A stretch of 64,000 nt of DNA from an uncultured delta proteobacterium (GCA_963842925.1 CAWJIL010000005.1:15002-79001); one strand, 5' to 3'. Counted from the stretch's first letter, positions 1 to 64,000 are shown. The notes: generated by a model from the sequence alone, not told the origin. Made by a program: numbers and translations.

Positions 1-492
1 AATATCTTTTCTTTACCGTCTTCGTTACGCATGAGGATGATTTCTTTTTTGGAAGCCCACTCGGTAAAGCCACCGGCCAGAGCAAAGGCCTGCAACACGG
101 TCAAGCCCTTGACAAGGGGGTATTCACCGGTGTTGACCACCTCTCCCAGGATGTAAAAACGTTTGCTGCCGGAGTACCGTGACGGTAACCGTTACGACGG
201 GGTTGTCCACGTAATCTTTGAGTTTCTCTTCGATGACCTGCTTCACCTGCATGGGTGTTCGGCCCTTGGCCTGGATATCGTTTATCAGCGGAAAGGTAAT
301 CATACCATCCAGACGGACGAGAATTTCCTCCCGGGTAAAATCGACTTCTTTCCAGGTGGTAATTTCGAGTATGTCACCGCTGCCGATGAGGTAGGTTTCC
401 TTAGCTTCCTCTTGAGCGAAGCATGGGTGTGTGGTAACAAATATGAAACCGATGGACAGGACTATGGTTGTATAAGTGATGTATTTTTTCAT
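1..492 (-). CDS. Polysaccharide export protein (Wza/Poly_export + SLBB), PEP-CTERM-type; frameshifted near 165, runs off the window edge
   Basis: YLIGSGDILEITTWKE...VRLDGMITFPLINDIQAKG...NPVVTV. After a frame change it continues SKRFYILGEVVNTGEYPLVKGLTVLQAFALAGGFTEWASKKEII (SLBB) to position 1. Confidence 0.85.
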
Positions 493-519
493 TGGTTTTC
501 CTTTTTATATTTTATATTA

Positions 520-776
520 GCCGCAGACACACGCAGACGTTCGCAGACAATCATCGATCGACTTGATCGATGATTATTCATCATGCCCTGCGGGCAATTT
601 AAATCCTTTAATAATTACATAGAAAAGCTTTTGATAAATATGATATTTTCTCAGCATATTAAATTTATCTACCAAGAAGTTAATTGGTTTCGCGATAGCG
701 ATGATTGGTTTTCTTCGATTATGTCGATCGAAGAAAAAATATAAATTGTCTGCGATGGTCTGCGTAAGTCTGCGGT
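520..776. repeat. Four-hairpin TIR element, copy 1 (GCCGCAGAC-type ends)
   Basis: Ends ccgcagac-acacgcagac-gttcgcagac / gtctgcga-tggtctgcg-taagtctgcgg. Internal hairpins at ~550-574, 584-596, 690-701 and ~709-737 flank an AT-rich core. Confidence 0.8.
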
Positions 777-853
777 AAAAAAATGCTAAGCTCTACGCTG
801 TCAGCCGTTAGCTATCTCAATTCAAAATTAAAAACTCAAAATTAAAAATTGAT

Positions 854-2574
854 CTAAATGTATCCTTTATGCCCAAGATACAGCAGCACTTCCTGGGCGG
901 CTTCTTCGGGGGTGATGTTGGTGGTGTCGATTTTTACTTCCGGTGATTCAGGCACCTCATAGGGATCGTCAACACCGGTGAATCCCTTGATCAAGCCTGC
1001 CCTGGCCTTGGCATACATGCCTTTGCGGTCCCGTTTTTCACATTCTTCGAGGGGTGTTGCCACGTGCACTTCGATAAATCCCCCGTATTCTTCAATGATT
1101 TTTCTGATCTCCTGTCTTGTGGCCGTGTACGGCGCAATGGGAGCGCAGATGGCAATGCCTCTGTTTTTCGTAATTTCACTGGCTACAAACCCGATGCGCC
1201 GCACATTGATATCCCGGTCTTCCTTTGAAAAACTCAACTGGCTGGACAGGTTGCGACGCACAATGTCCCCGTCCAGGAGCGTGACCGGTCGTTCGCCGAT
1301 CTCCTGAAATCTTGCGTAAAGCACCTTGGCGATGGTGGATTTTCCGGAGCCGGAAAGCCCGGTCATAAAGATGGTGACCCCCTGTTTTATGGGGGGGGGA
1401 TAGGCTTTGTGAAGTTCGGCCATGACTTCCGGAAAGGTGGCCCAATCCGGTATTTTTTTGCCACTGCGGATGCGCTGGCGGATATCGCTGCCGGAAAGGG
1501 AAACCGTTTGGGCGCCTTCAGGCACCTGATCCATGGTCTTGTATTCGTCTTCGAAAGGCAGATAGACCAGTTCCTCAAAGGGCACGATGGTCATACCGAT
1601 TTCCTGACTGAATGCTTCGGCCAGTTTCTGGGCTTCATTTTTCTCGTAGAACAGTTCTCCATTGCCATCTTTTCCCGGGCTGGCGTGCCCTCTTCCCACG
1701 ATGAAATGGGTGCAGCCGTAATTTTTGGCAATAATGGCATGCAGAAGCGCCTCCCGGGGTCCGGCCATGCGCATGGCAAAGGGCAGCAGATTCAACACCC
1801 AACTGTTGGGTGGATAATGATCGGCAATGGAGCGGTAGCACCGAACCCGGGTGAAATGATCAAAATCACCTGTTTTGGTCATACCCACTACCGGGTGAAT
1901 CAGGATGTTGGCCTTGGCATGGCGCATGGCCCGGATGGTCATTTCAAAGTGGGGGCGATGAATGGGGTTTCGCGTCTGGAAGCAGACGACCCGCTGCCAG
2001 TTAAGCTTTTCAAAAAGCTGCCGTATCTCGGCAGGGGTCAAACGCAGTTGATTGAAGTCCGAATGGATCGGCAGACTCAGGACATCGATCCGCCCACCCA
2101 CATAATAGGTTTTGGTTGTATTGAAAATATGCGCAACGCCATCGTGTTTTTTGTCCCGCGTGCCATATATCAGTTCAGCCTCTTTTTCCTTGTCCACCGG
2201 CCACAGGTCCTCGATGTGCAGGATGGCCAGCAAAAATCCTTCGGGATCTCTTAGGGAAACGGATTGGCCGACTTCCAGGGTGCCGGCCTTGGTCTCTGAT
2301 ATATCCAGGCAGATGGGTATGGGCCACAAGGTGTTGTCCTGCAGACGCATGCGGTCCAGAACAGACTCGTAATCTGTCCGGCACATAAAGCCTGTCAGCG
2401 GGCTGAAAGCGCCCGTGGCCAGCATCTCGAGATCGCACAGCTGGCGATCGTTCAGTGTAATGTCCGGCAGGCTCTGGGCCACTTCTTTGAGCTTGGTTGC
2501 GCGTTGTTGGTCCACAAGCAGGTTGATGAGTTTGCCGCCGTGAGGGGTTGGTTTATTGGGTTTGTTGAGTTCAT
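854..2574 (-). CDS. sat: Bifunctional sulfate adenylyltransferase / adenylyl-sulfate kinase
   Basis: PHGGKL upstream of the called GTG, QTRNPIHRPH, HFIVGRGHA, then the APS kinase GLSGSGKST...LLDGDIVR. The likely ATG (2574) sits in a 9-mer repeat, one base out of frame. Confidence 0.9.
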
Positions 2575-2626
2575 TGGGTTTGTTGGGTTTGTTGGGTTCA
2601 TTGGGTTCTTTGAGTTCCTTGGGTTA
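2549..2626. repeat. 9-bp tandem repeat (TTGGGTTYR-like)
   Basis: ttgggtttg/ttgagttca/ttgggtttg/ttgggttca/ttgggttct units; related arrays at ~33290-33330 and ~53290-53395. Confidence 0.85.
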
Positions 2627-2645
2627 ATGGAGATCGTGAAAACAA

Positions 2646-2806
2646 TTTTGAATTTTGAATTTTTAGTTTTTAATTATCTCGTCTGATCGCTTTTGAGGCG
2701 TTGTTTTGACGATTTCAGTTTGGATTCTACTAATTTCTTCAGCGTTTTTTAAGTGCCTATCTTCTTTGGTTTTTCATTAAAAATTCAAACTTAAGAATTA
2801 AAAATT
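2646..2806 (-). pseudogene. Internally deleted four-helix-bundle (23S rRNA IVP-like) gene remnant between inverted heptamer arrays
   Basis: Minus strand reads ATG AAA AAC CAA... then KNAEEISRIQTEIVKTT, resembling the family C-terminus. Flanked by ttttgaa-ttttgaa-tttttag-tttttaa and aaattca-aacttaa-gaattaa-aaatt. Confidence 0.5.
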
Positions 2807-2810
2807 GCTA

Positions 2811-3254
2811 CTATATCAGATCTCTATCGACCATTATGCTTTTTCCTCCAAAACATTTCGAATAAAACCGGACTGCATTATGTTCTTGTAGTAATTGAAA
2901 TCGGCAATTCTTAGCAGTGCACTTGGCTATAAACAGCGTTAATTTTCTTCTATTTCCGATAAAGATACAAATTCCTTTCGTAACACCTGGTTCAAGAGGC
3001 CTTCGCCGACAGTATTTAATACAACCAAATGAATTTCTTTTCGAAGAATCCGGGATAGGTCTGAGCAAGAACCGATCCCTTTTTGCGCTGAACTGATCAC
3101 AGTTGATTTTTTCCGGAGTCCAAGACGATGCCCAGATCAATATCACTGGTCGAAGTGTGTTTACCAGCCGCATAGGAACCATATAAATAGACTGCGACAA
3201 CGTCCGTATTGTCCCTTAAAATAATCTGTGATATGATTTTGAAATAGTACTCAT
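2811..3254 (-). pseudogene. Decayed MNT-HEPN (MntA/HepT-like) toxin-antitoxin module
   Basis: One frame gives DVVAVYLYGSYAAGKHTSTSDIDLGIVL (GS..DxD nucleotidyltransferase). Other frames give DLSRILRKEIHLVVLN and IADFNYYKNIMQSGFIRNVLEEKA*. The stop overlaps (TAATG) a 7-codon stub MVDRDLI*, resembling a HEPN/DUF86 start. Confidence 0.8.
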
Positions 3255-3513
3255 TTATATCTATACCCAGCTGATAAGAGCAATTCTGAATTTTAAATCT
3301 TGAGTTTATAATTATCTCGTCTAATCGCTTTTAAATCCTCGTTTTGACGAGTTCAGTATCGACACAATTTAACGTTGATGCTGGGAGACCATGGCGATGG
3401 AAGCCATAAGGCTGTCTATCGTTTTGAGGTTTATGCAATATAACATTCAGCTTACAGTCTCCAGTGAACCTAATTCAAAATTAAAAATTAAAAATTCAGA
3501 ATTAATAATTGCC

Positions 3514-4922
3514 CTACCTAGATCCTTTACTAAACAGTACAATCTTCACCGTCCGAAGCATGATCATGATATCCATAAGGATGGACATGTTCTTGATATA
3601 GAAGAGATCGTAATTCAATTTTTCGATGGCATCTTCCACAGAAGCGCCATATCCATAACTGACCTGGGCCCAACCGGTGATACCCGGTTTAACCGTGAAA
3701 CGTTCACGGTAATAGGGAATCGCTTTTTCCAGTTCTTCAATAAAATATTCTCTCTCGGGTCGCGGCCCTACAAAGCTCATATCGCCTCTGATTACATTCC
3801 AGAGTTGCGGTAGCTCATCGAGACGTAACTTGCGGATGATCATTCCAACGCGTGTAATCCGGGGGTCATCATCTTCGGCCCAGACAGGTCCTGTTGTGGC
3901 TCTCTGCATCGATCACCATGGATCGAAATTTGTGGACATTGTAGGGTTTTCGGTTCTGTCCTATACGTTCCTGAGAAAAAATGACCGGGCCCTTGGAATC
4001 CAATTTGATCATTAAAGCAATCAAAATAAACAAGGGAAAGAGCAGGACCAGCATGATTATGCGAAGAAAATGTCACTGCTTCTTTTAAAAATCGTCTTGC
4101 CCATGATGTCTGAAACCCCTGTGAAAATATCAGCCAGGCGGGATTGATCTGCTCTACGATGAGTTTGCCGGTAAGCATTTCGTAGAATGCCACTCCTTCC
4201 AGCACCTCGATACCACCCACCCGGCAACGAAGGAGTTCTTCCACAGGGAAATTGCCCCGTTTTTCCTCGATGGCCATAATTATTTTATCAATTTCCAGGG
4301 TCTTTCCAATTTCACAGAGACCTTGATAGCTTTTTTGGGCTATCGTGCCGTTGACTTGGATGTTCATATTATTATTTATACAACTATTTTCACAATTGTA
4401 CTCTACAACCACCACTTCAATGGAATACCCACAGTCTTTCTTTTCTTGTACTTCATCGATGATATTTTTTGCAAGTTCTCCGGAACCGATGATAATTATC
4501 TTCTGATTAAACAGCCCCTGGTTTAGAACCACGGTATAACCAATCCGCCACGTAACAACAAACACTATCGTAAATATTGTACTGATCATGAAGATACCCC
4601 TGCCAATAACAAGCTGGGGAAAAAGAATATATATAAGGGCCAGAAAAATGGCTGCACCACCCAACGCCTGAAAAAGACGAATGCCAAGTTCCAGGAACGA
4701 ATCCGTCACTTTCATGTCGTACAAATCATTGTAATAAAGACCCATAAAACAAAACAGTGCCACCAACAGCGCCTTGAGCCACAGTAATTCGTCAATAACG
4801 AACGAATTATAGCCAATAACAATCCAACTGGCTAACAGGACAGATGCAAAAATGACCAGCCCTTCACCAATAATGAAGAATACGTTTCGGATTGGATAGT
4901 ATTGTTTAAAAACTCTAAGCAT
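3514..4922 (-). CDS. XrtA/PEP-CTERM-system sugar transferase (undecaprenyl-phosphate glycosylphosphotransferase), two frameshifts
   Basis: Membrane N-terminus [22 protein letters not shown]; [22 protein letters not shown]; [43 protein letters not shown]. Spread across three frames (breaks ~4075 and ~3900). Confidence 0.88.
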
Positions 4923-4939
4923 GTTTAGTATTTTCTTTT

Positions 4940-5204
4940 GCCGCAGACTAGCGCAGACAATCATCGATCGACCTGATCGATGACCATCAATCATGCCCTT
5001 CAGGCATTTTCATTACGATCATAAATAACTGTTTTATCTTTATTAACTATTTACATATAATTTTAGTTTTATAGTAATGTTGGTCTGTCCTATTGAATAA
5101 AAAGCATAAATTGCTTTAAAGTGATATTTCGTGATAGCGAAGTTTGGTTTTGTTTGGCCAAGTCGGCCAAACAAAAATTAATAATGTCTGCGAGTGTCTG
5201 CGGC
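4940..5204. repeat. Four-hairpin TIR element, copy 2
   Basis: gccgcagactagcgcagac...gtctgcgagtgtctgcggc; hairpins catcgatcgacctgatcgatg, atgcccttcaggcat, tcgtgatagcga, tgtttggccaagtcggccaaaca. Confidence 0.8.
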
Positions 5205-5220
5205 TAATAAAATCCACTTT

Positions 5221-6075
5221 TCATCCAAGTTTTTTCCGATAGTATTTACTGTATTTACCGTATTTGCCGTATCCATAATAAGTGGACGATCGCATGTCGA
5301 ACCAGTTCATCACGCATCCGATGATTTTTTCTTTACCCAGGGTCTCCACCAGTTCCTCAACAATCTCCCGGGGTGTGCTGCCGTATTTTACGACAATGAT
5401 AATTGCATCCACCTGCCTGGCAATGGCCCCGGTTTCTGCTGTCAGTTGCGGCGGTGGCGAGTCGATGATGATATACCGGTCGCTATAGCGCTTTTTAACC
5501 TCTTCCAAAAGCTGGGACATTTTTTTGGAGGAAAGCAGCTCGGCCGGGTTGTGGGGTGGTTTGCCGCCAGGCAAAACAGTTAATTTTTTGATATCGGTCT
5601 TTAGCAGCACATCCGAAAGCGTTCTGTCTTCGGCTAAATATTCCGCAAGTCCGTTTGTTTCATCACACCCCAGATATTTGTGAACACTTGGCTTGCGGAT
5701 ATCACCGTCCATCAAAAGAACGTGCTCGTTGATGTTCTGGGCAATGCTCACGGCCAGATTTGTTGACACAAAAGACTTGCCTTCACCAGGCAATGCACTT
5801 GTAACCAGAATTGATCTGGGTGGCTTACCCTTGGCAGGGAAGAGAATGTTGCCCCTTAAAATCTTGAACATTTCTGATTCGAGTGACTGAGGATCCAGAT
5901 AAGTCACCAGATTTTTGTTCACATTTTCCTTGATGACAATGGTCGCTGTAAGATCCACAGGGTCTTTTTTCTTTCCCTTGTCTTTGTAAAAATCAGCCAC
6001 AGAGCCTTTGCTCGATTCTACGGCTGGTTTATTATCTTTTTGCGACTTTTCCAGTGCATCGTAAATTTTACCCAA
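5221..6075 (-). CDS. Polysaccharide-biosynthesis tyrosine autokinase (CpsD/CapB)
   Basis: Walker A LPGEGKS, DGDIRKP, IIIDSPP and C-terminal Tyr cluster YYGYGKYGKYSKYY; probable TTG start at 6075. Confidence 0.92.
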   Translation of the reverse strand: MGKIYDALEKSQKDNKPAVESSKGSVADFYKDKGKKKDPVDLTATIVIKENVNKNLVTYLDPQSLESEMFKILRGNILFPAKGKPPRSILVTSALPGEGKSFVSTNLAVSIAQNINEHVLLMDGDIRKPSVHKYLGCDETNGLAEYLAEDRTLSDVLLKTDIKKLTVLPGGKPPHNPAELLSSKKMSQLLEEVKKRYSDRYIIIDSPPPQLTAETGAIARQVDAIIIVVKYGSTPREIVEELVETLGKEKIIGCVMNWFDMRSSTYYGYGKYGKYSKYYRKKLG

Positions 6076-6138
6076 CGTTAACCTCGCTATTTTTTTTACC
6101 ACAGGCTCACCCGGGGAACCTCCATGACATTCTTTTCG

Positions 6139-6392
6139 CAGGATCTACATGGATTTTACAGGATTTATTTTCTTTACCACTTTCCAGATGAAAGTCAGAA
6201 ACTCAATCCACCTTCGGTCGAATCATATCCCAATTACATTCATTGCTATCCGATATAAGCGTTTCTTTATACTATTCTATAAGTTACATAAATATCAGTG
6301 TGAAAAATAATTATTATCGCCTAGGCGAATAAGTTTAATGCGGATTTCATCTGGAAATCTCATAAATATCATGTCGATCCTGTTAATCCTGT
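6139..6392. repeat. Four-hairpin TIR element, copy 3 (CAGGAT-type ends)
   Basis: caggatctacatggattttacaggat ... atcatgtcgatcctgttaatcctg; hairpins ctttccagatgaaag, ccaccttcggtcg, tcgcctaggcga, gatttcatctggaaatc. Confidence 0.75.
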
Positions 6393-6480
6393 CAGATAAA
6401 ATTGCGGTCAATCAGTACAATCTCACAGACTGCTTTCCAGCATCATAGCGATACAGCCTCAAGCTTCCTATCCTCTCAGC

Positions 6481-8069
6481 CTATATGTCCACAAATCGCC
6501 TTACAAACGCAATTGTCTCATCAAAACCTTTGAAAGACAGCACAGCAAATCCGGCTAAAAGAGCAAAGGATAGCCCGGTAAATAAAATCGATAACACTTG
6601 GTTAAGCATCCGCATCCTTTTTTCTTTGGCATGGATAAGCTTGGGAACTGTGCACAAAACAGGCAACGCCAACACGCTTTCAAGATCTTCCGGTTTTCGA
6701 AACGAGTTGTCCAGATATTCCAGTAAGAAGATAATGCCACCACCAATGCCAAAACCAGCACCAATGAAAAGAAGAAACAACTTTTTCATGTCCGCGTTGA
6801 TGGGAACTTCTGGCAATCTGGCGTGATCGACAATACGAAACTGCTCTCCTTTTTGTTTCTTTTCCATGTTCACTGAGATATCCGACTCCAGTTTCCTGCT
6901 CAGTATAGAATTGTAAGACGCTTGGATATTTTGATAGTCTCTTCTCAAACTCAGAAGTTCCTGCTCACGCTTGGGTGTGTTCTCCACCCTGATCTGATAA
7001 AATTTTATCTGTGATGCTGTTTCTGCGATTTCCGCTTCCAGGACCTGAATACCCCTCTGCACTTCTAATCGCTGCTGCATGTATTCAGCTATCACCGGGT
7101 TAATCGTCTCAACCGGTTCGATTGGAGAGCTTGCGCTTCATTTGTATGTGTTTTCAGATTCATTGGCTTTCCAATTCGGCAATTGTTTTTTCTAAATTGA
7201 CCACATCCGGATGCTTGTCTGTATAGCGTGTCTTCAGATCGGCAAGTTGCTGTTTCAATCGATCCATCTCTGAAGGAGGGATGGGAACAGCTTGGATGCC
7301 AGCAATCGGTGTCCCTCCTTGTTCCTTGAAATTCTGAATCTGATTTTCGATGAGCAAAAGCTGGGCTTTGTCTTCCCGCAAGACTTGTTGTCTGTCGGTC
7401 AATTGTTCTTGAAGCCGGTCTGAGTATTCTCAGATTGGTCTCCAATTGTTCGGGAAGTTCACCCATATATCGGCTTCGGTACTGTTTCAGGACTTCCTCG
7501 ACCTCCTCGAGTTTTAGCCGCATGTTATTTAGTTCGTCATCCAGAAAATCACTGGTTCCAAAAGCTTGCGCCTCTCTTACTTTTAGGTTTTCATCGATAA
7601 AATACCTAGCCAAACCATTGGCCACCTTCATTACCTTTTCCGGTTCCCCTCCCCGGTAGGAAATGGAAAAGGCATCTGCGCCCCTTCTGTCTCTTGTAAT
7701 ATCGATGGAAATTTTTCTCCGAAGGCTTTCGATTTTTTCTTCCATAAAGACGTTTTCGTATTGGGGTTCGGCAAATAACCTAAAGTCTTTAATAATTTTT
7801 TCTAAATTGGTACGACTCATGATTTGCTGGGACAGGGTATTAAGCCGTGAACTGGTATCACTATCAACAATGGCCTGGACATAATTTTCCGGAACCCGCT
7901 GGGCCTGAATCAGAATCAGTGTCCTGGCCTCGTAAACTTTTGTAAGTGTGGTCGTGTAAAAGATACCGGCAATCATGGATACGATAAATGGCAAAATAAT
8001 GTACCAGCGGCGTCTGAGGATAATTTCGATGATCTGGTCAGGAGTAATGATGTCTTTTGCTTTTTTCAT
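6481..8069 (-). CDS. Polysaccharide chain-length determinant (Wzz/Wzc N-terminal, XrtA-system type), frameshifted
   Basis: Three overlapping ORFs join into one protein: RRRWYIILPF..YEARTLIL; YTDKHPDVV; PKREQELLSLRRDY..GEQFRIVDHARLP..LEYLDNSFR. Confidence 0.85.
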
Positions 8070-8115
8070 GGAAGCCTTTTATTTTTCTAACAAGATTTTT
8101 TATTTTGTTTTATTC

Positions 8116-8422
8116 ACCACAGAGACACAGAGACAACAGAGTACACAGAGAATTTTATCTTTTCTCCAATCGGGAGATACCGATTGGAAAAATACGCAAC
8201 TCTGAAACATTTATTTAAATCATCAATTCTGACGGTCTCGTAAAACGTCTAATTCTGCGTTGTGCCGCATTTAATAATCATTCAACGTTCGATAAATACG
8301 TCTCATAATTACTAAATTTAGAGCCTTGGTTTAAACTTATTCGAACCGTCTAATCTCAATTTTACGGGGTCGCCAAGTCTTCAACAAAGTAATATTATGT
8401 CTTATTCTCTGTAGATCCTGTG
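8116..8422. repeat. Four-hairpin TIR element, copy 4 (CCACAGAG-type), decayed, with a nested CAAGGC/AACGC element at ~8230-8350
   Basis: ccacagagacacagagac...; hairpin tccaatcgggagataccgattgga; right end ctctgtagatcctgtg; nested gacggtctcgtaaaa...ctgcgttgtg...gccttg...aaccgtc. Confidence 0.65.
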
Positions 8423-8451
8423 CTAAAATTTAAAAACTCAAAATTGACCAT

Positions 8452-9852
8452 CTAGGCCAAGCCATACTGCTTAATCTTGTTCAGCATGGACTTATAGCTG
8501 ATATTCAGCATGGCGGATGCTTTTTTTCGATTCCAGTTGGTTGCTTCCAGGGCTTTTCTCATAACATTTTTTTCAATTTTAGCCATAAAACTCGAACAGA
8601 TTTCTTTCAAAGGTTTTTTTTCGATCTGTCTCAAACAATCCCTTACATCAGCAGTTGTACTACAAGCCTTGAGACTTTCAATCATTTTTTGATCTGTTTT
8701 CAATGATGATTGGGTATTTACCAGGTGCAAATCTTTTAAAAACTTGCCGTTATCACCGTTCATGACCGCCCTCTTGACAACCGTTTCAAGCTCTTTGGTA
8801 TTCCCGGGCCAATGGTAATCCATAAATATGTCAATGGTTTCACTGGGCAGTTCAAAAAAACTCCGACCAAGCATTTTACAATAACTGTAAGAAAAATAGT
8901 CTGCCAGCAAGGGAATGTCCTCCTTGCGCTGCCGCAGGGGTGACATTTTAAAATTGATAACATTCAAACGATAAAAAAGATCCTTTCGCAGTCTATTCTT
9001 TGAAAGCAGACAATCAGAGCCGACACTGGTGGTTGAAATGATCCGAATATTGTTTTTCCCTCTTGGTGAAAAGCCGTGAAGTGCGTCATGCTCGCTATCC
9101 ACAATGTGAAGCAGCTCTGACTGAATGGAATCAGGCAGACAACCCAGATCATCGATGAAAATAGTTGATATCACTTCATTCGGAAATTGTGGAATGCTGC
9201 TGTTCGTTTTGTTTTGAATCTTCTGTCCAATAAGCTCTAACAAATTCAAGCGTGGACTTCCTGTTGGAATTTCCTGTGCCGAAATTTTAACAAAAAGATC
9301 CTTGCTTTCAGACAGGCGATGAATAGCCCTTGCAATCATTTCCTTACCGGTGCCCTTTTCCCCCTCTATCAAAACGCTTTCCCGGGACATATTCATAACA
9401 GGAAGAATCTCTTTAATTTTTACAATATCCGGGCTGTTCCCAACGATAAAAGGGTAATCCTTGTCGTAAGGCACATCCTTGTTTTTCTCTAATGCATGGG
9501 CAATTGATTTGTTGAACGCGTTCAATTTCAAGTTGCCGTCGAACATTCGGATGTTGCTGACACCACTTATTTGGAGATACTTCTTGATTTCAATGTCCTG
9601 GGTCATCAACAAAGATGGCAAGTTGCAGTGGGTGGCCTTGTGGGCATTGATAAAGCGCAAAATACCCTTTCGAGGAAAAGAACCGACCACGATCAGGTCC
9701 GGATTCAGTTGCTCCAGATTGTCAAAACAGGAAACCACCCTATCAAAACAAAATGCCAGATCAGATTTCGCCGAAAAAACAGATCGAAGAAAATCTCGCT
9801 GAACATGATCTTTTTCAAGAATGACGATCTTTTTTTGTTCCGTTCTCGACAT
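8452..9852 (-). CDS. Atypical sigma54 enhancer-binding protein (pseudo-receiver + degenerate AAA+ lacking GAFTGA + Fis HTH)
   Basis: GEKGTGKE, Walker B as IFIDDLG, DLFYRLNV, WPGNTKEL, WNRKKASAMLNISYK. No GAFTGA; the receiver Asp position reads LIVVGS. Confidence 0.85.
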   Translation of the reverse strand: MSRTEQKKIVILEKDHVQRDFLRSVFSAKSDLAFCFDRVVSCFDNLEQLNPDLIVVGSFPRKGILRFINAHKATHCNLPSLLMTQDIEIKKYLQISGVSNIRMFDGNLKLNAFNKSIAHALEKNKDVPYDKDYPFIVGNSPDIVKIKEILPVMNMSRESVLIEGEKGTGKEMIARAIHRLSESKDLFVKISAQEIPTGSPRLNLLELIGQKIQNKTNSSIPQFPNEVISTIFIDDLGCLPDSIQSELLHIVDSEHDALHGFSPRGKNNIRIISTTSVGSDCLLSKNRLRKDLFYRLNVINFKMSPLRQRKEDIPLLADYFSYSYCKMLGRSFFELPSETIDIFMDYHWPGNTKELETVVKRAVMNGDNGKFLKDLHLVNTQSSLKTDQKMIESLKACSTTADVRDCLRQIEKKPLKEICSSFMAKIEKNVMRKALEATNWNRKKASAMLNISYKSMLNKIKQYGLA

Positions 9853-9935
9853 AAAATCGTTCCACGACTTTATCATACGCGGCAATGCCGCCCAATTTAT
9901 TTTTTTGTTATTATTAATCTTGGTTGTCTTTGGAA

Positions 9936-9953
9936 AAGCAAATATCATGCCTT
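9936..9953 (-). promoter_or_regulatory. Putative sigma54 -24/-12 promoter
   Basis: Minus strand aaGGcatgatatttGCt (GG-N10-GC), ~85 bp upstream of the ATG at 9852. Confidence 0.5.
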
Positions 9954-10229
9954 TAGCAATTATTTTTAATGATATTCAGGAATGTTTGTAGGTGAATGTC
10001 GCTATACTATGTAGATGTATACCATTTTTTAGAATTTTTTTTCATTGCTCTATAGCATACTTGGCCTAAATATTCAATGTGAGTATGGTATGAATTGACT
10101 ATATTTACAAGCCTATGTAATATACTGCCCTATTTGAGCGTTCATTATGCTTGCAATTATGTAATAAATGTTATACTAATAAATCTCTTTTATCAATTTG
10201 CATGATATCAAATATAGGAATTTAACAAC

Positions 10230-10601
10230 GTGGACAGGAAATACCGACTTCTGGTCATCGATGACAACGAGGAGATCCTCACCTCCCTGAAAAGTTTTCT
10301 TTCTAAAAAGGAGTATGATGTTGTATCGGCATCAAACGGTTTGGATGCATTGAAGCTCATTGAAGCGGCTACCGATGATTTTGATCTCGTGATTACCGAC
10401 CTTGTTATGCCAAATATCAGCGGAGTAGCTGTTACCGCCATTATCAAAAAGCAAAACCCAAAAATGCCTGTCATAGCCATAACCGGTTATGGTGAACAGC
10501 CAGAAGCGCTTGCAAAAGAAGTTCACGCTGATATTGTTATGGAAAAACCATTTAAATTAGATGAACTGGAAAGTCATATTTCCAGGTTATTAATAAAATA
10601 A
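10230..10601 (+). CDS. Single-domain response regulator (receiver)
   Basis: LLVIDDN, DLVITDLVMP, IAITG, EKPF. Confidence 0.9.
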   Translation: MDRKYRLLVIDDNEEILTSLKSFLSKKEYDVVSASNGLDALKLIEAATDDFDLVITDLVMPNISGVAVTAIIKKQNPKMPVIAITGYGEQPEALAKEVHADIVMEKPFKLDELESHISRLLIK

Positions 10602-10826
10602 AATCGTAGGATCGGTTTTATCTGGCGCGGTGTTGTCACTATTTTTTTCAAATAGCAAATATCATTTTTAAACAGAGGTGCCGGGGCTTTTATTGGTCAT
10701 GCACGATATACCATCACTTGAACCCTGGAACCCTTGGATCCTCGAACCCTTTTATATCAACTCTATTGGAATATGTTCCTGTTATACCATAGAGCCAATT
10801 GAACATCAGAAGGTAAATGTAAGATT

Positions 10827-11864
10827 ATGTCTCGTCCAATAATCGGTGTAAGCGAAAATATCGTTAAAATTCGAGAAGTCATCAATCACATTGCCGATAC
10901 CGGCCTGAATACGGTTATTTGTGGGGAAAGCGGTGTGGGTAAAGAGGTGATAGCCCAAAGCCTCTATCAAAAATCATCCAGAAACGGAAAACCCTTTATA
11001 AAGGTTAACTGTGCTGCTTTGCCGGATGGGTTGCTGGAAAGCGAGTTGTTTGGATATGAAAAAGGTGCTTTTACCGGCGCTGATCGAAAAACAAGGGGCA
11101 AGTTCGAGCTGGCCAACAAAGGCGTTCTCATGCTTGACGAAATCGGGGACATGTCTCTGTCCCTGCAGGCAAAGTTACTGCATGTCCTCCAGGGTGGTGC
11201 CTTTGCCCCCCTGGGATCTGAAAAAGAGTTCAAGACAGACACCTGGGTCATCGCTGCTACCAATCACGAACTGGAAAAGGAAATTTCCGAAGGTAAATTC
11301 AGGGAAGATCTCTATTATCGGCTCAATATCATTAAAATTTATATCCAGCCATTGCGCGAACGTCCCGAAGACATTCCGCACCTGATCGATTACTATTTAA
11401 AAGAATACTCGCTTCTCTTCAATTCCGACAAAATTATCCAGCCAAGTGATACCGTAATTGATGAACTGACAAGATACCCTTGGCCGGGAAATGTAAGGGA
11501 ACTTCAAAACATCCTCAAACGTATGCTCGTTCTCGGTGATGCTGAAAAGATTCTTGACGAAATGAACAGCAGAAACAGTATGACGGGCACCTCATCAGAT
11601 GGATCAACATCTGATACACAAGGCATGGGTTATAAAGGGATACTTGATTTCAATGGCAAGGATTCACCTGACGAGCCCTCTTTCTCACTTAAAACGATTC
11701 GGAAAACAGCCCTGGACCGGGTTGAGAAGGAGGTTATTTCCCATGTACTGGGAAAAACAGGCTGGAACCGCAGCAAAGCCACCAAGATCCTGAAAATAAG
11801 CTATAAAACGCTGCTGTATAAAATCAGTGATCTGGGGATAACACCACCCGCCAAAGCAGATTAG
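10827..11864 (+). CDS. Sigma54-dependent activator with no N-terminal sensory domain (AAA+ + Fis HTH)
   Basis: Begins at IIGVS; GESGVGKE, ESELFGYEKGAFTGA, LDEIGDM, WPGNVREL, HTH. Confidence 0.92.
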   Translation: MSRPIIGVSENIVKIREVINHIADTGLNTVICGESGVGKEVIAQSLYQKSSRNGKPFIKVNCAALPDGLLESELFGYEKGAFTGADRKTRGKFELANKGVLMLDEIGDMSLSLQAKLLHVLQGGAFAPLGSEKEFKTDTWVIAATNHELEKEISEGKFREDLYYRLNIIKIYIQPLRERPEDIPHLIDYYLKEYSLLFNSDKIIQPSDTVIDELTRYPWPGNVRELQNILKRMLVLGDAEKILDEMNSRNSMTGTSSDGSTSDTQGMGYKGILDFNGKDSPDEPSFSLKTIRKTALDRVEKEVISHVLGKTGWNRSKATKILKISYKTLLYKISDLGITPPAKAD

Positions 11865-12090
11865 CTGATAGCTGATAGGTCATAGATGATAGCGGTTTGG
11901 ATTTTGAAATAAACCTGCAACGCGGTTTTATCTAACGCGATTTCGTTACTACAATAAGACCGACTATAAGCAATGCGCCGATAGTAATCTCCTGTCTCCC
12001 ATCTTCCTATTACCTATGAGCTTTCCGCTATGACCTATCACCTATGAGCTACAGGCTATGAGCTATTTGCTATGAGCTATTTGCTATCAG
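11863..12090. repeat. Inverted heptamer arrays (AGCTGAT/GCTATGA) between convergent genes
   Basis: agctgat-agctgat-aggtcat-agatgat ... gctatga-cctatca-cctatga-gctacag-gctatga-gctattt-gctatga. Confidence 0.75.
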
Positions 12091-12454
12091 CTACAACATA
12101 TTGCTGTACCAGCTCAAAAAGCTCATCAATATAAAACGGTTTGGCCAGAAACGCATCGGCCCCCAATTCTTTGGCAACTTTTTCGTTCTGGTAATGGTGA
12201 GACATGATGATGCAGATTTTTTCGGGGAACGTTTCTTTGATGTTCTTTAAAAGATCAAACCCGTTCATGATGGGGATTTCGGCATCAGATATAATGACAT
12301 GCGCGTTATCAGGCGATTGAATATAATCCCAGGCGTCGCTGCCATTGTCAAATGCCAGAACCTCCCTGTTGACGCAGAATTCCAGCACGTCCACGGCAAA
12401 CTCCCTGACCAGTTTATCTTTATCGACCACGATGATTTTTACATTTTGGATCAT
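12077..12454 (-). CDS. Single-domain response regulator (receiver)
   Basis: IIVVDKD, IISDAEIP, FLAKPF. Confidence 0.85.
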   Translation of the reverse strand: MIQNVKIIVVDKDKLVREFAVDVLEFCVNREVLAFDNGSDAWDYIQSPDNAHVIISDAEIPIMNGFDLLKNIKETFPEKICIIMSHHYQNEKVAKELGADAFLAKPFYIDELFELVQQYVVADSK

Positions 12455-12504
12455 TATAAACTCGCTTCGCGATTTTATTATAGACGGCTTTGTTGCTTTT
12501 TTTC

Positions 12505-12761
12505 ACCACAGAGACACGGAGATCACAGAGAAAATCTTTTTTCTTCGATCGGGAGGTGCCGATCGAAGAAAACCATTCTGCCCTTCGGGCGCTCTCATAA
12601 CCTATTTAATTACAACCGGATTCCAATTTGAAATAATTAACGAAGATAAATGACAATGGTTAATGAGCTTTTGCCACGAAGTGGCAGATCGTTTTTAGCA
12701 TGCTGGCATCTCCCGGCATGCTAAATGTATAAATCCTCTGTGCTCTCCGTGTCTCTGTGGT
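12505..12761. repeat. Four-hairpin TIR element, copy 5 (best preserved)
   Basis: accacagagacacggagatcacagag ... ctctgtgctctccgtgtctctgtggt; hairpins ttttcttcgatcgggaggtgccgatcgaagaaaa, gcccttcgggc, tgccacgaagtggca, tttagcatgctggcatctcccggcatgctaaa. Confidence 0.85.
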
Positions 12762-12826
12762 AAATATTCTTTTTTATCAACCCGATACGAATACCAGAGG
12801 CATCCTGGCATCCAAACATTCATCTC

Positions 12827-13636
12827 TCAATTTCTTTTCAGGTAGCCCAAAACCTGCTTGAGGTTTCCAGGCGACGCTACCAGAAGGTGCTCGGGTATCC
12901 TCCCGCCATCAAGATATTCGTTTAAATGAAAATCACTGCCATCCATCTTGCTGATCTTGCCGCCGGCAGCCTCGATGATCACCCTCGTGGCAGCCAGATC
13001 CTGGTATGACTCATTGGCAATGACTGCAGCGTCTGCCCTACCCTTGGCCACATAGCATATGTGGGCGGCCGTACAACCCAGATCCCGTATTTTACCAGGA
13101 AATTTGCAACTGTAATGCCGATGGAATCTTGAAAAGGTCAACAGCAGGCTTTCGTCATCTACATTTCCCTTGGTATTGACATTGATCTTTTTATCACCCC
13201 AGAACGCGTTCTTGTCTGCCTGGGCATGAAACAAATCCCCTGTTGCCGGCATGTAAAACACACCTAAAATAGGCCAAAAATTATCAAGAAGCGACAACGA
13301 CATGCCCCATATGGGTATACCGGCCTGAAAGTTGTCCACCCCATCGATGGGGTCAAAGATCCATAGGTAACGTTTTTTGCCATGGGAATATCCATTACCG
13401 ATGTGGCTGCTGTTGAAAACCTGATGATCAGGGAATCGATGGTTTAACTGCTTCTGGAATAAAGTCGATAATCTCAGTTCGGCTTCAGTGACAAGGCTTT
13501 GGTCAAAAACGGATTGCGATCTGCCCTTGCCATAATATTTAAGCGCTTCTTTTCCTGCCTCTTCGACCAGCTCCAATGAAAATGCTTTCATCTCCTCTAA
13601 TCCAGCCCTATTTTTATTCACCATATGGACTCCCAT
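12827..13636 (-). CDS. Inositol monophosphatase family protein (atypical)
   Basis: WIFDPIDGVDNF, DLAATRVIIEAAGG; the usual GEE motif is absent. Confidence 0.85.
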   Translation of the reverse strand: MGVHMVNKNRAGLEEMKAFSLELVEEAGKEALKYYGKGRSQSVFDQSLVTEAELRLSTLFQKQLNHRFPDHQVFNSSHIGNGYSHGKKRYLWIFDPIDGVDNFQAGIPIWGMSLSLLDNFWPILGVFYMPATGDLFHAQADKNAFWGDKKINVNTKGNVDDESLLLTFSRFHRHYSCKFPGKIRDLGCTAAHICYVAKGRADAAVIANESYQDLAATRVIIEAAGGKISKMDGSDFHLNEYLDGGRIPEHLLVASPGNLKQVLGYLKRN

Positions 13637-13663
13637 GAGAAATCAATGTTTAACTTTTAGTTT

Positions 13664-13815
13664 TGACGGTTTCGTAAAAAGTCCAACTTCTGCGTTGTGC
13701 TGCATTTCGTAACCATTCAACGTACGATACGTACGCCTCATGTTTACAAAATTTGCATGCCTTGAATTTGAACTTTTTTCGAAACCGTCTAATTCGGATT
13801 TTTTACAAGTTCCTC
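13664..13815 (-). repeat. CAAGGC/AACGC palindromic element (GACGGTTTCGTAAAA subtype)
   Basis: Near-identical to 25684-25833; IR gacggtttcgtaaaaagtccaa / ttgaacttttttcgaaaccgtc. Confidence 0.85.
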
Positions 13816-13832
13816 AGTGTCAATTTCGTAAT

Positions 13833-13979
13833 TAGTGTCCGTCCAGAAATAGGGATTTTCGCGTTCTGACAAGGCGGGCGTCAGATTTAACCCGGAAGAA
13901 TAGCGAGCTATTTTGAGGAGTAAAATCATGGCGCCCAACACCGGCAGGGCGTGAAAAGACCATTTGTGGACGGACACTA
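13833..13979 (+). repeat. CAAGGC/AACGC palindromic element (TAGTGTCCGTCC subtype), TA-flanked
   Basis: tagtgtccgtcca...tggacggacacta; internal caaggc, atagcgagctat, aacaccg. Confidence 0.8.
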
Positions 13980-14126
13980 ATTATCTTAGCGGCAAAGCCG
14001 CGTCAGATAAAATCGTCATACGATTTTATTTTTATAAAGAAATTAACCAGTTTTGTCAAACCTAAGTTGAGCGATTATCGATCCCAAGGAGTTGATATTC
14101 AAAAAATTAAAACACACATCTTAGAT

Positions 14127-14375
14127 CCTCAACTTTCGGGATTCAGAAAACGCGAAATGAATAATCCCCTGGCGCTTTGTGAACTCGCCGCAAGGGCTCC
14201 TAACATCAGCGCTGGCCATAGGGTCAAACAGGCCTATCTATTGAATGACCGTGCTTTCATATTGGATTGTTCATTGTCATGCGCTTATGTAAGGTGCCCT
14301 AATTGGCTCAAACAGCACAAATCGCCATTGGATCACCCATTTCGCTCACTCTGTGGTGAAACCCGAAAGTTGGGT
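14127..14375. repeat. MITE-like long palindrome
   Basis: TIR aactttcgggattca / tgaaacccgaaagtt plus inner complementary arms gcgaaatg..tggcgctttgtg / cacaaatcgcca..cattttcgc. Confidence 0.65.
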
Positions 14376-14380
14376 TAGGT

Positions 14381-14426
14381 CAAAACAAGAAGGGCCCTAA
14401 AAGGTTATAATACCTTCTAGGGCCCA
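14381..14426 (-). terminator. Intrinsic terminator
   Basis: gggccctagaagg-tattataa-ccttttagggccc followed by ttcttgttttg on the minus strand. Confidence 0.75.
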
Positions 14427-14540
14427 TTCAGGGATGCGCTTATTAACATTCGTATGAAGGCCGCTTTTTAACAGGTCAGCAGAGAATTTTCGTTCAGTTC
14501 AGGTTCCGGTGAGCAAGCCCTTTCAATTAAGCGCAAATTC
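14381..14540 (-). ncRNA. Candidate stand-alone small RNA (~150 nt), family unknown
   Basis: TTGACA-16-TAACAC upstream; closing stem UGCGCUUAAUUGA/UUAAUAAGCGCA, inner stem AGGGCUUGCU/AGCGGCCUU, terminator; no ORF with RBS. Confidence 0.5.
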
Positions 14541-14608
14541 TGTGTTACACAATATATGGTATGTGTCAAGAAGAAAAACATCCATATAGGCAAAAAATCG
14601 TGAATGGA

Positions 14609-14788
14609 TTAAGATTTTTTAGTGTACCCGTCTGCGTACCAGCCACCACCTTTTAGAGTAAACGTGCAGGAGGACATGATTTTTTTGGCGTTTTTATGGC
14701 ACTTGGGGCATTTGATTTCTTTGGTACCCATTTTGACAAATTTTTCGGTCACGGTGCCTTCCCGGCATTTGAACTCATACATCGGCAT
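14609..14788 (-). CDS. FmdB-family zinc-ribbon protein
   Basis: MPMYEFKC...CPKC...FTLKGGGWY; TTGACA...TATTAT promoter at ~14823-14850. Confidence 0.85.
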   Translation of the reverse strand: MPMYEFKCREGTVTEKFVKMGTKEIKCPKCHKNAKKIMSSCTFTLKGGGWYADGYTKKS

Positions 14789-14855
14789 TTTCTTCACCCT
14801 CATATGTTAAATTCTTGGTCGTATAATATATATCCGTTTATATTTGTCAATACCC

Positions 14856-15028
14856 TATAAGCTATCTCAAAAAAGTTTTTTGGCCCAATTTCTGTGTTGG
14901 TCCCTTGTTTCAACTCCTCGGAATACTACAGTATGCACCCCAAGGGCCCTTCCTGCGGGGCGCCTGCGGGTTGAAACTCGGTCCCGCCTTAAACTTGAAC
15001 CAAAACCTTTTTTTTGAACTGGCTTATA
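14856..15028 (-). repeat. CAAGGC/AACGC palindromic element (AGCTATCT subtype), TA-flanked
   Basis: ta-taagctatctcaaaaaag...ttttgaactggctta-ta; ctgtgttg and cgcctt motifs; longer relative of 56324-56415. Confidence 0.75.
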
Positions 15029-15097
15029 GTAAAATCGCCGTACGATTTTATTTGGAGCGACATTGTCGCTTTTAATTTCGATTTTCTTTAAAAGCTA

Positions 15098-16030
15098 TCA
15101 TTTTTTTAGCCTGACATCATCGATGTAAATAGTTCTCGCACGCGGTAATCGGACGGCAAAGATACCCACGCCCTGGATTTGCTGCATATCCATCTGGCGA
15201 TTCTCAGGGGCTGTCTTTACATGATGCAAAGGGATTGTAATGGTTTGCCAGCCTTTCAAAATTGAAAACGATCGATTGAATCTGTCCGCATACTTCTGCT
15301 GCCCCTGGGTGTGCTGCCTATCATGAATTCGGCAGGTAATTTTCAGTTCATCATTATCCGGGTTAAAAACGCTGAATTGAAAAAAGCGATACCCTTCCCA
15401 GTCACCCGGAAAATACTTCAACGCCACACCCGAATAGGTATCCGTGTTCATCATCACTTGTAACGATGCCGATCCGATCTTTTTAACCCTGCGGCTGACT
15501 TCAGCTGCTGCTCCACCGGTCCAGCGGTCGATTTCTGATGATATTTCAAAACCGGACAATAAGGGAAACTGTTGTTTAGCCTGTCTCTCATCTATATAGG
15601 CACGCACGGCTGGGACCAATTGCATCAATACCAGAAAACACACCAGCAGCTGCACAACATGGCGCCGTAAATTGGAGAATGACTTCCGGGACGGTAGCAA
15701 GAAGAACAGACCCACCAGGGCACCAATGATGTTTCGGATAACATCACCCATATCTGGGATGCGTGCAACCATGCCGATCTGAAGCATTTCGATAAGTATA
15801 CCCAAAATGAGTGTTATCGCGAGAATGATAATTACTTGATGTTGAAAACTCGAAGGCAAATTTATGGTACTCACAATGAATAAAGTCAGCAGGGCAAAGA
15901 AAATAATATGTCCCATATTCCACAAGTATTTTAACGATCGGGCAGAATCATAACCTGGTCCACTGATAAAAAACAGTAAGAACAGCGATAACAATATCAG
16001 AATGAGGAAAATGCGCTTGATTGGATTCAT
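15098..16030 (-). CDS. VanZ-like membrane protein with C-terminal carbohydrate-binding-like domain
   Basis: GHIIFFA..IEMLQ..RIPDMGDVIRNIIG (VanZ-like); GWQTITIPL..IYIDDVRL (galactose-binding-like). Confidence 0.75.
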   Translation of the reverse strand: MNPIKRIFLILILLSLFLLFFISGPGYDSARSLKYLWNMGHIIFFALLTLFIVSTINLPSSFQHQVIIILAITLILGILIEMLQIGMVARIPDMGDVIRNIIGALVGLFFLLPSRKSFSNLRRHVVQLLVCFLVLMQLVPAVRAYIDERQAKQQFPLLSGFEISSEIDRWTGGAAAEVSRRVKKIGSASLQVMMNTDTYSGVALKYFPGDWEGYRFFQFSVFNPDNDELKITCRIHDRQHTQGQQKYADRFNRSFSILKGWQTITIPLHHVKTAPENRQMDMQQIQGVGIFAVRLPRARTIYIDDVRLKK

Positions 16031-16172
16031 TGGCGTTAATACACGGTCAATTGCACAGAGATTGCATTGTTTTTACAGTTATGATAATTTTTCATTCATA
16101 TAAGAAGTCGGCTAAGGCTTTCTCATCAACGTTTCGATATTCATTGCGCTTGGAAAAGGATCTTGACTTAAA

Positions 16173-18761
16173 ATGAATAAAATCGTTTGGACCCATATAC
16201 TTTTCGCTCTGTTACTTTTTTCTTACCTACTTGGCTGTGGTGGTGGTGGCGGCAGTGACGGTGGATCGACGACTGCACTTACAAACAATGATCTCGATCT
16301 GTTTCTCTACGACGACAGCCGAACATTGATCGATGCCTCTGAAGGCGAAGGATCGACAGAAACGGTGCATGCCTTAGATGCCGGTGAATATTATATTGGT
16401 GTAAAATCCTATTCAGGAGCAAGTAACTATATTTTGTCCATTGGAAAAACAGAACAATCCATCCAAAACAATATCGAGGGAGACTTTGTTCCCGGAGATA
16501 TTATCATCGCTTTTAAAGATGATAGAGCCATCGTATCACAGAAAGACGCCTTTACCAATACGGTCACTGCATTTGGGATGACTCGCATAGGCGGTGCATC
16601 TGGACGTGCACAGCTATATCATTTCGATCGTCAAAATACCAAACACGTCATGGATATGATCGGCATCAACCAATCGGATCATACCCTCCAAGGCACTATC
16701 ATCGCCACGAACAACTCAATTATCGACAGCGATGTCAATGATCCCCTTGCCCCTTATGACTCCAATGACACAATCGAAAACTCCCAACTCATTCCGAACC
16801 CGGTGGTCCTTGGCGGCTACGTCAACACCGCCTTTTCCGGTTATATTGGACGCTCTTATATCAGTGGGGACCCAGAAGATTATTATCGTGTGTCCCTCAC
16901 CGACAATCAGAGCATCAATCTGTTTATTGCCAATGCCTCTTCAAGCTCATCATCAGCTGACAAGCCAACAGAGGAAGCCATGCACATGGACGAGGAGCTT
17001 GCGCAACTAAAACGGGATACCTTACGTATCATCGGAGAACTAAACAAACGCGATGACATTCTGTATGCCGAGCCCAATTATTATCGTAGGGCGTATTTTA
17101 CGCCCAACGACGCCTACTACAACAACCAGTGGCACTACCCTCTGATTAATCTGGAGCAGGCTTGGGAAATTACCCAAGGACAAAACACGGTCATTGTGGC
17201 TGTAATCGACACTGGAATACTTTCCCAACACCCGGACATCCAGGGGCAGTTGGTGACAGATGGATACGACTTTATAAAGAATACGAGCTATTCCCTGGAT
17301 GGGGACGGGTATGATTCCAATCCCGAAGACCCCGGTGACCAGTCACAGGGGAGAAGCTCTTTTCATGGCACGCATGTGGCTGGCACAATTGCTGCGGCCA
17401 CCAACAACGTCACTGGTGTGGCAGGTGTGGCAAGCAACGTTAAAATTATGGCGCTTCGCACTCTTGGCAGAGGCGGCGTCGGCACCTCCTTTGATGTCAA
17501 TCAGGCCATTCTCTATGCGGCGGGTCGGCCTAATGATACCGGTGCATTACCCACACAGAAAGCCGATATTATCAATATGAGTCTTGGCGGTGGAGGCTAT
17601 TCTGCAAACGATCAAGACATTATCGATGCTGCCCGGGCCGAGGGTGTCATCATCATAGCCGCAGCTGGAAATGAAGCCACCAGTTCCCCCAGCTATCCCG
17701 CAGCCTATGATGGGGTTGTTTCTGTGAGTGCCGTGGACGCCAATAAAGATCTGACACCCTATTCCAACTACGGCTCGACCATCGATGTCGCAGCACCCGG
17801 CGGGGACACATCCAAAGACACGGACGGGGACGGTTATCCAGATGGTGTGCTCAGCACCAGTGGAGACGACACTTCGGGAGATAGCATCGATTTTGTATAC
17901 AGCTTTTACCAGGGAACCTCCATGGCATGCCCGCACATGGCCGGTGTTGCCGCCCTGATGAAATCTGTCAAACCTGATCTGAGTCCATCAGATCTCGACA
18001 TATTGCTTTTAAGTGGCAACATTACTGAAGATATCGGCGCCTCAGGACCGGACACTGATTTTGGCAACGGTCTCATCGATGCTTACAAGGCTGTCTCTGA
18101 AGCTCAGGGAGGTAACATTCCCGCACTGCTATTTGTGAGCCCCGGATCGCTAAATTTTGGCAGTGCCACTGAAAATCTGACACTGACCGCCGCGAAAGAG
18201 GGTGACGGTGCCCTATCCCTGCTTTCCGTAACGGACAATGCAGATTGGCTGACAGTAACACCCGATGGTGTCGATGCAGATAATCTTGGCACATATACCG
18301 TCAGTGCTGACCGAACAAACCTTTCGGATGGCCCCTATTACGCCACGATCATCTTCGAATCTGATTCCAATACTGTGGAAGTCGGTGTGACCATGTATCA
18401 AGGTGATATATCCGCCATCGGAAATCTGGGTTTTCACTATATTCTGCTTCTGGATACCTTAGACGATAACACACCAGTGGACCAGCTGGGAGTTTCGCCG
18501 TTGAATGGTCTTTATCCTTACAGCTTTACCAGTGTCGCCGATGGCACCTATAGCATTTATGCCGGTACCGACTCCGATAACGATGGCTATATCGGAGATG
18601 CCGGTGAAGCCATAGGCGCCTATATATCTTTGGATCAACCCGTGGAAATCAATGTCGACAGCAATTTAAGTAATCTAGATTTTACAAGCTCATTCAATGT
18701 CAACCTGCCGAATAGTATGTTCAATAAAGATTTCGGAATAAAACGACTGGGAATGGAATAG
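16173..18761 (+). CDS. S8 (subtilisin-like) serine protease lipoprotein with PPC-like, prodomain and BACON/Ig-like parts
   Basis: Lipobox LLGC; VAVIDTG, HGTHVAGTI, AAAGN, GTSMACPH. Confidence 0.95.
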   Translation: MNKIVWTHILFALLLFSYLLGCGGGGGSDGGSTTALTNNDLDLFLYDDSRTLIDASEGEGSTETVHALDAGEYYIGVKSYSGASNYILSIGKTEQSIQNNIEGDFVPGDIIIAFKDDRAIVSQKDAFTNTVTAFGMTRIGGASGRAQLYHFDRQNTKHVMDMIGINQSDHTLQGTIIATNNSIIDSDVNDPLAPYDSNDTIENSQLIPNPVVLGGYVNTAFSGYIGRSYISGDPEDYYRVSLTDNQSINLFIANASSSSSSADKPTEEAMHMDEELAQLKRDTLRIIGELNKRDDILYAEPNYYRRAYFTPNDAYYNNQWHYPLINLEQAWEITQGQNTVIVAVIDTGILSQHPDIQGQLVTDGYDFIKNTSYSLDGDGYDSNPEDPGDQSQGRSSFHGTHVAGTIAAATNNVTGVAGVASNVKIMALRTLGRGGVGTSFDVNQAILYAAGRPNDTGALPTQKADIINMSLGGGGYSANDQDIIDAARAEGVIIIAAAGNEATSSPSYPAAYDGVVSVSAVDANKDLTPYSNYGSTIDVAAPGGDTSKDTDGDGYPDGVLSTSGDDTSGDSIDFVYSFYQGTSMACPHMAGVAALMKSVKPDLSPSDLDILLLSGNITEDIGASGPDTDFGNGLIDAYKAVSEAQGGNIPALLFVSPGSLNFGSATENLTLTAAKEGDGALSLLSVTDNADWLTVTPDGVDADNLGTYTVSADRTNLSDGPYYATIIFESDSNTVEVGVTMYQGDISAIGNLGFHYILLLDTLDDNTPVDQLGVSPLNGLYPYSFTSVADGTYSIYAGTDSDNDGYIGDAGEAIGAYISLDQPVEINVDSNLSNLDFTSSFNVNLPNSMFNKDFGIKRLGME

Positions 18762-18764
18762 GCG

Positions 18765-19292
18765 ATGCAGAAGAAACAATCTCGATGTATGCGAATATTA
18801 GTGGTCACCCTCTTTGGTTTGATTTCGGGGTGTTGGTTTAACACCCACAACCAAGCCTGTAATGCACTAAATCTTGCAGAACCGATACGCAGCGGTGCTC
18901 ACGGTAGCGCTTCGCAGAAAAGTGCCAATGCCACTTGGATCAGCGACCCTGAAGCCCTGCAACATGTTTTTACCGCTATAGATAGATATCACCTGGGCAA
19001 TAATGACAATGTGGCACCGGATATCGATTGGCGTTGTTACGGTGTGCTGTTTATCGAGATGGGGCAAAAACCAAGCGGTGGATACGCGATTGACTTCACT
19101 CCCTCTCTTTCTCGTGTAGTCGGCAAGCAGGCTCTTATCCATATTTCCTGGAATACTCCTGAGGAAGGTGTTTTATTGACCCAGGCCGTGACAAGCCCTT
19201 TTCTGCTGCTAAAAATTTACCGAGTCGATATCACTACGATCGTTGTGCTAGACCAGGATGAACAACCCCTGTTTGAAATCCCAATAGAATAG
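18765..19292 (+). CDS. PrcB C-terminal-domain (protease complex subunit) lipoprotein
   Basis: ISGC lipobox; GQKPSGGYAI...TQAVTSPF; 3 bp after the protease stop. Confidence 0.75.
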   Translation: MQKKQSRCMRILVVTLFGLISGCWFNTHNQACNALNLAEPIRSGAHGSASQKSANATWISDPEALQHVFTAIDRYHLGNNDNVAPDIDWRCYGVLFIEMGQKPSGGYAIDFTPSLSRVVGKQALIHISWNTPEEGVLLTQAVTSPFLLLKIYRVDITTIVVLDQDEQPLFEIPIE

Positions 19293-19490
19293 TGTTACTT
19301 TTATATGGCTGAGCTGAGTCTTTTTTTGCGAAGAGATGTGCCGAGATCTTGATGAAGAAGATTTCGCAATAAATGTAGGCATGCCAGTGGTTCTGTCGAG
19401 GCTTTTTGCGAACCCTATATCTGCACTATATCGTTGCATCTCGAGACAAAAAGAACTCTGTTCAGGCTATAGTCGATGCGGGGTAATTCC

Positions 19491-21594
19491 ATGAAAAATC
19501 AAGATAATGTACCTCTTTATAGCAGCCGGATCACAAACACGTATGTAGAATATCTTCAGAAGTTCTATCCGGATCTCAATGTCGATGATATATTAGAATA
19601 TTCTGGAATGACCCGATACGAAGTTGAAGATCCAGGTCATTGGTTTACCCAAAAGCAGGCAGATCGTTTTCATGAACAAGTTGTTGAAGCGTCGGGAAAT
19701 CCCGATATAGCGAAAGCGGCTGGAAAGTATACAGCATCCTCTGAAAGAATTGGCGCATTAAAACAATATTCTTTAGGATTAATGACTCTTATCAACTGTT
19801 TATCAAATGGTTGAAAAATTTTACTCGCGTTATGTCCAGAGGGGCAACAGCAAAAGCGAAAATTAGGTCCCAATAAAGTCGAAATAACTGTAACACCCAA
19901 CATCAAAGGACAAAAGAAAAACCATACCAATGTTAAAACAGGAACGGAACTTTTGAATCAATAGCACAATCATTTGCAGGTCAATTTCACCAATATCAAT
20001 GAAACACACTGTTTTCACAAAGGGGATAAATACTGCCGGTATGTCATTGCATGGGATAAAACACCTTCTCTAATGCTAAACTGATTAGGAAATTATCTAC
20101 TTCTTGGTGTAACGGTATCAGTCCCTTTTCTCTTTTTTCTCCTGTCTTTCAACACCTGGGCTCATTCTCACTTTTAGTCTTATATCTCAACGCTGTTATC
20201 TGTCAATTTATTCCGATAGAATTGAAAAGAAGGAATTATACAATTCCATCAGAGCACAGGGAAATGCAGCCAAAGAGTTGGTCAACGAAATCAATATCCG
20301 CCATAACAATTCCTTGTTGATCCAGGAAATTGGCCAGGTAACTTCAACGATCGTTGATATCGACCTATTGATCAAGAACGTGATTGATAGCATCATGCAA
20401 CATCTCAGTTACGATCGCGCAATGATACTGCTGGCTGATAAAACACGTTACAAGCTACATTACCATACCGGTATTGGCTATGATAAAGAAATCGAAAATT
20501 ATCTTATATCCGCGAAGTTCAATATGGCCGTCAATGGTCAGCAGAAACATCATCATAAATGCATTCAATTCGCAACAGCCATGCCTCGATGAATCAGATG
20601 GACGGTTCAGACAAAAGAGAGTCTGTAAATATTGAACTTTTCAAAAAGATGGGAACCTATTCGATCATTTGTGTTCCCATTATTTTTGAAAAAGAGAGTC
20701 TTGGCATACTGGTGGTTGAAAATATTGAAGTAAAAAAACAACTAACACAGAGCGACATGACCCTCCTGATCGGCGTGGCCTCACAAATTGCCGTCGGCAT
20801 CAATAATGTCCGATCCTTTCAAAAATTGCGGGCCATCAAAGAAGAACTTCAGCGCTCACATGGTGATTTAGAAATTCGTGTGGAAGAGACGAACTGCCGA
20901 ACTCGAGAAACTGAACCGTGCGTTGAGTATGGAGATTGCTGAAAGACTCAAATCTGAAAACAGACTCAAAACGATTATCAAGGAAAAAGACATCCTAATC
21001 AAGGAAGTACATCACCGCGTTAAGAATAATATGCAAGTGATATCGAGCCTTCTGGACATGAGTAAAAGCCGTGCCAAACATCCTGAAACCGTGGATTTAT
21101 TATCAGAAGCACAGGCAAAAATATTTACCATGTCGCTAATACACTCCCAACTTTACCAAAGCGACCGCTTTGACGAAATCAACATGGGAAGATTCATTCG
21201 GAGTTTAGTTGATCATCTATCTCAAATGCATCGCGGTGAAGAAAATATAATTCTTAAGATTGAAGCAGCGGATATCTATTTATCTGTAACCCAGGCCATC
21301 CCTTGTGGCTTGGCCATTAATGAAATTATTTCCAACGCCTATAAACACGCTTTTGATGGAAAGGAAAATGGTAACATCGCTATTTCCCTCCAAAAAAAAC
21401 AAGATCAAAAACTTCATTTAAACCTCAAAGATAATGGTATCGGAATTCCTGATCATGTCAATATCGACAACACCGAAACCTTGGGCATCAAACTTATCCG
21501 AAATCTTGTTTTACTCCAATTAAAGGGAGATCTGCAGGTTTACAAAAGCGACGGCACTGAAATTGATATCGAGTTTCGAATAATAAAATCATAA
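19491..21594 (+). pseudogene. Sensor histidine kinase (N-terminal sensor, TM, GAF, HisKA_2/HATPase), broken by several frameshifts and a stop
   Basis: Fragments in several frames; KEVHHRVKNNMQVISSLL, NEIISNAYKHAF, DNGIG; TGT TAA at ~19930 is a probable premature stop. Confidence 0.8.
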
Positions 21595-21623
21595 ATTCGT
21601 GAAGTGACAAAGTCACGGCAACG

Positions 21624-21732
21624 TTGCAAAAGTCGGAGGGCTTCAGAGTCAAGGCGCCTGAGGGTGAAGTCGTAGTTTTTTACTTCGAACCCTCAGTAAC
21701 GCAGGATCTGAAGTTCTCCGGCTTTCCCGCAG
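21624..21732 (+). repeat. CAAGGC/AACGC palindromic element (TTGCAAAAGTCGGAG subtype)
   Basis: Similar to the tandem pair at 59336-59548. Confidence 0.8.
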
Positions 21733-21870
21733 GGTAAACAACATGGCAAAAAAAGACACCATCCTTAGAATTCACCTGGGAAAATATCCAGGCAGTGGCA
21801 CTATTGCTACGGCATTGCATATAATAATTCATTGTCAAACTTTGCCAGGTTGTTTATGCAACTATAGGGT

Positions 21871-22632
21871 TTATCGGGCTAATAACGCAGCCCCAATAGC
21901 ACCAACAACCTGAGCCGATTCAGCTATCAGAATTTTTTGTTTCAGTCTTCTTTCAAGCGCTTTTACCAGACCCGAATTTTTTGCAACACCACCGGTCATC
22001 ATCACTGGTGACACGATCTTGACACGTTTGGCCATTGACGCGACCCTGGCGCCGATGGCATCATGGATCCCGGCAACGATATTTTCCCTTCTTTCACCCC
22101 TGGCAATTAGCGAGATCACCTCTGATTCCGCAAAAACCGTGCACAGGCTGCTTATTTGAGATGGTGTTTGCGATTTCAACGACATTGCACCAAAGTGTTC
22201 CAGCTCAATTTCAAGCGCCCGTGCCATTACCTCCAAAAAACGGCCGGTTCCTGCGGCACATTTGTCATTCATGGCAAAGTCCAATACGCGACCCTTGTCA
22301 TTCAGCAGAATCACTTTGCTATCCTGACCGCCAATATCGATCACGGAACGAATATCAGGATTGATATAGAACGCACCTGCTGCATGACAGGTAATTTCGG
22401 TAATCGCTTTGTCCGCAAATGATACACTGTTTCGGCCATAGCCCGTCGACACGATTCCCTGAATGTCATTCCGACCGAGTTTCATACTTTCCAATACCTG
22501 GTCAAAAACCATTCCGGCCGTTTTTTTTGCGTCATACCCTGTTGAACCTATCTTCCACAACTTCAACTCACCATCTACCACAACGGCGGCTTTCGTGGTA
22601 ATCGAACCCACATCGATCCCTATTGTTAGCAT
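21871..22632 (-). CDS. 2-hydroxyacyl-CoA dehydratase activase (HgdC/BcrAD-like ATPase)
   Basis: GIDVGSITTK, STGYGR, DIGGQDSK, MNDKCAAGTGRFLE, CTVFAESE. Confidence 0.93.
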   Translation of the reverse strand: MLTIGIDVGSITTKAAVVVDGELKLWKIGSTGYDAKKTAGMVFDQVLESMKLGRNDIQGIVSTGYGRNSVSFADKAITEITCHAAGAFYINPDIRSVIDIGGQDSKVILLNDKGRVLDFAMNDKCAAGTGRFLEVMARALEIELEHFGAMSLKSQTPSQISSLCTVFAESEVISLIARGERRENIVAGIHDAIGARVASMAKRVKIVSPVMMTGGVAKNSGLVKALERRLKQKILIAESAQVVGAIGAALLAR

Positions 22633-22737
22633 TTTTTATTCCCCTAATAGAATCGCCATGCGATTCTATTGAAGCTATCATTTACAGAAAAGATCAGCGG
22701 CGAAGCCGCATAAAAATTTATAATGATTGGAAAATAA

Positions 22738-23970
22738 TTATAAATTTTCCATGAACGCATCGATACGTGTCTCTATCTGACTCTCGGAAAAATTCCTTTC
22801 ATCCACCATATCCGCTTCGATCAGCAATGTGGGAATGCCGCTTTCTTTTTGTATAATATTTTGAATATCGTACTGACCCAAAGAGTATGGTTTGCAACTT
22901 CGGTTGGAATGCAGCACAAAGCCGTTAACGTCATATTTATCAATCATCTGTAGAATACTTTTAGCCATGGCGTCGACACCAATATTTAGGTAGATGCGTG
23001 TATAACTCTCGGCCATACTGTCCAGGAAATTATCTTCATCAATGTACTTCATGGAAGCGCACCAGGCCGATGTGTACGTATCGGCAACCAGACAGGCATC
23101 ATGGGAGGCGAACTTGTCCGACAACCATCGTGTCCGAAACCAAACCGGAAGGTTATCCCACAACAAACGGTAACGTTCATTCGGTACCGCTGATATGTTG
23201 TTGGCGATCCTTTCTTTCATCTCATTTATCAGGTTCTTATAGTAATCGATGGTAATCTGTTTTCCACGGAGGGTCACAATAAGTGCCAGATGGAAAAAAG
23301 CATCAAAGGCGCTCATGGGTGAAGGTTTATGCACACAGCTGTCCAACACCGCCTGCCAAAGACGCTGGCCTTCGAGTGAGATTTTACCGACCTCTTTGAG
23401 ACGATCGTAATCAAAAGATCTGCCACATGCGTCTGTCAAAAATTGGGCATATTCATCAAACTGTTTTCGAACATATTTTCTGGCTTCATCTGAAAATTCT
23501 GTGTGGCAAAAAGGGGTATCTAAAATAAACAGCGGCACATTGAATAATCGTGCTTGAATTTCATACCATTTAAGAACGGTTCCGCAAATATTAGTGCTGC
23601 AAACCAGCATATCAGGCTTGGGCAGGCCACCGATAGGCCCGCCATTGATGGGGGCACAAGCAATATCCGCCATGGCATAGGAACAAAGATCCCTTGAATA
23701 GCCCATCTCTTCTGCTTTTTCACACAGATCGACACCCATTTTGGAAGCCCCGACCATGGCGCCGTGATTTTCCGGGTAAACCGGAATAACATCCATGGCG
23801 ATCAATGGTTCGACGGGCCCGCCACTGGTAATCCAGGCAACTTTTTTCCCGGCTTCCGCGGCTGTCTTTGCCTCAATATAATATTGAGTCATGATATCTT
23901 TCATCTGCTTGACAGATTTGATCTTGCGTTTTTCTCTCTCCAGATCCTCTATTTTTTCCTTTTCGGTCAT
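22738..23970 (-). CDS. 2-hydroxyacyl-CoA dehydratase subunit (HgdA/BcrB-like)
   Basis: YPENHGA, DLCSY, TNICGT, NRSCKP, TRIDAFME. Confidence 0.9.
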   Translation of the reverse strand: MTEKEKIEDLEREKRKIKSVKQMKDIMTQYYIEAKTAAEAGKKVAWITSGGPVEPLIAMDVIPVYPENHGAMVGASKMGVDLCEKAEEMGYSRDLCSYAMADIACAPINGGPIGGLPKPDMLVCSTNICGTVLKWYEIQARLFNVPLFILDTPFCHTEFSDEARKYVRKQFDEYAQFLTDACGRSFDYDRLKEVGKISLEGQRLWQAVLDSCVHKPSPMSAFDAFFHLALIVTLRGKQITIDYYKNLINEMKERIANNISAVPNERYRLLWDNLPVWFRTRWLSDKFASHDACLVADTYTSAWCASMKYIDEDNFLDSMAESYTRIYLNIGVDAMAKSILQMIDKYDVNGFVLHSNRSCKPYSLGQYDIQNIIQKESGIPTLLIEADMVDERNFSESQIETRIDAFMENL

Positions 23971-24231
23971 CCCAGTCCTCTTCTTTAAATTAACCATTTA
24001 TCAACAAATTAATCGATATACCTTTAAAGTAAACCTTGCTCTACATGCTGAGTGGCTAGGATGCTTGGAAGCTTGGATGCTGCTAACTGTTTTTAGCTCC
24101 CTCCCTCCCCGGGCCCTTATATCCTTGTACGCTGCGAAGCGAGGATGCCTGGAAGCTGGGATGCTGCTGCCCGCACTTAGCTCTCAGCCACCCTCGAATC
24201 CTTGGATCCTCGACCCCTCGAACCCTTTCTT

Positions 24232-25365
24232 TTACAGCATTTCAATGAATGCTTCACAGCGGGTCTTGAACTGGCCCTCCGAGAGCATTTGATCTTCAAT
24301 TTCAAACAACATGCTCGGTATGTCCGCATTGTCGAGCATCTCTTTCATGTAGGGATAATCAAATGCATGGGGATCGCAAAATTTGAGGTATAGAAATATA
24401 ACGCCATCCACATTTCCTTCTCTGGCAAGACGCAGCACATGGTCTCCTCTTGAATAGAGAGCAGAATGCTTGGCTGGGCAAACAACCCGTTCCGCGTATC
24501 GATCCGCAATGGCCACTATCATATCATCCTGTATGGCAACCTGCCCGTGAACATAGCGTGACCCTGTGCAAAAATCATCCGAGACAATGAATCCGCCGGA
24601 TGATTCTATAATATCGAAAATATCAGGCATATTGCACAAACCGCCGGCAAGTAATATCCGTTTTCCCTCTGAAGGTACCTTGAAATCCAAGACCCTGAAA
24701 TACGCCAAAAGATCTTCAAGCATATCCAATACCTCATGCCGATCCATGATCATACAGCCCTTGATGATGGCGTTAAAATCGGATCCTGAGAGCAGCAACG
24801 GCTGTTGGCACTTTAAACCATATAGATCATCAAGAATCTCTCGAATCCGATTGATCGTCCTAACGGATAATCGGATCTGTTCATCGCTTATATCTGTCTT
24901 CATTTCTCTTTCGAGATCACGTTTGAATTTTCGCATCACATCGATCATATACTCTCGCGCGTTTTGTGTATTGAGCTTCACAGGCAGCACCACATCGATA
25001 TGAAAGTCGAATCCCAGATTCATACGCCACATGTCAGATAAACGCATGATGGAATCACAGGTATGTGGAAACACCGTCCCCTTTAGAAAATCAAGACCCC
25101 CTGAAAGGGCATCTTCAAGGGCACCACGTACAAGACTGCAACTGTAAGCCTGAAGATGGGCATCTGCCAGTGAAATCTGTTTCTTTGCTCCAAACAGTCT
25201 GAAAGGTAGCGCACCCGTTGCCAAAATAATCTCTTCGGGCGCATATGAGCAAAAATAACCGATAACATCCTTCTGCTTTTTCTTTTTCCAATGCCGTGCA
25301 TACGCCCCCGGATCCTTGGCAGCTTTTTGGAACTTCTCTATGATCAACACAATTTCTTTGTTCAT
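24232..25365 (-). CDS. 2-hydroxyacyl-CoA dehydratase subunit (HgdB/BcrC-like)
   Basis: YFCSYAPEEII, HTCDS, KFCDPHAFDYP, TRCEAFIEM. Confidence 0.9.
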   Translation of the reverse strand: MNKEIVLIIEKFQKAAKDPGAYARHWKKKKQKDVIGYFCSYAPEEIILATGALPFRLFGAKKQISLADAHLQAYSCSLVRGALEDALSGGLDFLKGTVFPHTCDSIMRLSDMWRMNLGFDFHIDVVLPVKLNTQNAREYMIDVMRKFKRDLEREMKTDISDEQIRLSVRTINRIREILDDLYGLKCQQPLLLSGSDFNAIIKGCMIMDRHEVLDMLEDLLAYFRVLDFKVPSEGKRILLAGGLCNMPDIFDIIESSGGFIVSDDFCTGSRYVHGQVAIQDDMIVAIADRYAERVVCPAKHSALYSRGDHVLRLAREGNVDGVIFLYLKFCDPHAFDYPYMKEMLDNADIPSMLFEIEDQMLSEGQFKTRCEAFIEML

Positions 25366-25683
25366 GAACGCTCCCTCTAAATCCCATTTCTGTTGTGCAT
25401 AGCTTCTGTTCTGACTCAAATTTGTCCTGGCGAAGCAAAGGCCCTGCTCTCAATTTCAATTGTAGCCCGCTTTCTGTCTCAGTTTTCGAAAGTGTTTAAA
25501 TCATCAGCCATAAAAAAGCAAGTTATTAGAAGCCATCATTCCGGATTGACAGCAAAGCCGCGACAGATAAGATCGTTTTTGATCCGAGCACTTGAGAACG
25601 AAAACAATCCTATGCTACGATATAGCTAAATAACAGCTAATATTTCTTGACCACCCATATGAGAAGTGTTAGTTTTTAAATTA

Positions 25684-25833
25684 TGCGGTCTCGTAAAAAG
25701 TCCAACTTCTGCGTTGTGCTGCATTTCGTAATCATTCAACGTACGATACGTATGCCTCATGATTACAAAACTTGCACGCCTTGAATTTGAACTTTTTTCA
25801 AAACCGTCTGATTCTGACTTTTTACCATTTCAT
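25684..25833 (-). repeat. CAAGGC/AACGC palindromic element (copy of 13664-13815)
   Basis: cggtctcgtaaaaagtccaacttctgcgttgtgctgcatttcgta...gccttgaatttgaacttttttcaaaaccgtc. Confidence 0.85.
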
Positions 25834-25929
25834 CAATGTTGATTATAACTTTTTTGGGAATCAATGTACGGTATTCTTTGCCGTTATTGATAAATAACAT
25901 GATAAATTATGACGTCGGGGAATAAATAA

Positions 25930-26097
25930 ATGGCCAGTCAGAATGCCGAAAACGATATGCCAAGAGCCAAGGTCAAGTTTGAAATTTACGGCGAAGAGAT
26001 GATCGAAAAAAAAGTCAAATCCAGTGGCAACAGTGGCCGGGTTTATCTACCCCCGAACTGGGTGGGTCACCAAGTCAAGATCATTCGGATTGATTAA
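25930..26097 (+). CDS. DUF2080-family small protein (55 aa, below the ORF-track cutoff)
   Basis: MASQNAENDMPRAKVKFEIYGEEMIEKKVKSSGNSGRVYLPPNWVGHQVKIIRID* (GNSG.VY.P..W.G motif). Confidence 0.8.
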   Translation: MASQNAENDMPRAKVKFEIYGEEMIEKKVKSSGNSGRVYLPPNWVGHQVKIIRID

Positions 26098-26123
26098 CCT
26101 ATTTGTCTGAAAAGGATCTTTTT

Positions 26124-26558
26124 GTGAAAAACATCACAATCAGAAAAATGGTAAAAGAAGACGTCGTTGAAATCAGTGCAATTTACGGTGGCATTATTCA
26201 AAAACCCGTCCATCCTGATTTCAATGATCTCATTGAACAGCATGCCCAAAGAGACAAAGATATCTGTCTGGTTGCGGAACTTGACGGGCAGATTGTGGGC
26301 TTCATGATCAGCTATATTCTAACGCTGGGGTTTGGCATCGAAAAGAGTGCCTGGATCGCCACATTAGGCGTAAAACCTGAATACATGGGGCAAGATATTG
26401 GGAAAAATCTGGCCATAAAAATATTTGAATACTATAAATCCGAAGGCATCGAAAACGTGTATACCTCCGTCAGGTGGGACTCCCCTGACCTGTTGTCTTT
26501 CTTCAAAACCATGGGATTTGACCGCAGCAATTTTATTAACCTGCGCAAATCCATATAA
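26124..26558 (+). CDS. GNAT acetyltransferase
   Basis: LVAELDGQIVGF, LGVKPEYMGQDIG, FFKTMGF. Confidence 0.9.
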   Translation: MKNITIRKMVKEDVVEISAIYGGIIQKPVHPDFNDLIEQHAQRDKDICLVAELDGQIVGFMISYILTLGFGIEKSAWIATLGVKPEYMGQDIGKNLAIKIFEYYKSEGIENVYTSVRWDSPDLLSFFKTMGFDRSNFINLRKSI

Positions 26559-26560
26559 AA

Positions 26561-26604
26561 ATAAATTCGCTGCGCGAATTTATCGGTCGCGGCGCTGCCG
26601 CTCT
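26561..26604. repeat. REP-like pair ATAAATTCGC-nn-GCGAATTTAT + GCGGC-n-GCCGC
   Basis: Also at 28560-28602 (reverse order) and 60976-60998; GCGGC..GCCGC also at ~13988 and ~22697. Confidence 0.75.
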
Positions 26605-26698
26605 TACTTCCGCATCAATGATGATTCTCTCAAGATTCCAAGTTCGCGGTTGTTTAAGTTAAAAAACCACCTTTCAAATTATGCTTATAGCTTAACGT

Positions 26699-26827
26699 AA
26701 CCTAAGTTGAACGATTGTCGAGGTTGCCGTAGCTACAAGGAAGATGCTGTTCCGCTATAGTGAACTATGCGGTATGGCATCTGACGCCGTAGATGCGGTA
26801 AGATCGGCACTCGTTCATCTTAGGTTA
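26699..26827 (+). repeat. CAAGGC/AACGC-type palindromic element overlapping the stop of the DUF6125 gene
   Basis: aacctaagttgaacga...tcgttcatcttaggtt; caagg, atagtgaactat, gacgccg. Confidence 0.7.
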
Positions 26828-27329
26828 AATAGAATCGCCATCGGCAGAACATGTCCGGGGGATGTGGGTCGGGCGGGGCAAATTGACATTCCACCCTGAT
26901 GTCAGGGTCAATTTCGTGTGCAAATCCTTCAAATTCACCTCGATGCATTTCCTTGCAGACAAATTCATCCAGACCACGACGCAAGCGTGCTTCCTGAGTG
27001 GGACAGGAAGGGACGGTAATAACAACCTCATCAGGGTTTTCTTCAATATGATACCCCACGAGAATGCACCAGGGGAAAAGTCTCAGCGCCTTTACAAACC
27101 CTTTTAGACCTTTTTCCTTGATCTGAAATCGTTTTAAAAGATCCTTGGAAGCCAATCCAGAGACACGACGCCAGACTTTTTCGTTGATTCTCTCTGCAGT
27201 CGGTTGATCAAATGTCTCCCCGACATTGATAAACCAGAATGCATCCATCACCCGATAATGCCACAATAAAAATTCCGTGTAGCGCAGCAACTCCTCACGG
27301 TTCATCTCCTCAATACGCTGAAGGTCCAT
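26820..27329 (-). CDS. DUF6125-like protein (conserved Cys, V4R/ATC-hydrolase-like)
   Basis: DAFWF, CPTQEAR, CKEMH, CQFAPPD, CRWRF. Confidence 0.65.
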
Positions 27330-27466
27330 GGGCACACCTTTTATCATTAGGTCGGATCAATTCACCTGGTGGAATATTCAGAAAATGGTGCTTAAAATTT
27401 AGTATCGGATGTAATAACAGACCATTAACTATTCTATGCCGTGCTATTTATGCAACAGTGGGCTTG

Positions 27467-28186
27467 TCATAGTTCGGACAGTATCTGACCCCTATCCTCC
27501 ATGAATGCCTTGTAGAGCCTATAATACGCGGTTTCTTCGTATTCAATCTCTTGAATGGGAAACGCATCGAAACTTAAAATCACAGCACCTGGGCAGGCAA
27601 GCAAAATGGGTGAATGCGTGGCGATAACAAACTGGGCATGCCCCTGTGTGCTCATTTGTTTCAGAACGGAGAGAAGCTCCAACTGGCTTTTGGGAGAAAG
27701 GGCGGTCTCGGGCTCATCCAGTAGATATAGTCCCTTGATTTTGTATCGCGCCTTAAACAAGGACATTAACGATTGCCCGTGTGACTGGGACATGAGGGAT
27801 TTCCCCCCAAAATATGACAGCATGGCAGGATCCATTGAAGCCCATTCATCCAGATTCCGTGCAAAATTTCGAAAGATGTCGGAAGCAAAAAAAGATCCCG
27901 GCACGCGACCATTCTGCCAATCCAATGAAATATATCGATGGAGTTCCTTTTCGTATGGATTGTTGTTATAGCGTGAACGACTATGACCCCGCCAGATGTG
28001 AAAGCCACATCGGTGTGATGTAGCCTCGAGCAGGGTCGATTTCCCGGTACCGTTCTCACCCACCAAAAACGTTAGATTGGAATGAAAAACGATCTCATCC
28101 GTGTTACGGAAAATATCCAGATTAAAAGGATAGACATCTTTGTTGGGGTATTTATCGGGTGAAAATGATACGCGTTTCAGGTGCAT
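27467..28186 (-). CDS. ABC/AAA_21-type ATPase
   Basis: GENGTGKS, QSHGQ, LLDEPETALSP, ATHSP. Confidence 0.9.
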   Translation of the reverse strand: MHLKRVSFSPDKYPNKDVYPFNLDIFRNTDEIVFHSNLTFLVGENGTGKSTLLEATSHRCGFHIWRGHSRSRYNNNPYEKELHRYISLDWQNGRVPGSFFASDIFRNFARNLDEWASMDPAMLSYFGGKSLMSQSHGQSLMSLFKARYKIKGLYLLDEPETALSPKSQLELLSVLKQMSTQGHAQFVIATHSPILLACPGAVILSFDAFPIQEIEYEETAYYRLYKAFMEDRGQILSEL

Positions 28187-28277
28187 GTGAAGTCCTCATT
28201 AGTAGATACCCGGGTCCAAAGGGCCCGGCACTGATTCAACCCCATAAGGGTTAATGTTATACACATTCATCGTGTGA

Positions 28278-28482
28278 TAAATTCTAAATTCGAATATCGA
28301 AATACGAAACAAATCCAAATATCAAATGCTCAAATATTTCAAACAGAATGCTTAAACTTGTATCTCCAAGGTCTTGCTTTGATCATTCGCAATTTGGATC
28401 ATTCGGTATTGCCCTTCGACATTGCTCAGGGCGGTGAGCCTGTCGAACCGTTTAGGATTTCAAATTTCGTGCTTCGGATTTA
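28278..28482. repeat. Inverted heptamer arrays (AAATTCG/AAATCCA) enclosing a REP-like CCCTTCGAC..CTCAGGG..GTCGAACC unit
   Basis: aaattctaaattcgaatatcgaaatacgaaa ... tttaggatttcaaatttcgtgcttcggattt. Confidence 0.7.
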
Positions 28483-28677
28483 AGTAACTACCACCATTGG
28501 CATAGCCAAATATCTCTGACCTGGCCCAAACGACCAGTTTTTAAACGCCGAAATAAATAGAGCGGCTCTGCCGCGATTGATAAATTCGCGAAGCGAATTT
28601 ATTTATGCTTTACAATCATTTCTTTTTCAACCATTAATAAAATTGTTTCACGAATTTATTGATGGAGGAAATCGTTC

Positions 28678-29628
28678 ATGACACTGGCGGACGACATATT
28701 GAACGGTGATCTAATGGCCGCGGGACGCCTGATGCGAGACATGGATACGCTCACGCCCGAATCCTGTGAGGCATTGAAGCGCCTATACCCCCACACGGGT
28801 CATGCACATATTGTGGGTGTTACCGGTCCGTCCGGTGCTGGAAAATCCACTCTGATAGCTGGATTGATCTCTCACTTTATAAAACAGGATAAATCCCTCG
28901 GCATCTTGCTGGTGGACCCCTCAAGTCCTTTCACGGCAGGCGCCGTATTAGGTGATCGCATCCGCATGCAGCGTCATGCCATGGAGGATGGTGTCTTCAT
29001 CCACAGCATTGCAACACACGGAAATACAGGGGGCCTGTCTGCATCAGTCCCGGGAATTGTCGCTGTTATGGATGCCATGGGAAAAGATATTATCCTCATT
29101 GAAACGGTGGGTGCCGGGCAGGATGAGGTGGACATAATGCACCTGGCCCATACCAATATTGTCGTTGTCACACCCGCCATGGGAGATTACCTGCAATCTA
29201 TCAAGGCCGGCATCCTGGAAACAGCCCACATTTTTGTACTCAACAAATCTGATCTGCCGGAAGCGACAAGCACCCTGCAGATGTTGCAGATGATTGCCCG
29301 GGCAAAGAACCCTGCAGGCAAAACCTGGGTTTCTCCCGTTGTCCAAGCCCAGGCAATTCACCACCAAGGTATTTCTGAATTAGCAGATCAGATTGATCGG
29401 CATGCCGTATTTTCAATCCAAAGGGAGTCTCACATAAATTCAAGCTCCCATTTACGCGGTCTGCTGATGCTGATACTAAGAGAGCAGCTACTGGAAAATA
29501 TCAGATTAGAGCTTACCAACGATAACAAATGGGACGACTTGTTAAACCGGATGCAGGAAAAGAAGATTGACCCCTATAGTGCGGCAGAAGAAGTTCTAAA
29601 CGCGATCATCCCGCAGAACGCGCCCTGA
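28678..29628 (+). CDS. meaB: MeaB/ArgK-family GTPase (cobalamin mutase chaperone)
   Basis: GPSGAGKST, VDPSSPFTAGAVLGDRIRM, IETVGAGQ, NKSD. Confidence 0.9.
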   Translation: MTLADDILNGDLMAAGRLMRDMDTLTPESCEALKRLYPHTGHAHIVGVTGPSGAGKSTLIAGLISHFIKQDKSLGILLVDPSSPFTAGAVLGDRIRMQRHAMEDGVFIHSIATHGNTGGLSASVPGIVAVMDAMGKDIILIETVGAGQDEVDIMHLAHTNIVVVTPAMGDYLQSIKAGILETAHIFVLNKSDLPEATSTLQMLQMIARAKNPAGKTWVSPVVQAQAIHHQGISELADQIDRHAVFSIQRESHINSSSHLRGLLMLILREQLLENIRLELTNDNKWDDLLNRMQEKKIDPYSAAEEVLNAIIPQNAP

Positions 29629-29697
29629 CGCTGGCAACAAAATTACCCAACTGCACCTTAATTCTTTTTCGAAAATACTGTTTAAAGGAGATATTGG

Positions 29698-31473
29698 ATG
29701 AGCACCCAGCAAACAACACCATGGTCAATGTCCAGAGACGCTACAAAATTGATGGATGTTGCACTTGGCAAGGCGCCTGCCGATTTGGCAGTTATCAATG
29801 CAACGCTACTGAACGTATACACGGGCGAGTTGCTGAAAAATCAATCCATCAGTGTCACTGACAAATGGATAGCCTATGTCGGTGAAAACGCACAAGATGC
29901 CATCGGATCTGAAACCATCGTCATTGATGCCGCCGGCAAAACTGTTATTCCCGGACTGATCGACGGCCACACCCATCTTGGATGGATGTGTACCATCGAC
30001 GAATATTTACGCTATATCATCCCGGGTGGCACAACCACCATAGTCACAGAGACACTGGAGCCTTATCCGGTGGGCGGGCTTGATGCTGTTCAGGAATTCC
30101 TGACCTCTCTGGAAGAACAACCTATAAAATTTCTTGCCACGGCACCTGCCATGGCATCCATCAGCCGGAATGCCGGCCATATGCCGATACAAGATTTGAA
30201 GCATCTTTTTTCAACCAAGAATGTTGTGGGATTAGGTGAGTCATATTGGCAGAATGTTTTACAGCAACCAGAGATCCTGCTCCCGCGTTTTGCCGAAACA
30301 TTAAAATCAGGTAAAATCCTGGAAGGACATTCTGCCGGCGCCAGTGATAAAAAACTGAATGCCTATATTGCCACAGGCATTACATCCTGTCACGAACCCA
30401 TAAAGGCCGATGAAGTCATACAGCGTTTACGACTGGGTATTCACGTCATGGCACGGGAAGGCAGTATTCGTAGAGACCTGAAAGAAATCGCAAAGATATG
30501 CAAAACCCAGGTGGATCTCAGAAGGTTAATTCTGGTTACGGACGGAATTCATCCGGACGATCTGTTGGAAAAAGGATATATGGAGTATGTCGTTCAAAAA
30601 GCCATCGCGTACGGTTTCGATCCCGTCGCCGCTGTTCAGATGGCCACACTGAATGTAGCCGAGCATTTTGCCGTGGATCATTGGGTCGGCGGTATTGCGC
30701 CTGGCAGGTTTGCCGATATGCTCGTCATACCGGACATCTCCACCATTCAACCCATGATGGTCATTAGCAATGGCCGAATCGTCTTTGACAACGACGCCCT
30801 TTTAGTCCCGGCGCGACCGCATGCCTTTTCCGACAAGAGTCGGCATAGCATTCACCTATCAAGACAAATTCAGTCTACGGATTTTACGCTTGCGTCTGTA
30901 TCGGAATCTGGTATCACGTCTGTCCGCGCCATGGAACTGATTACCGATCTCGTTACAAAAGAAATTCATCTGTCCTTGCCTGCCGTTAATGGCACTATCA
31001 AGAGTGACACTGGCCAGAATCTCCTGAAAATCGCCGCCATCGATCGATGTCAAAACCAGGATAAAGCCTTTGTGGGGCTCATCAAAGGATTCGGTCTCAA
31101 ATCGGGCGCTTTTGCCAGCAGTGCCGCATGGGACACTTCCGATATTGTCGTTATCGGCGCCAATGATCAAGATATGGCGTTTGCCGTCAATCGTATACAT
31201 ACCTTGCAGGGGGGCTATGTTTTATGTGATAATGACCACATTGTGGCCGAAGTCCCCATGCCGATCTGGGGCTTGATGTCGGATCTCCGTATACCGGAAC
31301 TGGTAACACGGATATCGACACTGAAAAAAGCTCTGAAGGAACGTGGTGTTCCGTTCCCGGACCCGCTGTTGACCATTATCACACTCACGGGTGCTGCCAT
31401 ACCCTTTTTCCGAATATGCGAAGAAGGCTATGTGGATCTGAAAAATGGCACCACCTATGGTCTTCATGTTTAG
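29698..31473 (+). CDS. ade: Adenine deaminase (AdeC-type)
   Basis: PGLIDGHTH, EGHSAG, SCHE, REGS, VTDG, C-terminal AdeC domain. Confidence 0.85.
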   Translation: MSTQQTTPWSMSRDATKLMDVALGKAPADLAVINATLLNVYTGELLKNQSISVTDKWIAYVGENAQDAIGSETIVIDAAGKTVIPGLIDGHTHLGWMCTIDEYLRYIIPGGTTTIVTETLEPYPVGGLDAVQEFLTSLEEQPIKFLATAPAMASISRNAGHMPIQDLKHLFSTKNVVGLGESYWQNVLQQPEILLPRFAETLKSGKILEGHSAGASDKKLNAYIATGITSCHEPIKADEVIQRLRLGIHVMAREGSIRRDLKEIAKICKTQVDLRRLILVTDGIHPDDLLEKGYMEYVVQKAIAYGFDPVAAVQMATLNVAEHFAVDHWVGGIAPGRFADMLVIPDISTIQPMMVISNGRIVFDNDALLVPARPHAFSDKSRHSIHLSRQIQSTDFTLASVSESGITSVRAMELITDLVTKEIHLSLPAVNGTIKSDTGQNLLKIAAIDRCQNQDKAFVGLIKGFGLKSGAFASSAAWDTSDIVVIGANDQDMAFAVNRIHTLQGGYVLCDNDHIVAEVPMPIWGLMSDLRIPELVTRISTLKKALKERGVPFPDPLLTIITLTGAAIPFFRICEEGYVDLKNGTTYGLHV

Positions 31474-31502
31474 AAGCTATCTTAAAAGGAAGTTATTTCT
31501 CT

Positions 31503-32474
31503 ATGAAAGAAGCAACAACGACCAATCAATCAATACCAGACCAACAACAACCCCCATGGCTGAAAAAATGGATGGTTGCCACGCGTCCGTTTGCTTTGCC
31601 GGCATCAACCATGTCGGTTATATTTGGCACCGTTCTTGCCATCACCATCGCTAATGCAAGGTTTAACCTGCTTCACTTTATTGCCGCATTTTTCGGCATG
31701 GCGTTTCTGCACACCGGCAGCAACCTGCTCAACGATGTATTTGACTTTAAAAAAGGTATCGACAGAAATGTCAATCCTGTCAGCGGTGCCGTGGTTCGGG
31801 GCTGGATTACACCTTCTCAGGCTTTGCGGGCAGGGTTGTTTTTCCTTCTCATCGGAAGCCTCATCGGCCTGTTTATTGTGAGCCGGGTGGGCAAACCCAT
31901 ACTCTGGATCGGCATAATGGGTGTTGCGGTGGGTGGATTCTACACATGGGGTCCCATGCCTTTGAAATTCAATGCACTTGGAGATCTGGCTGTTTTTCTG
32001 AATTTTGGTGTGCTCGGTTCCCTGGGCGCCTGGACGGTTCAGACCGGCTCCCTTTCCTGGACACCGGTTCTCTGGGCCATACCCATGTCCATCTTCGTCG
32101 TCGGCATCCTGCATGCCAATAATTGGCGCGACATCCAGAGTGATAAAGCCGGTGGCATACAAACCATGGCCAGTGTTCTGGGAGATTCGGCTTCCCAAGG
32201 CTACTATACCTTTCTGCTCCTCTCTCCCTTTGCCATCATTCTATTATACCTGCTCTTATCCATCATCAATGGTCTGCAACCGGAAATGCCCCTGACGTTT
32301 TTGATCACTTTTATTGCCATTCCAAAAGCGATCAAGCTTATCAAAAAAGGAAAGCGTCGAAAAAATCCACAAATGCCCCTTGATTTCATTGCACTGGATG
32401 GGGAAACAGCTCAACTGAATCTTTTATTTGGCATTCTTTGCACAGTTGCACTGGGGCTTTATGCTTTCCTGTAA
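31503..32474 (+). CDS. menA: MenA-like (UbiA family) prenyltransferase
   Basis: ATRPFALPAS, NLLNDVFDFKKGID, HANNWRDIQSD. Confidence 0.8.
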   Translation: MKEATTTNQSIPDQQQPPWLKKWMVATRPFALPASTMSVIFGTVLAITIANARFNLLHFIAAFFGMAFLHTGSNLLNDVFDFKKGIDRNVNPVSGAVVRGWITPSQALRAGLFFLLIGSLIGLFIVSRVGKPILWIGIMGVAVGGFYTWGPMPLKFNALGDLAVFLNFGVLGSLGAWTVQTGSLSWTPVLWAIPMSIFVVGILHANNWRDIQSDKAGGIQTMASVLGDSASQGYYTFLLLSPFAIILLYLLLSIINGLQPEMPLTFLITFIAIPKAIKLIKKGKRRKNPQMPLDFIALDGETAQLNLLFGILCTVALGLYAFL

Positions 32475-32538
32475 CAACTTGACCATCGAACATTGAACCT
32501 TGGATGTTCGATATTGGACGTTCATCTTAAAAAATAAA

Positions 32539-32597
32539 AACACGAGAGTTTTCATTGTTTTTTTCGTGTTTTCGACCTTTCGTGTTTTCGTGATAAA
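32539..32597. repeat. CACGAAA/TTTCGTG-array hairpin family
   Basis: Copies at ~32539-32597, 35723-35862, 37811 (partial), 40953-41032, 46472 (partial), 54462-54543, 59182-59283, 63245-63315. Confidence 0.85.
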
Positions 32598-32636
32598 AGA
32601 TCTTTTTCTTTTCCGGTTTATCCGGGTTGGGTATTT

Positions 32637-33269
32637 ATGAAATTAACCATCGCAACCACCTTTTTAGCCATCCTTCTGTTCGTCCCCTTATTCATCACAA
32701 GGGGGTTGGGACCTTTCGACTTCTGGTGGTGGCTCTCTGGCAACCTGATCATTCTTATCTCCATCGCCGCATTCTCTGATTCCGCCTGGCGTTCTTCCAT
32801 ACGCCAGGATATTGCCGAAAACATCCGTTTCAAAATCGGCATGGGAATCCTGTCCGCACTATTTTTGTACCTGGTTTTTGTTATCGGAAATTTCCTTTCA
32901 AGAAATATCTTTAGCTTTGCGGGCAGTGGTATCCAGGATGTCTATGCATTCAAGATGGGTGCATCCAAGTTTCGCATCGCCGTTCTGATGATTTTCATTA
33001 TCGGACCCGGGGAAGAGGTTTTCTGGCGGGGTTTTCTTCAGGGCAGTCTTCAAAATAAGACCGGCAAATATCTGGGTTTTATTCTGGCAACCAGCATCTA
33101 TACACTTGTTCACCTGGGCAGCGGCAATGTCATGCTCGTGCTGGCGGCCGGTGTGTGTGGTCTGTTCTGGGGATACCTCTATCTCAGGTACGGTTCCATC
33201 ACGCTGAACATGGTCAGTCATACCCTATGGGATGTGACTGTTTTTTTGTGGCTGCCGTTTAACACATGA
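32637..33269 (+). CDS. CPBP (CAAX/Abi) intramembrane metalloprotease
   Basis: GEEVFWRG, YTLVH, SHTLWD. Confidence 0.9.
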   Translation: MKLTIATTFLAILLFVPLFITRGLGPFDFWWWLSGNLIILISIAAFSDSAWRSSIRQDIAENIRFKIGMGILSALFLYLVFVIGNFLSRNIFSFAGSGIQDVYAFKMGASKFRIAVLMIFIIGPGEEVFWRGFLQGSLQNKTGKYLGFILATSIYTLVHLGSGNVMLVLAAGVCGLFWGYLYLRYGSITLNMVSHTLWDVTVFLWLPFNT

Positions 33270-33485
33270 GGGTTTGAGGGGTATCGTGTTCATTGCGTTT
33301 GTTGTGTTTCTTGGGTTCATTGGGTTGATGAAATAGAAACGAGTTGAAGGCACTGTACTGACGGCCTTAAGCAACACAATGAACAAAACGGCTAAGTTTG
33401 TATGGTTCGAGGGTGGCTGAGGGCTCTTAGCAAATGGCACCTAACAGCCTAACAGTCTAAACCCCTAAAAGGCTGTCAAGGGGTC
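33270..33485. repeat. Composite repeat, inverted copy of ~53275-53530
   Basis: Shared gttcattgcgttt..cttgggttcattgggtt, gacggcc.taagcaacacaat and gagggtggctga..ggcacctaacag..aaacccctaaaaggctgtc. Confidence 0.75.
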
Positions 33486-33534
33486 CAGTGAGATGCTTAA
33501 ACCTACGTTGATGATATATTCAGGATATAGACTT

Positions 33535-35643
33535 TTACCTCATATTGTTTGCCACCAGCTCGGCGATATCCTGTGTCTTGATTTCCTCGTCTTTATCCAG
33601 TTCTTTCATGCCGTCTTCAAGCATGGTTAAGCAGAAGGGGCAGCTCACCGCCACATTTTCTGCCTGCTGACCAACAATTTCTTCGGCGCGTTCCAGATTG
33701 ATTCTCTTACCGATGGTCTCTTCCATCCACATTCTTCCCCCACCCGCACCGCAACAAAAACTCTCCCGACCGTGTCGATTGAGTTCTTGGAACCCTTCTT
33801 TTGATAGGGTTTTCAAAATTGATCTGGGTTGATCATAAATTGAATTGTAGCGTCCCAAATAACAGGGGTCATGGTAAGTCAAAGACCCACCCAATGACCT
33901 GTTTAAGCTAATTCTGCCCTCTTCCACAAGTTGAGCGATAATTTCAGAATGATGGATCACGTGATAATTTCCGCCCATTTGGGGGTACTCGTGCTTGAGT
34001 GTATTGAGACAATGGGGGCAGGCCGCAATAATTTTTTTAACCTTGTATTTGTTCAAGGTTTCGATGTTTTCCTGCGCCATCATCTGGTATAGCATTTCAT
34101 TGCCCACACGTCTGGCAAAGTCGCCGGTGCATTTTTCTTCCACCCCCAGAATGGCAAAGTCAACGTCGGCTTTTTGCAGGATCTTGACCAGACTGGTGGA
34201 GACTTTTTTGGTACGATCGTCGAATGAACCGGCACAACCAACCCAGAGTAAATAGTCTACATCGGGGTCATCCGCCATTATTTTAACATCCAAGCCGTTT
34301 GTCCAATCCGCACGTTTATCATACCCAATTCCCCAGGGATTGCCATTGCGCTCGAGCCCTTTGAGGGCCGTGTTCAACTCTTTGGGATACGTCTCCGCCA
34401 TCAAGGTCTGTCCCTGCCTCATGGCCATTATACGGGGAACATGTTCGATGGTCACCGGGCAAACTTCTTCGCAGGCACGACAGGTGGTGCAGGCCCAAAG
34501 CGTATCTTGGGCAATCACATCACCAACAAGCTGTTTTTTGCTGTTTAGCGCGGCCATCTCCGCCTTAACTTTTTCTGTTTGGTCGGCATCGTCATTTTGT
34601 TTGATCGTGGCTGACAACGTTGCTCTTTTGATAAGGTTGTCCGCGTTATCAAAGAGTTCAAATTTCAGCTTGTCGTTGAAGTCATGCAGGTTTAGCGGTT
34701 TGTCAGTGATATACGTGGGGCAGACTTCTTTACAGCGGCCGCATTCGGTACAGGTGTAAAGATCCAATCCCTGTTTCCAGTTGAGCTGATGGATATGGTT
34801 GAGCCCTAAGGATTCGTCCTCCCAGGCCGCTTCGTCTTCCAAATCCAAAAGTCTGGTCTTTTGATGGGGATATCCCAGTTTTTTAAAAAAAACATTGGGA
34901 AGTGCGGTGATAACATGAAAGTGTTTTCCCAGGGGTAAAAAATTGAGAAAAGTCAGCTGAGTGATGATATGCAACCAGAACATACAGACCATGACAGTGC
35001 CAATGGCATTGGCACTCATGTTGGATATTACAGCCCCTGCCCCCACGGAAACAGGCGTCCACAGAAACTCGGAACCATACTGGGGGTTATTGAAAAAGTG
35101 GAGTTGCATCAGGTTGTTATGTTGCATTATCAAGAGATAGCGGGCACCATCATATAGGAGATCGGAAATCATCAAAACACCAATCATTCCCAATACAAAA
35201 TAGGCTTCCCAGGTATTGTGCAGTCGTGGTGGTTTTATAACAGCTCTGCGGATGATGGCGTAAATAACCATCAGCAGGACAATGCCTTCCATGATGTCTT
35301 TCAGGGCAATATATAGGTAGCCCAGCAAATAATGATCACCCAAAAAAGGCAGTTGATACCCGGGTATAAATCCTTCGCCATATAGTGTCAGACTGCGAAG
35401 CAACAGGATACAGAATCCCCAGAAGATCAAGGCGTGCATCAACCCCGAAGCCCGTTCTTTTTTCCTTCCCACCAGGCGCTTCTGTCCTATTGCAATAACC
35501 ACTAAATTCTTAAGTCGCGTCTTGATATGATTGACTCTGCCGGCCGGTTCGAGGGCCCTCAGCAGTCGGATTTTATTATCCATTGTGCGACCGAAAATCG
35601 CCAGCCCGACAATGAGCAGAATAGACATGAAGAGGGGATTCAT
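33535..35643 (-). CDS. Membrane FeS oxidoreductase (DUF224/heme b + 4Fe-4S + CCG), ETF:menaquinone oxidoreductase type
   Basis: TM region with HALIFWGF and KHFH; CTECGRC, CTTCRACEEVCP, YHDPC, CCGAGGG; downstream of etfBA. Confidence 0.88.
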   Translation of the reverse strand: MNPLFMSILLIVGLAIFGRTMDNKIRLLRALEPAGRVNHIKTRLKNLVVIAIGQKRLVGRKKERASGLMHALIFWGFCILLLRSLTLYGEGFIPGYQLPFLGDHYLLGYLYIALKDIMEGIVLLMVIYAIIRRAVIKPPRLHNTWEAYFVLGMIGVLMISDLLYDGARYLLIMQHNNLMQLHFFNNPQYGSEFLWTPVSVGAGAVISNMSANAIGTVMVCMFWLHIITQLTFLNFLPLGKHFHVITALPNVFFKKLGYPHQKTRLLDLEDEAAWEDESLGLNHIHQLNWKQGLDLYTCTECGRCKEVCPTYITDKPLNLHDFNDKLKFELFDNADNLIKRATLSATIKQNDDADQTEKVKAEMAALNSKKQLVGDVIAQDTLWACTTCRACEEVCPVTIEHVPRIMAMRQGQTLMAETYPKELNTALKGLERNGNPWGIGYDKRADWTNGLDVKIMADDPDVDYLLWVGCAGSFDDRTKKVSTSLVKILQKADVDFAILGVEEKCTGDFARRVGNEMLYQMMAQENIETLNKYKVKKIIAACPHCLNTLKHEYPQMGGNYHVIHHSEIIAQLVEEGRISLNRSLGGSLTYHDPCYLGRYNSIYDQPRSILKTLSKEGFQELNRHGRESFCCGAGGGRMWMEETIGKRINLERAEEIVGQQAENVAVSCPFCLTMLEDGMKELDKDEEIKTQDIAELVANNMR

Positions 35644-35922
35644 AGCTGCCTTCGTGTTTTGGTGTTTTGTGTTTGGTGTTTGGTGTTTGGTGTTTCGCGT
35701 TCGGTGTTTCGTGTCAAAAAATATCACGAAAACACGAAATACCGAAAACACGAAATTATTAAGACCTCGCAGCAAGCCGCACGGCAGGATCGGTGGGAAA
35801 TATCCACGCTGTTACGGTTCAAGGGTTTTTCGTGACTTCGTGCTTTCGTGTTTTCGTGATAAATTATTTATCTTTTGCTTAAGGAGTCTAAATTATGTCT
35901 TACTCCCGCACACTTGGCCGGG

Positions 35923-36882
35923 CTAAACGCTGAGTTTTTTTATCTCTTCCCGCAGAATGGGTACCACCTCAAACAGGTCTCCGACAATACCATAGTCAGC
36001 CACGTTAAAGATGGGGGCTTCAGGATCTTTGTTGACCGCCAGGATCACTTTTGAACCGTTCATTCCGGCAAGATGCTGAATCGCTCCGGAAATACCGATG
36101 GCCATATAAAGGGATGGCGCAACGATTTTGCCGGTTTGCCCGACTTGTTTATTATGAGCCATGAAACCCGCATCGACCATGGCACGGGAAGAACCAAAAC
36201 CGGCTTTTAGGTCCTTGGCCAGTTCTTTTACAAGATCGACACCTGCTTGATCTTTTGCGCCTCGTCCTACAGAGATAACGATGTTGGCATCGGCAAGATC
36301 GACTTCACCGCTTGCATCCGACACGAGTTCCTTGATTACGGCTTTTAAATCAGGCGACGGAGGAGAGAGTTTGACTACGTTTTCAGTTCCCGTGATATCT
36401 TGTACCGCCTCGAACGCGCCTGCTCTGACAACCGCCACCAGTTTATCGGTGTTGATTTTAACGCGCTGAATCACTTTATTGGTGATGGCAGGCCTCACAA
36501 CTTCGATCTCATCCCCCTCCAGCATCACGTCGGTAATTTCGGTAGCACAGGCGGCATCCAGTTGAGCTGCAACCCTGGGCGCGACGGCTTTGCCGCTTTC
36601 TGAAAAACCGAACCAAATCATATCGGCGTCAAATTTTCTGGCAGCGTCGACGACACAGGAGGCATAAGGTCCTGCTGAAAACAGCTCCATCCCCGGGTCA
36701 TCCGCGATGTATTGTGTGTCGGATCCCATATTTGCCAGATCGGAGGATAGCGATTCAATATTGCTGCCAATCGCAACCACTGCGGTTTCTACTCCAATGG
36801 CTTTGGCTTTTGATAGAAGTTCGCTTGTGCTGATCTTCAGATCACCTTGTTTGATATCTGCAACAACGAGTACTTTCGACAT
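35923..36882 (-). CDS. etfA: Electron transfer flavoprotein alpha subunit
   Basis: QVGQTGK, GISGAIQHLAGM, NKDPEAPIF. Confidence 0.95.
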   Translation of the reverse strand: MSKVLVVADIKQGDLKISTSELLSKAKAIGVETAVVAIGSNIESLSSDLANMGSDTQYIADDPGMELFSAGPYASCVVDAARKFDADMIWFGFSESGKAVAPRVAAQLDAACATEITDVMLEGDEIEVVRPAITNKVIQRVKINTDKLVAVVRAGAFEAVQDITGTENVVKLSPPSPDLKAVIKELVSDASGEVDLADANIVISVGRGAKDQAGVDLVKELAKDLKAGFGSSRAMVDAGFMAHNKQVGQTGKIVAPSLYMAIGISGAIQHLAGMNGSKVILAVNKDPEAPIFNVADYGIVGDLFEVVPILREEIKKLSV

Positions 36883-36953
36883 AATATTTTTTCCTTATCG
36901 ATATTCGATGTAATGATATGTTACATGTTTATTTAACCCGAGAGCTTGAAAAA

Positions 36954-37736
36954 CTAAAGAACCTTAGCCTCATTGGCCAATAGATCTACCACCTGGGCTG
37001 TAATATCAGCTGGCTCGCCTTCAAATTTTTGCCCACCTTTGCGTGATTTTGAAGCCATGAATTCAACAATCTCCGATTTGGGTGCTGCTGCGCCAATATC
37101 ATCTGCCGAAATTCCCAATGCCGTCAGATCCATCACTTCGATTTTCTTTTTCTTTGCCATCATAATACCGCGCATCTGGGGCAGTCGCGGTTCATTGATA
37201 CTCACATCAACAGTGATGAGAGCGGGTAATTCTAATTCAATGATTTCGGTCCCGGCATCACCGGATCTGGATACTTTAATGTGCTGTTCATCCAGTACTT
37301 CAATGGCCACGACGTTACTGACGCACGGCAATCCTAAATACTCCGCTAAAATAATTCCGGTTTGTCCGCTATCCGTATCCTGCGCTTGTTTTCCGGTTAT
37401 GACGAGATCATAGTCCCCCTTCTCATAAACCTTTTGCAGTACCCTGGCATAAATCGAAGAATCGGCTTTATCCAAGGCCGAATCTTCGATATGAATACCG
37501 TTTTCAATGCCCATGGCATAGCACCTGCGGATCATGTCGGTGTTGTCTCCCCCACCGACGCTCACCAATGTGGTTTCCGCTCCGTTATTTTCTTTCAGTT
37601 GGACAGCGGCTTCCACCGCACTTTCATCCCAGGCGTTGATAACATATTGCATTCCGTCCTCACTAATGGCGCCATCTTCCACGCGCATGGTCAATTCAAC
37701 GTCAACTACTTTTTTTACTGTTGTGAGAATCTTCAA
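36954..37736 (-). CDS. etfB: Electron transfer flavoprotein beta subunit
   Basis: INAWDESAVE, GKQAQDTDSGQ, NEPRLP. Confidence 0.95.
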   Translation of the reverse strand: MKILTTVKKVVDVELTMRVEDGAISEDGMQYVINAWDESAVEAAVQLKENNGAETTLVSVGGGDNTDMIRRCYAMGIENGIHIEDSALDKADSSIYARVLQKVYEKGDYDLVITGKQAQDTDSGQTGIILAEYLGLPCVSNVVAIEVLDEQHIKVSRSGDAGTEIIELELPALITVDVSINEPRLPQMRGIMMAKKKKIEVMDLTALGISADDIGAAAPKSEIVEFMASKSRKGGQKFEGEPADITAQVVDLLANEAKVL

Positions 37737-37876
37737 TGTATCCTCCTATTGATTAAACTCTTAAGAAACTCTAATGCTGATTTATGGGGTTACTATAACA
37801 AAGAAAAATAATCACGAAAACACTTTTAAGCTGTAAGCCATAAGCCATAAGCAGCTTACAGATTAAGGCTTATAGC

Positions 37877-38467
37877 TTATGGCCTATCGAATGCAAGGGC
37901 TTCGGTTAAAACAAAAGCCGCCTGGAGATACGATGTAGGACAGAGGGGAAAGCATTCTTTGCAATCATTGCATTCCTTGGAAGCTATTTCCGGAATAAAA
38001 CTGATCTCTTTTCTTATACCTCTGTCAACGAATCCTACAGCGTTCTTCTTCTTGACCTCGGCACAGTATCTTACACACAGACCACAATGAATACAAAACG
38101 AGGCTTCTTTTTCAAAACGGTTTTTATCTGCGCCATATTCTTGAGCCAAGGCCTGCAGCACCGGTGAATCTGGCGCATGCGCCAGCAATAACTCTAAAAT
38201 CGTTTTGCGTATTCTATCTATCTTCTCAGATCGGGTGCGGACAATCAGTTTATCCTCTACCGGATAAACACAGGAAACAACAAGTTTGGTCCACCCGTGA
38301 GTTTCAACTTCTACGATACAAATTCGGCAACCCCCAAATGGTTCCAGTTTTTCATGGTGACAGAGAGTGGGAATAAATATCCCGGCACCTTGGGCTGCAT
38401 CCAAGATGGTCATCCCCTGCGTTGATTTGACTTCCTTACCATCGATTTGTAAAAGGATTTCGCTCAT
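37877..38467 (-). CDS. bamI: Class II benzoyl-CoA reductase FeS subunit (NuoG N-terminal-like)
   Basis: IPTLC..GGCRIC..SC, CIHCGLC; last gene of the bam run. Confidence 0.85.
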   Translation of the reverse strand: MSEILLQIDGKEVKSTQGMTILDAAQGAGIFIPTLCHHEKLEPFGGCRICIVEVETHGWTKLVVSCVYPVEDKLIVRTRSEKIDRIRKTILELLLAHAPDSPVLQALAQEYGADKNRFEKEASFCIHCGLCVRYCAEVKKKNAVGFVDRGIRKEISFIPEIASKECNDCKECFPLCPTSYLQAAFVLTEALAFDRP

Positions 38468-40392
38468 TTTTCTTTGCTCTTTCTGGTTATAACTCTTTCT
38501 TCTTCAGGAATAGGCTCTGGAACGGGCTCGCCTGATATCTTTGTCACCGCACCAAAACGAGAGGGACAGACCTCAAAGCAGGTTCCGCAGTTTGTGCACT
38601 TCTTCTGATCGATGATATGGATCTTTTTCTTGCCCCCGTCAATCGCCTCTGCAGGGCATTTTTTGGCACAAATTCCACAGGCCTGACACTTGCCCGGATC
38701 AATATAGAAAGCAATCAGTTCCTTGCAGGACAAGGCCGGACATCGCTTTTCCTTGATATGTGCTTCATACTCGTCCCTGAAGTAACGTATGGTGCTTAAA
38801 AACGGATTGGGGGCGCTCTTACCTAAGGCACAAAGAGAGGCTTCAACGGCTGTCTCAGACAACGCTTCCAAAAGCGCAATGTCTCCTTCTTTTCCCTTCC
38901 CCTGGGTGATATTCGTGAGAATCTTATGCATCTGTCGCAGACCTTCCCGACAGGGGACACATTTGCCACAGGATTCATCTGTGAGAAAGTTGATGAAGTA
39001 TCTGGCAACATCCACCATGCAGGTGTCTTCATCCATGACAATCATGCCACCGGAGCCCATCATTGAGCCCGCCTTAGTGAGTTCATCAAAACCGACTTCC
39101 AAATCCAGCTGGTCTTCGGGGATACATCCGCCTGATGGACCTCCAGTCTGCACTGCCTTGAACTTTTTTCCGTCCGGGATACCGCCGCCGATCTTGTAGA
39201 TAATGTCTCTAAGGGTGATACCCATGGGGACTTCCACAAGTCCGGTGTTGGTTATCTTGCCAACCAGAGAGAATATTTTTGTGCCTTTGCTGCCCTGGGT
39301 GCCAATCTCTGTAAACCAGTCAGCACCCTTATTGATAATAAATGGCACATTTGCCCATGTTTCAACATTGTTCAACACGCTGGGTCTTTCCCAAAGCCCT
39401 TTGACATTGGAACGAACATATTTGGGTCTGGGTTCTCCAACCCTTCCTTCCAATGCCGTCATTAGCGCTGTTGATTCGCCACAAACAAAAGCGCCGGCTC
39501 CCTGGTGGACAAAAACATTGAAATCATAGCCTGAACCAAGAATATTTTTCCCGAGCAGTCCATAGGCTTCAGCCTGTTTAATGGCAAGATTTATATTCTT
39601 CACTGCCAGAGGGTATTCCTGCCGAACGTAAATATAACCCTCCTTAGCGCCTATGGCATAGCCACCGATGATCAAACCCTCAAGAATGGAATGCGGATTT
39701 CCTTCAAGCAGTGCTCGGTCCATGAACGCCCCTGGGTCACCCTCGTCGGCATTGACAATCACATATTTTACAGGTTCAGGGGCATTGCGGGATCCTTCCC
39801 ACTTTCTCCCCGCTGGAAAACCGGCGCCACCCCTGCCCCTGAGATTTGATTTTTTGACTTCCGCCAATACATCTACATCGGTCATCTGTAAAAGAGCTTT
39901 GGCCAATGCCGAATACCCTTCTATGGCCAGATAGTCGTCGATATTCTTGGAATCAATTTTAATGTTATTGCAGAGAAGCGTTCTTTGCTGATTTTTATAA
40001 AAGGTGATATCGGATTCATGAATGGCGCGTTCGCCTGTGACCGGATCTTCATAGAGCAGATGTTCAACGACCTTTTTCTTCTTTATGGTCTGTGAGATAA
40101 TCTCGGGCACATCCTCAGCCCTTACCTGGAGATAGCATATCTCCTCGGGATAAATCACCACAACAGGTCCTCTCTCACAAAACCCGGGGCACCCGGTCCC
40201 TTTTGTGTCGACTTCAGCCTGCAAGCCTTCTTTTTCAATCTCCGCTCTAAAGGCCGCTATAACTTCATCTGCTCCTGATGCGATACAACCGGCACCGGCA
40301 CATATGGATATGCAAGGCTTGTTTGGATCTCTTTTGTGTAATATTTCCTGTCTGAAGTTCTCTAATTCTTCAGGCGAGTTCAACCGCGCCAT
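38464..40392 (-). CDS. bamH: Class II BCR NADH-binding subunit (NuoF-like)
   Basis: GRGGAGFPAG, NADEGDPGAFMDR, GAFVCGE, ESCGKCVPCREG. Confidence 0.9.
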   Translation of the reverse strand: MARLNSPEELENFRQEILHKRDPNKPCISICAGAGCIASGADEVIAAFRAEIEKEGLQAEVDTKGTGCPGFCERGPVVVIYPEEICYLQVRAEDVPEIISQTIKKKKVVEHLLYEDPVTGERAIHESDITFYKNQQRTLLCNNIKIDSKNIDDYLAIEGYSALAKALLQMTDVDVLAEVKKSNLRGRGGAGFPAGRKWEGSRNAPEPVKYVIVNADEGDPGAFMDRALLEGNPHSILEGLIIGGYAIGAKEGYIYVRQEYPLAVKNINLAIKQAEAYGLLGKNILGSGYDFNVFVHQGAGAFVCGESTALMTALEGRVGEPRPKYVRSNVKGLWERPSVLNNVETWANVPFIINKGADWFTEIGTQGSKGTKIFSLVGKITNTGLVEVPMGITLRDIIYKIGGGIPDGKKFKAVQTGGPSGGCIPEDQLDLEVGFDELTKAGSMMGSGGMIVMDEDTCMVDVARYFINFLTDESCGKCVPCREGLRQMHKILTNITQGKGKEGDIALLEALSETAVEASLCALGKSAPNPFLSTIRYFRDEYEAHIKEKRCPALSCKELIAFYIDPGKCQACGICAKKCPAEAIDGGKKKIHIIDQKKCTNCGTCFEVCPSRFGAVTKISGEPVPEPIPEEERVITRKSKEK

Positions 40393-40408
40393 AATTTTCC
40401 CTTTCTCA

Positions 40409-40858
40409 TTAATAAGCTTTCAATACCTCTGCTGTTTTGATTGGAGACATCTTACCATGAACTTTCCCATCCACTTCCAACACAGGTCCTAAAGCACAGC
40501 AGCCAAGACAGTTGACCGTTTCCAGACTGAACTTTAAAGCCAGGTCTGTTTCCCCGGATTTAATACCGGTTGTCTCCTCCACCGTATCGAGGATACGCGT
40601 AGCGCCGCGAACATGGCAGGCAGTACCCACACAAATATGAATCTCATGACGTCCCTTGGGAACCAGACTGAAAGCTTTGTAAAAAGTTGCGATATGCTGT
40701 ATCCGGCTAGCAGGAACGTCGAGTCTTTCCCCGACCCTTTCCAAGGCCTCCTTGGGAAGCCAGTGGTTTTCGCTTTGAATATCCAGCAGTATTTGAATCA
40801 AAGAACTTGCTTCAGCCTGGTGCTTGTCAATAACCTGATCGATTCTATCCATATCCAT
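40409..40858 (-). CDS. bamG: Class II BCR 2Fe-2S subunit (NuoE-like)
   Basis: CVGTACHVRG, CLGCC. Confidence 0.9.
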   Translation of the reverse strand: MDMDRIDQVIDKHQAEASSLIQILLDIQSENHWLPKEALERVGERLDVPASRIQHIATFYKAFSLVPKGRHEIHICVGTACHVRGATRILDTVEETTGIKSGETDLALKFSLETVNCLGCCALGPVLEVDGKVHGKMSPIKTAEVLKAY

Positions 40859-41066
40859 AAGCGTTTTCCTAACCTTATTATTTCACAAACCTGGTAAGCC
40901 GGTTTGAGCTAAACATAAATCCCGGCTCCGGGAAATACATTAAAAAGATTTAATCACGAAAACACGAAAGAACGAAACCACGAAAAAGATCCAATTAAAT
41001 TTCGTGTTTTCCGGTTTTCGTGTTTTCGTGATAATTTTTTTCCCATTAAGTCTGTCAGCATTAACC

Positions 41067-41843
41067 CTAAGTTTCTAAAGCCAGCTCATAACAGTTACGC
41101 GTTGAATTGTACCTCACCAACCCGTGTATGGATGAACGAATCATATGCTTTGACACATCCGATGGATTCAAGGCCAACTTCTCAGAAATGGCCCCGGTTG
41201 AGAGGGGTTTCTCCTTTAAGAGCAACAATATCTGGCTCATGGCCAGTTTTTCTGAAAATATTTCATCGAATAGCCGCTGGGTCTCATTGCTTTCGAAAAA
41301 GTCTTTGTACGCTTCTTCCGATTTCACGGGTACTCGCAGCTTTTCTCTTTCAAGCAGTTTGATGTAGGGAATCAATTTTCTAGCTGCTTCGAGATTAAGC
41401 TTCAATTTGTTCCGGTCTATTCCTTCACCTTCGCCCAGCGGCCCCAAGGCTTTCACCTTTTCTGTAAAATCATCAGTAACTTCCGCCAGAAGATTCCCGT
41501 CGGCGCCGGACATAAATTCGATCCTAAGTCTTTCCGGGTTCAGACCGATGTGTTCCATTATTTTTTTGCAGATATATGTATTGCTCAATGCATCGTAATT
41601 TCCATGCGTGATATAATTGCATTCATTCAAACGGCAACCACCGATAAATACCCCGTCTTGCCCATTTAAGAAAGCCCTGAGAATAAACTCCAGATCGACC
41701 CTCCCGGAACACATGACGCGGATAAGCCTGATTTCACTCGTATATTGCAGTCTGGAAACTCCAGCCAGGTCAGCAGCACCGTATGCTCACCAATGGCATA
41801 CAAAACCGAGAATCTTTGGTTTGAACTCAAATTCATTCGTCAT
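41067..41843 (-). CDS. bamF: Class II BCR MvhD-like selenoprotein
   Basis: MTNEFEFKPKILGFVCHW-UGA(41787-41789)-AYGAADLAG...MCSGRVD in one frame; SECIS-like hairpin CUGGA-GUU-UCCAG downstream. Confidence 0.92.
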
Positions 41844-41980
41844 TCGTATATTTCCCTTTAGTAATTTTTCCGTGCTTCAATTGCTATGGCTTTCAAATGC
41901 CAGTATGTGATTTGCTATTTTTCTTCATGACTATTGTCATTGCCTTGTCCGCATGGCTCGGGTGATAAATTTCCAGATTG

Positions 41981-44900
41981 TCATACAGCCTCAGCCATGG
42001 CATCGATCTGGCTCAAAAGTTCTTCATCGGTAAAGTGTTTTAGGGCAATGGCATTGGTCGGGCACTTTGCGTTACATACCCCGTCCCCTTTACAAAGAAT
42101 CGGGTTGACCCAGGCTTTTTTACCTTTGGGCGTATCGATAAATTCTATGGCATCATAGGTACAAGCCGTAATACATGCCCCACATGAGACACAATCGTTC
42201 TCTTTGACCTCACAGACAGAACCCGAAGCAATAACGGTATCTTTTGAAAGAAGGGTTAAAACCCGACCAACAGCACCATAAGCCTGATTAATTGTTTCCG
42301 GTATGTGTTTGGGATAGTGAGCCGTCCCACAAAGGAAAACGCCGTCCGCAGAAAACTCAACCGGTTTTAATTTAACGTGGGCTTCCTTGAAGAAGCCGTC
42401 CGGGCTTAACGTAACCTTGAACAATCCGGCCACTTCTTTTGTTGACGAGGCGGGAATAACAGCAGCAGCCAAAGAAAGAACATCGGCATCCAGTTCAAGT
42501 CGTTGCCCCAAAATGGGATCAGGCACGGTTACTCTTATTACGGAGCGACCGCCCTCTTCAACAGCTTCCACCTGGGGTTTGTCATCCGGATCATAGTGGA
42601 TAAACCGTACCTCTTTATCTGACGCTTCCCGATAATAATCCTCCCTGAATCCGTACGTTCTCATATCTCGAAAGAGAACATAGATATCCATCCTGGGGTT
42701 TATTTCTTTCAGTTTCAAGGCGTTTTTTATTGCATGACTACAACATACCCTGCTGCAATAATTCCTGTCCTCATTTCTGCAGCCAACACATTGGATCATC
42801 ACCAGACTCTCGGCATTAACTACTTTTTCTTCTCCATTGGCTATCTGCTCTCCCAACTCAGTGTGTGTGAAAACCTGATCGTTTTCTCCATAAAGGTATT
42901 CGGTAGGTTTATATTCATCAGCACCGATGGCGATGATGGCGGCACCGTGCTGTATTTTTTTGATTTTGCCCTCAGTCTCCACCGTGGTGGTGAAATTCCC
43001 CACATAACCGGCAACCTCGGTAATGGTGGCGTCATGGGATACATGAATCAAGGGGTTGTTATAAACCGCATGTATCACATCGTTTAGATATGCCCAAACA
43101 TCCATTCCTTCCAGTGTGGTGGGGATTCTACGTGCCATTCCCCCCAGATTTTTATCCTTTTCCACCAAATGAACTTCATGCCCCTGCTTGGCGATAGAGA
43201 GCGCACAGGTCATACCGGCTATACCTCCCCCCACCACCAGGGCCCGCTTGTTTACAGGCAGATCGAATTCCTGTAATGGCTCTAAATAGCGCGCCCGTGC
43301 CACCGACATCCGGACGATATCTTTTGCCTTTTCAGTGGCCGCTTCCTTTTGCTTGGAATGAACCCAGGAGCAGTGTTCCCTAATATTGGCCATGTCACAG
43401 TAGTATTGATTCAGTCCTGCTTCTCGAAGGGTGTCCCGGAATAAGGGTTCAAGTGTTCTTGGGGAACAGGCGGCGATAACCACCCGATTGAGTCCTTTCT
43501 CCTTGGCGAGAGTTGTTATTTCCTCGGCAGAATTTGTAGCACAGGAAAATAATTGTTCCTGAGCATAAACAACATCGGGTAGGGTCAAGGCATATTCAAC
43601 GGTGGAAGGTACATTTACCACACTGCCGATGTTCGCGCCACAATGACACACAAAGACACCTATCTTCGGCAACTCTTTGGAGACATCCCTTTCAATTGGA
43701 TATTTCCTTTCCTTGGCCAGTTTCCCGCGTCGGTAGTCAAGGGATTCGCCACATTGGGCACCAGCCCCACTGGCGGTAAAAACCGACTCGGGAATATCGG
43801 TGGGTCCCTGGAAAGCCCCACTTGCAAATATGCCGGGCCGGGTGGTTTCTATGGGATTGGCATGGGTTGATTTAGAGAATCCGTGTGAGTTGAGTTCGAT
43901 CCCGAATCTATCTGCAAGCGCCTCATAATCTGCAGGTGGATTCAATCCAACGGACAATACCACCATATCGAATTCGTCTTCTTTAACACCTTCGTCGGGG
44001 GTCGCATATCTTACGACCACATTTTTAGTTTCCGGGATCTCTCTTACAATGGAGGCATAGCTTCTGATAAACCGGACATCGGGAAGTTGTTCCGCCCTTT
44101 GGTAGTACCGCTCAAAATCCTTACCATGAGACCGGATATCGTTATGGAATATGGTGCACGCTGTTTCCGGTTCATGATCTTTTGTCAAAATCACCTGTTT
44201 CTGGGTATAGGTGCAGCATACGCCTGAACAATAGCTATTCTCATTCGGGGTTACCCGTCTGGAACCGACACATTGAATCCAGGCTATTTTTTGGGGATGT
44301 TTCTGATCGGAAGTGCGCAGCACATTGCCTTCGTATGGACCGGTGGAAGACAGCAGTCGTTCATAGTCCATACTGGTGACCACATTGTCCATCTTTCCGT
44401 AACAATATTCATCTTTCACTTTGGGATCAAAAGGTTCGATGCCGGTTGACAGAATAATGGCCCCGACTTTCACTTCTACCTTCTTGGTGGTCTGGCTGAA
44501 ATCAATCGCCCCGGTCTTACAAACGCTTCTGCAGATATCACATTTTTTCTCTTTAAGAAAAAGACAGCTTTCATCAATATAGGTAATAAGGGGGATGGCT
44601 TGGGAGAAGTATACATGAACGGCTTTATTTTTCGATATTTCCTGGTTAAAGTGATCAGGGTATTCCACCGGGCAATATTCTACGCAGGTGGTGCAGCCTG
44701 TACATTTTTCCTCAATAATATATCGGGGTTTCCGGGTCAGGGTTACGCTAAAATCCCCTGATTCCCCCTCTACACCGTCAACTTCAGTATATGTCAAAAC
44801 CTCTATATTTGGATGCCGGCCGACCTCGACCAGTTTGGGCGAGAGAATTCACATGGAACAGTCATTGGTGGGAAAGGTCTTGTCGAGTTGGGCCATATGC

Positions 44901-45079
44901 CCGCCAATACTCGGTCCTTTCTCCACCAGATAGACCTTAAAGCCGGAGGTGGCAAGGTCAAGAGAGGCTTGAATACCGCTGACCCCTCCTCCGACAACCA
45001 GCACGTCTCCAAAATTACTGTCTCCAAGGCTTCCGGATATCTGTTGAACGATTTTTTTTGGCAATACTTCGTTTTCCAC
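41981..45079 (-). CDS. bamE: Class II BCR HdrA-like flavoprotein, selenoprotein
   Basis: ORFs 44849..45166 and 41981..44797 are in frame across [12 protein letters not shown](44849-44851)[15 protein letters not shown]; GTG start at 45079 after GAGGTG. Confidence 0.92.
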
Positions 45080-45107
45080 TTTTCTATCACCTCGTCTGGT
45101 TTCTAAA

Positions 45108-45254
45108 TCATGTTCGTCTGGTAATGGTAGTTTTTGGTTCAGGGCAAGGCCAGAACCTTTTTGCAACCACAGGCATAGTCAAGCTATTCCGAGGATTGCA
45201 AAATGGTGATAACGCCGCCCTGTGCCAAAAGATGCCGTTACCAGACGAACATTA
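45108..45254 (+). repeat. CAAGGC/AACGC palindromic element between bamD and bamE
   Basis: atgttcgtctggtaatgg...ccgttaccagacgaacat; caaggc, atagtcaagctat, aacgccg. Confidence 0.8.
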
Positions 45255-46403
45255 AATTACTTCTTGGATGATCTCCGTGATATCCCTGATCTCCAAAATA
45301 TCTTCATACTCCAGGTTAAGACGGCTTTCCTCAAAATTGGTGATGCAGTATGGACAGGCGGTAACCAGTACGTCAGCTCCAGTCGCTTTTGCCTGTTCCA
45401 ACCTGAGGTCAGAGAATCTTTCTCCCTTTGGTGTATCCATCCAAATCCTCCCCCCACCGCCACCGCAACAAAGACTGTCTTTGCGGGCGTCAGTCATTTC
45501 AATCAGTTGTAAGCCCGTTATTTTCTCTAAAACGTCCCGGGGTTCATCATATATGTCATTATGTCTTCCCAGGTAGCACGGGTCGTGATACGTAACTTTC
45601 TTCTCATATTCCCCGGCAAGTTCAAGCCTGCCTTCATTCATCAGTGTGATGAGATACTGGGAGATGTGAACCACTTCAAAGTTTACCATAAATTCGGGAT
45701 ACTCGTTTTTTAAGGTGTGGTAGCAATGGGGGGAAGAGACAAGGATTTTCTTCACACCGCTATCGATGAATGTCTTGATGTTATCCTTGGCCAGACTTTT
45801 GAAAACATCCTCACTACCGGTCTTGCGAATGCTTTCTCCACAGCATTTTTCCCTGTCACCCAAAATGCCAAAAGCCACCCCTGCCTTGTTGAGGATATTG
45901 ACGGTGGCAACAGCCACTTTTTTCATTCTTGGGTCATAACTGAGATAACAGCCCACAAAGTATAAAACCTCCATGCCTTCAGCAAAGGTCTTTACGGACA
46001 GTCCCTTGGCCCAATCCGCGCGTTTTTTTCCTTCTCCCTGCAAGGGGTTGCCTTCGGATATGAGACTGGCTCTGGCGGTGCGGGCAGAACGTACAGAAGC
46101 AGGGAAAACTTCGTATTCCGTGGCAACCCTGCGTAGGGATACACCGAGCTCTATCTGTTTAACACCCCTGGGGCAACGATCAGGGCATCTTCCACAGGTG
46201 GTGCATCGCCAGATATCCTCGCCGTCTATCTCCGTCAAACCAAAGGTGGCCTCCCGGATTATCCTGCGCATGCTGAATTGTCTCACCCTGTTCCATGGAC
46301 AAACAACATCGCACAATCCGCATTGAAAACATAACTTGAAAGCATCTCCGCCAGCCTCTTTTATCTCATCGAGTACTTCTTTGAAGGGGGCTACAGTCTC
46401 CAC
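45252..46403 (-). CDS. bamD: Class II BCR HdrC/HdrB (HdrD-like) subunit
   Basis: CFQCGLC, CTTCGRC, CCG domains. Confidence 0.9.
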   Translation of the reverse strand: METVAPFKEVLDEIKEAGGDAFKLCFQCGLCDVVCPWNRVRQFSMRRIIREATFGLTEIDGEDIWRCTTCGRCPDRCPRGVKQIELGVSLRRVATEYEVFPASVRSARTARASLISEGNPLQGEGKKRADWAKGLSVKTFAEGMEVLYFVGCYLSYDPRMKKVAVATVNILNKAGVAFGILGDREKCCGESIRKTGSEDVFKSLAKDNIKTFIDSGVKKILVSSPHCYHTLKNEYPEFMVNFEVVHISQYLITLMNEGRLELAGEYEKKVTYHDPCYLGRHNDIYDEPRDVLEKITGLQLIEMTDARKDSLCCGGGGGRIWMDTPKGERFSDLRLEQAKATGADVLVTACPYCITNFEESRLNLEYEDILEIRDITEIIQEVI

Positions 46404-46513
46404 GTTCGCTATTTTCCCTTTAATTTTCTTGAAACCCAATCCGGTTGGCCCGGAAAAGAATAATTTTTTTTATCACGAAATCACGAAAGGTCGAAAACAC
46501 GATCGATTGAACC

Positions 46514-47050
46514 CTATTCCTTTTCAGACATCCGGGATACGGCATCCAATATCTTGTCCATGCCATATTTGTTTGCCAGCGATTCCAACCCTATCTCGAG
46601 TTCTTCCTTTTCCTCCTGCTCTTCAGCTTCCTCCTCTCTTTCCTCCAAAACCAGTGCATCATGTATGCACCATTTTACACACAGAGGTTCATCTTCGCCT
46701 TCGCACATATCGCATTTCAGGGGAAGACCGGAATCCGGTTCTTTGAACTCGTCCCGGGAGGGACACGAAGCCCGACAGAAGGCACACTCGTCGTACTCTT
46801 TTCCATCAATGGTATATTTGTCTCTGCCGGCACATTCGGCGGGTGTGTACTCACCTGCATATACAGGGATATATATATCGGTGAGTGGTTCACGAATCAC
46901 CCGAATACGAGACCTCGCCGGATTGTTGCTGCTATATTTCGGTGTGGCGTGAAAGGAGGAGCAGATCATCTCACATGCCCGGCAACCATTGCATTTATCA
47001 ACATCGATTTTGATTGTTTTAATCGTTTTCTTTTTTTTTTCTTCCGTCAA
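46514..47050 (-). CDS. bamC: Class II BCR ferredoxin-like subunit
   Basis: CNGCRACEMICS, ECAFCRASCPSR, KCDMC. Confidence 0.92.
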   Translation of the reverse strand: MTEEKKKKTIKTIKIDVDKCNGCRACEMICSSFHATPKYSSNNPARSRIRVIREPLTDIYIPVYAGEYTPAECAGRDKYTIDGKEYDECAFCRASCPSRDEFKEPDSGLPLKCDMCEGEDEPLCVKWCIHDALVLEEREEEAEEQEEKEELEIGLESLANKYGMDKILDAVSRMSEKE

Positions 47051-47079
47051 GGTTCACACCCTCCACTCTATTTTTTCTC

Positions 47080-49074
47080 TTATTCTACCGAATCCTCAAT
47101 GCAAGAAGCATCCTCACCTTCCGTCAAGATCCCCCGCTGAAAAAAATCTTCGCTCACGTAAACCAATTCTAAATCATGTAGGGATTCCTTGGTCGGAATA
47201 CCGTCATTGTTCCATCCCTTGAGTTTGTAATACGAATCCAAAAGTTCCTTCTCAAGTTCGGGTATCCTTTTCTTCCAGTGGTTTTCTGGCGGCTTCTCGT
47301 CTTTTCTGCGCATGCCTCTTCTTATGTTGATGGCCCTGACTAAGGTGCGATAGCGCTTGGTTGCTTGTGTCAGCTTTTCTTCATCCATATCAATCCCGAC
47401 ACCGGCTGAGATAAATTTCGGATAATTATGTATGTGGTAAGGCGCCTTCAGATGAAATGATGACAGGCCTGCGCACATGCCGAGGGCGTCATCGATGTAG
47501 TGCATTCTCTCCATCCAATCGACAATATCACATGTCATTTCAACCGTGGGGTAGTAAGGCATTGCGTTTTCTCCACGCGGTTCCCAGTCCAGGAAATACT
47601 GCTTAAACTTATCGTCAGGAACCTGGATCCAATCCTTTACAAACTTTTCCCTGTGCTCCCTTTTGGGAAAAGGTGCCTGGGGAAACTGCCCTTCAATTTG
47701 GGTGATGTTTATCTTCTCGCCGGTACAGTACATGAGGAAATAAATGGGATTCAGCATGCCTAACTTGAGCGGCAGCTGTTCATGTTTTTTGATGTTATTA
47801 TGCGCATATTTTTCCGCACCCTTACCGATTTCTTTGGCCGCCCAATGCGTACCATTGGCTAATACATCGCCGATTCCTTCCCGTCGGACAATTTTGTCAA
47901 GCAGATAATAAAATCTTCCCTCGTTGTCTTCCGGCATTTCGGGAAAATCATCATCGCTTAGAATGCCGTTCTCCAGGAGCTCAAGGGCAAAAGCCATCAC
48001 CTGCGGGGCTGAGTATCCATCCACGCCATATTCCGTGGCACGCTGAGCAATTTTAAAACCAAAATCCAGGTTTGAATAGGCCGCCATGGTATACGTCAGT
48101 TTGGTAAAACATTTCATCATGAATGTTGATTGCCCAGGGGGTGTAATGGTTGCCCCACATTTCATTGGACAATTATAGCAACTGATCAGCCGCGTGCGCA
48201 TACTGTTCATGGTATCCATCCACTCCTGTGCGATTTCTTCGGTCCAGAAATCTCTTCTGCGCACACGTGAATTTCCCCAGGAAAAATTTTCTGTGTGCCA
48301 TTTTTCATCATGGATGGCCATCTCTTGCGGTGATCCCAGTACGGACAAAATGGGTATGACGCCCGGAATGGGGTTGTCTTCACGCCATTTAATATATTCC
48401 ATCACTTCGTTGCAAAGCCCCAGATATTCTTCAGGATGGGCAACATTGAGGTCGTTTGTTCCGCGAACAACGATCGCCTTTACGCCTTTGTCTCCCATGA
48501 CAGCCCCCATGCCGCCGCGACTGGCACTGGATCGGCCCTGCTCGATGGAGGCATAAAAAACCCTGTTTTCACCTGCCAAACCGATGGCCGACACCTGGGC
48601 CTTGGGCTGCTTCAACTCCTGCCGAAGCAGTTCTGCTGTTTCATTGGCACCTTTGCCCTGCAAATGAGAGGCATCACGTATTTCTACTTTGTCATTGTGT
48701 ATCCACAAATAGACAAGATTTGGGGACTTTCCGCGAAGGATCACTTTATCATAACCGGCATATTTCAATTCCGGTGCCCAGAACCCCCCCATCATTGAAA
48801 AAGCCATTAACTTCGTCTGGGGAGAAATGGTTGTAAGAATGGTACGGTTGCAACCGATTGCCTGGGTGCCGCATAAAAGACCGGCGCCAAATATGAGTAA
48901 ATTCTCAGGGGAAAAGGCTTCAACTTCAGGGGGAACCCTGTCCCACAAGATCTTGGCGTTCGTACCAAGCCCCCCCAGGTAAAGCTCGGTATCTTTCGGG
49001 TCTGTTGGAACGCGTTCAATATTTCCCCGGGTAAGATCAACTTCTAAATTAAACCCTGTCTCTGCGTACCTCAT
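47080..49074 (-). CDS. bamB: Class II benzoyl-CoA reductase catalytic tungstopterin subunit (AOR family)
   Basis: MRYAETG, SMMGGFWAPELKYAG, DEKWHTENF, SCYNCPMKC, MKCFTK; followed by bamC-I. Confidence 0.93.
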   Translation of the reverse strand: MRYAETGFNLEVDLTRGNIERVPTDPKDTELYLGGLGTNAKILWDRVPPEVEAFSPENLLIFGAGLLCGTQAIGCNRTILTTISPQTKLMAFSMMGGFWAPELKYAGYDKVILRGKSPNLVYLWIHNDKVEIRDASHLQGKGANETAELLRQELKQPKAQVSAIGLAGENRVFYASIEQGRSSASRGGMGAVMGDKGVKAIVVRGTNDLNVAHPEEYLGLCNEVMEYIKWREDNPIPGVIPILSVLGSPQEMAIHDEKWHTENFSWGNSRVRRRDFWTEEIAQEWMDTMNSMRTRLISCYNCPMKCGATITPPGQSTFMMKCFTKLTYTMAAYSNLDFGFKIAQRATEYGVDGYSAPQVMAFALELLENGILSDDDFPEMPEDNEGRFYYLLDKIVRREGIGDVLANGTHWAAKEIGKGAEKYAHNNIKKHEQLPLKLGMLNPIYFLMYCTGEKINITQIEGQFPQAPFPKREHREKFVKDWIQVPDDKFKQYFLDWEPRGENAMPYYPTVEMTCDIVDWMERMHYIDDALGMCAGLSSFHLKAPYHIHNYPKFISAGVGIDMDEEKLTQATKRYRTLVRAINIRRGMRRKDEKPPENHWKKRIPELEKELLDSYYKLKGWNNDGIPTKESLHDLELVYVSEDFFQRGILTEGEDASCIEDSVE

Positions 49075-49253
49075 TTTTCTTTTTCCCTTCCATATGGCTA
49101 TAAACTAGCTATATTATGATTATATTAAAGCTTTTTAAGCGCTTCCCCTGAATTTGTCAAGAAAAATATCATTTTACGTGGGGCAGAATTAATGGATTAA
49201 ATATTTATCGCCAAAGAGGCTTTCCATATGCTAACATCTTATAAATGAACCAA

Positions 49254-49322
49254 AACAGCGAGCGCATTCCCTGTGGGTTCTGCCGTTCGACAGTGCTTCG
49301 CATGCTGCGAGGTTCTTCAATA
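49254..49322. repeat. Short CCTCGCAGCA repeat family
   Basis: Related to 35759-35818 and 60892-60912 (aagaacctcgcagcaag). Confidence 0.6.
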
Positions 49323-49406
49323 GCCTTTCGACATAGGAACATGGATAATAGATGAGGCAGTTACCATCTCTGAGGGTTCAATTTACGGATAGTGGAAAAT
49401 AGATAT

Positions 49407-50003
49407 ATGAAAATTTTAACTGTTTCAGATCATATTGAACCGATCCTCAATGATTCGTTTGACACGGACCATTTTTCGGGAATCGATTTGATAATCTCCT
49501 GCGGAGATCTGCCACCGGAATACCTGACACTTATATCCAATCGGGTTCAGGCACCGCTCTTTTTCGTAAAAGGCAATCATGATATCCGCTATGATCTCAA
49601 ACCCCCCGAAGGGTGCGTTAACATCCATGGAAGGCTGGTTCAGTTTCACGGCATCAAAATTCTGGGGCTTGAAGGATCCCGATGGTACAATGGGGGACCC
49701 AATCAATACACCGAGCGCCAAATGCGTCGGATGATTCGCAAATTAAAAATGGGGCTCTGGTGGAAAGGTGGTGTTGACTTGGTTGTCTCTCACGCCCCGC
49801 CAAGGCATGTACACGACGCAGAAGATCGCTGTCACAAGGGATTTAAAAGCTTTAACTGGCTTATCAATCGCTATAAGCCAAAGTATTTCATCCACGGCCA
49901 TATCCATGCACGCTTTGACAATTTTTCAGACAGAGTAACAAACATCCATAACACAAAGGTCGTTAACAGCTATGGCTATACGATTCTTGAAATCCATATT
50001 TAA
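49407..50003 (+). CDS. Calcineurin-like metallophosphoesterase
   Basis: VSDH, CGDL, GNHD, SHAPP, HGHIH. Confidence 0.92.
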   Translation: MKILTVSDHIEPILNDSFDTDHFSGIDLIISCGDLPPEYLTLISNRVQAPLFFVKGNHDIRYDLKPPEGCVNIHGRLVQFHGIKILGLEGSRWYNGGPNQYTERQMRRMIRKLKMGLWWKGGVDLVVSHAPPRHVHDAEDRCHKGFKSFNWLINRYKPKYFIHGHIHARFDNFSDRVTNIHNTKVVNSYGYTILEIHI

Positions 50004-51075
50004 AAAAAAATGTTCGCCGGAGCTCTCAGGCAATCCTCCGGCAGCAACACCTGAGGATACCAAGAGCTTCAGGGAAAACCAGCTCAATGAAGGCGCTTTT
50101 GACTCGATCAAGCGCGAGAGCTGTTCTGTTCCACTAAAACAGATCACGGGGAGTGTGGGACGTTATCAGGACTTCGACAATCACTTTCGGATTAAAAAGC
50201 ATATCCCCTCGGAGCGACTGGAGAATATCAAGGCTTCCATGCGCAGGGGAAAACAGCTGCCACCCGTGAAACTATATCAGATCAAAGATGAGTTTTATGT
50301 TCTAGACGGCAATCATCGCGTTTCTGCGGCCAAAGAATTCGGTCATGACACGATTCTGGCGGATATTGTCGAATTCATTCCGTCAAAAAATACTCTCGAA
50401 AACATTCTATATCACCAAAGATCTGTTTTTATTGAAAATACAGGCTTATCCCAGGCTATTGACCTGTCTGAATTAGGCCAATATGCTTATCTTGAGAAAC
50501 AAATCAAAAAGCACCAGGATTATCTCTGGCGGATTACAGGCAATAAAATCTCCACAAAAGATTCAGCACAAGACTGGTACAAAACCATTTACAGCCCACT
50601 CATCACCATCATAGAAAAAGGGCAGCTCATCCGACACTTTCGAAATCGAACCTTGTCAGACTTGTATGCCTATATCTCTTTTCACCAATGGGAAAGAAAC
50701 CTATCGCGTAAATACGGAATCGGGATTGACAAACTGATTCCCAAAGACATGGAGGCGTTTAGAAATAAAATGGCGGATATGAAAGAACAACAGTATCCTG
50801 AAATGCAACGGGACATTACTGCCTTTGTCTTGATCATTGTCAAGGCAAAAAGTGAATATCGTATCATGGACAAATTATTTGTTCACAACGAGGTAAGAGA
50901 ACTTCACTCGGTTCATGGGGATGTGGATATTATCGCCAAGATCGTCCTGAGAAGGGACTTGCTCTCATCGGATGCCGAGATTATCGGACAATTCGTTCAT
51001 GACCATATCAGAGGCATCTCCGGTGTAAGCAGCACCCAGACACTGATTCCAGGATACTCTAAAATGAAGCAGTAA
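49972..51075 (+). CDS. ParB/Srx-like N-terminal + DUF4032-like + Lrp/AsnC ligand-binding protein
   Basis: GSVGRYQDFD, LPPVKLY, DGNHRVS, WYKTIYSP, TLSDLY, VHGDVDII..GVSSTQT. Confidence 0.8.
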   Translation: MAIRFLKSIFKKKCSPELSGNPPAATPEDTKSFRENQLNEGAFDSIKRESCSVPLKQITGSVGRYQDFDNHFRIKKHIPSERLENIKASMRRGKQLPPVKLYQIKDEFYVLDGNHRVSAAKEFGHDTILADIVEFIPSKNTLENILYHQRSVFIENTGLSQAIDLSELGQYAYLEKQIKKHQDYLWRITGNKISTKDSAQDWYKTIYSPLITIIEKGQLIRHFRNRTLSDLYAYISFHQWERNLSRKYGIGIDKLIPKDMEAFRNKMADMKEQQYPEMQRDITAFVLIIVKAKSEYRIMDKLFVHNEVRELHSVHGDVDIIAKIVLRRDLLSSDAEIIGQFVHDHIRGISGVSSTQTLIPGYSKMKQ

Positions 51076-51145
51076 GTACGATGAGCGATAAGCCCTTAGC
51101 GGTAAGCTGTAAACAGCTTATGGCTTAAAGCCTATCGCCTATCAG

Positions 51146-51451
51146 TTATCTTTTTCGAAATAATTCATTTCTGTTGTGGCTGTTTTTGTGATGGGCCTGT
51201 GAAAAATAAATACCTGAAAACACACCACCTAAAAGTGCAATTAATGGTATTGTTTTGGGAATTGGATAGACCCACAATCCTACGCCTACCCATGCACTGT
51301 TCCATATGACCTGAATCATCTTGTGAAAGCTCTTAAACAGCCTGGCCTGGTCTTTTCTATTTTTTCGGGACGCATTTCTGAGAAACCACACCCAGAAACC
51401 AATACCAACAGCAAATATCAAGGAGCCTATCCAAAGTCTAAATGAATACAT
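51146..51451 (-). CDS. Small hypothetical membrane protein
   Basis: ORF with three hydrophobic stretches. Confidence 0.5.
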   Translation of the reverse strand: MYSFRLWIGSLIFAVGIGFWVWFLRNASRKNRKDQARLFKSFHKMIQVIWNSAWVGVGLWVYPIPKTIPLIALLGGVFSGIYFSQAHHKNSHNRNELFRKR

Positions 51452-51592
51452 ATTCCCTCTGATCAATATCCTTTAATTTCTTTGTGCCTTTACAATATCC
51501 ATTCATCAGAATCGTTACCACCCTATGTTATGGCCATTGGGAAGACCTATAATAAATTTTCATAGCGCTCAGCAACACTTCAAGCAACAAAT

Positions 51593-51634
51593 AAAAAAAG
51601 GGCTTGCAAGATACTGATATTATTGCAAGCCCCT
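51593..51634 (-). terminator. Terminator of the tRNA pair
   Basis: gggcttgcaa..ttgcaagccc followed by a T-run on the minus strand. Confidence 0.8.
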
Positions 51635-51644
51635 TGGGTTTAAC

Positions 51645-51719
51645 TGGAGGCGGCAACCAGATTCGAACTGGTGAATAGCGGTTTTGCAGACCGCTGCCTT
51701 ACCACTTGGCTATGCCGCC
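51645..51719 (-). tRNA. tRNA-Cys(GCA)
   Basis: GGCGGCATAGCCAAGTGGTAAGGC..CTGCAAA..GTTCGAATC..CCA. Confidence 0.97.
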
Positions 51720-51727
51720 AAAAAAAA

Positions 51728-51802
51728 TGGAGCGGGAAACGGGATTTGAACCCGCGACTTCGACCTTGGCAAGGTCGCACTCTACCACTGAGTTATTCCC
51801 GC
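51728..51802 (-). tRNA. tRNA-Gly(GCC)
   Basis: GCGGGAATAACTCAGTGGTAGAG..TTGCCAA..GTTCAAATC..CCA. Confidence 0.97.
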
Positions 51803-51914
51803 TCATTTGGTCTGCGTTTTCTAACGGGATATAGATCGTTTGTCAATAAAAAATAAATCTGCTTCACAGATTTATGAAACGCGACAATGTCGCTTAATAA
51901 ACCATGAATATTGA

Positions 51915-52481
51915 CTACTGTTTCAATAGATGCCGGGCCCGGATAAAATAATCTGCTCCCGACCAGATGGTAAATATGAGCGCACCCCATAGAAAAAATG
52001 TGCCGATGGCATTCATACTGATTGTGAAATAATCATAATGGAAAAATAAAGGAATGATGGCCGCTATTTGAAAACCTGTTTTATACTTTCCCAACCAGGA
52101 TGCGGACACATCTCCACCCGTTTCGGCAATAATGTTTCTAAGGCCTGTAACAGCCAGTTCCCGCCCGATGATAATGCAAACCATCCATGCCGGCACCCAT
52201 CCGTGGTATACCAGCATGATAAAGGAAGAAGACACCAGCAGTTTATCCGCCACTGGGTCCATGATCTTGCCAAAACTGGAAACCAAGCCGCGCTGACGCG
52301 CGAGATAGCCATCCAGATAGTCTGTTATGGCGGCGGCACTGAAAAAGAGTCCGGCAATAAATGTGCAGAACCGATTCGGAAAATACATTAAAACAATAAT
52401 AATCGGTATTATTCCTATCCGGTACAATGTCAAGGTGTTGGGTTTGGTCAAGGTCTCCTTTATTTTTTCATTGAATGGCAT
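51915..52481 (-). CDS. pgsA: CDP-diacylglycerol--glycerol-3-phosphate 3-phosphatidyltransferase
   Basis: PNTLTLYRI, TDYLDGYLAR, DPVADK; upstream of tRNA-Gly/Cys. Confidence 0.95.
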   Translation of the reverse strand: MPFNEKIKETLTKPNTLTLYRIGIIPIIIVLMYFPNRFCTFIAGLFFSAAAITDYLDGYLARQRGLVSSFGKIMDPVADKLLVSSSFIMLVYHGWVPAWMVCIIIGRELAVTGLRNIIAETGGDVSASWLGKYKTGFQIAAIIPLFFHYDYFTISMNAIGTFFLWGALIFTIWSGADYFIRARHLLKQ

Positions 52482-52513
52482 GATATCTTTAGACTTTCAA
52501 CGTGATGTTCATA

Positions 52514-52774
52514 TCACGTTTCTTTGTGGGAATGAATAAATTTTGCTTTGCATTCCTGACTGCAAAAGAACAGTTCCTCACCTTTATACTGCAGTCCGAT
52601 ACTGTCTCCTTTTGGAAAATAGACGCCACAAACCGGGTCCTGGATCATGACATCATCGATTTCACCTGCAGTAGTGGATGAAACCTCATCTGGCGGTGAC
52701 GATCCAGTCATCAACCAGTTTTTCATTACCCGGTAGCAGAAATATCCCACGACCAGAAAAGCCAGCAGTTTCAT
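52514..52774 (-). CDS. YHS/TRASH-domain small membrane protein
   Basis: QDPVCG, FFCSQEC. Confidence 0.8.
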   Translation of the reverse strand: MKLLAFLVVGYFCYRVMKNWLMTGSSPPDEVSSTTAGEIDDVMIQDPVCGVYFPKGDSIGLQYKGEELFFCSQECKAKFIHSHKET

Positions 52775-53268
52775 TGAATTTCCATGACCTTTTGTTCTGA
52801 ATTCTGCAAACTAGCCAGGAGCGATCGCATATCTTTTCCCAACAAGGGATGCATCATGGACGGCTCTATATCACAAATAGGTTTTAATACAAAGCGCCTT
52901 TTATGCATTCGGGGATGTGGAATTTCCAATGTGTCGGTTTGGATCACCTGGTCATCAAAGAAAATGATATCAAGATCGAGAACACGCGGCCCAAATCGTA
53001 CGGTACTGGTTTTGCGACCCATTGCCTTCTCGACGCCCTTTATCCTTTCCAACAGATCAAACGGATTCAGGGTTGTTTTGATCTCTACCACCAGATTGAC
53101 AAACCAGTCCTGATCTTTATAATCGACGGGGCTCGTTCGATAAAAAGAAGAAGATCGGACAAGAACCGATCGGCCATCTGCCAGCAGCTCGCTAATACCT
53201 TTTTTACAGTTTTCGATTTTGTCTCCCAGGTTCGACCCAACCGAAACAAATGCCCGATGCATGTTCAT
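52771..53268 (-). CDS. folK: 2-amino-4-hydroxy-6-hydroxymethyldihydropteridine diphosphokinase
   Basis: GSNLGD, GPRVLDLDI, PHPRMHKRRFVL. Confidence 0.95.
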   Translation of the reverse strand: MNMHRAFVSVGSNLGDKIENCKKGISELLADGRSVLVRSSSFYRTSPVDYKDQDWFVNLVVEIKTTLNPFDLLERIKGVEKAMGRKTSTVRFGPRVLDLDIIFFDDQVIQTDTLEIPHPRMHKRRFVLKPICDIEPSMMHPLLGKDMRSLLASLQNSEQKVMEIQ

Positions 53269-53559
53269 CCGTAACTTAGTTGCTTTGTTCATTGTGTTCT
53301 TTGGGTTTATTGTGTTGCTTATGGCCGTCGGCTTAGCATTTTGAGTGCGTTTCTGTTTTATTAACCCAATGAACCCAAGAAACGCAATGAACGCTATTCC
53401 CCTCGAACCCTTGTATCACCCTCGGACCCTTGAACCCTTCTATGCCGGGACGATGGACAGCCTTTTAGGGGTTTAGGCTGAAGACTGTTAGGTGCCCTTA
53501 GCAGATAGCCTTCAGCCACCCTCGAACCCTTGTATCACCCTCGGCCCCTTGAACCCTAC

Positions 53560-54390
53560 TTACACACCTTCCCATGCCTCTTTCCAAAGTACGCCATGGT
53601 AAATCACCCGCGCATCCCCTTCCAGATGGATCCGGGTGAACCCACCTTCCTCATATGTGTAGTATACACGAAGCATCACATTGCTGCGTGTTCTGACATT
53701 CACGGGTGACGTCCACTGATGTTTCAAGCACATCACCAAAGAGGCAGCCACACAGCCGGTGCCACAAGCAAGGGTTTCATTTTCCACACCACGCTCATAG
53801 GTTCGAACAACAATGGTATTGTCCCCCACAGGTTCTACGAAATTTACATTCGTGCCTGCGGGTGAGAAAGCCTCATGATATCGAACGGCACATCCCAATT
53901 CAAAGACATCCATGCTCTCCACATCCTCGGTGCTTATCACAACATGTGGCACACCGGTGTTGATAAAATCGTAAGAAAGCTTTGCCCCTTTCACAAGGAG
54001 CGTTCCGTTCTCTCTTAGATCCGTGGGATCGGTCATACCGATTTTTACCCGGTCATTAATAATTTCTGCGGTCACAAGCCCCACATCGGTTTCAAAAGAA
54101 AGTTCCGGCCCAGTAATCCCGGTCAAAAAAGCAAAACGGCTGGCACAACGAGCACCATTCCCACACATCTCCGCCCGGCTGCCGTCCGAATTATAAAACC
54201 GCCATTTAAAATCCGCCCGGGAGCTTTTCTCAACGAGAAGCAATCCATCTGCCCCGACGGACATCTTTCTCCGGCAGGCACCCACAACCAGCTGATTCAG
54301 ATATCGATCATCCACGATGTCGTCACGATTATCGATCAGAATAAAATCGTTACCGCTGCCACTCATCTTGTAGAAGGGTATTTTTTCCAT
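53560..54390 (-). CDS. dapF: Diaminopimelate epimerase
   Basis: GSGNDF, AEMCGNG, TGVPH, ETLACGTG. Confidence 0.96.
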   Translation of the reverse strand: MEKIPFYKMSGSGNDFILIDNRDDIVDDRYLNQLVVGACRRKMSVGADGLLLVEKSSRADFKWRFYNSDGSRAEMCGNGARCASRFAFLTGITGPELSFETDVGLVTAEIINDRVKIGMTDPTDLRENGTLLVKGAKLSYDFINTGVPHVVISTEDVESMDVFELGCAVRYHEAFSPAGTNVNFVEPVGDNTIVVRTYERGVENETLACGTGCVAASLVMCLKHQWTSPVNVRTRSNVMLRVYYTYEEGGFTRIHLEGDARVIYHGVLWKEAWEGV

Positions 54391-54574
54391 TTCTTACCTA
54401 CTTTATGCATTAGGTCCCAAATTTTAATATGTTTATGTTTCTGACAAAAAATTTAAAAGCAATCACAAAAGCACGAAAATTGGAAAACACAAAATATTTT
54501 ATGGTTTTCTTCGTGCTTTCGACCTTTCGTGCTTTCGTGATAAAGAATCTTTTCTAACTTCTGCCTATCAGACT

Positions 54575-55837
54575 TTAGTTGTCCATTAAAAAATCCGGTA
54601 TGGTTTCAAGGCGTATAAGATCTTCATAGCTCTGGCGTCTGTTCGTAACGCTGTACGTATCTTCTTTAACCATGACTTCGGGAACCTTTAGCCGTGAGCA
54701 GTAGTTTGACGACATGACAAAGCCATAGGCACCCGCACTCATGACGGCCAGAAGATCACCCGTTTGTACATCAGCCAAATCCCGATCAAGGGCTAAAAAG
54801 TCTCCCGACTCACAAATAGGTCCCACCACATCCGCCTTGATGGGTTTTCCCTCATTTTTCACCACAGGTTGGATGGCATGAAACGCCTGGTACAAGGAGG
54901 GTCGGATCAGATCGTTCATACCGGCATCCGTTATGACGAATTCTTTGTTCTGGCCGGTTTTTCGATACAAAACACTGGTAACGAGGATACCTGCGTTACC
55001 GACAATAACCCGCCCTGGTTCTAAAATTAACTTATATTCCGTGGGTTTCAATATTTTTTGGATGGCTCCGGCATACTCGTTCGGTTCAGGCGGAGACTCC
55101 CCCTGATATGTTATACCCAGGCCTCCGCCCATATCAAGATAGGAGATCTCAATGCCTTTACGCCTGAGATCACCCACAAGAGACAGAATGTTACCAAGGG
55201 CATCTTCGAAGGGTTTGGCTTCTGATATCTGGGAACCGATATGACAATCGATCCCCAGGATCTTCACATGTTGTCTTGTGGAAGCCATCTCATAGGCCTT
55301 GATGGCTGTTTCCGTGTCGATACCAAATTTACTTTTTTTCAAGCCTGTGGAAATATACGGATGTGTTTTGGGATCCACATCCGGATTGACCCGAATGGCA
55401 ATGGGAGCGATGGTGTCCAGCAGAGTCGCACGCATGTCAATGAGAGCCAATTCTTCAAGAGATTCTACGTTAAACATGAGGATGCCTTCCCGCAGGGCAA
55501 AATCAATTTCGTCGACACGTTTGCCCACACCGGAATAGACAATCCGATTTGCCGGGAAACCGGCTTTCAGACCCTTGTAGAGTTCTCCTCCGGAGACGAT
55601 ATCAAGACCTGCGCCCAGATCTGCCAAAAGCGTCAATATAGCGAGATTTGAATTGGCCTTGGCCGAATAGCAGATCAGTCTTTCAAGCCCATCGAAAGCA
55701 CTGTCAAATATGAGAAAATGCCGTTTGATTGTGGCGTGGCTATAAAGATAAAACGGTGTTCCCACATTCTCAGCAATATCTTTTATGGAAACATTCTCAC
55801 AAAACAGGGCATCTTCTCGATAACTGAAATGGTGCAT
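54575..55837 (-). CDS. lysA: Diaminopimelate decarboxylase
   Basis: YSAKAN, HIGSQ, EPGR, GPICESGD. Confidence 0.96.
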   Translation of the reverse strand: MHHFSYREDALFCENVSIKDIAENVGTPFYLYSHATIKRHFLIFDSAFDGLERLICYSAKANSNLAILTLLADLGAGLDIVSGGELYKGLKAGFPANRIVYSGVGKRVDEIDFALREGILMFNVESLEELALIDMRATLLDTIAPIAIRVNPDVDPKTHPYISTGLKKSKFGIDTETAIKAYEMASTRQHVKILGIDCHIGSQISEAKPFEDALGNILSLVGDLRRKGIEISYLDMGGGLGITYQGESPPEPNEYAGAIQKILKPTEYKLILEPGRVIVGNAGILVTSVLYRKTGQNKEFVITDAGMNDLIRPSLYQAFHAIQPVVKNEGKPIKADVVGPICESGDFLALDRDLADVQTGDLLAVMSAGAYGFVMSSNYCSRLKVPEVMVKEDTYSVTNRRQSYEDLIRLETIPDFLMDN

Positions 55838-55910
55838 TATTTTATCCTTATAAATTCGTTTTACGAATTTATGATAGGCGACGGTGTCGCTTTAATATAT
55901 TGGGAATCAA

Positions 55911-56444
55911 TCAATACGCAACATGGACGATATTTGAGTCCTCTCCGTCGTGATTTCCCGTGTCATATAAAACGATTTTGTAGTAGTAACCAAAGCCTGT
56001 GTCGATGGTATCCTGAAACTGCATGGTTCCGGATCGAGCCGGGATCTTGCTCAATAGTGTAAATGTCCGTGGGCAGTCCTGACAGGGTGCGTTCTTTAAA
56101 GACTCCTTTAAACGAAACACTTTCACGCCTGCGATGCCCGGGTTGTCACCCGGCTGCATTGACGGAACAGACCAGGTCAGATTGAGCTGCTCACCGGCCA
56201 CCTGGTATTGCAGATCACTCACAGCAGGGGGTTTCGCATACACAGGAGGGACAGGCAATCCCTTGATACCGCAGCCCGAAAACGTTAAAAGCAGGGCTAT
56301 CAGGAACGCAATGGCAAAAGATGTAGAAGCTATCTTAAAAATGTCCTTTGGTTCAAACCCTGTGTTGGGCCCGCCTTGACTTTGAACGAAAAACCTATTT
56401 TTAAGATGGCTTCTAATTGATCGAACCATAAGCTTATTTCGCAT
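55911..56444 (-). CDS. LptM/YifL-like lipoprotein with Fn3-like domain; signal peptide carries an in-frame 90-bp insertion
   Basis: FSGCGIKGLPVPP lipobox, CQDCP; located just upstream of lysA-dapF. Confidence 0.75.
   Translation of the reverse strand: MRNKLMVRSIRSHLKNRFFVQSQGGPNTGFEPKDIFKIASTSFAIAFLIALLLTFSGCGIKGLPVPPVYAKPPAVSDLQYQVAGEQLNLTWSVPSMQPGDNPGIAGVKVFRLKESLKNAPCQDCPRTFTLLSKIPARSGTMQFQDTIDTGFGYYYKIVLYDTGNHDGEDSNIVHVAY
56324..56415. mobile_element. MITE inserted in a coding sequence, TA duplication
   Basis: TIR tagaagctatcttaaaaat / atttttaagatggcttcta; short relative of 14856-15028. Confidence 0.8.
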
Positions 56445-57819
56445 CCATCATCTCTTTGTCTGCTTTTGCGATCTGCTCGACCACATTTTTTTTGGCTGTT
56501 CCGCCAAAAGATGTCCGCCTCTCTATCATCTGATCCATGGCAATGAATGAAAAAACATCGCCGTCGATCAGTGATGAAAAGTTTTTCAGCTCTTTCAAAG
56601 AAAGTTCATTGAGTTCTTTTCCTTGCTGAATGGCAATACCAACGGCTTTTCCAACACATCCATGGGCCTCTCGAAAGGTCATGCCCTTACCCACCAGATA
56701 ATCCGCTAAATCGGTTGCATTGAGAAACCCAACCGATGCAGCCTGCAACATGCGTTCTTTGTTGACGTGTATGTTCGGCAGCATCCGGATATAGATTTCA
56801 ATGCAGTCACACAGCGTATCAACCGATCGAAAAAGCGGCATTTTATCTTCCTGCATGTCCCTGTTGTAGGCCAAAGGAAGGGATTTCATCAATGTCAGTA
56901 CGCTCAGCAAATCACCAAAGACACCACCTGTTTTGCCCCGAACCAGCTCCGGAACATCAGGGTTTTTTTTCTGTGGCATGATACTGCTGCCCGTAGCAAA
57001 AGCATCCGGTATCTCGATAAAGTTGAACTCAGAAGTGGACCACAGGATGATTTCTTCGGACAGTCTGCTGAAATGAACCATACAGATACTGGCATGGGCA
57101 AGATATTCCAGTATGAAATCTCTATCTGAAACCGCATCCATGCTGTTATTGGACACACTGCTGAATTCCAATAGACGGGCGGTGTAATGACGATCTATGG
57201 GGTAGGTCGTTCCCGCAAGCGCTGCAGCTCCCAATGGCATGACATCGATGCGCTCCAAAGCATCCCGGAATCGTTCACGGTCACGCTTGAACATTTCATA
57301 ATAAGCCATGAGATGGTGGCTAAACAACACTGGCTGCGCATGCTGCAAATGTGTGTAGCCCGGCATTATTACGTCAATGTGGACCCTGGCCATGTCTACC
57401 AGCGTACGACAAAGTGTTGTCAGGTGCGAAATCGTTTGGCGGGTCTTGTCACGCAGGAACATGCGTACATCCAGGGCAACCTGGTCATTCCGGCTTCTGG
57501 CGGTATGTAGTTTCTGGGCAACCTTACCCACTTCCTGGAGGAGCCGTGTCTCGATGTGCATGTGAATATCTTCCAGAGCGTCATCAAAGAGAAAATCCCC
57601 GTGAGCGATCTCCCGTTTGACAACACCGAGTCCTTGAACAAGGGTCAAGGCTTCATCCTCTGTTATGATACCCGCTTTGGCCAGGGTTTTGCAGTGAGCA
57701 ATACTCCCTTCAATGTCATAGGGGTACAAACGGCTGTCAATGTCTATTGAAGACGTAAAGTGCTCGACACTTCGACTGGTTTTTTCAGAAAACCTGCCAT
57801 CCCAGAGTTTTTCGGACAT
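56434..57819 (-). CDS. argH: Argininosuccinate lyase
   Basis: KLWDGRF, HTARSRNDQ, GSSIMPQKKNPD. Confidence 0.97.
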   Translation of the reverse strand: MSEKLWDGRFSEKTSRSVEHFTSSIDIDSRLYPYDIEGSIAHCKTLAKAGIITEDEALTLVQGLGVVKREIAHGDFLFDDALEDIHMHIETRLLQEVGKVAQKLHTARSRNDQVALDVRMFLRDKTRQTISHLTTLCRTLVDMARVHIDVIMPGYTHLQHAQPVLFSHHLMAYYEMFKRDRERFRDALERIDVMPLGAAALAGTTYPIDRHYTARLLEFSSVSNNSMDAVSDRDFILEYLAHASICMVHFSRLSEEIILWSTSEFNFIEIPDAFATGSSIMPQKKNPDVPELVRGKTGGVFGDLLSVLTLMKSLPLAYNRDMQEDKMPLFRSVDTLCDCIEIYIRMLPNIHVNKERMLQAASVGFLNATDLADYLVGKGMTFREAHGCVGKAVGIAIQQGKELNELSLKELKNFSSLIDGDVFSFIAMDQMIERRTSFGGTAKKNVVEQIAKADKEMMDAK

Positions 57820-57908
57820 TTTCCATGCCTTTCAATCTGTCACATATCATAGATACCAGGGGAAGGATTCGTCTCCGATTCCCCTGTACCGGTTTGTTAT
57901 ACCTATAG

Positions 57909-59105
57909 TTAACTCGTTGCTTCCTTAAGCGCACCATCCAAGCAGTCCACCAACGCATCGATATCCGTCGTCTGCACAATAAGCGGTGGCGCAAACCGCA
58001 GGATCGACGCCTGAATACAGTTAATCAGAAAACCTTTCGCCAGGCAGGCTTTCACCACGGCATCACCCTTTATCTTCAGCTCCATTCCGATGAGAAGTCC
58101 ATACCCCCGGACATCTTCAATAAGCGTGTGCTTCTCCTGAAGTGACTGCAATTTCTTTGTAAAATAGGAACCCATCTGCGCAGCATGTGCAACAATTTTT
58201 TCCGCTTCCATGGTCTTTACAACCGCAAGCGCGGCAGAGGTAACAATCGGAGTCCCACCAAAAGTGGTGGCATGCGCTCCGGGCGAGAATGCCGATGCAA
58301 TCTCTTCCCTGGCAAGCATCGCACCGATAGGCAGACCGTTTCCCAGAGCTTTTGCCAGTGTCATGACATCAGGCACCATACCAAAATGCTCATATGCAAA
58401 CAGCTTCCCCGTCCGCCCCATGCCTGTCTGTATTTCATCGAACACCAGCAGTGTTCCCGTGTCATCGCATATTTTTCGAACTGCTTCCAGATAGTCCGGA
58501 GATGGGCACCGAACGCCGCCCTCCCCCTGTACAGGTTCCAGCATGACCGCTGCGGTAGATGAACCCATTTTCTGTTTCAAAGCATCCAAGTCATCAAAGG
58601 GTACAAAGTCAAACCCACCCAGAACAGGGTCGAACCCTTGTTTGATCTTGTCTTGGCCGGTGGCGGAAAGTGCCGCCATGGTCCGGCCGTGAAATGACTG
58701 CGTCATTGAAATAACACGATATCTTTCTTTTTCACCACGGTCATGGAAATACTTGCGGCACAATTTGATGGCTGCCTCGTTGGCCTCCGCGCCACTATTG
58801 CAGAAGAAAACACGGTCCGCAAAACTGTGTCCCGTCAACCATTCGGCAAGCGCTGTCTGGGGTAATGTGTAGTACAGATTAGAAACATGCCATAGCGACT
58901 CCGCCTGCCTTTGCAATGCCTCGGAAACAACCGGGTGTGCGTGACCCAAATTGCATACCGCAATGCCCGCAATGAAATCCTTATAAGCTCGCCCTTCCAT
59001 ATCCCAGACATCACACCCCTTACCCTTCACCAGAACAATGGGAAACCGAGTGTAGGTGTTCATCATAACGGCGTCGGCCTTACTTCGTAGCTCCTGACTT
59101 GTCAT
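57909..59105 (-). CDS. argD: Acetylornithine aminotransferase
   Basis: NSGAEANE, FHGRT, DEIQTG, TLAKALG. Confidence 0.93.
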   Translation of the reverse strand: MTSQELRSKADAVMMNTYTRFPIVLVKGKGCDVWDMEGRAYKDFIAGIAVCNLGHAHPVVSEALQRQAESLWHVSNLYYTLPQTALAEWLTGHSFADRVFFCNSGAEANEAAIKLCRKYFHDRGEKERYRVISMTQSFHGRTMAALSATGQDKIKQGFDPVLGGFDFVPFDDLDALKQKMGSSTAAVMLEPVQGEGGVRCPSPDYLEAVRKICDDTGTLLVFDEIQTGMGRTGKLFAYEHFGMVPDVMTLAKALGNGLPIGAMLAREEIASAFSPGAHATTFGGTPIVTSAALAVVKTMEAEKIVAHAAQMGSYFTKKLQSLQEKHTLIEDVRGYGLLIGMELKIKGDAVVKACLAKGFLINCIQASILRFAPPLIVQTTDIDALVDCLDGALKEATS

Positions 59106-59335
59106 CTCTTTTCCAACCTCAATTGATAATTATCTGCAAACATCACCAAATCCGGACAAACCGGAAAATAAAAACCCTTTTATCACGAAATCACGAAAAT
59201 ACGAAACCACGAAAAAGGCCATGAACATGTTCGTGTTTTTCAGATTTACCCTTTACGGATACGTCGTGCGTGTCTTTGCGATTGTTTTTATTTTCTTGTC
59301 ACAAAAACACATATTTTACAGTTACAGTACGAAGT

Positions 59336-59548
59336 CTTGCACGGATAGGAGGCTTTCATAGGCAAGGCATCGCAGGGTGAAGGCGTAATTGTTTACTCCG
59401 AACCCTTAGTAACGCCGCATATGAAAACCCCTGCCCCGAGCTTGCAAAAGTCGGAGGCTTTCATAGGCAAGGCATCTAAGGGTGAAGGCGTAATTGTTTA
59501 CTCCGAACCCTTAGTAACGCAGCATATGAAAGCCTCCGGCCTTGCAAG
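59336..59548 (+). repeat. Tandem pair of ~107-bp CAAGGC/AACGC hairpins
   Basis: ggaggctttcataggcaaggcatc..agggtgaaggcgtaattgtttactccgaacccttagtaacgc.gcatatgaaa repeated twice. Confidence 0.9.
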
Positions 59549-60490
59549 CTATTTTCTGGGGTGTGCCTTGTCATACGCCTCCATCAACCTGTCGATGCTG
59601 ACATGTGTATACTTCTGTGTCGTAGACAGACTCTTATGACCCAGTAACTCCTGTACGACCCGCAGGTCAGCACCGGCATCCAGCATATGCGTGGCAAATG
59701 TGTGCCGAAATGCATGCGGTGATACGGGAATGGCTATCCCGCACTCACGGGTAATCTTATCAAGTATGCGGGCAATCGAACGTACTGAAAGCCGGGTATT
59801 GAATTTGTTCAAAAAAAGCGGGCCTTCCCCCCCAAGTTTCGTCGGAGATTGGGCCACAGGGTCCTTCCATTTAATCTGCTCTCGATAAGTCTCGATGGCA
59901 GAAAGCGCGGTTATTCCGATGGGGACCATTCGTTGATGACCGCCCTTGCCCTTTACCCGAATGACATGTTCATGAAAATCAATATTCTGAACATCGAGCC
60001 CAGCCAACTCCGACACCCGGATACCGGTTGAGTATAGTGTTTCAAACATGGCGAGATTGCGCAAGCCCAGCAGCGTATCTGTCTTGACCGAAGCCAAGAG
60101 CCTGAACATGTCATCAATGGGCAGATATGTAGGAATGGGTTGATTCTGCTTGGGTGTCTGAACCGCATCCGAAGGATTGACATCGATATACCCATGTTTG
60201 ACAAGGTAACCATAAAATGACCTAACCGCCGATAGTTTTCGGGCAATGGTCGACTTTTTGCAATGCTGGTGCAGATACCCGAGATACCCCCTGATGGCAA
60301 TCCCTGTAACAGCACTGGCCGGCAGAGTGCCTGAATGGGACCTGCTTTGCAATGCCGTATCAGAAAGCCCGACACGGCTGATAATGTCTGCAAATTCAAT
60401 CAGATCGCTCCGGTAGGAACGGCAGGTGTTCTCTGAATATCCTTTAGCCGTGGAAAGCACCGCAATAAACGATTGGATCATGTCTTTCAT
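59549..60490 (-). CDS. xerC: Tyrosine recombinase XerC
   Basis: TGIRVSEL, SPHAFRHTFATH, LLGHKSLSTTQKYTH, AHPR. Confidence 0.9.
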   Translation of the reverse strand: MKDMIQSFIAVLSTAKGYSENTCRSYRSDLIEFADIISRVGLSDTALQSRSHSGTLPASAVTGIAIRGYLGYLHQHCKKSTIARKLSAVRSFYGYLVKHGYIDVNPSDAVQTPKQNQPIPTYLPIDDMFRLLASVKTDTLLGLRNLAMFETLYSTGIRVSELAGLDVQNIDFHEHVIRVKGKGGHQRMVPIGITALSAIETYREQIKWKDPVAQSPTKLGGEGPLFLNKFNTRLSVRSIARILDKITRECGIAIPVSPHAFRHTFATHMLDAGADLRVVQELLGHKSLSTTQKYTHVSIDRLMEAYDKAHPRK

Positions 60491-60506
60491 GGATGGATTC
60501 GACCTT

Positions 60507-60833
60507 TTAGGCCACCCGGCGCGATTTCTTTTTCAGTCGTGAGATGCGACGGCGGTAAATGGCTACCATTTTAGCATTTTTTTCTTTCAAGGCTGCTTCA
60601 CGCATTTTTTTGAAATTTTTTATCTGGATCTTAACAGATGCTTTGGTTGCAGAAATCTTCTTAACGACTGTATCTTCGATTCCTTTGGCTTGCTTGATGG
60701 CTGCCAGCAGTTCTGCCTTGTGCATGCCATGCACACCGGTTATCTCCGGCAATTCAAGGGCGACTTCCCGGAGTTCTTTTACGGTCATTTTGTCCAAGGG
60801 TTTTTTTAAGTTTTCCAATGTTTCTTCAGTCAT
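60507..60833 (-). CDS. Rho N-terminal-domain-containing basic protein
   Basis: LDKMTVKELREVA..GMHKAELL. Confidence 0.7.
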   Translation of the reverse strand: MTEETLENLKKPLDKMTVKELREVALELPEITGVHGMHKAELLAAIKQAKGIEDTVVKKISATKASVKIQIKNFKKMREAALKEKNAKMVAIYRRRISRLKKKSRRVA

Positions 60834-60993
60834 TTTCTTCCTGGCTCCTTTCATAGGCTGATGCTAAACCGGGCATCACCGGTTTTGATGAATTGAAGAA
60901 CCTCGCAGCAAGTTAGGACTTAGCACTCTCTGTTTGGGTTCATTAATCGATTTTTTCAAACAATGTCAATAGTGATAAATTCGCGCAGCGAAT

Positions 60994-61746
60994 TTATTTA
61001 TCTATCAATTTGAGAAAAGGCTTAAATAAATCAATGGGTATTGGAAAAATGGTGGTGGTGTTGCTTTCCGTTGCCATCTCGTTTACGGTCTGAAGATATC
61101 GAAGCTGAAGTCCGATGGGATTTTTACCCAATATTTCACTTGCTTCACCAAGTTTTGTCGCAGCCTGGAATTCGCCCTCGGCATTGATAACTTTGGCCCG
61201 TCGATCCCTCTCGGCTTCCGCCTGGCGAGCCATGGCGCGTTGCATTTCCTGGGGCAGATCTATATGCTTCAACTCAACCGTCGCAACCTTGATCCCCCAT
61301 GGGTCCGTGTGGGTGTCCAGGATCTCCTGAAGTTCTGAATTGATTTTTTCTCTTTCCGATAGCAGCTCGTCCAGCTCCGCCTGTCCACAAACACTTCGGA
61401 TCGTTGTCTGCGCTAACTGGGACATTGCATAGTTGAAATCTTCCACCTCGATGATGGCCTTGGTGGAATCGATAACCCGAAAGTAAATAACGGCATTCAC
61501 TTTGACGGAAACGTTATCTTTGGTAATGACATCCTGAGGATCCACATCCATAACCACGAGTCTCAGGCTGACCCTCACCATTTTATCGATCACCGGGATC
61601 AGAATGATCAGCCCAGGACCCTTGGCCGTGATAACCCGCCCCAGTCTGAAAATTACCGCCCGTTCATATTCGTTCAAGATTTTTAAAGAGGCTGATAAAA
61701 AAAAGATGACCAGTACGATAATGGCAATGCTTGTTATGGATAGCAT
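60994..61746 (-). CDS. SPFH/slipin (stomatin-like) protein
   Basis: [30 protein letters not shown]. Confidence 0.95.
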
Positions 61747-61916
61747 GATGATTCTCCTATGGTTGTGTGGACGGTTAATTTCTTGACTTCAGTCCCTGGA
61801 TCTTTGGATCCAGGTATGCTGGGACGCTAGGATGCCAGGAAGCTGGGATGCCGCTGTCCGCTTACAGCCATCAGCCACCCTCGAACCCTTGTATCACCCT
61901 TGGACCCTCGAACCCT

Positions 61917-63194
61917 CTATTTAATGCGTTCAACATTCAGTACCAGATTCTCAATAGACACCACGCGAACCTGCACACCTTCTTCAATAGGTTCTTTGGC
62001 CCGTGCATACCAAAGCTCTCCGTGAATCAGGACTTTTCCCTCCGGGTCAATACGATTTTTTACCACGCCTGTTTCCTTGACCAAGCCACCCCCCCCGGTT
62101 CGCGGACGCGACATCTGTGCTTTAAAAGCCAGACTGGCCAAGGTAACAAAAAAAGCAGAAACAATTAGCAGCGTTGGAATCAATACCTGCCATGACAGCT
62201 GTGACTGGGGGCCATTACCTTCAAACATCATGAGGGAGCCCAAAAGCAGCGACACCACACCGGCAATACTCAAAAGCCCGTAGCTGACGACTTTTATTTC
62301 CAAAATGAAAAAAACAATGGAAAGGAGAACCAACAGAATGCCTGCGGTGTTTACTGGAAGCGTCTGAAAGGAAAAAAAGGCCAGAATGATAGCGATGCCT
62401 CCGACCACACCGGGGAAAATCGCACCCGGATGCGACAGTTCAAAATAGAGACCGGCCAGTCCAATCATCATGAGAATATAAGCAATGTTTGGATCACTGA
62501 TGGTTTTGAGTATTTTTGTGCGGATATTCTCCTTGAGCCGGGTTCTCAGGGCACCTGATAATTGCAACTCACCCTTGCCCTCTATATTAAGTCCGTCAAG
62601 CTGTCGAACAAGATCATCCATGTCTGCTGCGACAATATCGATAATATTCTTTTCAAGGGCTTCGTTTTCGGTTACCGACAAACTCTCGCGAACAGCCTTT
62701 TCCGCCCATTCCGCGTTGCGACCTCTTTTCTCCGCAATGCTCTTCACATAGGCCACCATGTCATTGGTAACTTTTTCCGACATGACACCACCGATCTCCT
62801 TGCCACCAGTTGCCACCGGGTGTGCCGCACCAATGTTGGTACTTGGTGCCATGGCCGCTATGTCGGCCGCCATGGTTATCATGACACCTGCCGAAGCTGC
62901 TCTGGCGCCACTTGGCGAAACAAATACGACAACGGGTGTTTTTGCAGCATATATGGACATGACAATTTCGCGCATGGCGTCCGCCAGACCGCCTGGTGTG
63001 TCGAGTTCGATAACAACACACGCGGCATTCTGATCATCGGCACGGGCTATGCCACGCGTGACAAAATCGCCGATTCCGGGTCCAATGGCGTCGGAAACCG
63101 GTATGATAATGATCTCACCACTGCCGGCGAATGAAGTTCCGGCAAACAGCAGTACCAGCATCAAGGAAAAGCGAACACCGTGGTATATTTTCAT
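61917..63194 (-). CDS. nfeD: NfeD family membrane-bound serine protease
   Basis: LDTPGG, RAASAG, IGAAHP, GELWYA; paired with SPFH. Confidence 0.93.
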   Translation of the reverse strand: MKIYHGVRFSLMLVLLFAGTSFAGSGEIIIIPVSDAIGPGIGDFVTRGIARADDQNAACVVIELDTPGGLADAMREIVMSIYAAKTPVVVFVSPSGARAASAGVMITMAADIAAMAPSTNIGAAHPVATGGKEIGGVMSEKVTNDMVAYVKSIAEKRGRNAEWAEKAVRESLSVTENEALEKNIIDIVAADMDDLVRQLDGLNIEGKGELQLSGALRTRLKENIRTKILKTISDPNIAYILMMIGLAGLYFELSHPGAIFPGVVGGIAIILAFFSFQTLPVNTAGILLVLLSIVFFILEIKVVSYGLLSIAGVVSLLLGSLMMFEGNGPQSQLSWQVLIPTLLIVSAFFVTLASLAFKAQMSRPRTGGGGLVKETGVVKNRIDPEGKVLIHGELWYARAKEPIEEGVQVRVVSIENLVLNVERIK

Positions 63195-63400
63195 ACGACT
63201 CTCCTTCCCAAGCCGGATAAACCGGAAAAGATAAAAATATTTTTATCACGAAAGGTCGAAACCACGAAAAAACCTTTGAAATTTTCGTGTTTTTCAGTTT
63301 TCGTGTTTTCGTGATTGTTTTTATTTTTTGCCACAAAATACACGAATACGTTTAAGGGCCTAATTTGAGTGTTTCAATTTTTTGTCGCCGATCGCTCCAT

Positions 63401-64000
63401 TTAGAGACCCAGGTGCTGCATAATCTGCTGCATGTCATTCCAGACATCGCGTTTGCTTCCAGGATTCCGCAATAGATAGGCAGGATGATAGGTCGGCATA
63501 ACATGAATCCCATGATACATATGAAACCGACCCCTGAGTTTGGAAATCGGTGCTTGTACCTTGAGAAGCGTCTGTGCTGCAAACTTCCCGAGGGCACATA
63601 TACATTCAGGCTCGATGGCCCTGATTTGGCGTTCAAGAAACGGCACACAGGTGGATATCTCTTGTGGTTCGGGATTGCGATTGTTTGGCGGACGGCACTT
63701 GACAATATTACAGATAAAGACATCGTCCCGGGAGAGATGCATGGCTTCCAGAATCCGATTTAAAAGTTTGCCTGCCGCCCCCACAAATGGCTTGCCCTGT
63801 TTGTCCTCTTCATATCCAGGCCCCTCTCCCACAAACACAAGTCTGGCTTGCCCGCACCCGGCACCAAAAACAATCTTTGTCCGTTTGCTCGAAAGACCAC
63901 AGCGTCGGCAGTCTTTCAAATCTCTCTCGATGTCGTCCAAAGACTCCGGTCGATCCGATCCACGGCCACCCCAGTTACATACCATATCATGATGGGAATC
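63401..64000 (-). CDS. Family-4 uracil-DNA glycosylase (5' end may lie beyond the window)
   Basis: CRRCGL, GEGPG, KCRPPNNR, TYHPAYLLR; frame open to the edge. Confidence 0.92.
   Translation of the reverse strand, partial: DSHHDMVCNWGGRGSDRPESLDDIERDLKDCRRCGLSSKRTKIVFGAGCGQARLVFVGEGPGYEEDKQGKPFVGAAGKLLNRILEAMHLSRDDVFICNIVKCRPPNNRNPEPQEISTCVPFLERQIRAIEPECICALGKFAAQTLLKVQAPISKLRGRFHMYHGIHVMPTYHPAYLLRNPGSKRDVWNDMQQIMQHLGL

Follow-up and report, generated by a model that had tools for sequence, protein, structure and literature searches.

Integron attC sites are imperfect inverted repeats in which the structure is conserved over the sequence of the stem, and they mark the boundaries of gene gain and loss. 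Intervening sequences of 23S rRNA, for example those of Leptospira and Coxiella, can carry an ORF encoding a four-helix-bundle protein (PF05635), and the tandem heptanucleotide repeats of cyanobacteria are known as STRR. Further comparators are the tandem heptanucleotide TAACTGA repeats of Beggiatoaceae (PMC4679880), the REPIN/REP elements with their RAYT (HUH Y1) genes (PMC3116915), and the MITEs covered by a review on prokaryotes (PMC10969869). The function of the GxxExxY/PDDEXK_3 protein family, which becomes relevant below, is listed as ‘Unknown’ in another review (PMC3424549).

The window analyzed here, i.e., the whole stretch of 64,000 nt, originates from an uncultured delta proteobacterium of the Desulfobacterales lineage, a relative of sulfate reducers (GCA_963842925.1; genome of 4.9 Mb, termed G000; the contig carrying the window is termed C5). 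Five elements (E1 to E5) were found where the original prediction had placed four complete copies and a decayed fifth (Table 1). The folded layout proposed as common to all of them, namely a terminal word array (L), hairpin A, small hairpin B, a core, small hairpin C, hairpin D, and the inverted array (R), is pronounced in E1, E2, and E4, which are strongly folded (z between -7 and -13) and whose minimum-energy folds contain the terminal stem and all four hairpins. It is weaker in E3, where two 12-nt stretches (6182-6193 being the exact reverse complement of 6345-6356) pair together in the minimum-energy fold instead of forming local hairpins, and has decayed in E5, in which neither hairpin C nor hairpin D remains. 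Folding with DNA parameters resulted in values similar to those obtained with RNA parameters. Every copy occupies the gap that separates a stop codon from the following start. The distance from its left array to the start codon is 25-40 nt, and its orientation invariably matches that of the neighbouring genes. In the case of E1, the stop belongs to the ATP-sulfurylase/APS-kinase gene and the start to a Wza-like gene, and its virtual gene runs in the same direction as the host genes (- strand).

Table 1. Elements of the window with their component parts. Folding z-scores were calculated with RNA parameters against 60 mononucleotide shuffles for both strands; R1 denotes the covariance model described in the text.
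Element	Position	Strand	Description	L array	Hairpin A	Small hairpin B	Small hairpin C	Hairpin D	R array	Inverted arms (complementarity)	Folding z (+ / -)	R1 match
E1	520..776	-	Complete four-hairpin element, CGCAGAC words, 3 per arm, 10-bp period	521-551	551-573	585-595	690-701	709-737	745-775	521-551 / 745-775 (87%)	-11.1 / -10.3	241 bits
E2	4940..5204	-	Four-hairpin element, CGCAGAC words, 2 per arm	4941-4958	4961-4983	4993-5007	5129-5140	5148-5176	5186-5203	4932-4959 / 5185-5212 (79%)	-7.3 / -7.5	168 bits
E3	6139..6392	-	CAGGAT/CATGGAT-word element, weakly folded	6139-6166			6317-6328 (palindrome)		6368-6393		-2.7 / -3.7	14.9 bits, E 0.016, spanning exactly 6138-6392
E5	8116..8422	-	Decayed CACAGAG-word element	8117-8150	8160-8192 (loop GAGATA)				8405-8422 (remnant)		-2.2 / -4.6	not detected
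E4	12505..12761	-	Complete CACAGAG/CACGGAG-word element	12502-12530	12539-12572 (loop GAGGTG)	12580-12590	12672-12686	12694-12725 (loop read inward GAGATG)	12736-12764	12502-12530 / 12736-12764 (93%)	-13.3 / -12.5	73 bits, E 4e-17 (untrained copy)

Each end of an element is one and the same module in inverted orientation, comprising two to four copies of a 7-nt word phased approximately 10 bp apart. In the window elements, the words are 7-mers spaced at 8-10 bp. Among 50 array-bracketed loci, 176 out of 199 word spacings amounted to 10 bp, and 73 out of 100 arms featured three words. Eight places in the genome contain triple word arrays (period 9-11) that have an inverted partner, vs. none in a shuffled genome. 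Words agree within a genome (CGCAGAC in G000, CACRGAC in G008), with mixed arms in G006. G000 contains no fewer than 61 pairs of inverted word arrays, which are built from many different kinds of words. Some of these pairs enclose PF05635 genes or fragments, three out of ten full-length PF05635 genes being bracketed. At one NC10 locus (L142), ‘solo’ ends with three different words are stacked upstream of a single gene.

In the Desulfobacterales lineage, a hairpin whose loop motif is specific for the family and whose stem is free to vary comes after the word array, and a small GC hairpin flanks the site of the gene on either side. Read inward from the array, 24 out of 26 CACRGAG ends possess a GAGAYR/GAGACG-type loop on about 20 different stems, and 37 out of 48 CRCRGAC ends a GACNT-type loop on about ten different stems. 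The loops of hairpins A and D are reverse-complementary in E1, E2, and E4, whereas the stems of A and D are unrelated in E2 and E4; this feature, described in the original prediction, proved to be correct and general. In an alignment of the CGCAGAC family (A1), 93.8% of the cells were paired, compared to 27-43% with the partners slid, and 14 out of 52 pairs changed on both sides (4.3 +/- 1.3 in shuffles, none of 500 reaching the observed value), which confirmed the expected stem covariation. Stems covarying around fixed loops suggest that the ends may be recognized as folded single strands. Kissing-loop pairing as RNA, also proposed earlier, found no backing in the mismatch counts, G-T and A-C mismatches being present without strand bias (19 against 17). 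The covariance model R1, trained on CGCAGAC/CACAGAC-type copies only, also recovered E4, which was left out of the training set. In line with the original prediction, no Rfam matches were obtained at E values up to 1 for window positions 1-16000. Among RNA sequencing runs, none was found to contain this stretch.

Contrary to the original claim, the cores are not unrelated to each other within the CGCAGAC family, for which common blocks are visible in A1. In addition, the B-proximal part of the E2 core retains a GxxExxY gene remnant of approximately 60 nt from the 3' end, including frameshifts. With a z of 11.7, the E2 core aligns to this 387-nt gene at positions ~310-380. In gene-less copies, only this 3' remnant is detectable, z for the 5' side being below 1.3. 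The supposed core of E5 (8223-8365) is a foreign dispersed repeat of ~140 bp that is unrelated to the element and has 38 further matches in the genome. Only two PF13366 genes are encoded in G000, both directly upstream of the window (C5:5706-6092 and C5:14214-14600) and inside the cluster of CGCAGAC elements. With 148.5 and 145.7 bits against PF13366 and 152.8 and 147.8 bits against TIGR04256, they exceed the cut-offs of both families (22 and 35 bits, respectively). In G000, the L-A-B module is repeated directly on both sides of the nuclease gene, and no nuclease gene of the word types of E3, E4, and E5 was found in this genome. In relatives, the GxxExxY gene occupies the place of the core of the window elements. 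At locus L020 of G001, the order is exactly L-A-B-gene-C-D-R, and gene-less copies are found to either side; loci L066 and L002 (the latter in G015) show the same layout. The foreseen larger copies, in which an ORF replaces the core, therefore exist. At locus L004 of G039, the gene resides between two elements and outside either.

The association of gene and arrays extends far beyond this lineage. Out of 27 PF13366 genes from related genomes, 15 are bracketed by inverted word arrays and three more by direct arrays only. For distant PF13366 genes, sampled from archaea and no fewer than 15 phyla, the corresponding numbers are 60 and four out of 73 testable ones, whereas none of 3000 random windows was bracketed by inverted arrays. 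An array bracket of either kind is absent at nine of the related and nine of the distant genes. PF13366 was present in 18 out of 21 genomes matched by R1 and in 8 out of 20 unmatched genomes. The three matched genomes lacking the gene are fragmented. Of the gene types predicted to co-occur, GxxExxY was found, and no HUH/RAYT gene is linked to the elements, all ten Y1_Tnp matches in G000 being located on contigs other than C5. Particular word types and loop motifs go with particular clades of the nuclease. On a tree of 27 nuclease proteins, the hand-assigned word labels, to which shared descent among relatives applies, need 10 changes (minimum 9; shuffles 18.3 on average, 0 out of 200 as low). 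The clade with CRCRGAC words (support 98/95) spans four taxonomic families, and congeners carry different clades. Residues G22, G24, E27, Y30, E37, D66, E76, and K78 are invariant in all 25 aligned GxxExxY proteins. The predicted structure (pLDDT 93) most closely matches the Cas4 protein SSO0001 (E 1e-4, TM 0.60), with lambda exonuclease and Hjc also among the best fold matches. GxxExxY (PF13366/TIGR04256) is predicted to be a minimal Cas4/RecB-like PD-(D/E)XK nuclease whose D...ExK site is intact. The literature searched yielded no publication on the association of GxxExxY with word arrays.

In G000, all nine places matched by R1 fall within C5:4400-27760, the polysaccharide locus, and no blastn matches of the CGCAGAC repeat family were found elsewhere in the 4.9-Mb genome, in agreement with the predicted non-autonomous mobile or cassette element in such a locus. 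Fold-back elements of this kind are widespread, occurring from archaea to cyanobacteria. They fill the gene spacers of operons in sense orientation, being gained and lost from one related genome to the next. Across seven congeners, the RR|CysQ spacer contains a CACAGAG element in two, half an element in one, an ACAGGAT element in one, and nothing in three cases. At the site of E4, an element in the same spacer was found in G006, only the right half in G008, and an ACAGGAT-type element in G004, the element being absent from G001, G007, and G009. Empty orthologous sites, which had been suggested as a check, were thus detected, as were differently filled ones. The relatives of E3 are ACAGGAT-word elements in the congeners G001 and G004. 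In the porin|Wza spacer, the nuclease gene is present in G000 and absent from G008, and the sugar-transferase block between E2 and the APS-kinase gene of G000 is missing in G001 and G008. Copies are dispersed in G030, where 14 copies on 13 contigs were read. Target-site duplications were found neither at these nor at the G000 copies, the flanks of which continue the inverted repeat.

Based on these results, the four-hairpin units are probably ORF-less, non-autonomous members of a fold-back family whose full-length members carry a single GxxExxY gene. Gene-less copies appear to derive from gene-bearing ones by deletion, and since the E2 core holds a gene remnant, at least E2 came from a gene-bearing copy. 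The manner of spread is proposed more tentatively. The resident nuclease would contact duplex DNA on the one face presenting the phased words and act at extruded hairpins, and the break would be repaired by copying from another copy of the element. Such copy-repair would move the gene into gene-less copies, keep the words within a genome uniform, and reshuffle neighbouring genes at element boundaries. It is possible, albeit doubtful, that the element is altogether transposase-free: a minimal Cas4-like nuclease would read three helically phased words and the sequence-specific hairpin loop of each extruded end, cut there, and spread into its own gene-less copies by break-induced copying, a conversion process that would also explain the uniform words and the reshuffled genes. 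Several points count against the explanation as a whole. The element itself encodes neither a transposase nor a recombinase, and a PD-(D/E)XK nuclease alone is unable to join DNA. Further such points are the lack of observed target-site duplications, of nuclease genes for the word types of E3, E4, and E5 in G000, and of array brackets at some genes, the genomes in which gene and R1 match do not coincide, the confinement of the gene remnant to the 3' side, and the gene between two elements in G039. Furthermore, the G000 family is confined to one 23-kb locus, and therefore local duplication or conversion fits as well as transposition.

Three other explanations have to be considered. Palindromic word arrays might arise in spacers by slippage, as in cyanobacterial heptamer repeats, and small selfish genes, such as GxxExxY or four-helix-bundle genes, might then insert there preferentially, the arrays and hairpins serving as landing pads outside the element proper. 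The abundance and variety of inverted array pairs in the genome, the PF05635 genes and fragments within some of them, the stacked ends of L142, and the gene between two elements in G039 all speak for this scenario. However, the remnant in E2 indicates origin from a gene-bearing copy, hosts of different families have the word type that belongs to their nuclease clade, which is unexpected for a pad made by the host, and arms, loops, and gene travel jointly into different genera, so that it appears unlikely. Quite unlikely, too, are attC-like junction sites at which folded strands are read by a tyrosine/Xer-like or HUH recombinase encoded elsewhere, the nuclease being merely a frequent cassette. 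Gene content does shift at element boundaries, as seen for the sugar-transferase block, direct L-A-B repeats surround the G000 nuclease gene as after a single crossover, and the stems covary around fixed loops in an attC-like manner. Nevertheless, none of the 28 ORFs of C5:1-31000 contains a recombinase domain, the Y1_Tnp matches lie on other contigs, and one gene family is tied to the arms across phyla (the 60 out of 73 genes above), unlike in a general cassette system.

Finally, the elements could be host-selected operon punctuation, acting in RNA processing, as terminators or promoters, or as 5' leader spacers regulating polysaccharide genes, their likeness to the nuclease elements then being ancestral or exapted. 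Their siting between stop and start, the fixed distance range to the start codon, and the constant orientation are in line with such a role, as are the same-strand neighbours of GxxExxY genes in 86 out of 96 clear cases; pairing of the arms could also yield a stem of the RNase III type, like that known from intervening sequences of 23S rRNA. This role is nonetheless regarded as very unlikely, because elements are missing at the same junctions in congeners, promoter-like (33 vs. 28.1 +/- 5.4 in shuffles) and terminator-like sites (14 vs. 12.5 +/- 3.8) are not in excess, Rfam matches and a strand bias of mismatches are lacking, and the 10-bp word period suits B-DNA more than A-form RNA.

Since the elements fill and remodel operon spacers, including those of exopolysaccharide loci, they bear on gene gain and loss in such loci. 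The same applies to the question of how the long-known, unexplained word repeats of bacterial spacers originated. For GxxExxY/PDDEXK_3, a very large protein family, the association points to a role in the genome, namely that of the gene belonging to a repeat element, and offers a concrete candidate substrate, i.e., phased words plus a loop-specific hairpin. A mobile element relying on a nuclease only would, if true, represent a mechanism for which we know of no described precedent.

New features are the loop-specific subterminal hairpins and the word switch on both arms at an orthologous site. The 23S rRNA intervening sequences resemble the elements in having a single small gene within inverted arms able to form a long stem, in their sense-orientation insertion into a transcription unit, and in the existence of ORF-less versions, and PF05635 genes of this genome likewise occur between word arrays. 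However, the elements reside between protein genes and outside rRNA helices, and their ORF family is PF13366, not PF05635. Integron attC sites share the conserved structure with variable stems and the position at boundaries of gene gain and loss; here, the ends are word arrays tied to one gene family, and no integrase is encoded at the locus. Tandem heptamers are 7-nt words in spacers, often beside start codons. Their function is unexplained, suggestions being a mobile origin or a protein that binds the words. They mostly form direct arrays with a 7-nt period and without an associated gene, whereas the elements, unlike STRR-type repeats, are inverted pairs with a predominant 10-bp period that have subterminal hairpins and are accompanied by genes of one specific nuclease family.

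IS-derived MITEs (such as Correia/NEMIS, ERIC, and RUP) are alike in size, terminal inverted repeats, AT-rich interior, intergenic location, multiple copies, and insertion polymorphism, and they likewise arise from longer coding elements through deletion; the elements are indeed small, ORF-less, bounded by terminal inverted repeats, and present in several copies. Their ends, however, consist of repeated words and covarying hairpins, target-site duplications were not seen, and partners with the same ends encode solely a PD-(D/E)XK nuclease and no DDE transposase. In the REPIN/RAYT system, short non-autonomous palindromic repeats also far outnumber a small gene flanked by the same repeats, are intergenic, and are apparently recognized in a hairpin-dependent manner. 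With regard to the inverted doublets of short hairpins in REPINs, the elements possess two inverted hairpin modules, but in combination with word arrays and a core of 80-120 nt. An assignment to this system is not supported, as the repeat-flanked gene is PF13366 and none of the Y1_Tnp matches lies on C5: a PD-(D/E)XK nuclease takes the place of the HUH tyrosine transposase, phased 7-nt word arrays with a loop-specific hairpin replace GTAG-type REP hairpins, and the nuclease tree departs from host taxonomy. With regard to the tentative transposase-free reading, the spread would be similar to that of a homing endonuclease gene, with the difference that the homing sites would here be the dispersed repeats themselves.

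All five gene-less hairpin elements of the window (E1 to E5) were located in spacers of one minus-strand gene row, interpretable as a PEP-CTERM/exosortase-type exopolysaccharide locus. Its genes encode a beta-barrel porin (BBP2_2), Wza, an ATP-sulfurylase/APS-kinase, a sugar transferase, a tyrosine-kinase-like ATPase, Wzz/GNVR, two sigma-54 activators, receiver proteins, and a CysQ-like phosphatase. Two overlapping frames represent each of three genes (Wza-like, sugar transferase, and Wzz/GNVR), reflecting either frameshifts or assembly errors of the draft genome.

The four-hairpin layout described in the original prediction (word array, hairpin A, small hairpin B, core, small hairpin C, hairpin D, and inverted word array) proved to be real, as the inverted arms were recovered by a mechanical search and the minimum-energy folds of E1, E2, and E4 consisted of a terminal stem plus four hairpins. 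Compared with mononucleotide shuffles, these three elements achieved folding z-scores of −7.3 to −13.3 on either strand and with RNA or DNA parameters; folding was weak for E3 (−2.7/−3.7) and E5 (−2.2/−4.6). Triple word arrays with an inverted partner occurred at 8 places in the source genome (G000) versus none in the shuffled genome. A match to an already described repeat family had been named as speaking against the prediction; an Rfam scan of window positions 1–16000 gave no family match. Regarding the proposed fifth copy, the left array, hairpin A, and decayed right end of E5 stood, while its centre was found to be an unrelated dispersed repeat of ~140 bp with 38 further genome matches (blastn). 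These matches are spread over 19 contigs, and the ~130–140-bp repeat possesses its own inverted ends of ~29 nt (arms 13662–13690/13764–13792, 86% complementary). Four metagenome contig sets compared with window positions 400–8500 contained only short pieces from relatives, with joints whose sides were shorter than ~40 letters. The sequencing runs listed as containing this stretch included no RNA run.

Coordinates of the repeat elements and associated features (plain numbers, window positions; C-prefixed numbers, contig positions; the window corresponds to G000:C5:15002–79001)
Feature	Position	Remarks
E1	520–776	
E2	4940–5204	
E3	6139–6392	
E4	12505–12761	
E5	8116–8422	CACAGAG left array; hairpin A with family loop; right end decayed
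Dispersed repeat	8223–8365; 13662–13792	first copy nested in E5
Split frames	1–492; 3514–4994; 6481–8069	Wza-like; sugar transferase; Wzz/GNVR
Further CGCAGAC copies	C5:4398–4649; 8400–8652; 14635–14881	blastn; just upstream of window
CGCAGAC element halves	C5:5662–5736/6240–6343; 14160–14285	blastn; just upstream of window
Insertion sequence	C5:11864–12625	DDE_Tnp_1 transposase domain; upstream of window
CGCAGAC right-end fragment	C5:12637–12679	adjoins the insertion sequence
Mini-inserts (~27 nt)	L036 (G008) 3245–3499; 15218–15491; 16582–16852; L034 (G006) near 14520–14560	copies carrying the insert
CACGAAA-bounded element	35725–35858 (C5:50726–50859)	
PF05635 genes in array pairs	C26:94082–94512; C9:92081–92523; C17:446474–446885	
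Decayed PF05635 pieces in array pairs	C17:349747–350027; C3:13758–14031; C15:13833–14240; C24:114979–115267	
AAAATTC/AAAATTA arrays	2643–2675 with 3479–3511; 820–852; 2776–2808; 3281–3314; 8423–8446	7-mers; first two form an inverted pair
129-aa ORF	2811–3200	within the inverted pair
GGTTTGTTG-type array	2550–2630	~nine tandem 9-mers
AGCTGAT/GCTATGA arrays	11862–11893 with 12014–12095	inverted 7-mers; 14-nt super-period
'ataaaNtcg...cgattttat' hairpins	9851–9874; 11909–11932; 12456–12479; 14007–14030; 15029–15052	

The element family is larger than initially perceived, and it is local. Beyond the C5 cluster, no CGCAGAC copies were detected by blastn in the 4.9-Mb genome. A covariance model (R1) trained on 14 CGCAGAC/CACAGAC copies from three congeners matched 9 places in G000, all within C5:4400–27760; E4, which was outside the training set, achieved 73 bits, and E3 14.9 bits (E 0.016). 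The same model matched 35 places in G030, a genome of another taxonomic family, where the 14 copies inspected reside on 13 contigs and are mutually close in sequence. The polysaccharide locus also houses an insertion sequence with a neighboring fragment of a CGCAGAC right end.

Larger copies with an open reading frame replacing the core, as well as a co-occurring GxxExxY-type gene, had been anticipated, and both were found. G000 encodes only two PF13366 genes (PDDEXK_3; GxxExxY, TIGR04256), both within the CGCAGAC cluster on C5, where the plus-strand reading is array-A-B, the gene in minus orientation, and then array-A-B-core-C-D-array. In the congener G001, the PF13366 gene occupies the exact place of the core (array-A-B-gene-C-D-array), a layout shared with the loci L002 of G015 and L066; the G001 unit is flanked by two gene-less copies, joined through conserved linkers of ~32 nt. 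Relative to the coding direction, a small 'tcgc...gcga' hairpin occupies the 5' side of the gene and a 'gccc...gggc' hairpin its 3' side, the reading frame extending through the latter. The E2 core aligns, with frameshifting gaps, to positions ~310–380 of the 387-nt nuclease gene (z 11.7), and this retained 3' part indicates that at least some gene-less copies are deletion derivatives of gene-bearing ones. Remnants of the gene's 5' end were not found in gene-less cores (z below 1.3), and an apparent likeness to the start-codon region was rejected.

The pairing of gene and arrays extends far beyond this genus. Of the 27 PF13366 genes from 41 related genomes, 15 lie between inverted arrays of a single 7-nt word, and three more have direct arrays only. 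Among 80 public loci collected with a single-protein query, 73 were testable (the flanks of seven being too short), and 60 of these genes were bracketed by inverted arrays and four by direct arrays only; no such bracket was found in 3000 control windows of 345 bp drawn at random from G000. By record title, the public loci originate from Desulfobacterota, Acidobacteriota, Planctomycetota, Chloroflexota, Nitrospirota, and NC10, and also from cyanobacteria (Scytonema), spirochaetes, and the archaeal Methanosarcinales and Methanoperedens. Word spacing was 10 bp in 176 of 199 cases, and 73 of 100 arms had three words (50 loci of the public set). Genes next to the GxxExxY gene shared its strand in 86 of 96 clear cases. 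In most of the distant lineages, nothing separates the arrays from the gene; the four-hairpin architecture is an elaboration found in the Desulfobacterales relatives.

Related arrangements were also observed. Upstream of one GxxExxY gene of an NC10 bacterium (L142, ~1000–1200), three left-end arrays with different words (CGCAAAT, CGCAGAT, and CACAGAT) follow one another, a shared short box coming after each; the stack resembles the leftovers of earlier occupants. Elements of 134–280 bp with inverted CACGAAA arrays ending at start codons occur in the window and in at least 8 other places of G000 (C2, C5, C8, C11, C18), and CACGAAA words flank a GxxExxY gene in the congener G004 (L007). PF05635, the four-helix-bundle '23S rRNA intervening sequence protein', has 20 matches in G000, some of the genes and decayed pieces being enclosed by further inverted pairs of word arrays; among 10 full-length genes, 3 were bracketed under the strict test.

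Residues D66, E76, and K78 and the GxGxxExxY stretch of the encoded protein were invariant in 25 of 25 sequences. Its predicted model, a confident one (pLDDT 93.2), is closest to the solved fold of the Cas4 protein SSO0001 (E 1e-4, TM 0.60), further near folds being lambda exonuclease, the AdnAB nuclease domain, Hjc resolvases, and tRNA-splicing endonucleases, and the sequence had no match to PDB chains at E up to 1. Judged by this model, the GxxExxY protein has a nuclease fold, not a transposase fold. The family was tabulated with function 'Unknown' and 'multiple transfers' (PMC3424549, table entry), and in the relevant part of PMC8934634 GxxExxY serves solely as a domain label.

Inward reading from 77 array ends revealed, in both word families, what had been noted for single elements, namely reverse-complementary loops of A and D on differing stems; the loops are reverse complements because both ends bear the same module, inverted. 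At 24 of 26 CACRGAG ends, a GAGAYR- or GAGACG-type loop is closed by CGG/CCG, with ~20 different stems represented; 37 of 48 CRCRGAC ends have a GACNT-type loop, carried by ~10 different stems. Array and hairpin are separated by 0–2 nt at one end (type A) and by 8–11 nt at the other (type D). Each stem drifts freely provided that pairing persists: in an alignment of CGCAGAC-family copies (A1), 93.8% of the cells pair versus 27–43% with partners slid, and both sides have changed in 14 of 52 pairs (shuffles 4.3 ± 1.3; 0 of 500 as high). In the arms, a protein site present at either end would also lead to such changes; within the local hairpins, they speak for selection acting on the fold. As G-T and A-C mismatches in A1 are balanced (19 versus 17 cells), there is no wobble-pair bias as a sign of RNA, and nothing indicates one transcribed strand.

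Insertion polymorphism, expected of a mobile or cassette element, was apparent among the congeners. In the RR|CysQ spacer (the E4 site), compared across seven of them, G000 and G006 carry a CACAGAG element (89% identity), G008 a C-D-array half only, and G004 an ACAGGAT-type four-hairpin element, and the spacer is empty in G001, G007, and G009; G001 also lacks E3 and E5 at the corresponding junctions. At porin|Wza, a single gene-less element of G008 matches the G000 module left of the gene (54/58) and the core-C-D-array part, so that G000 exceeds G008 there by the gene and one module; the difference could stem from insertion into G000 or from loss between direct repeats in G008. Target-site duplications were not visible at the G000 copies or at the 14 inspected G030 copies. 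The sugar-transferase block adjoining E2 in G000 is absent from G001 and G008. The Wza|APS-kinase element is orthologous in G000 and G008, with an identical hairpin A and a D differing by a compensated pair; its six words are all CGCAGAC in G000 and CACAGAC/CACGGAC in G008, a switch implying that words are kept uniform within a genome, over copies and arms. One G006 copy has a different word type on each arm.

In a maximum-likelihood tree of 27 nucleases, the word labels need 10 changes (minimum 9; shuffles average 18.3, 0 of 200 as low). Members of the CRCRGAC clade (98/95) come from four taxonomic families, and the congeners G000, G001, G004, and G007 harbor different nuclease clades, each with its own words. 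Since the labels were assigned by the author and relatives share them by descent, the tree shows co-inheritance of the nuclease gene and the element ends, not recognition.

From the observed layout, gene association, polymorphism, and covariation, a mechanism may be proposed. The nuclease would bind the 10-bp-phased words along one face of the duplex and may act at the hairpins once these are extruded, and the resulting break would be repaired by copying another element copy. Such bind-cut-repair would explain how gene-less copies acquire or lose the nuclease gene, why words are uniform within genomes and some arms mosaic, and how genes come and go at the element boundaries, as in the sugar-transferase block. 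Three alternatives are considered unlikely: that the word arrays are landing pads, that a recombinase encoded at another locus uses the elements as attC-like junctions, and that the elements are operon punctuation selected by the host. In favor of punctuation, E1 to E5 each lie between one gene's stop and the next gene's start, with the left array 25–40 nt from the start codon, and all gene-less copies of the window share, relative to the host genes, the polarity seen around the nuclease gene; against it, in scans for sigma-70 promoters and intrinsic terminators the elements did not exceed shuffles.

Other repeats were present in the same locus. An inverted AAAATTC/AAAATTA pair (88% complementary) surrounds a 129-aa ORF, and such words occupy the tyrosine-kinase|Wzz junction of G001, where G000 has E3. 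Neither this ORF nor a 149-aa ORF at C5:3709–4158 had a Pfam family above cut-off or an NCBIfam match; a relationship between the two was rejected, as they were not alike on comparison. The GGTTTGTTG-type 9-mers lie directly upstream of the ATP-sulfurylase/APS-kinase start and hold the same position in G001 and G008. The AGCTGAT/GCTATGA arrays separate a sigma-54 activator gene from a receiver gene, and small 'ataaaNtcg...cgattttat' hairpins, with many matches in congeners, stand beside gene starts.

Regarding word repeats in the literature, the heptamer section of a Beggiatoaceae paper reports TAACTGA repeats in direct orientation and, as a speculation, invokes a mobile protein that binds the words, naming no gene for it (PMC4679880). 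Among the papers searched, none was found to tie the GxxExxY/PDDEXK_3 family (PF13366/TIGR04256) to flanking repeats. Systems with which the hairpin elements may be compared are REPIN/RAYT, 23S rRNA intervening sequences, STRR, and attC. Very small hairpin inserts reportedly occur in cyanobacterial heptamer arrays, and these resemble the ~27-nt mini-insert with a 'cccc..tt.a..gggg' hairpin observed within the left word array of several G008 and G006 copies.
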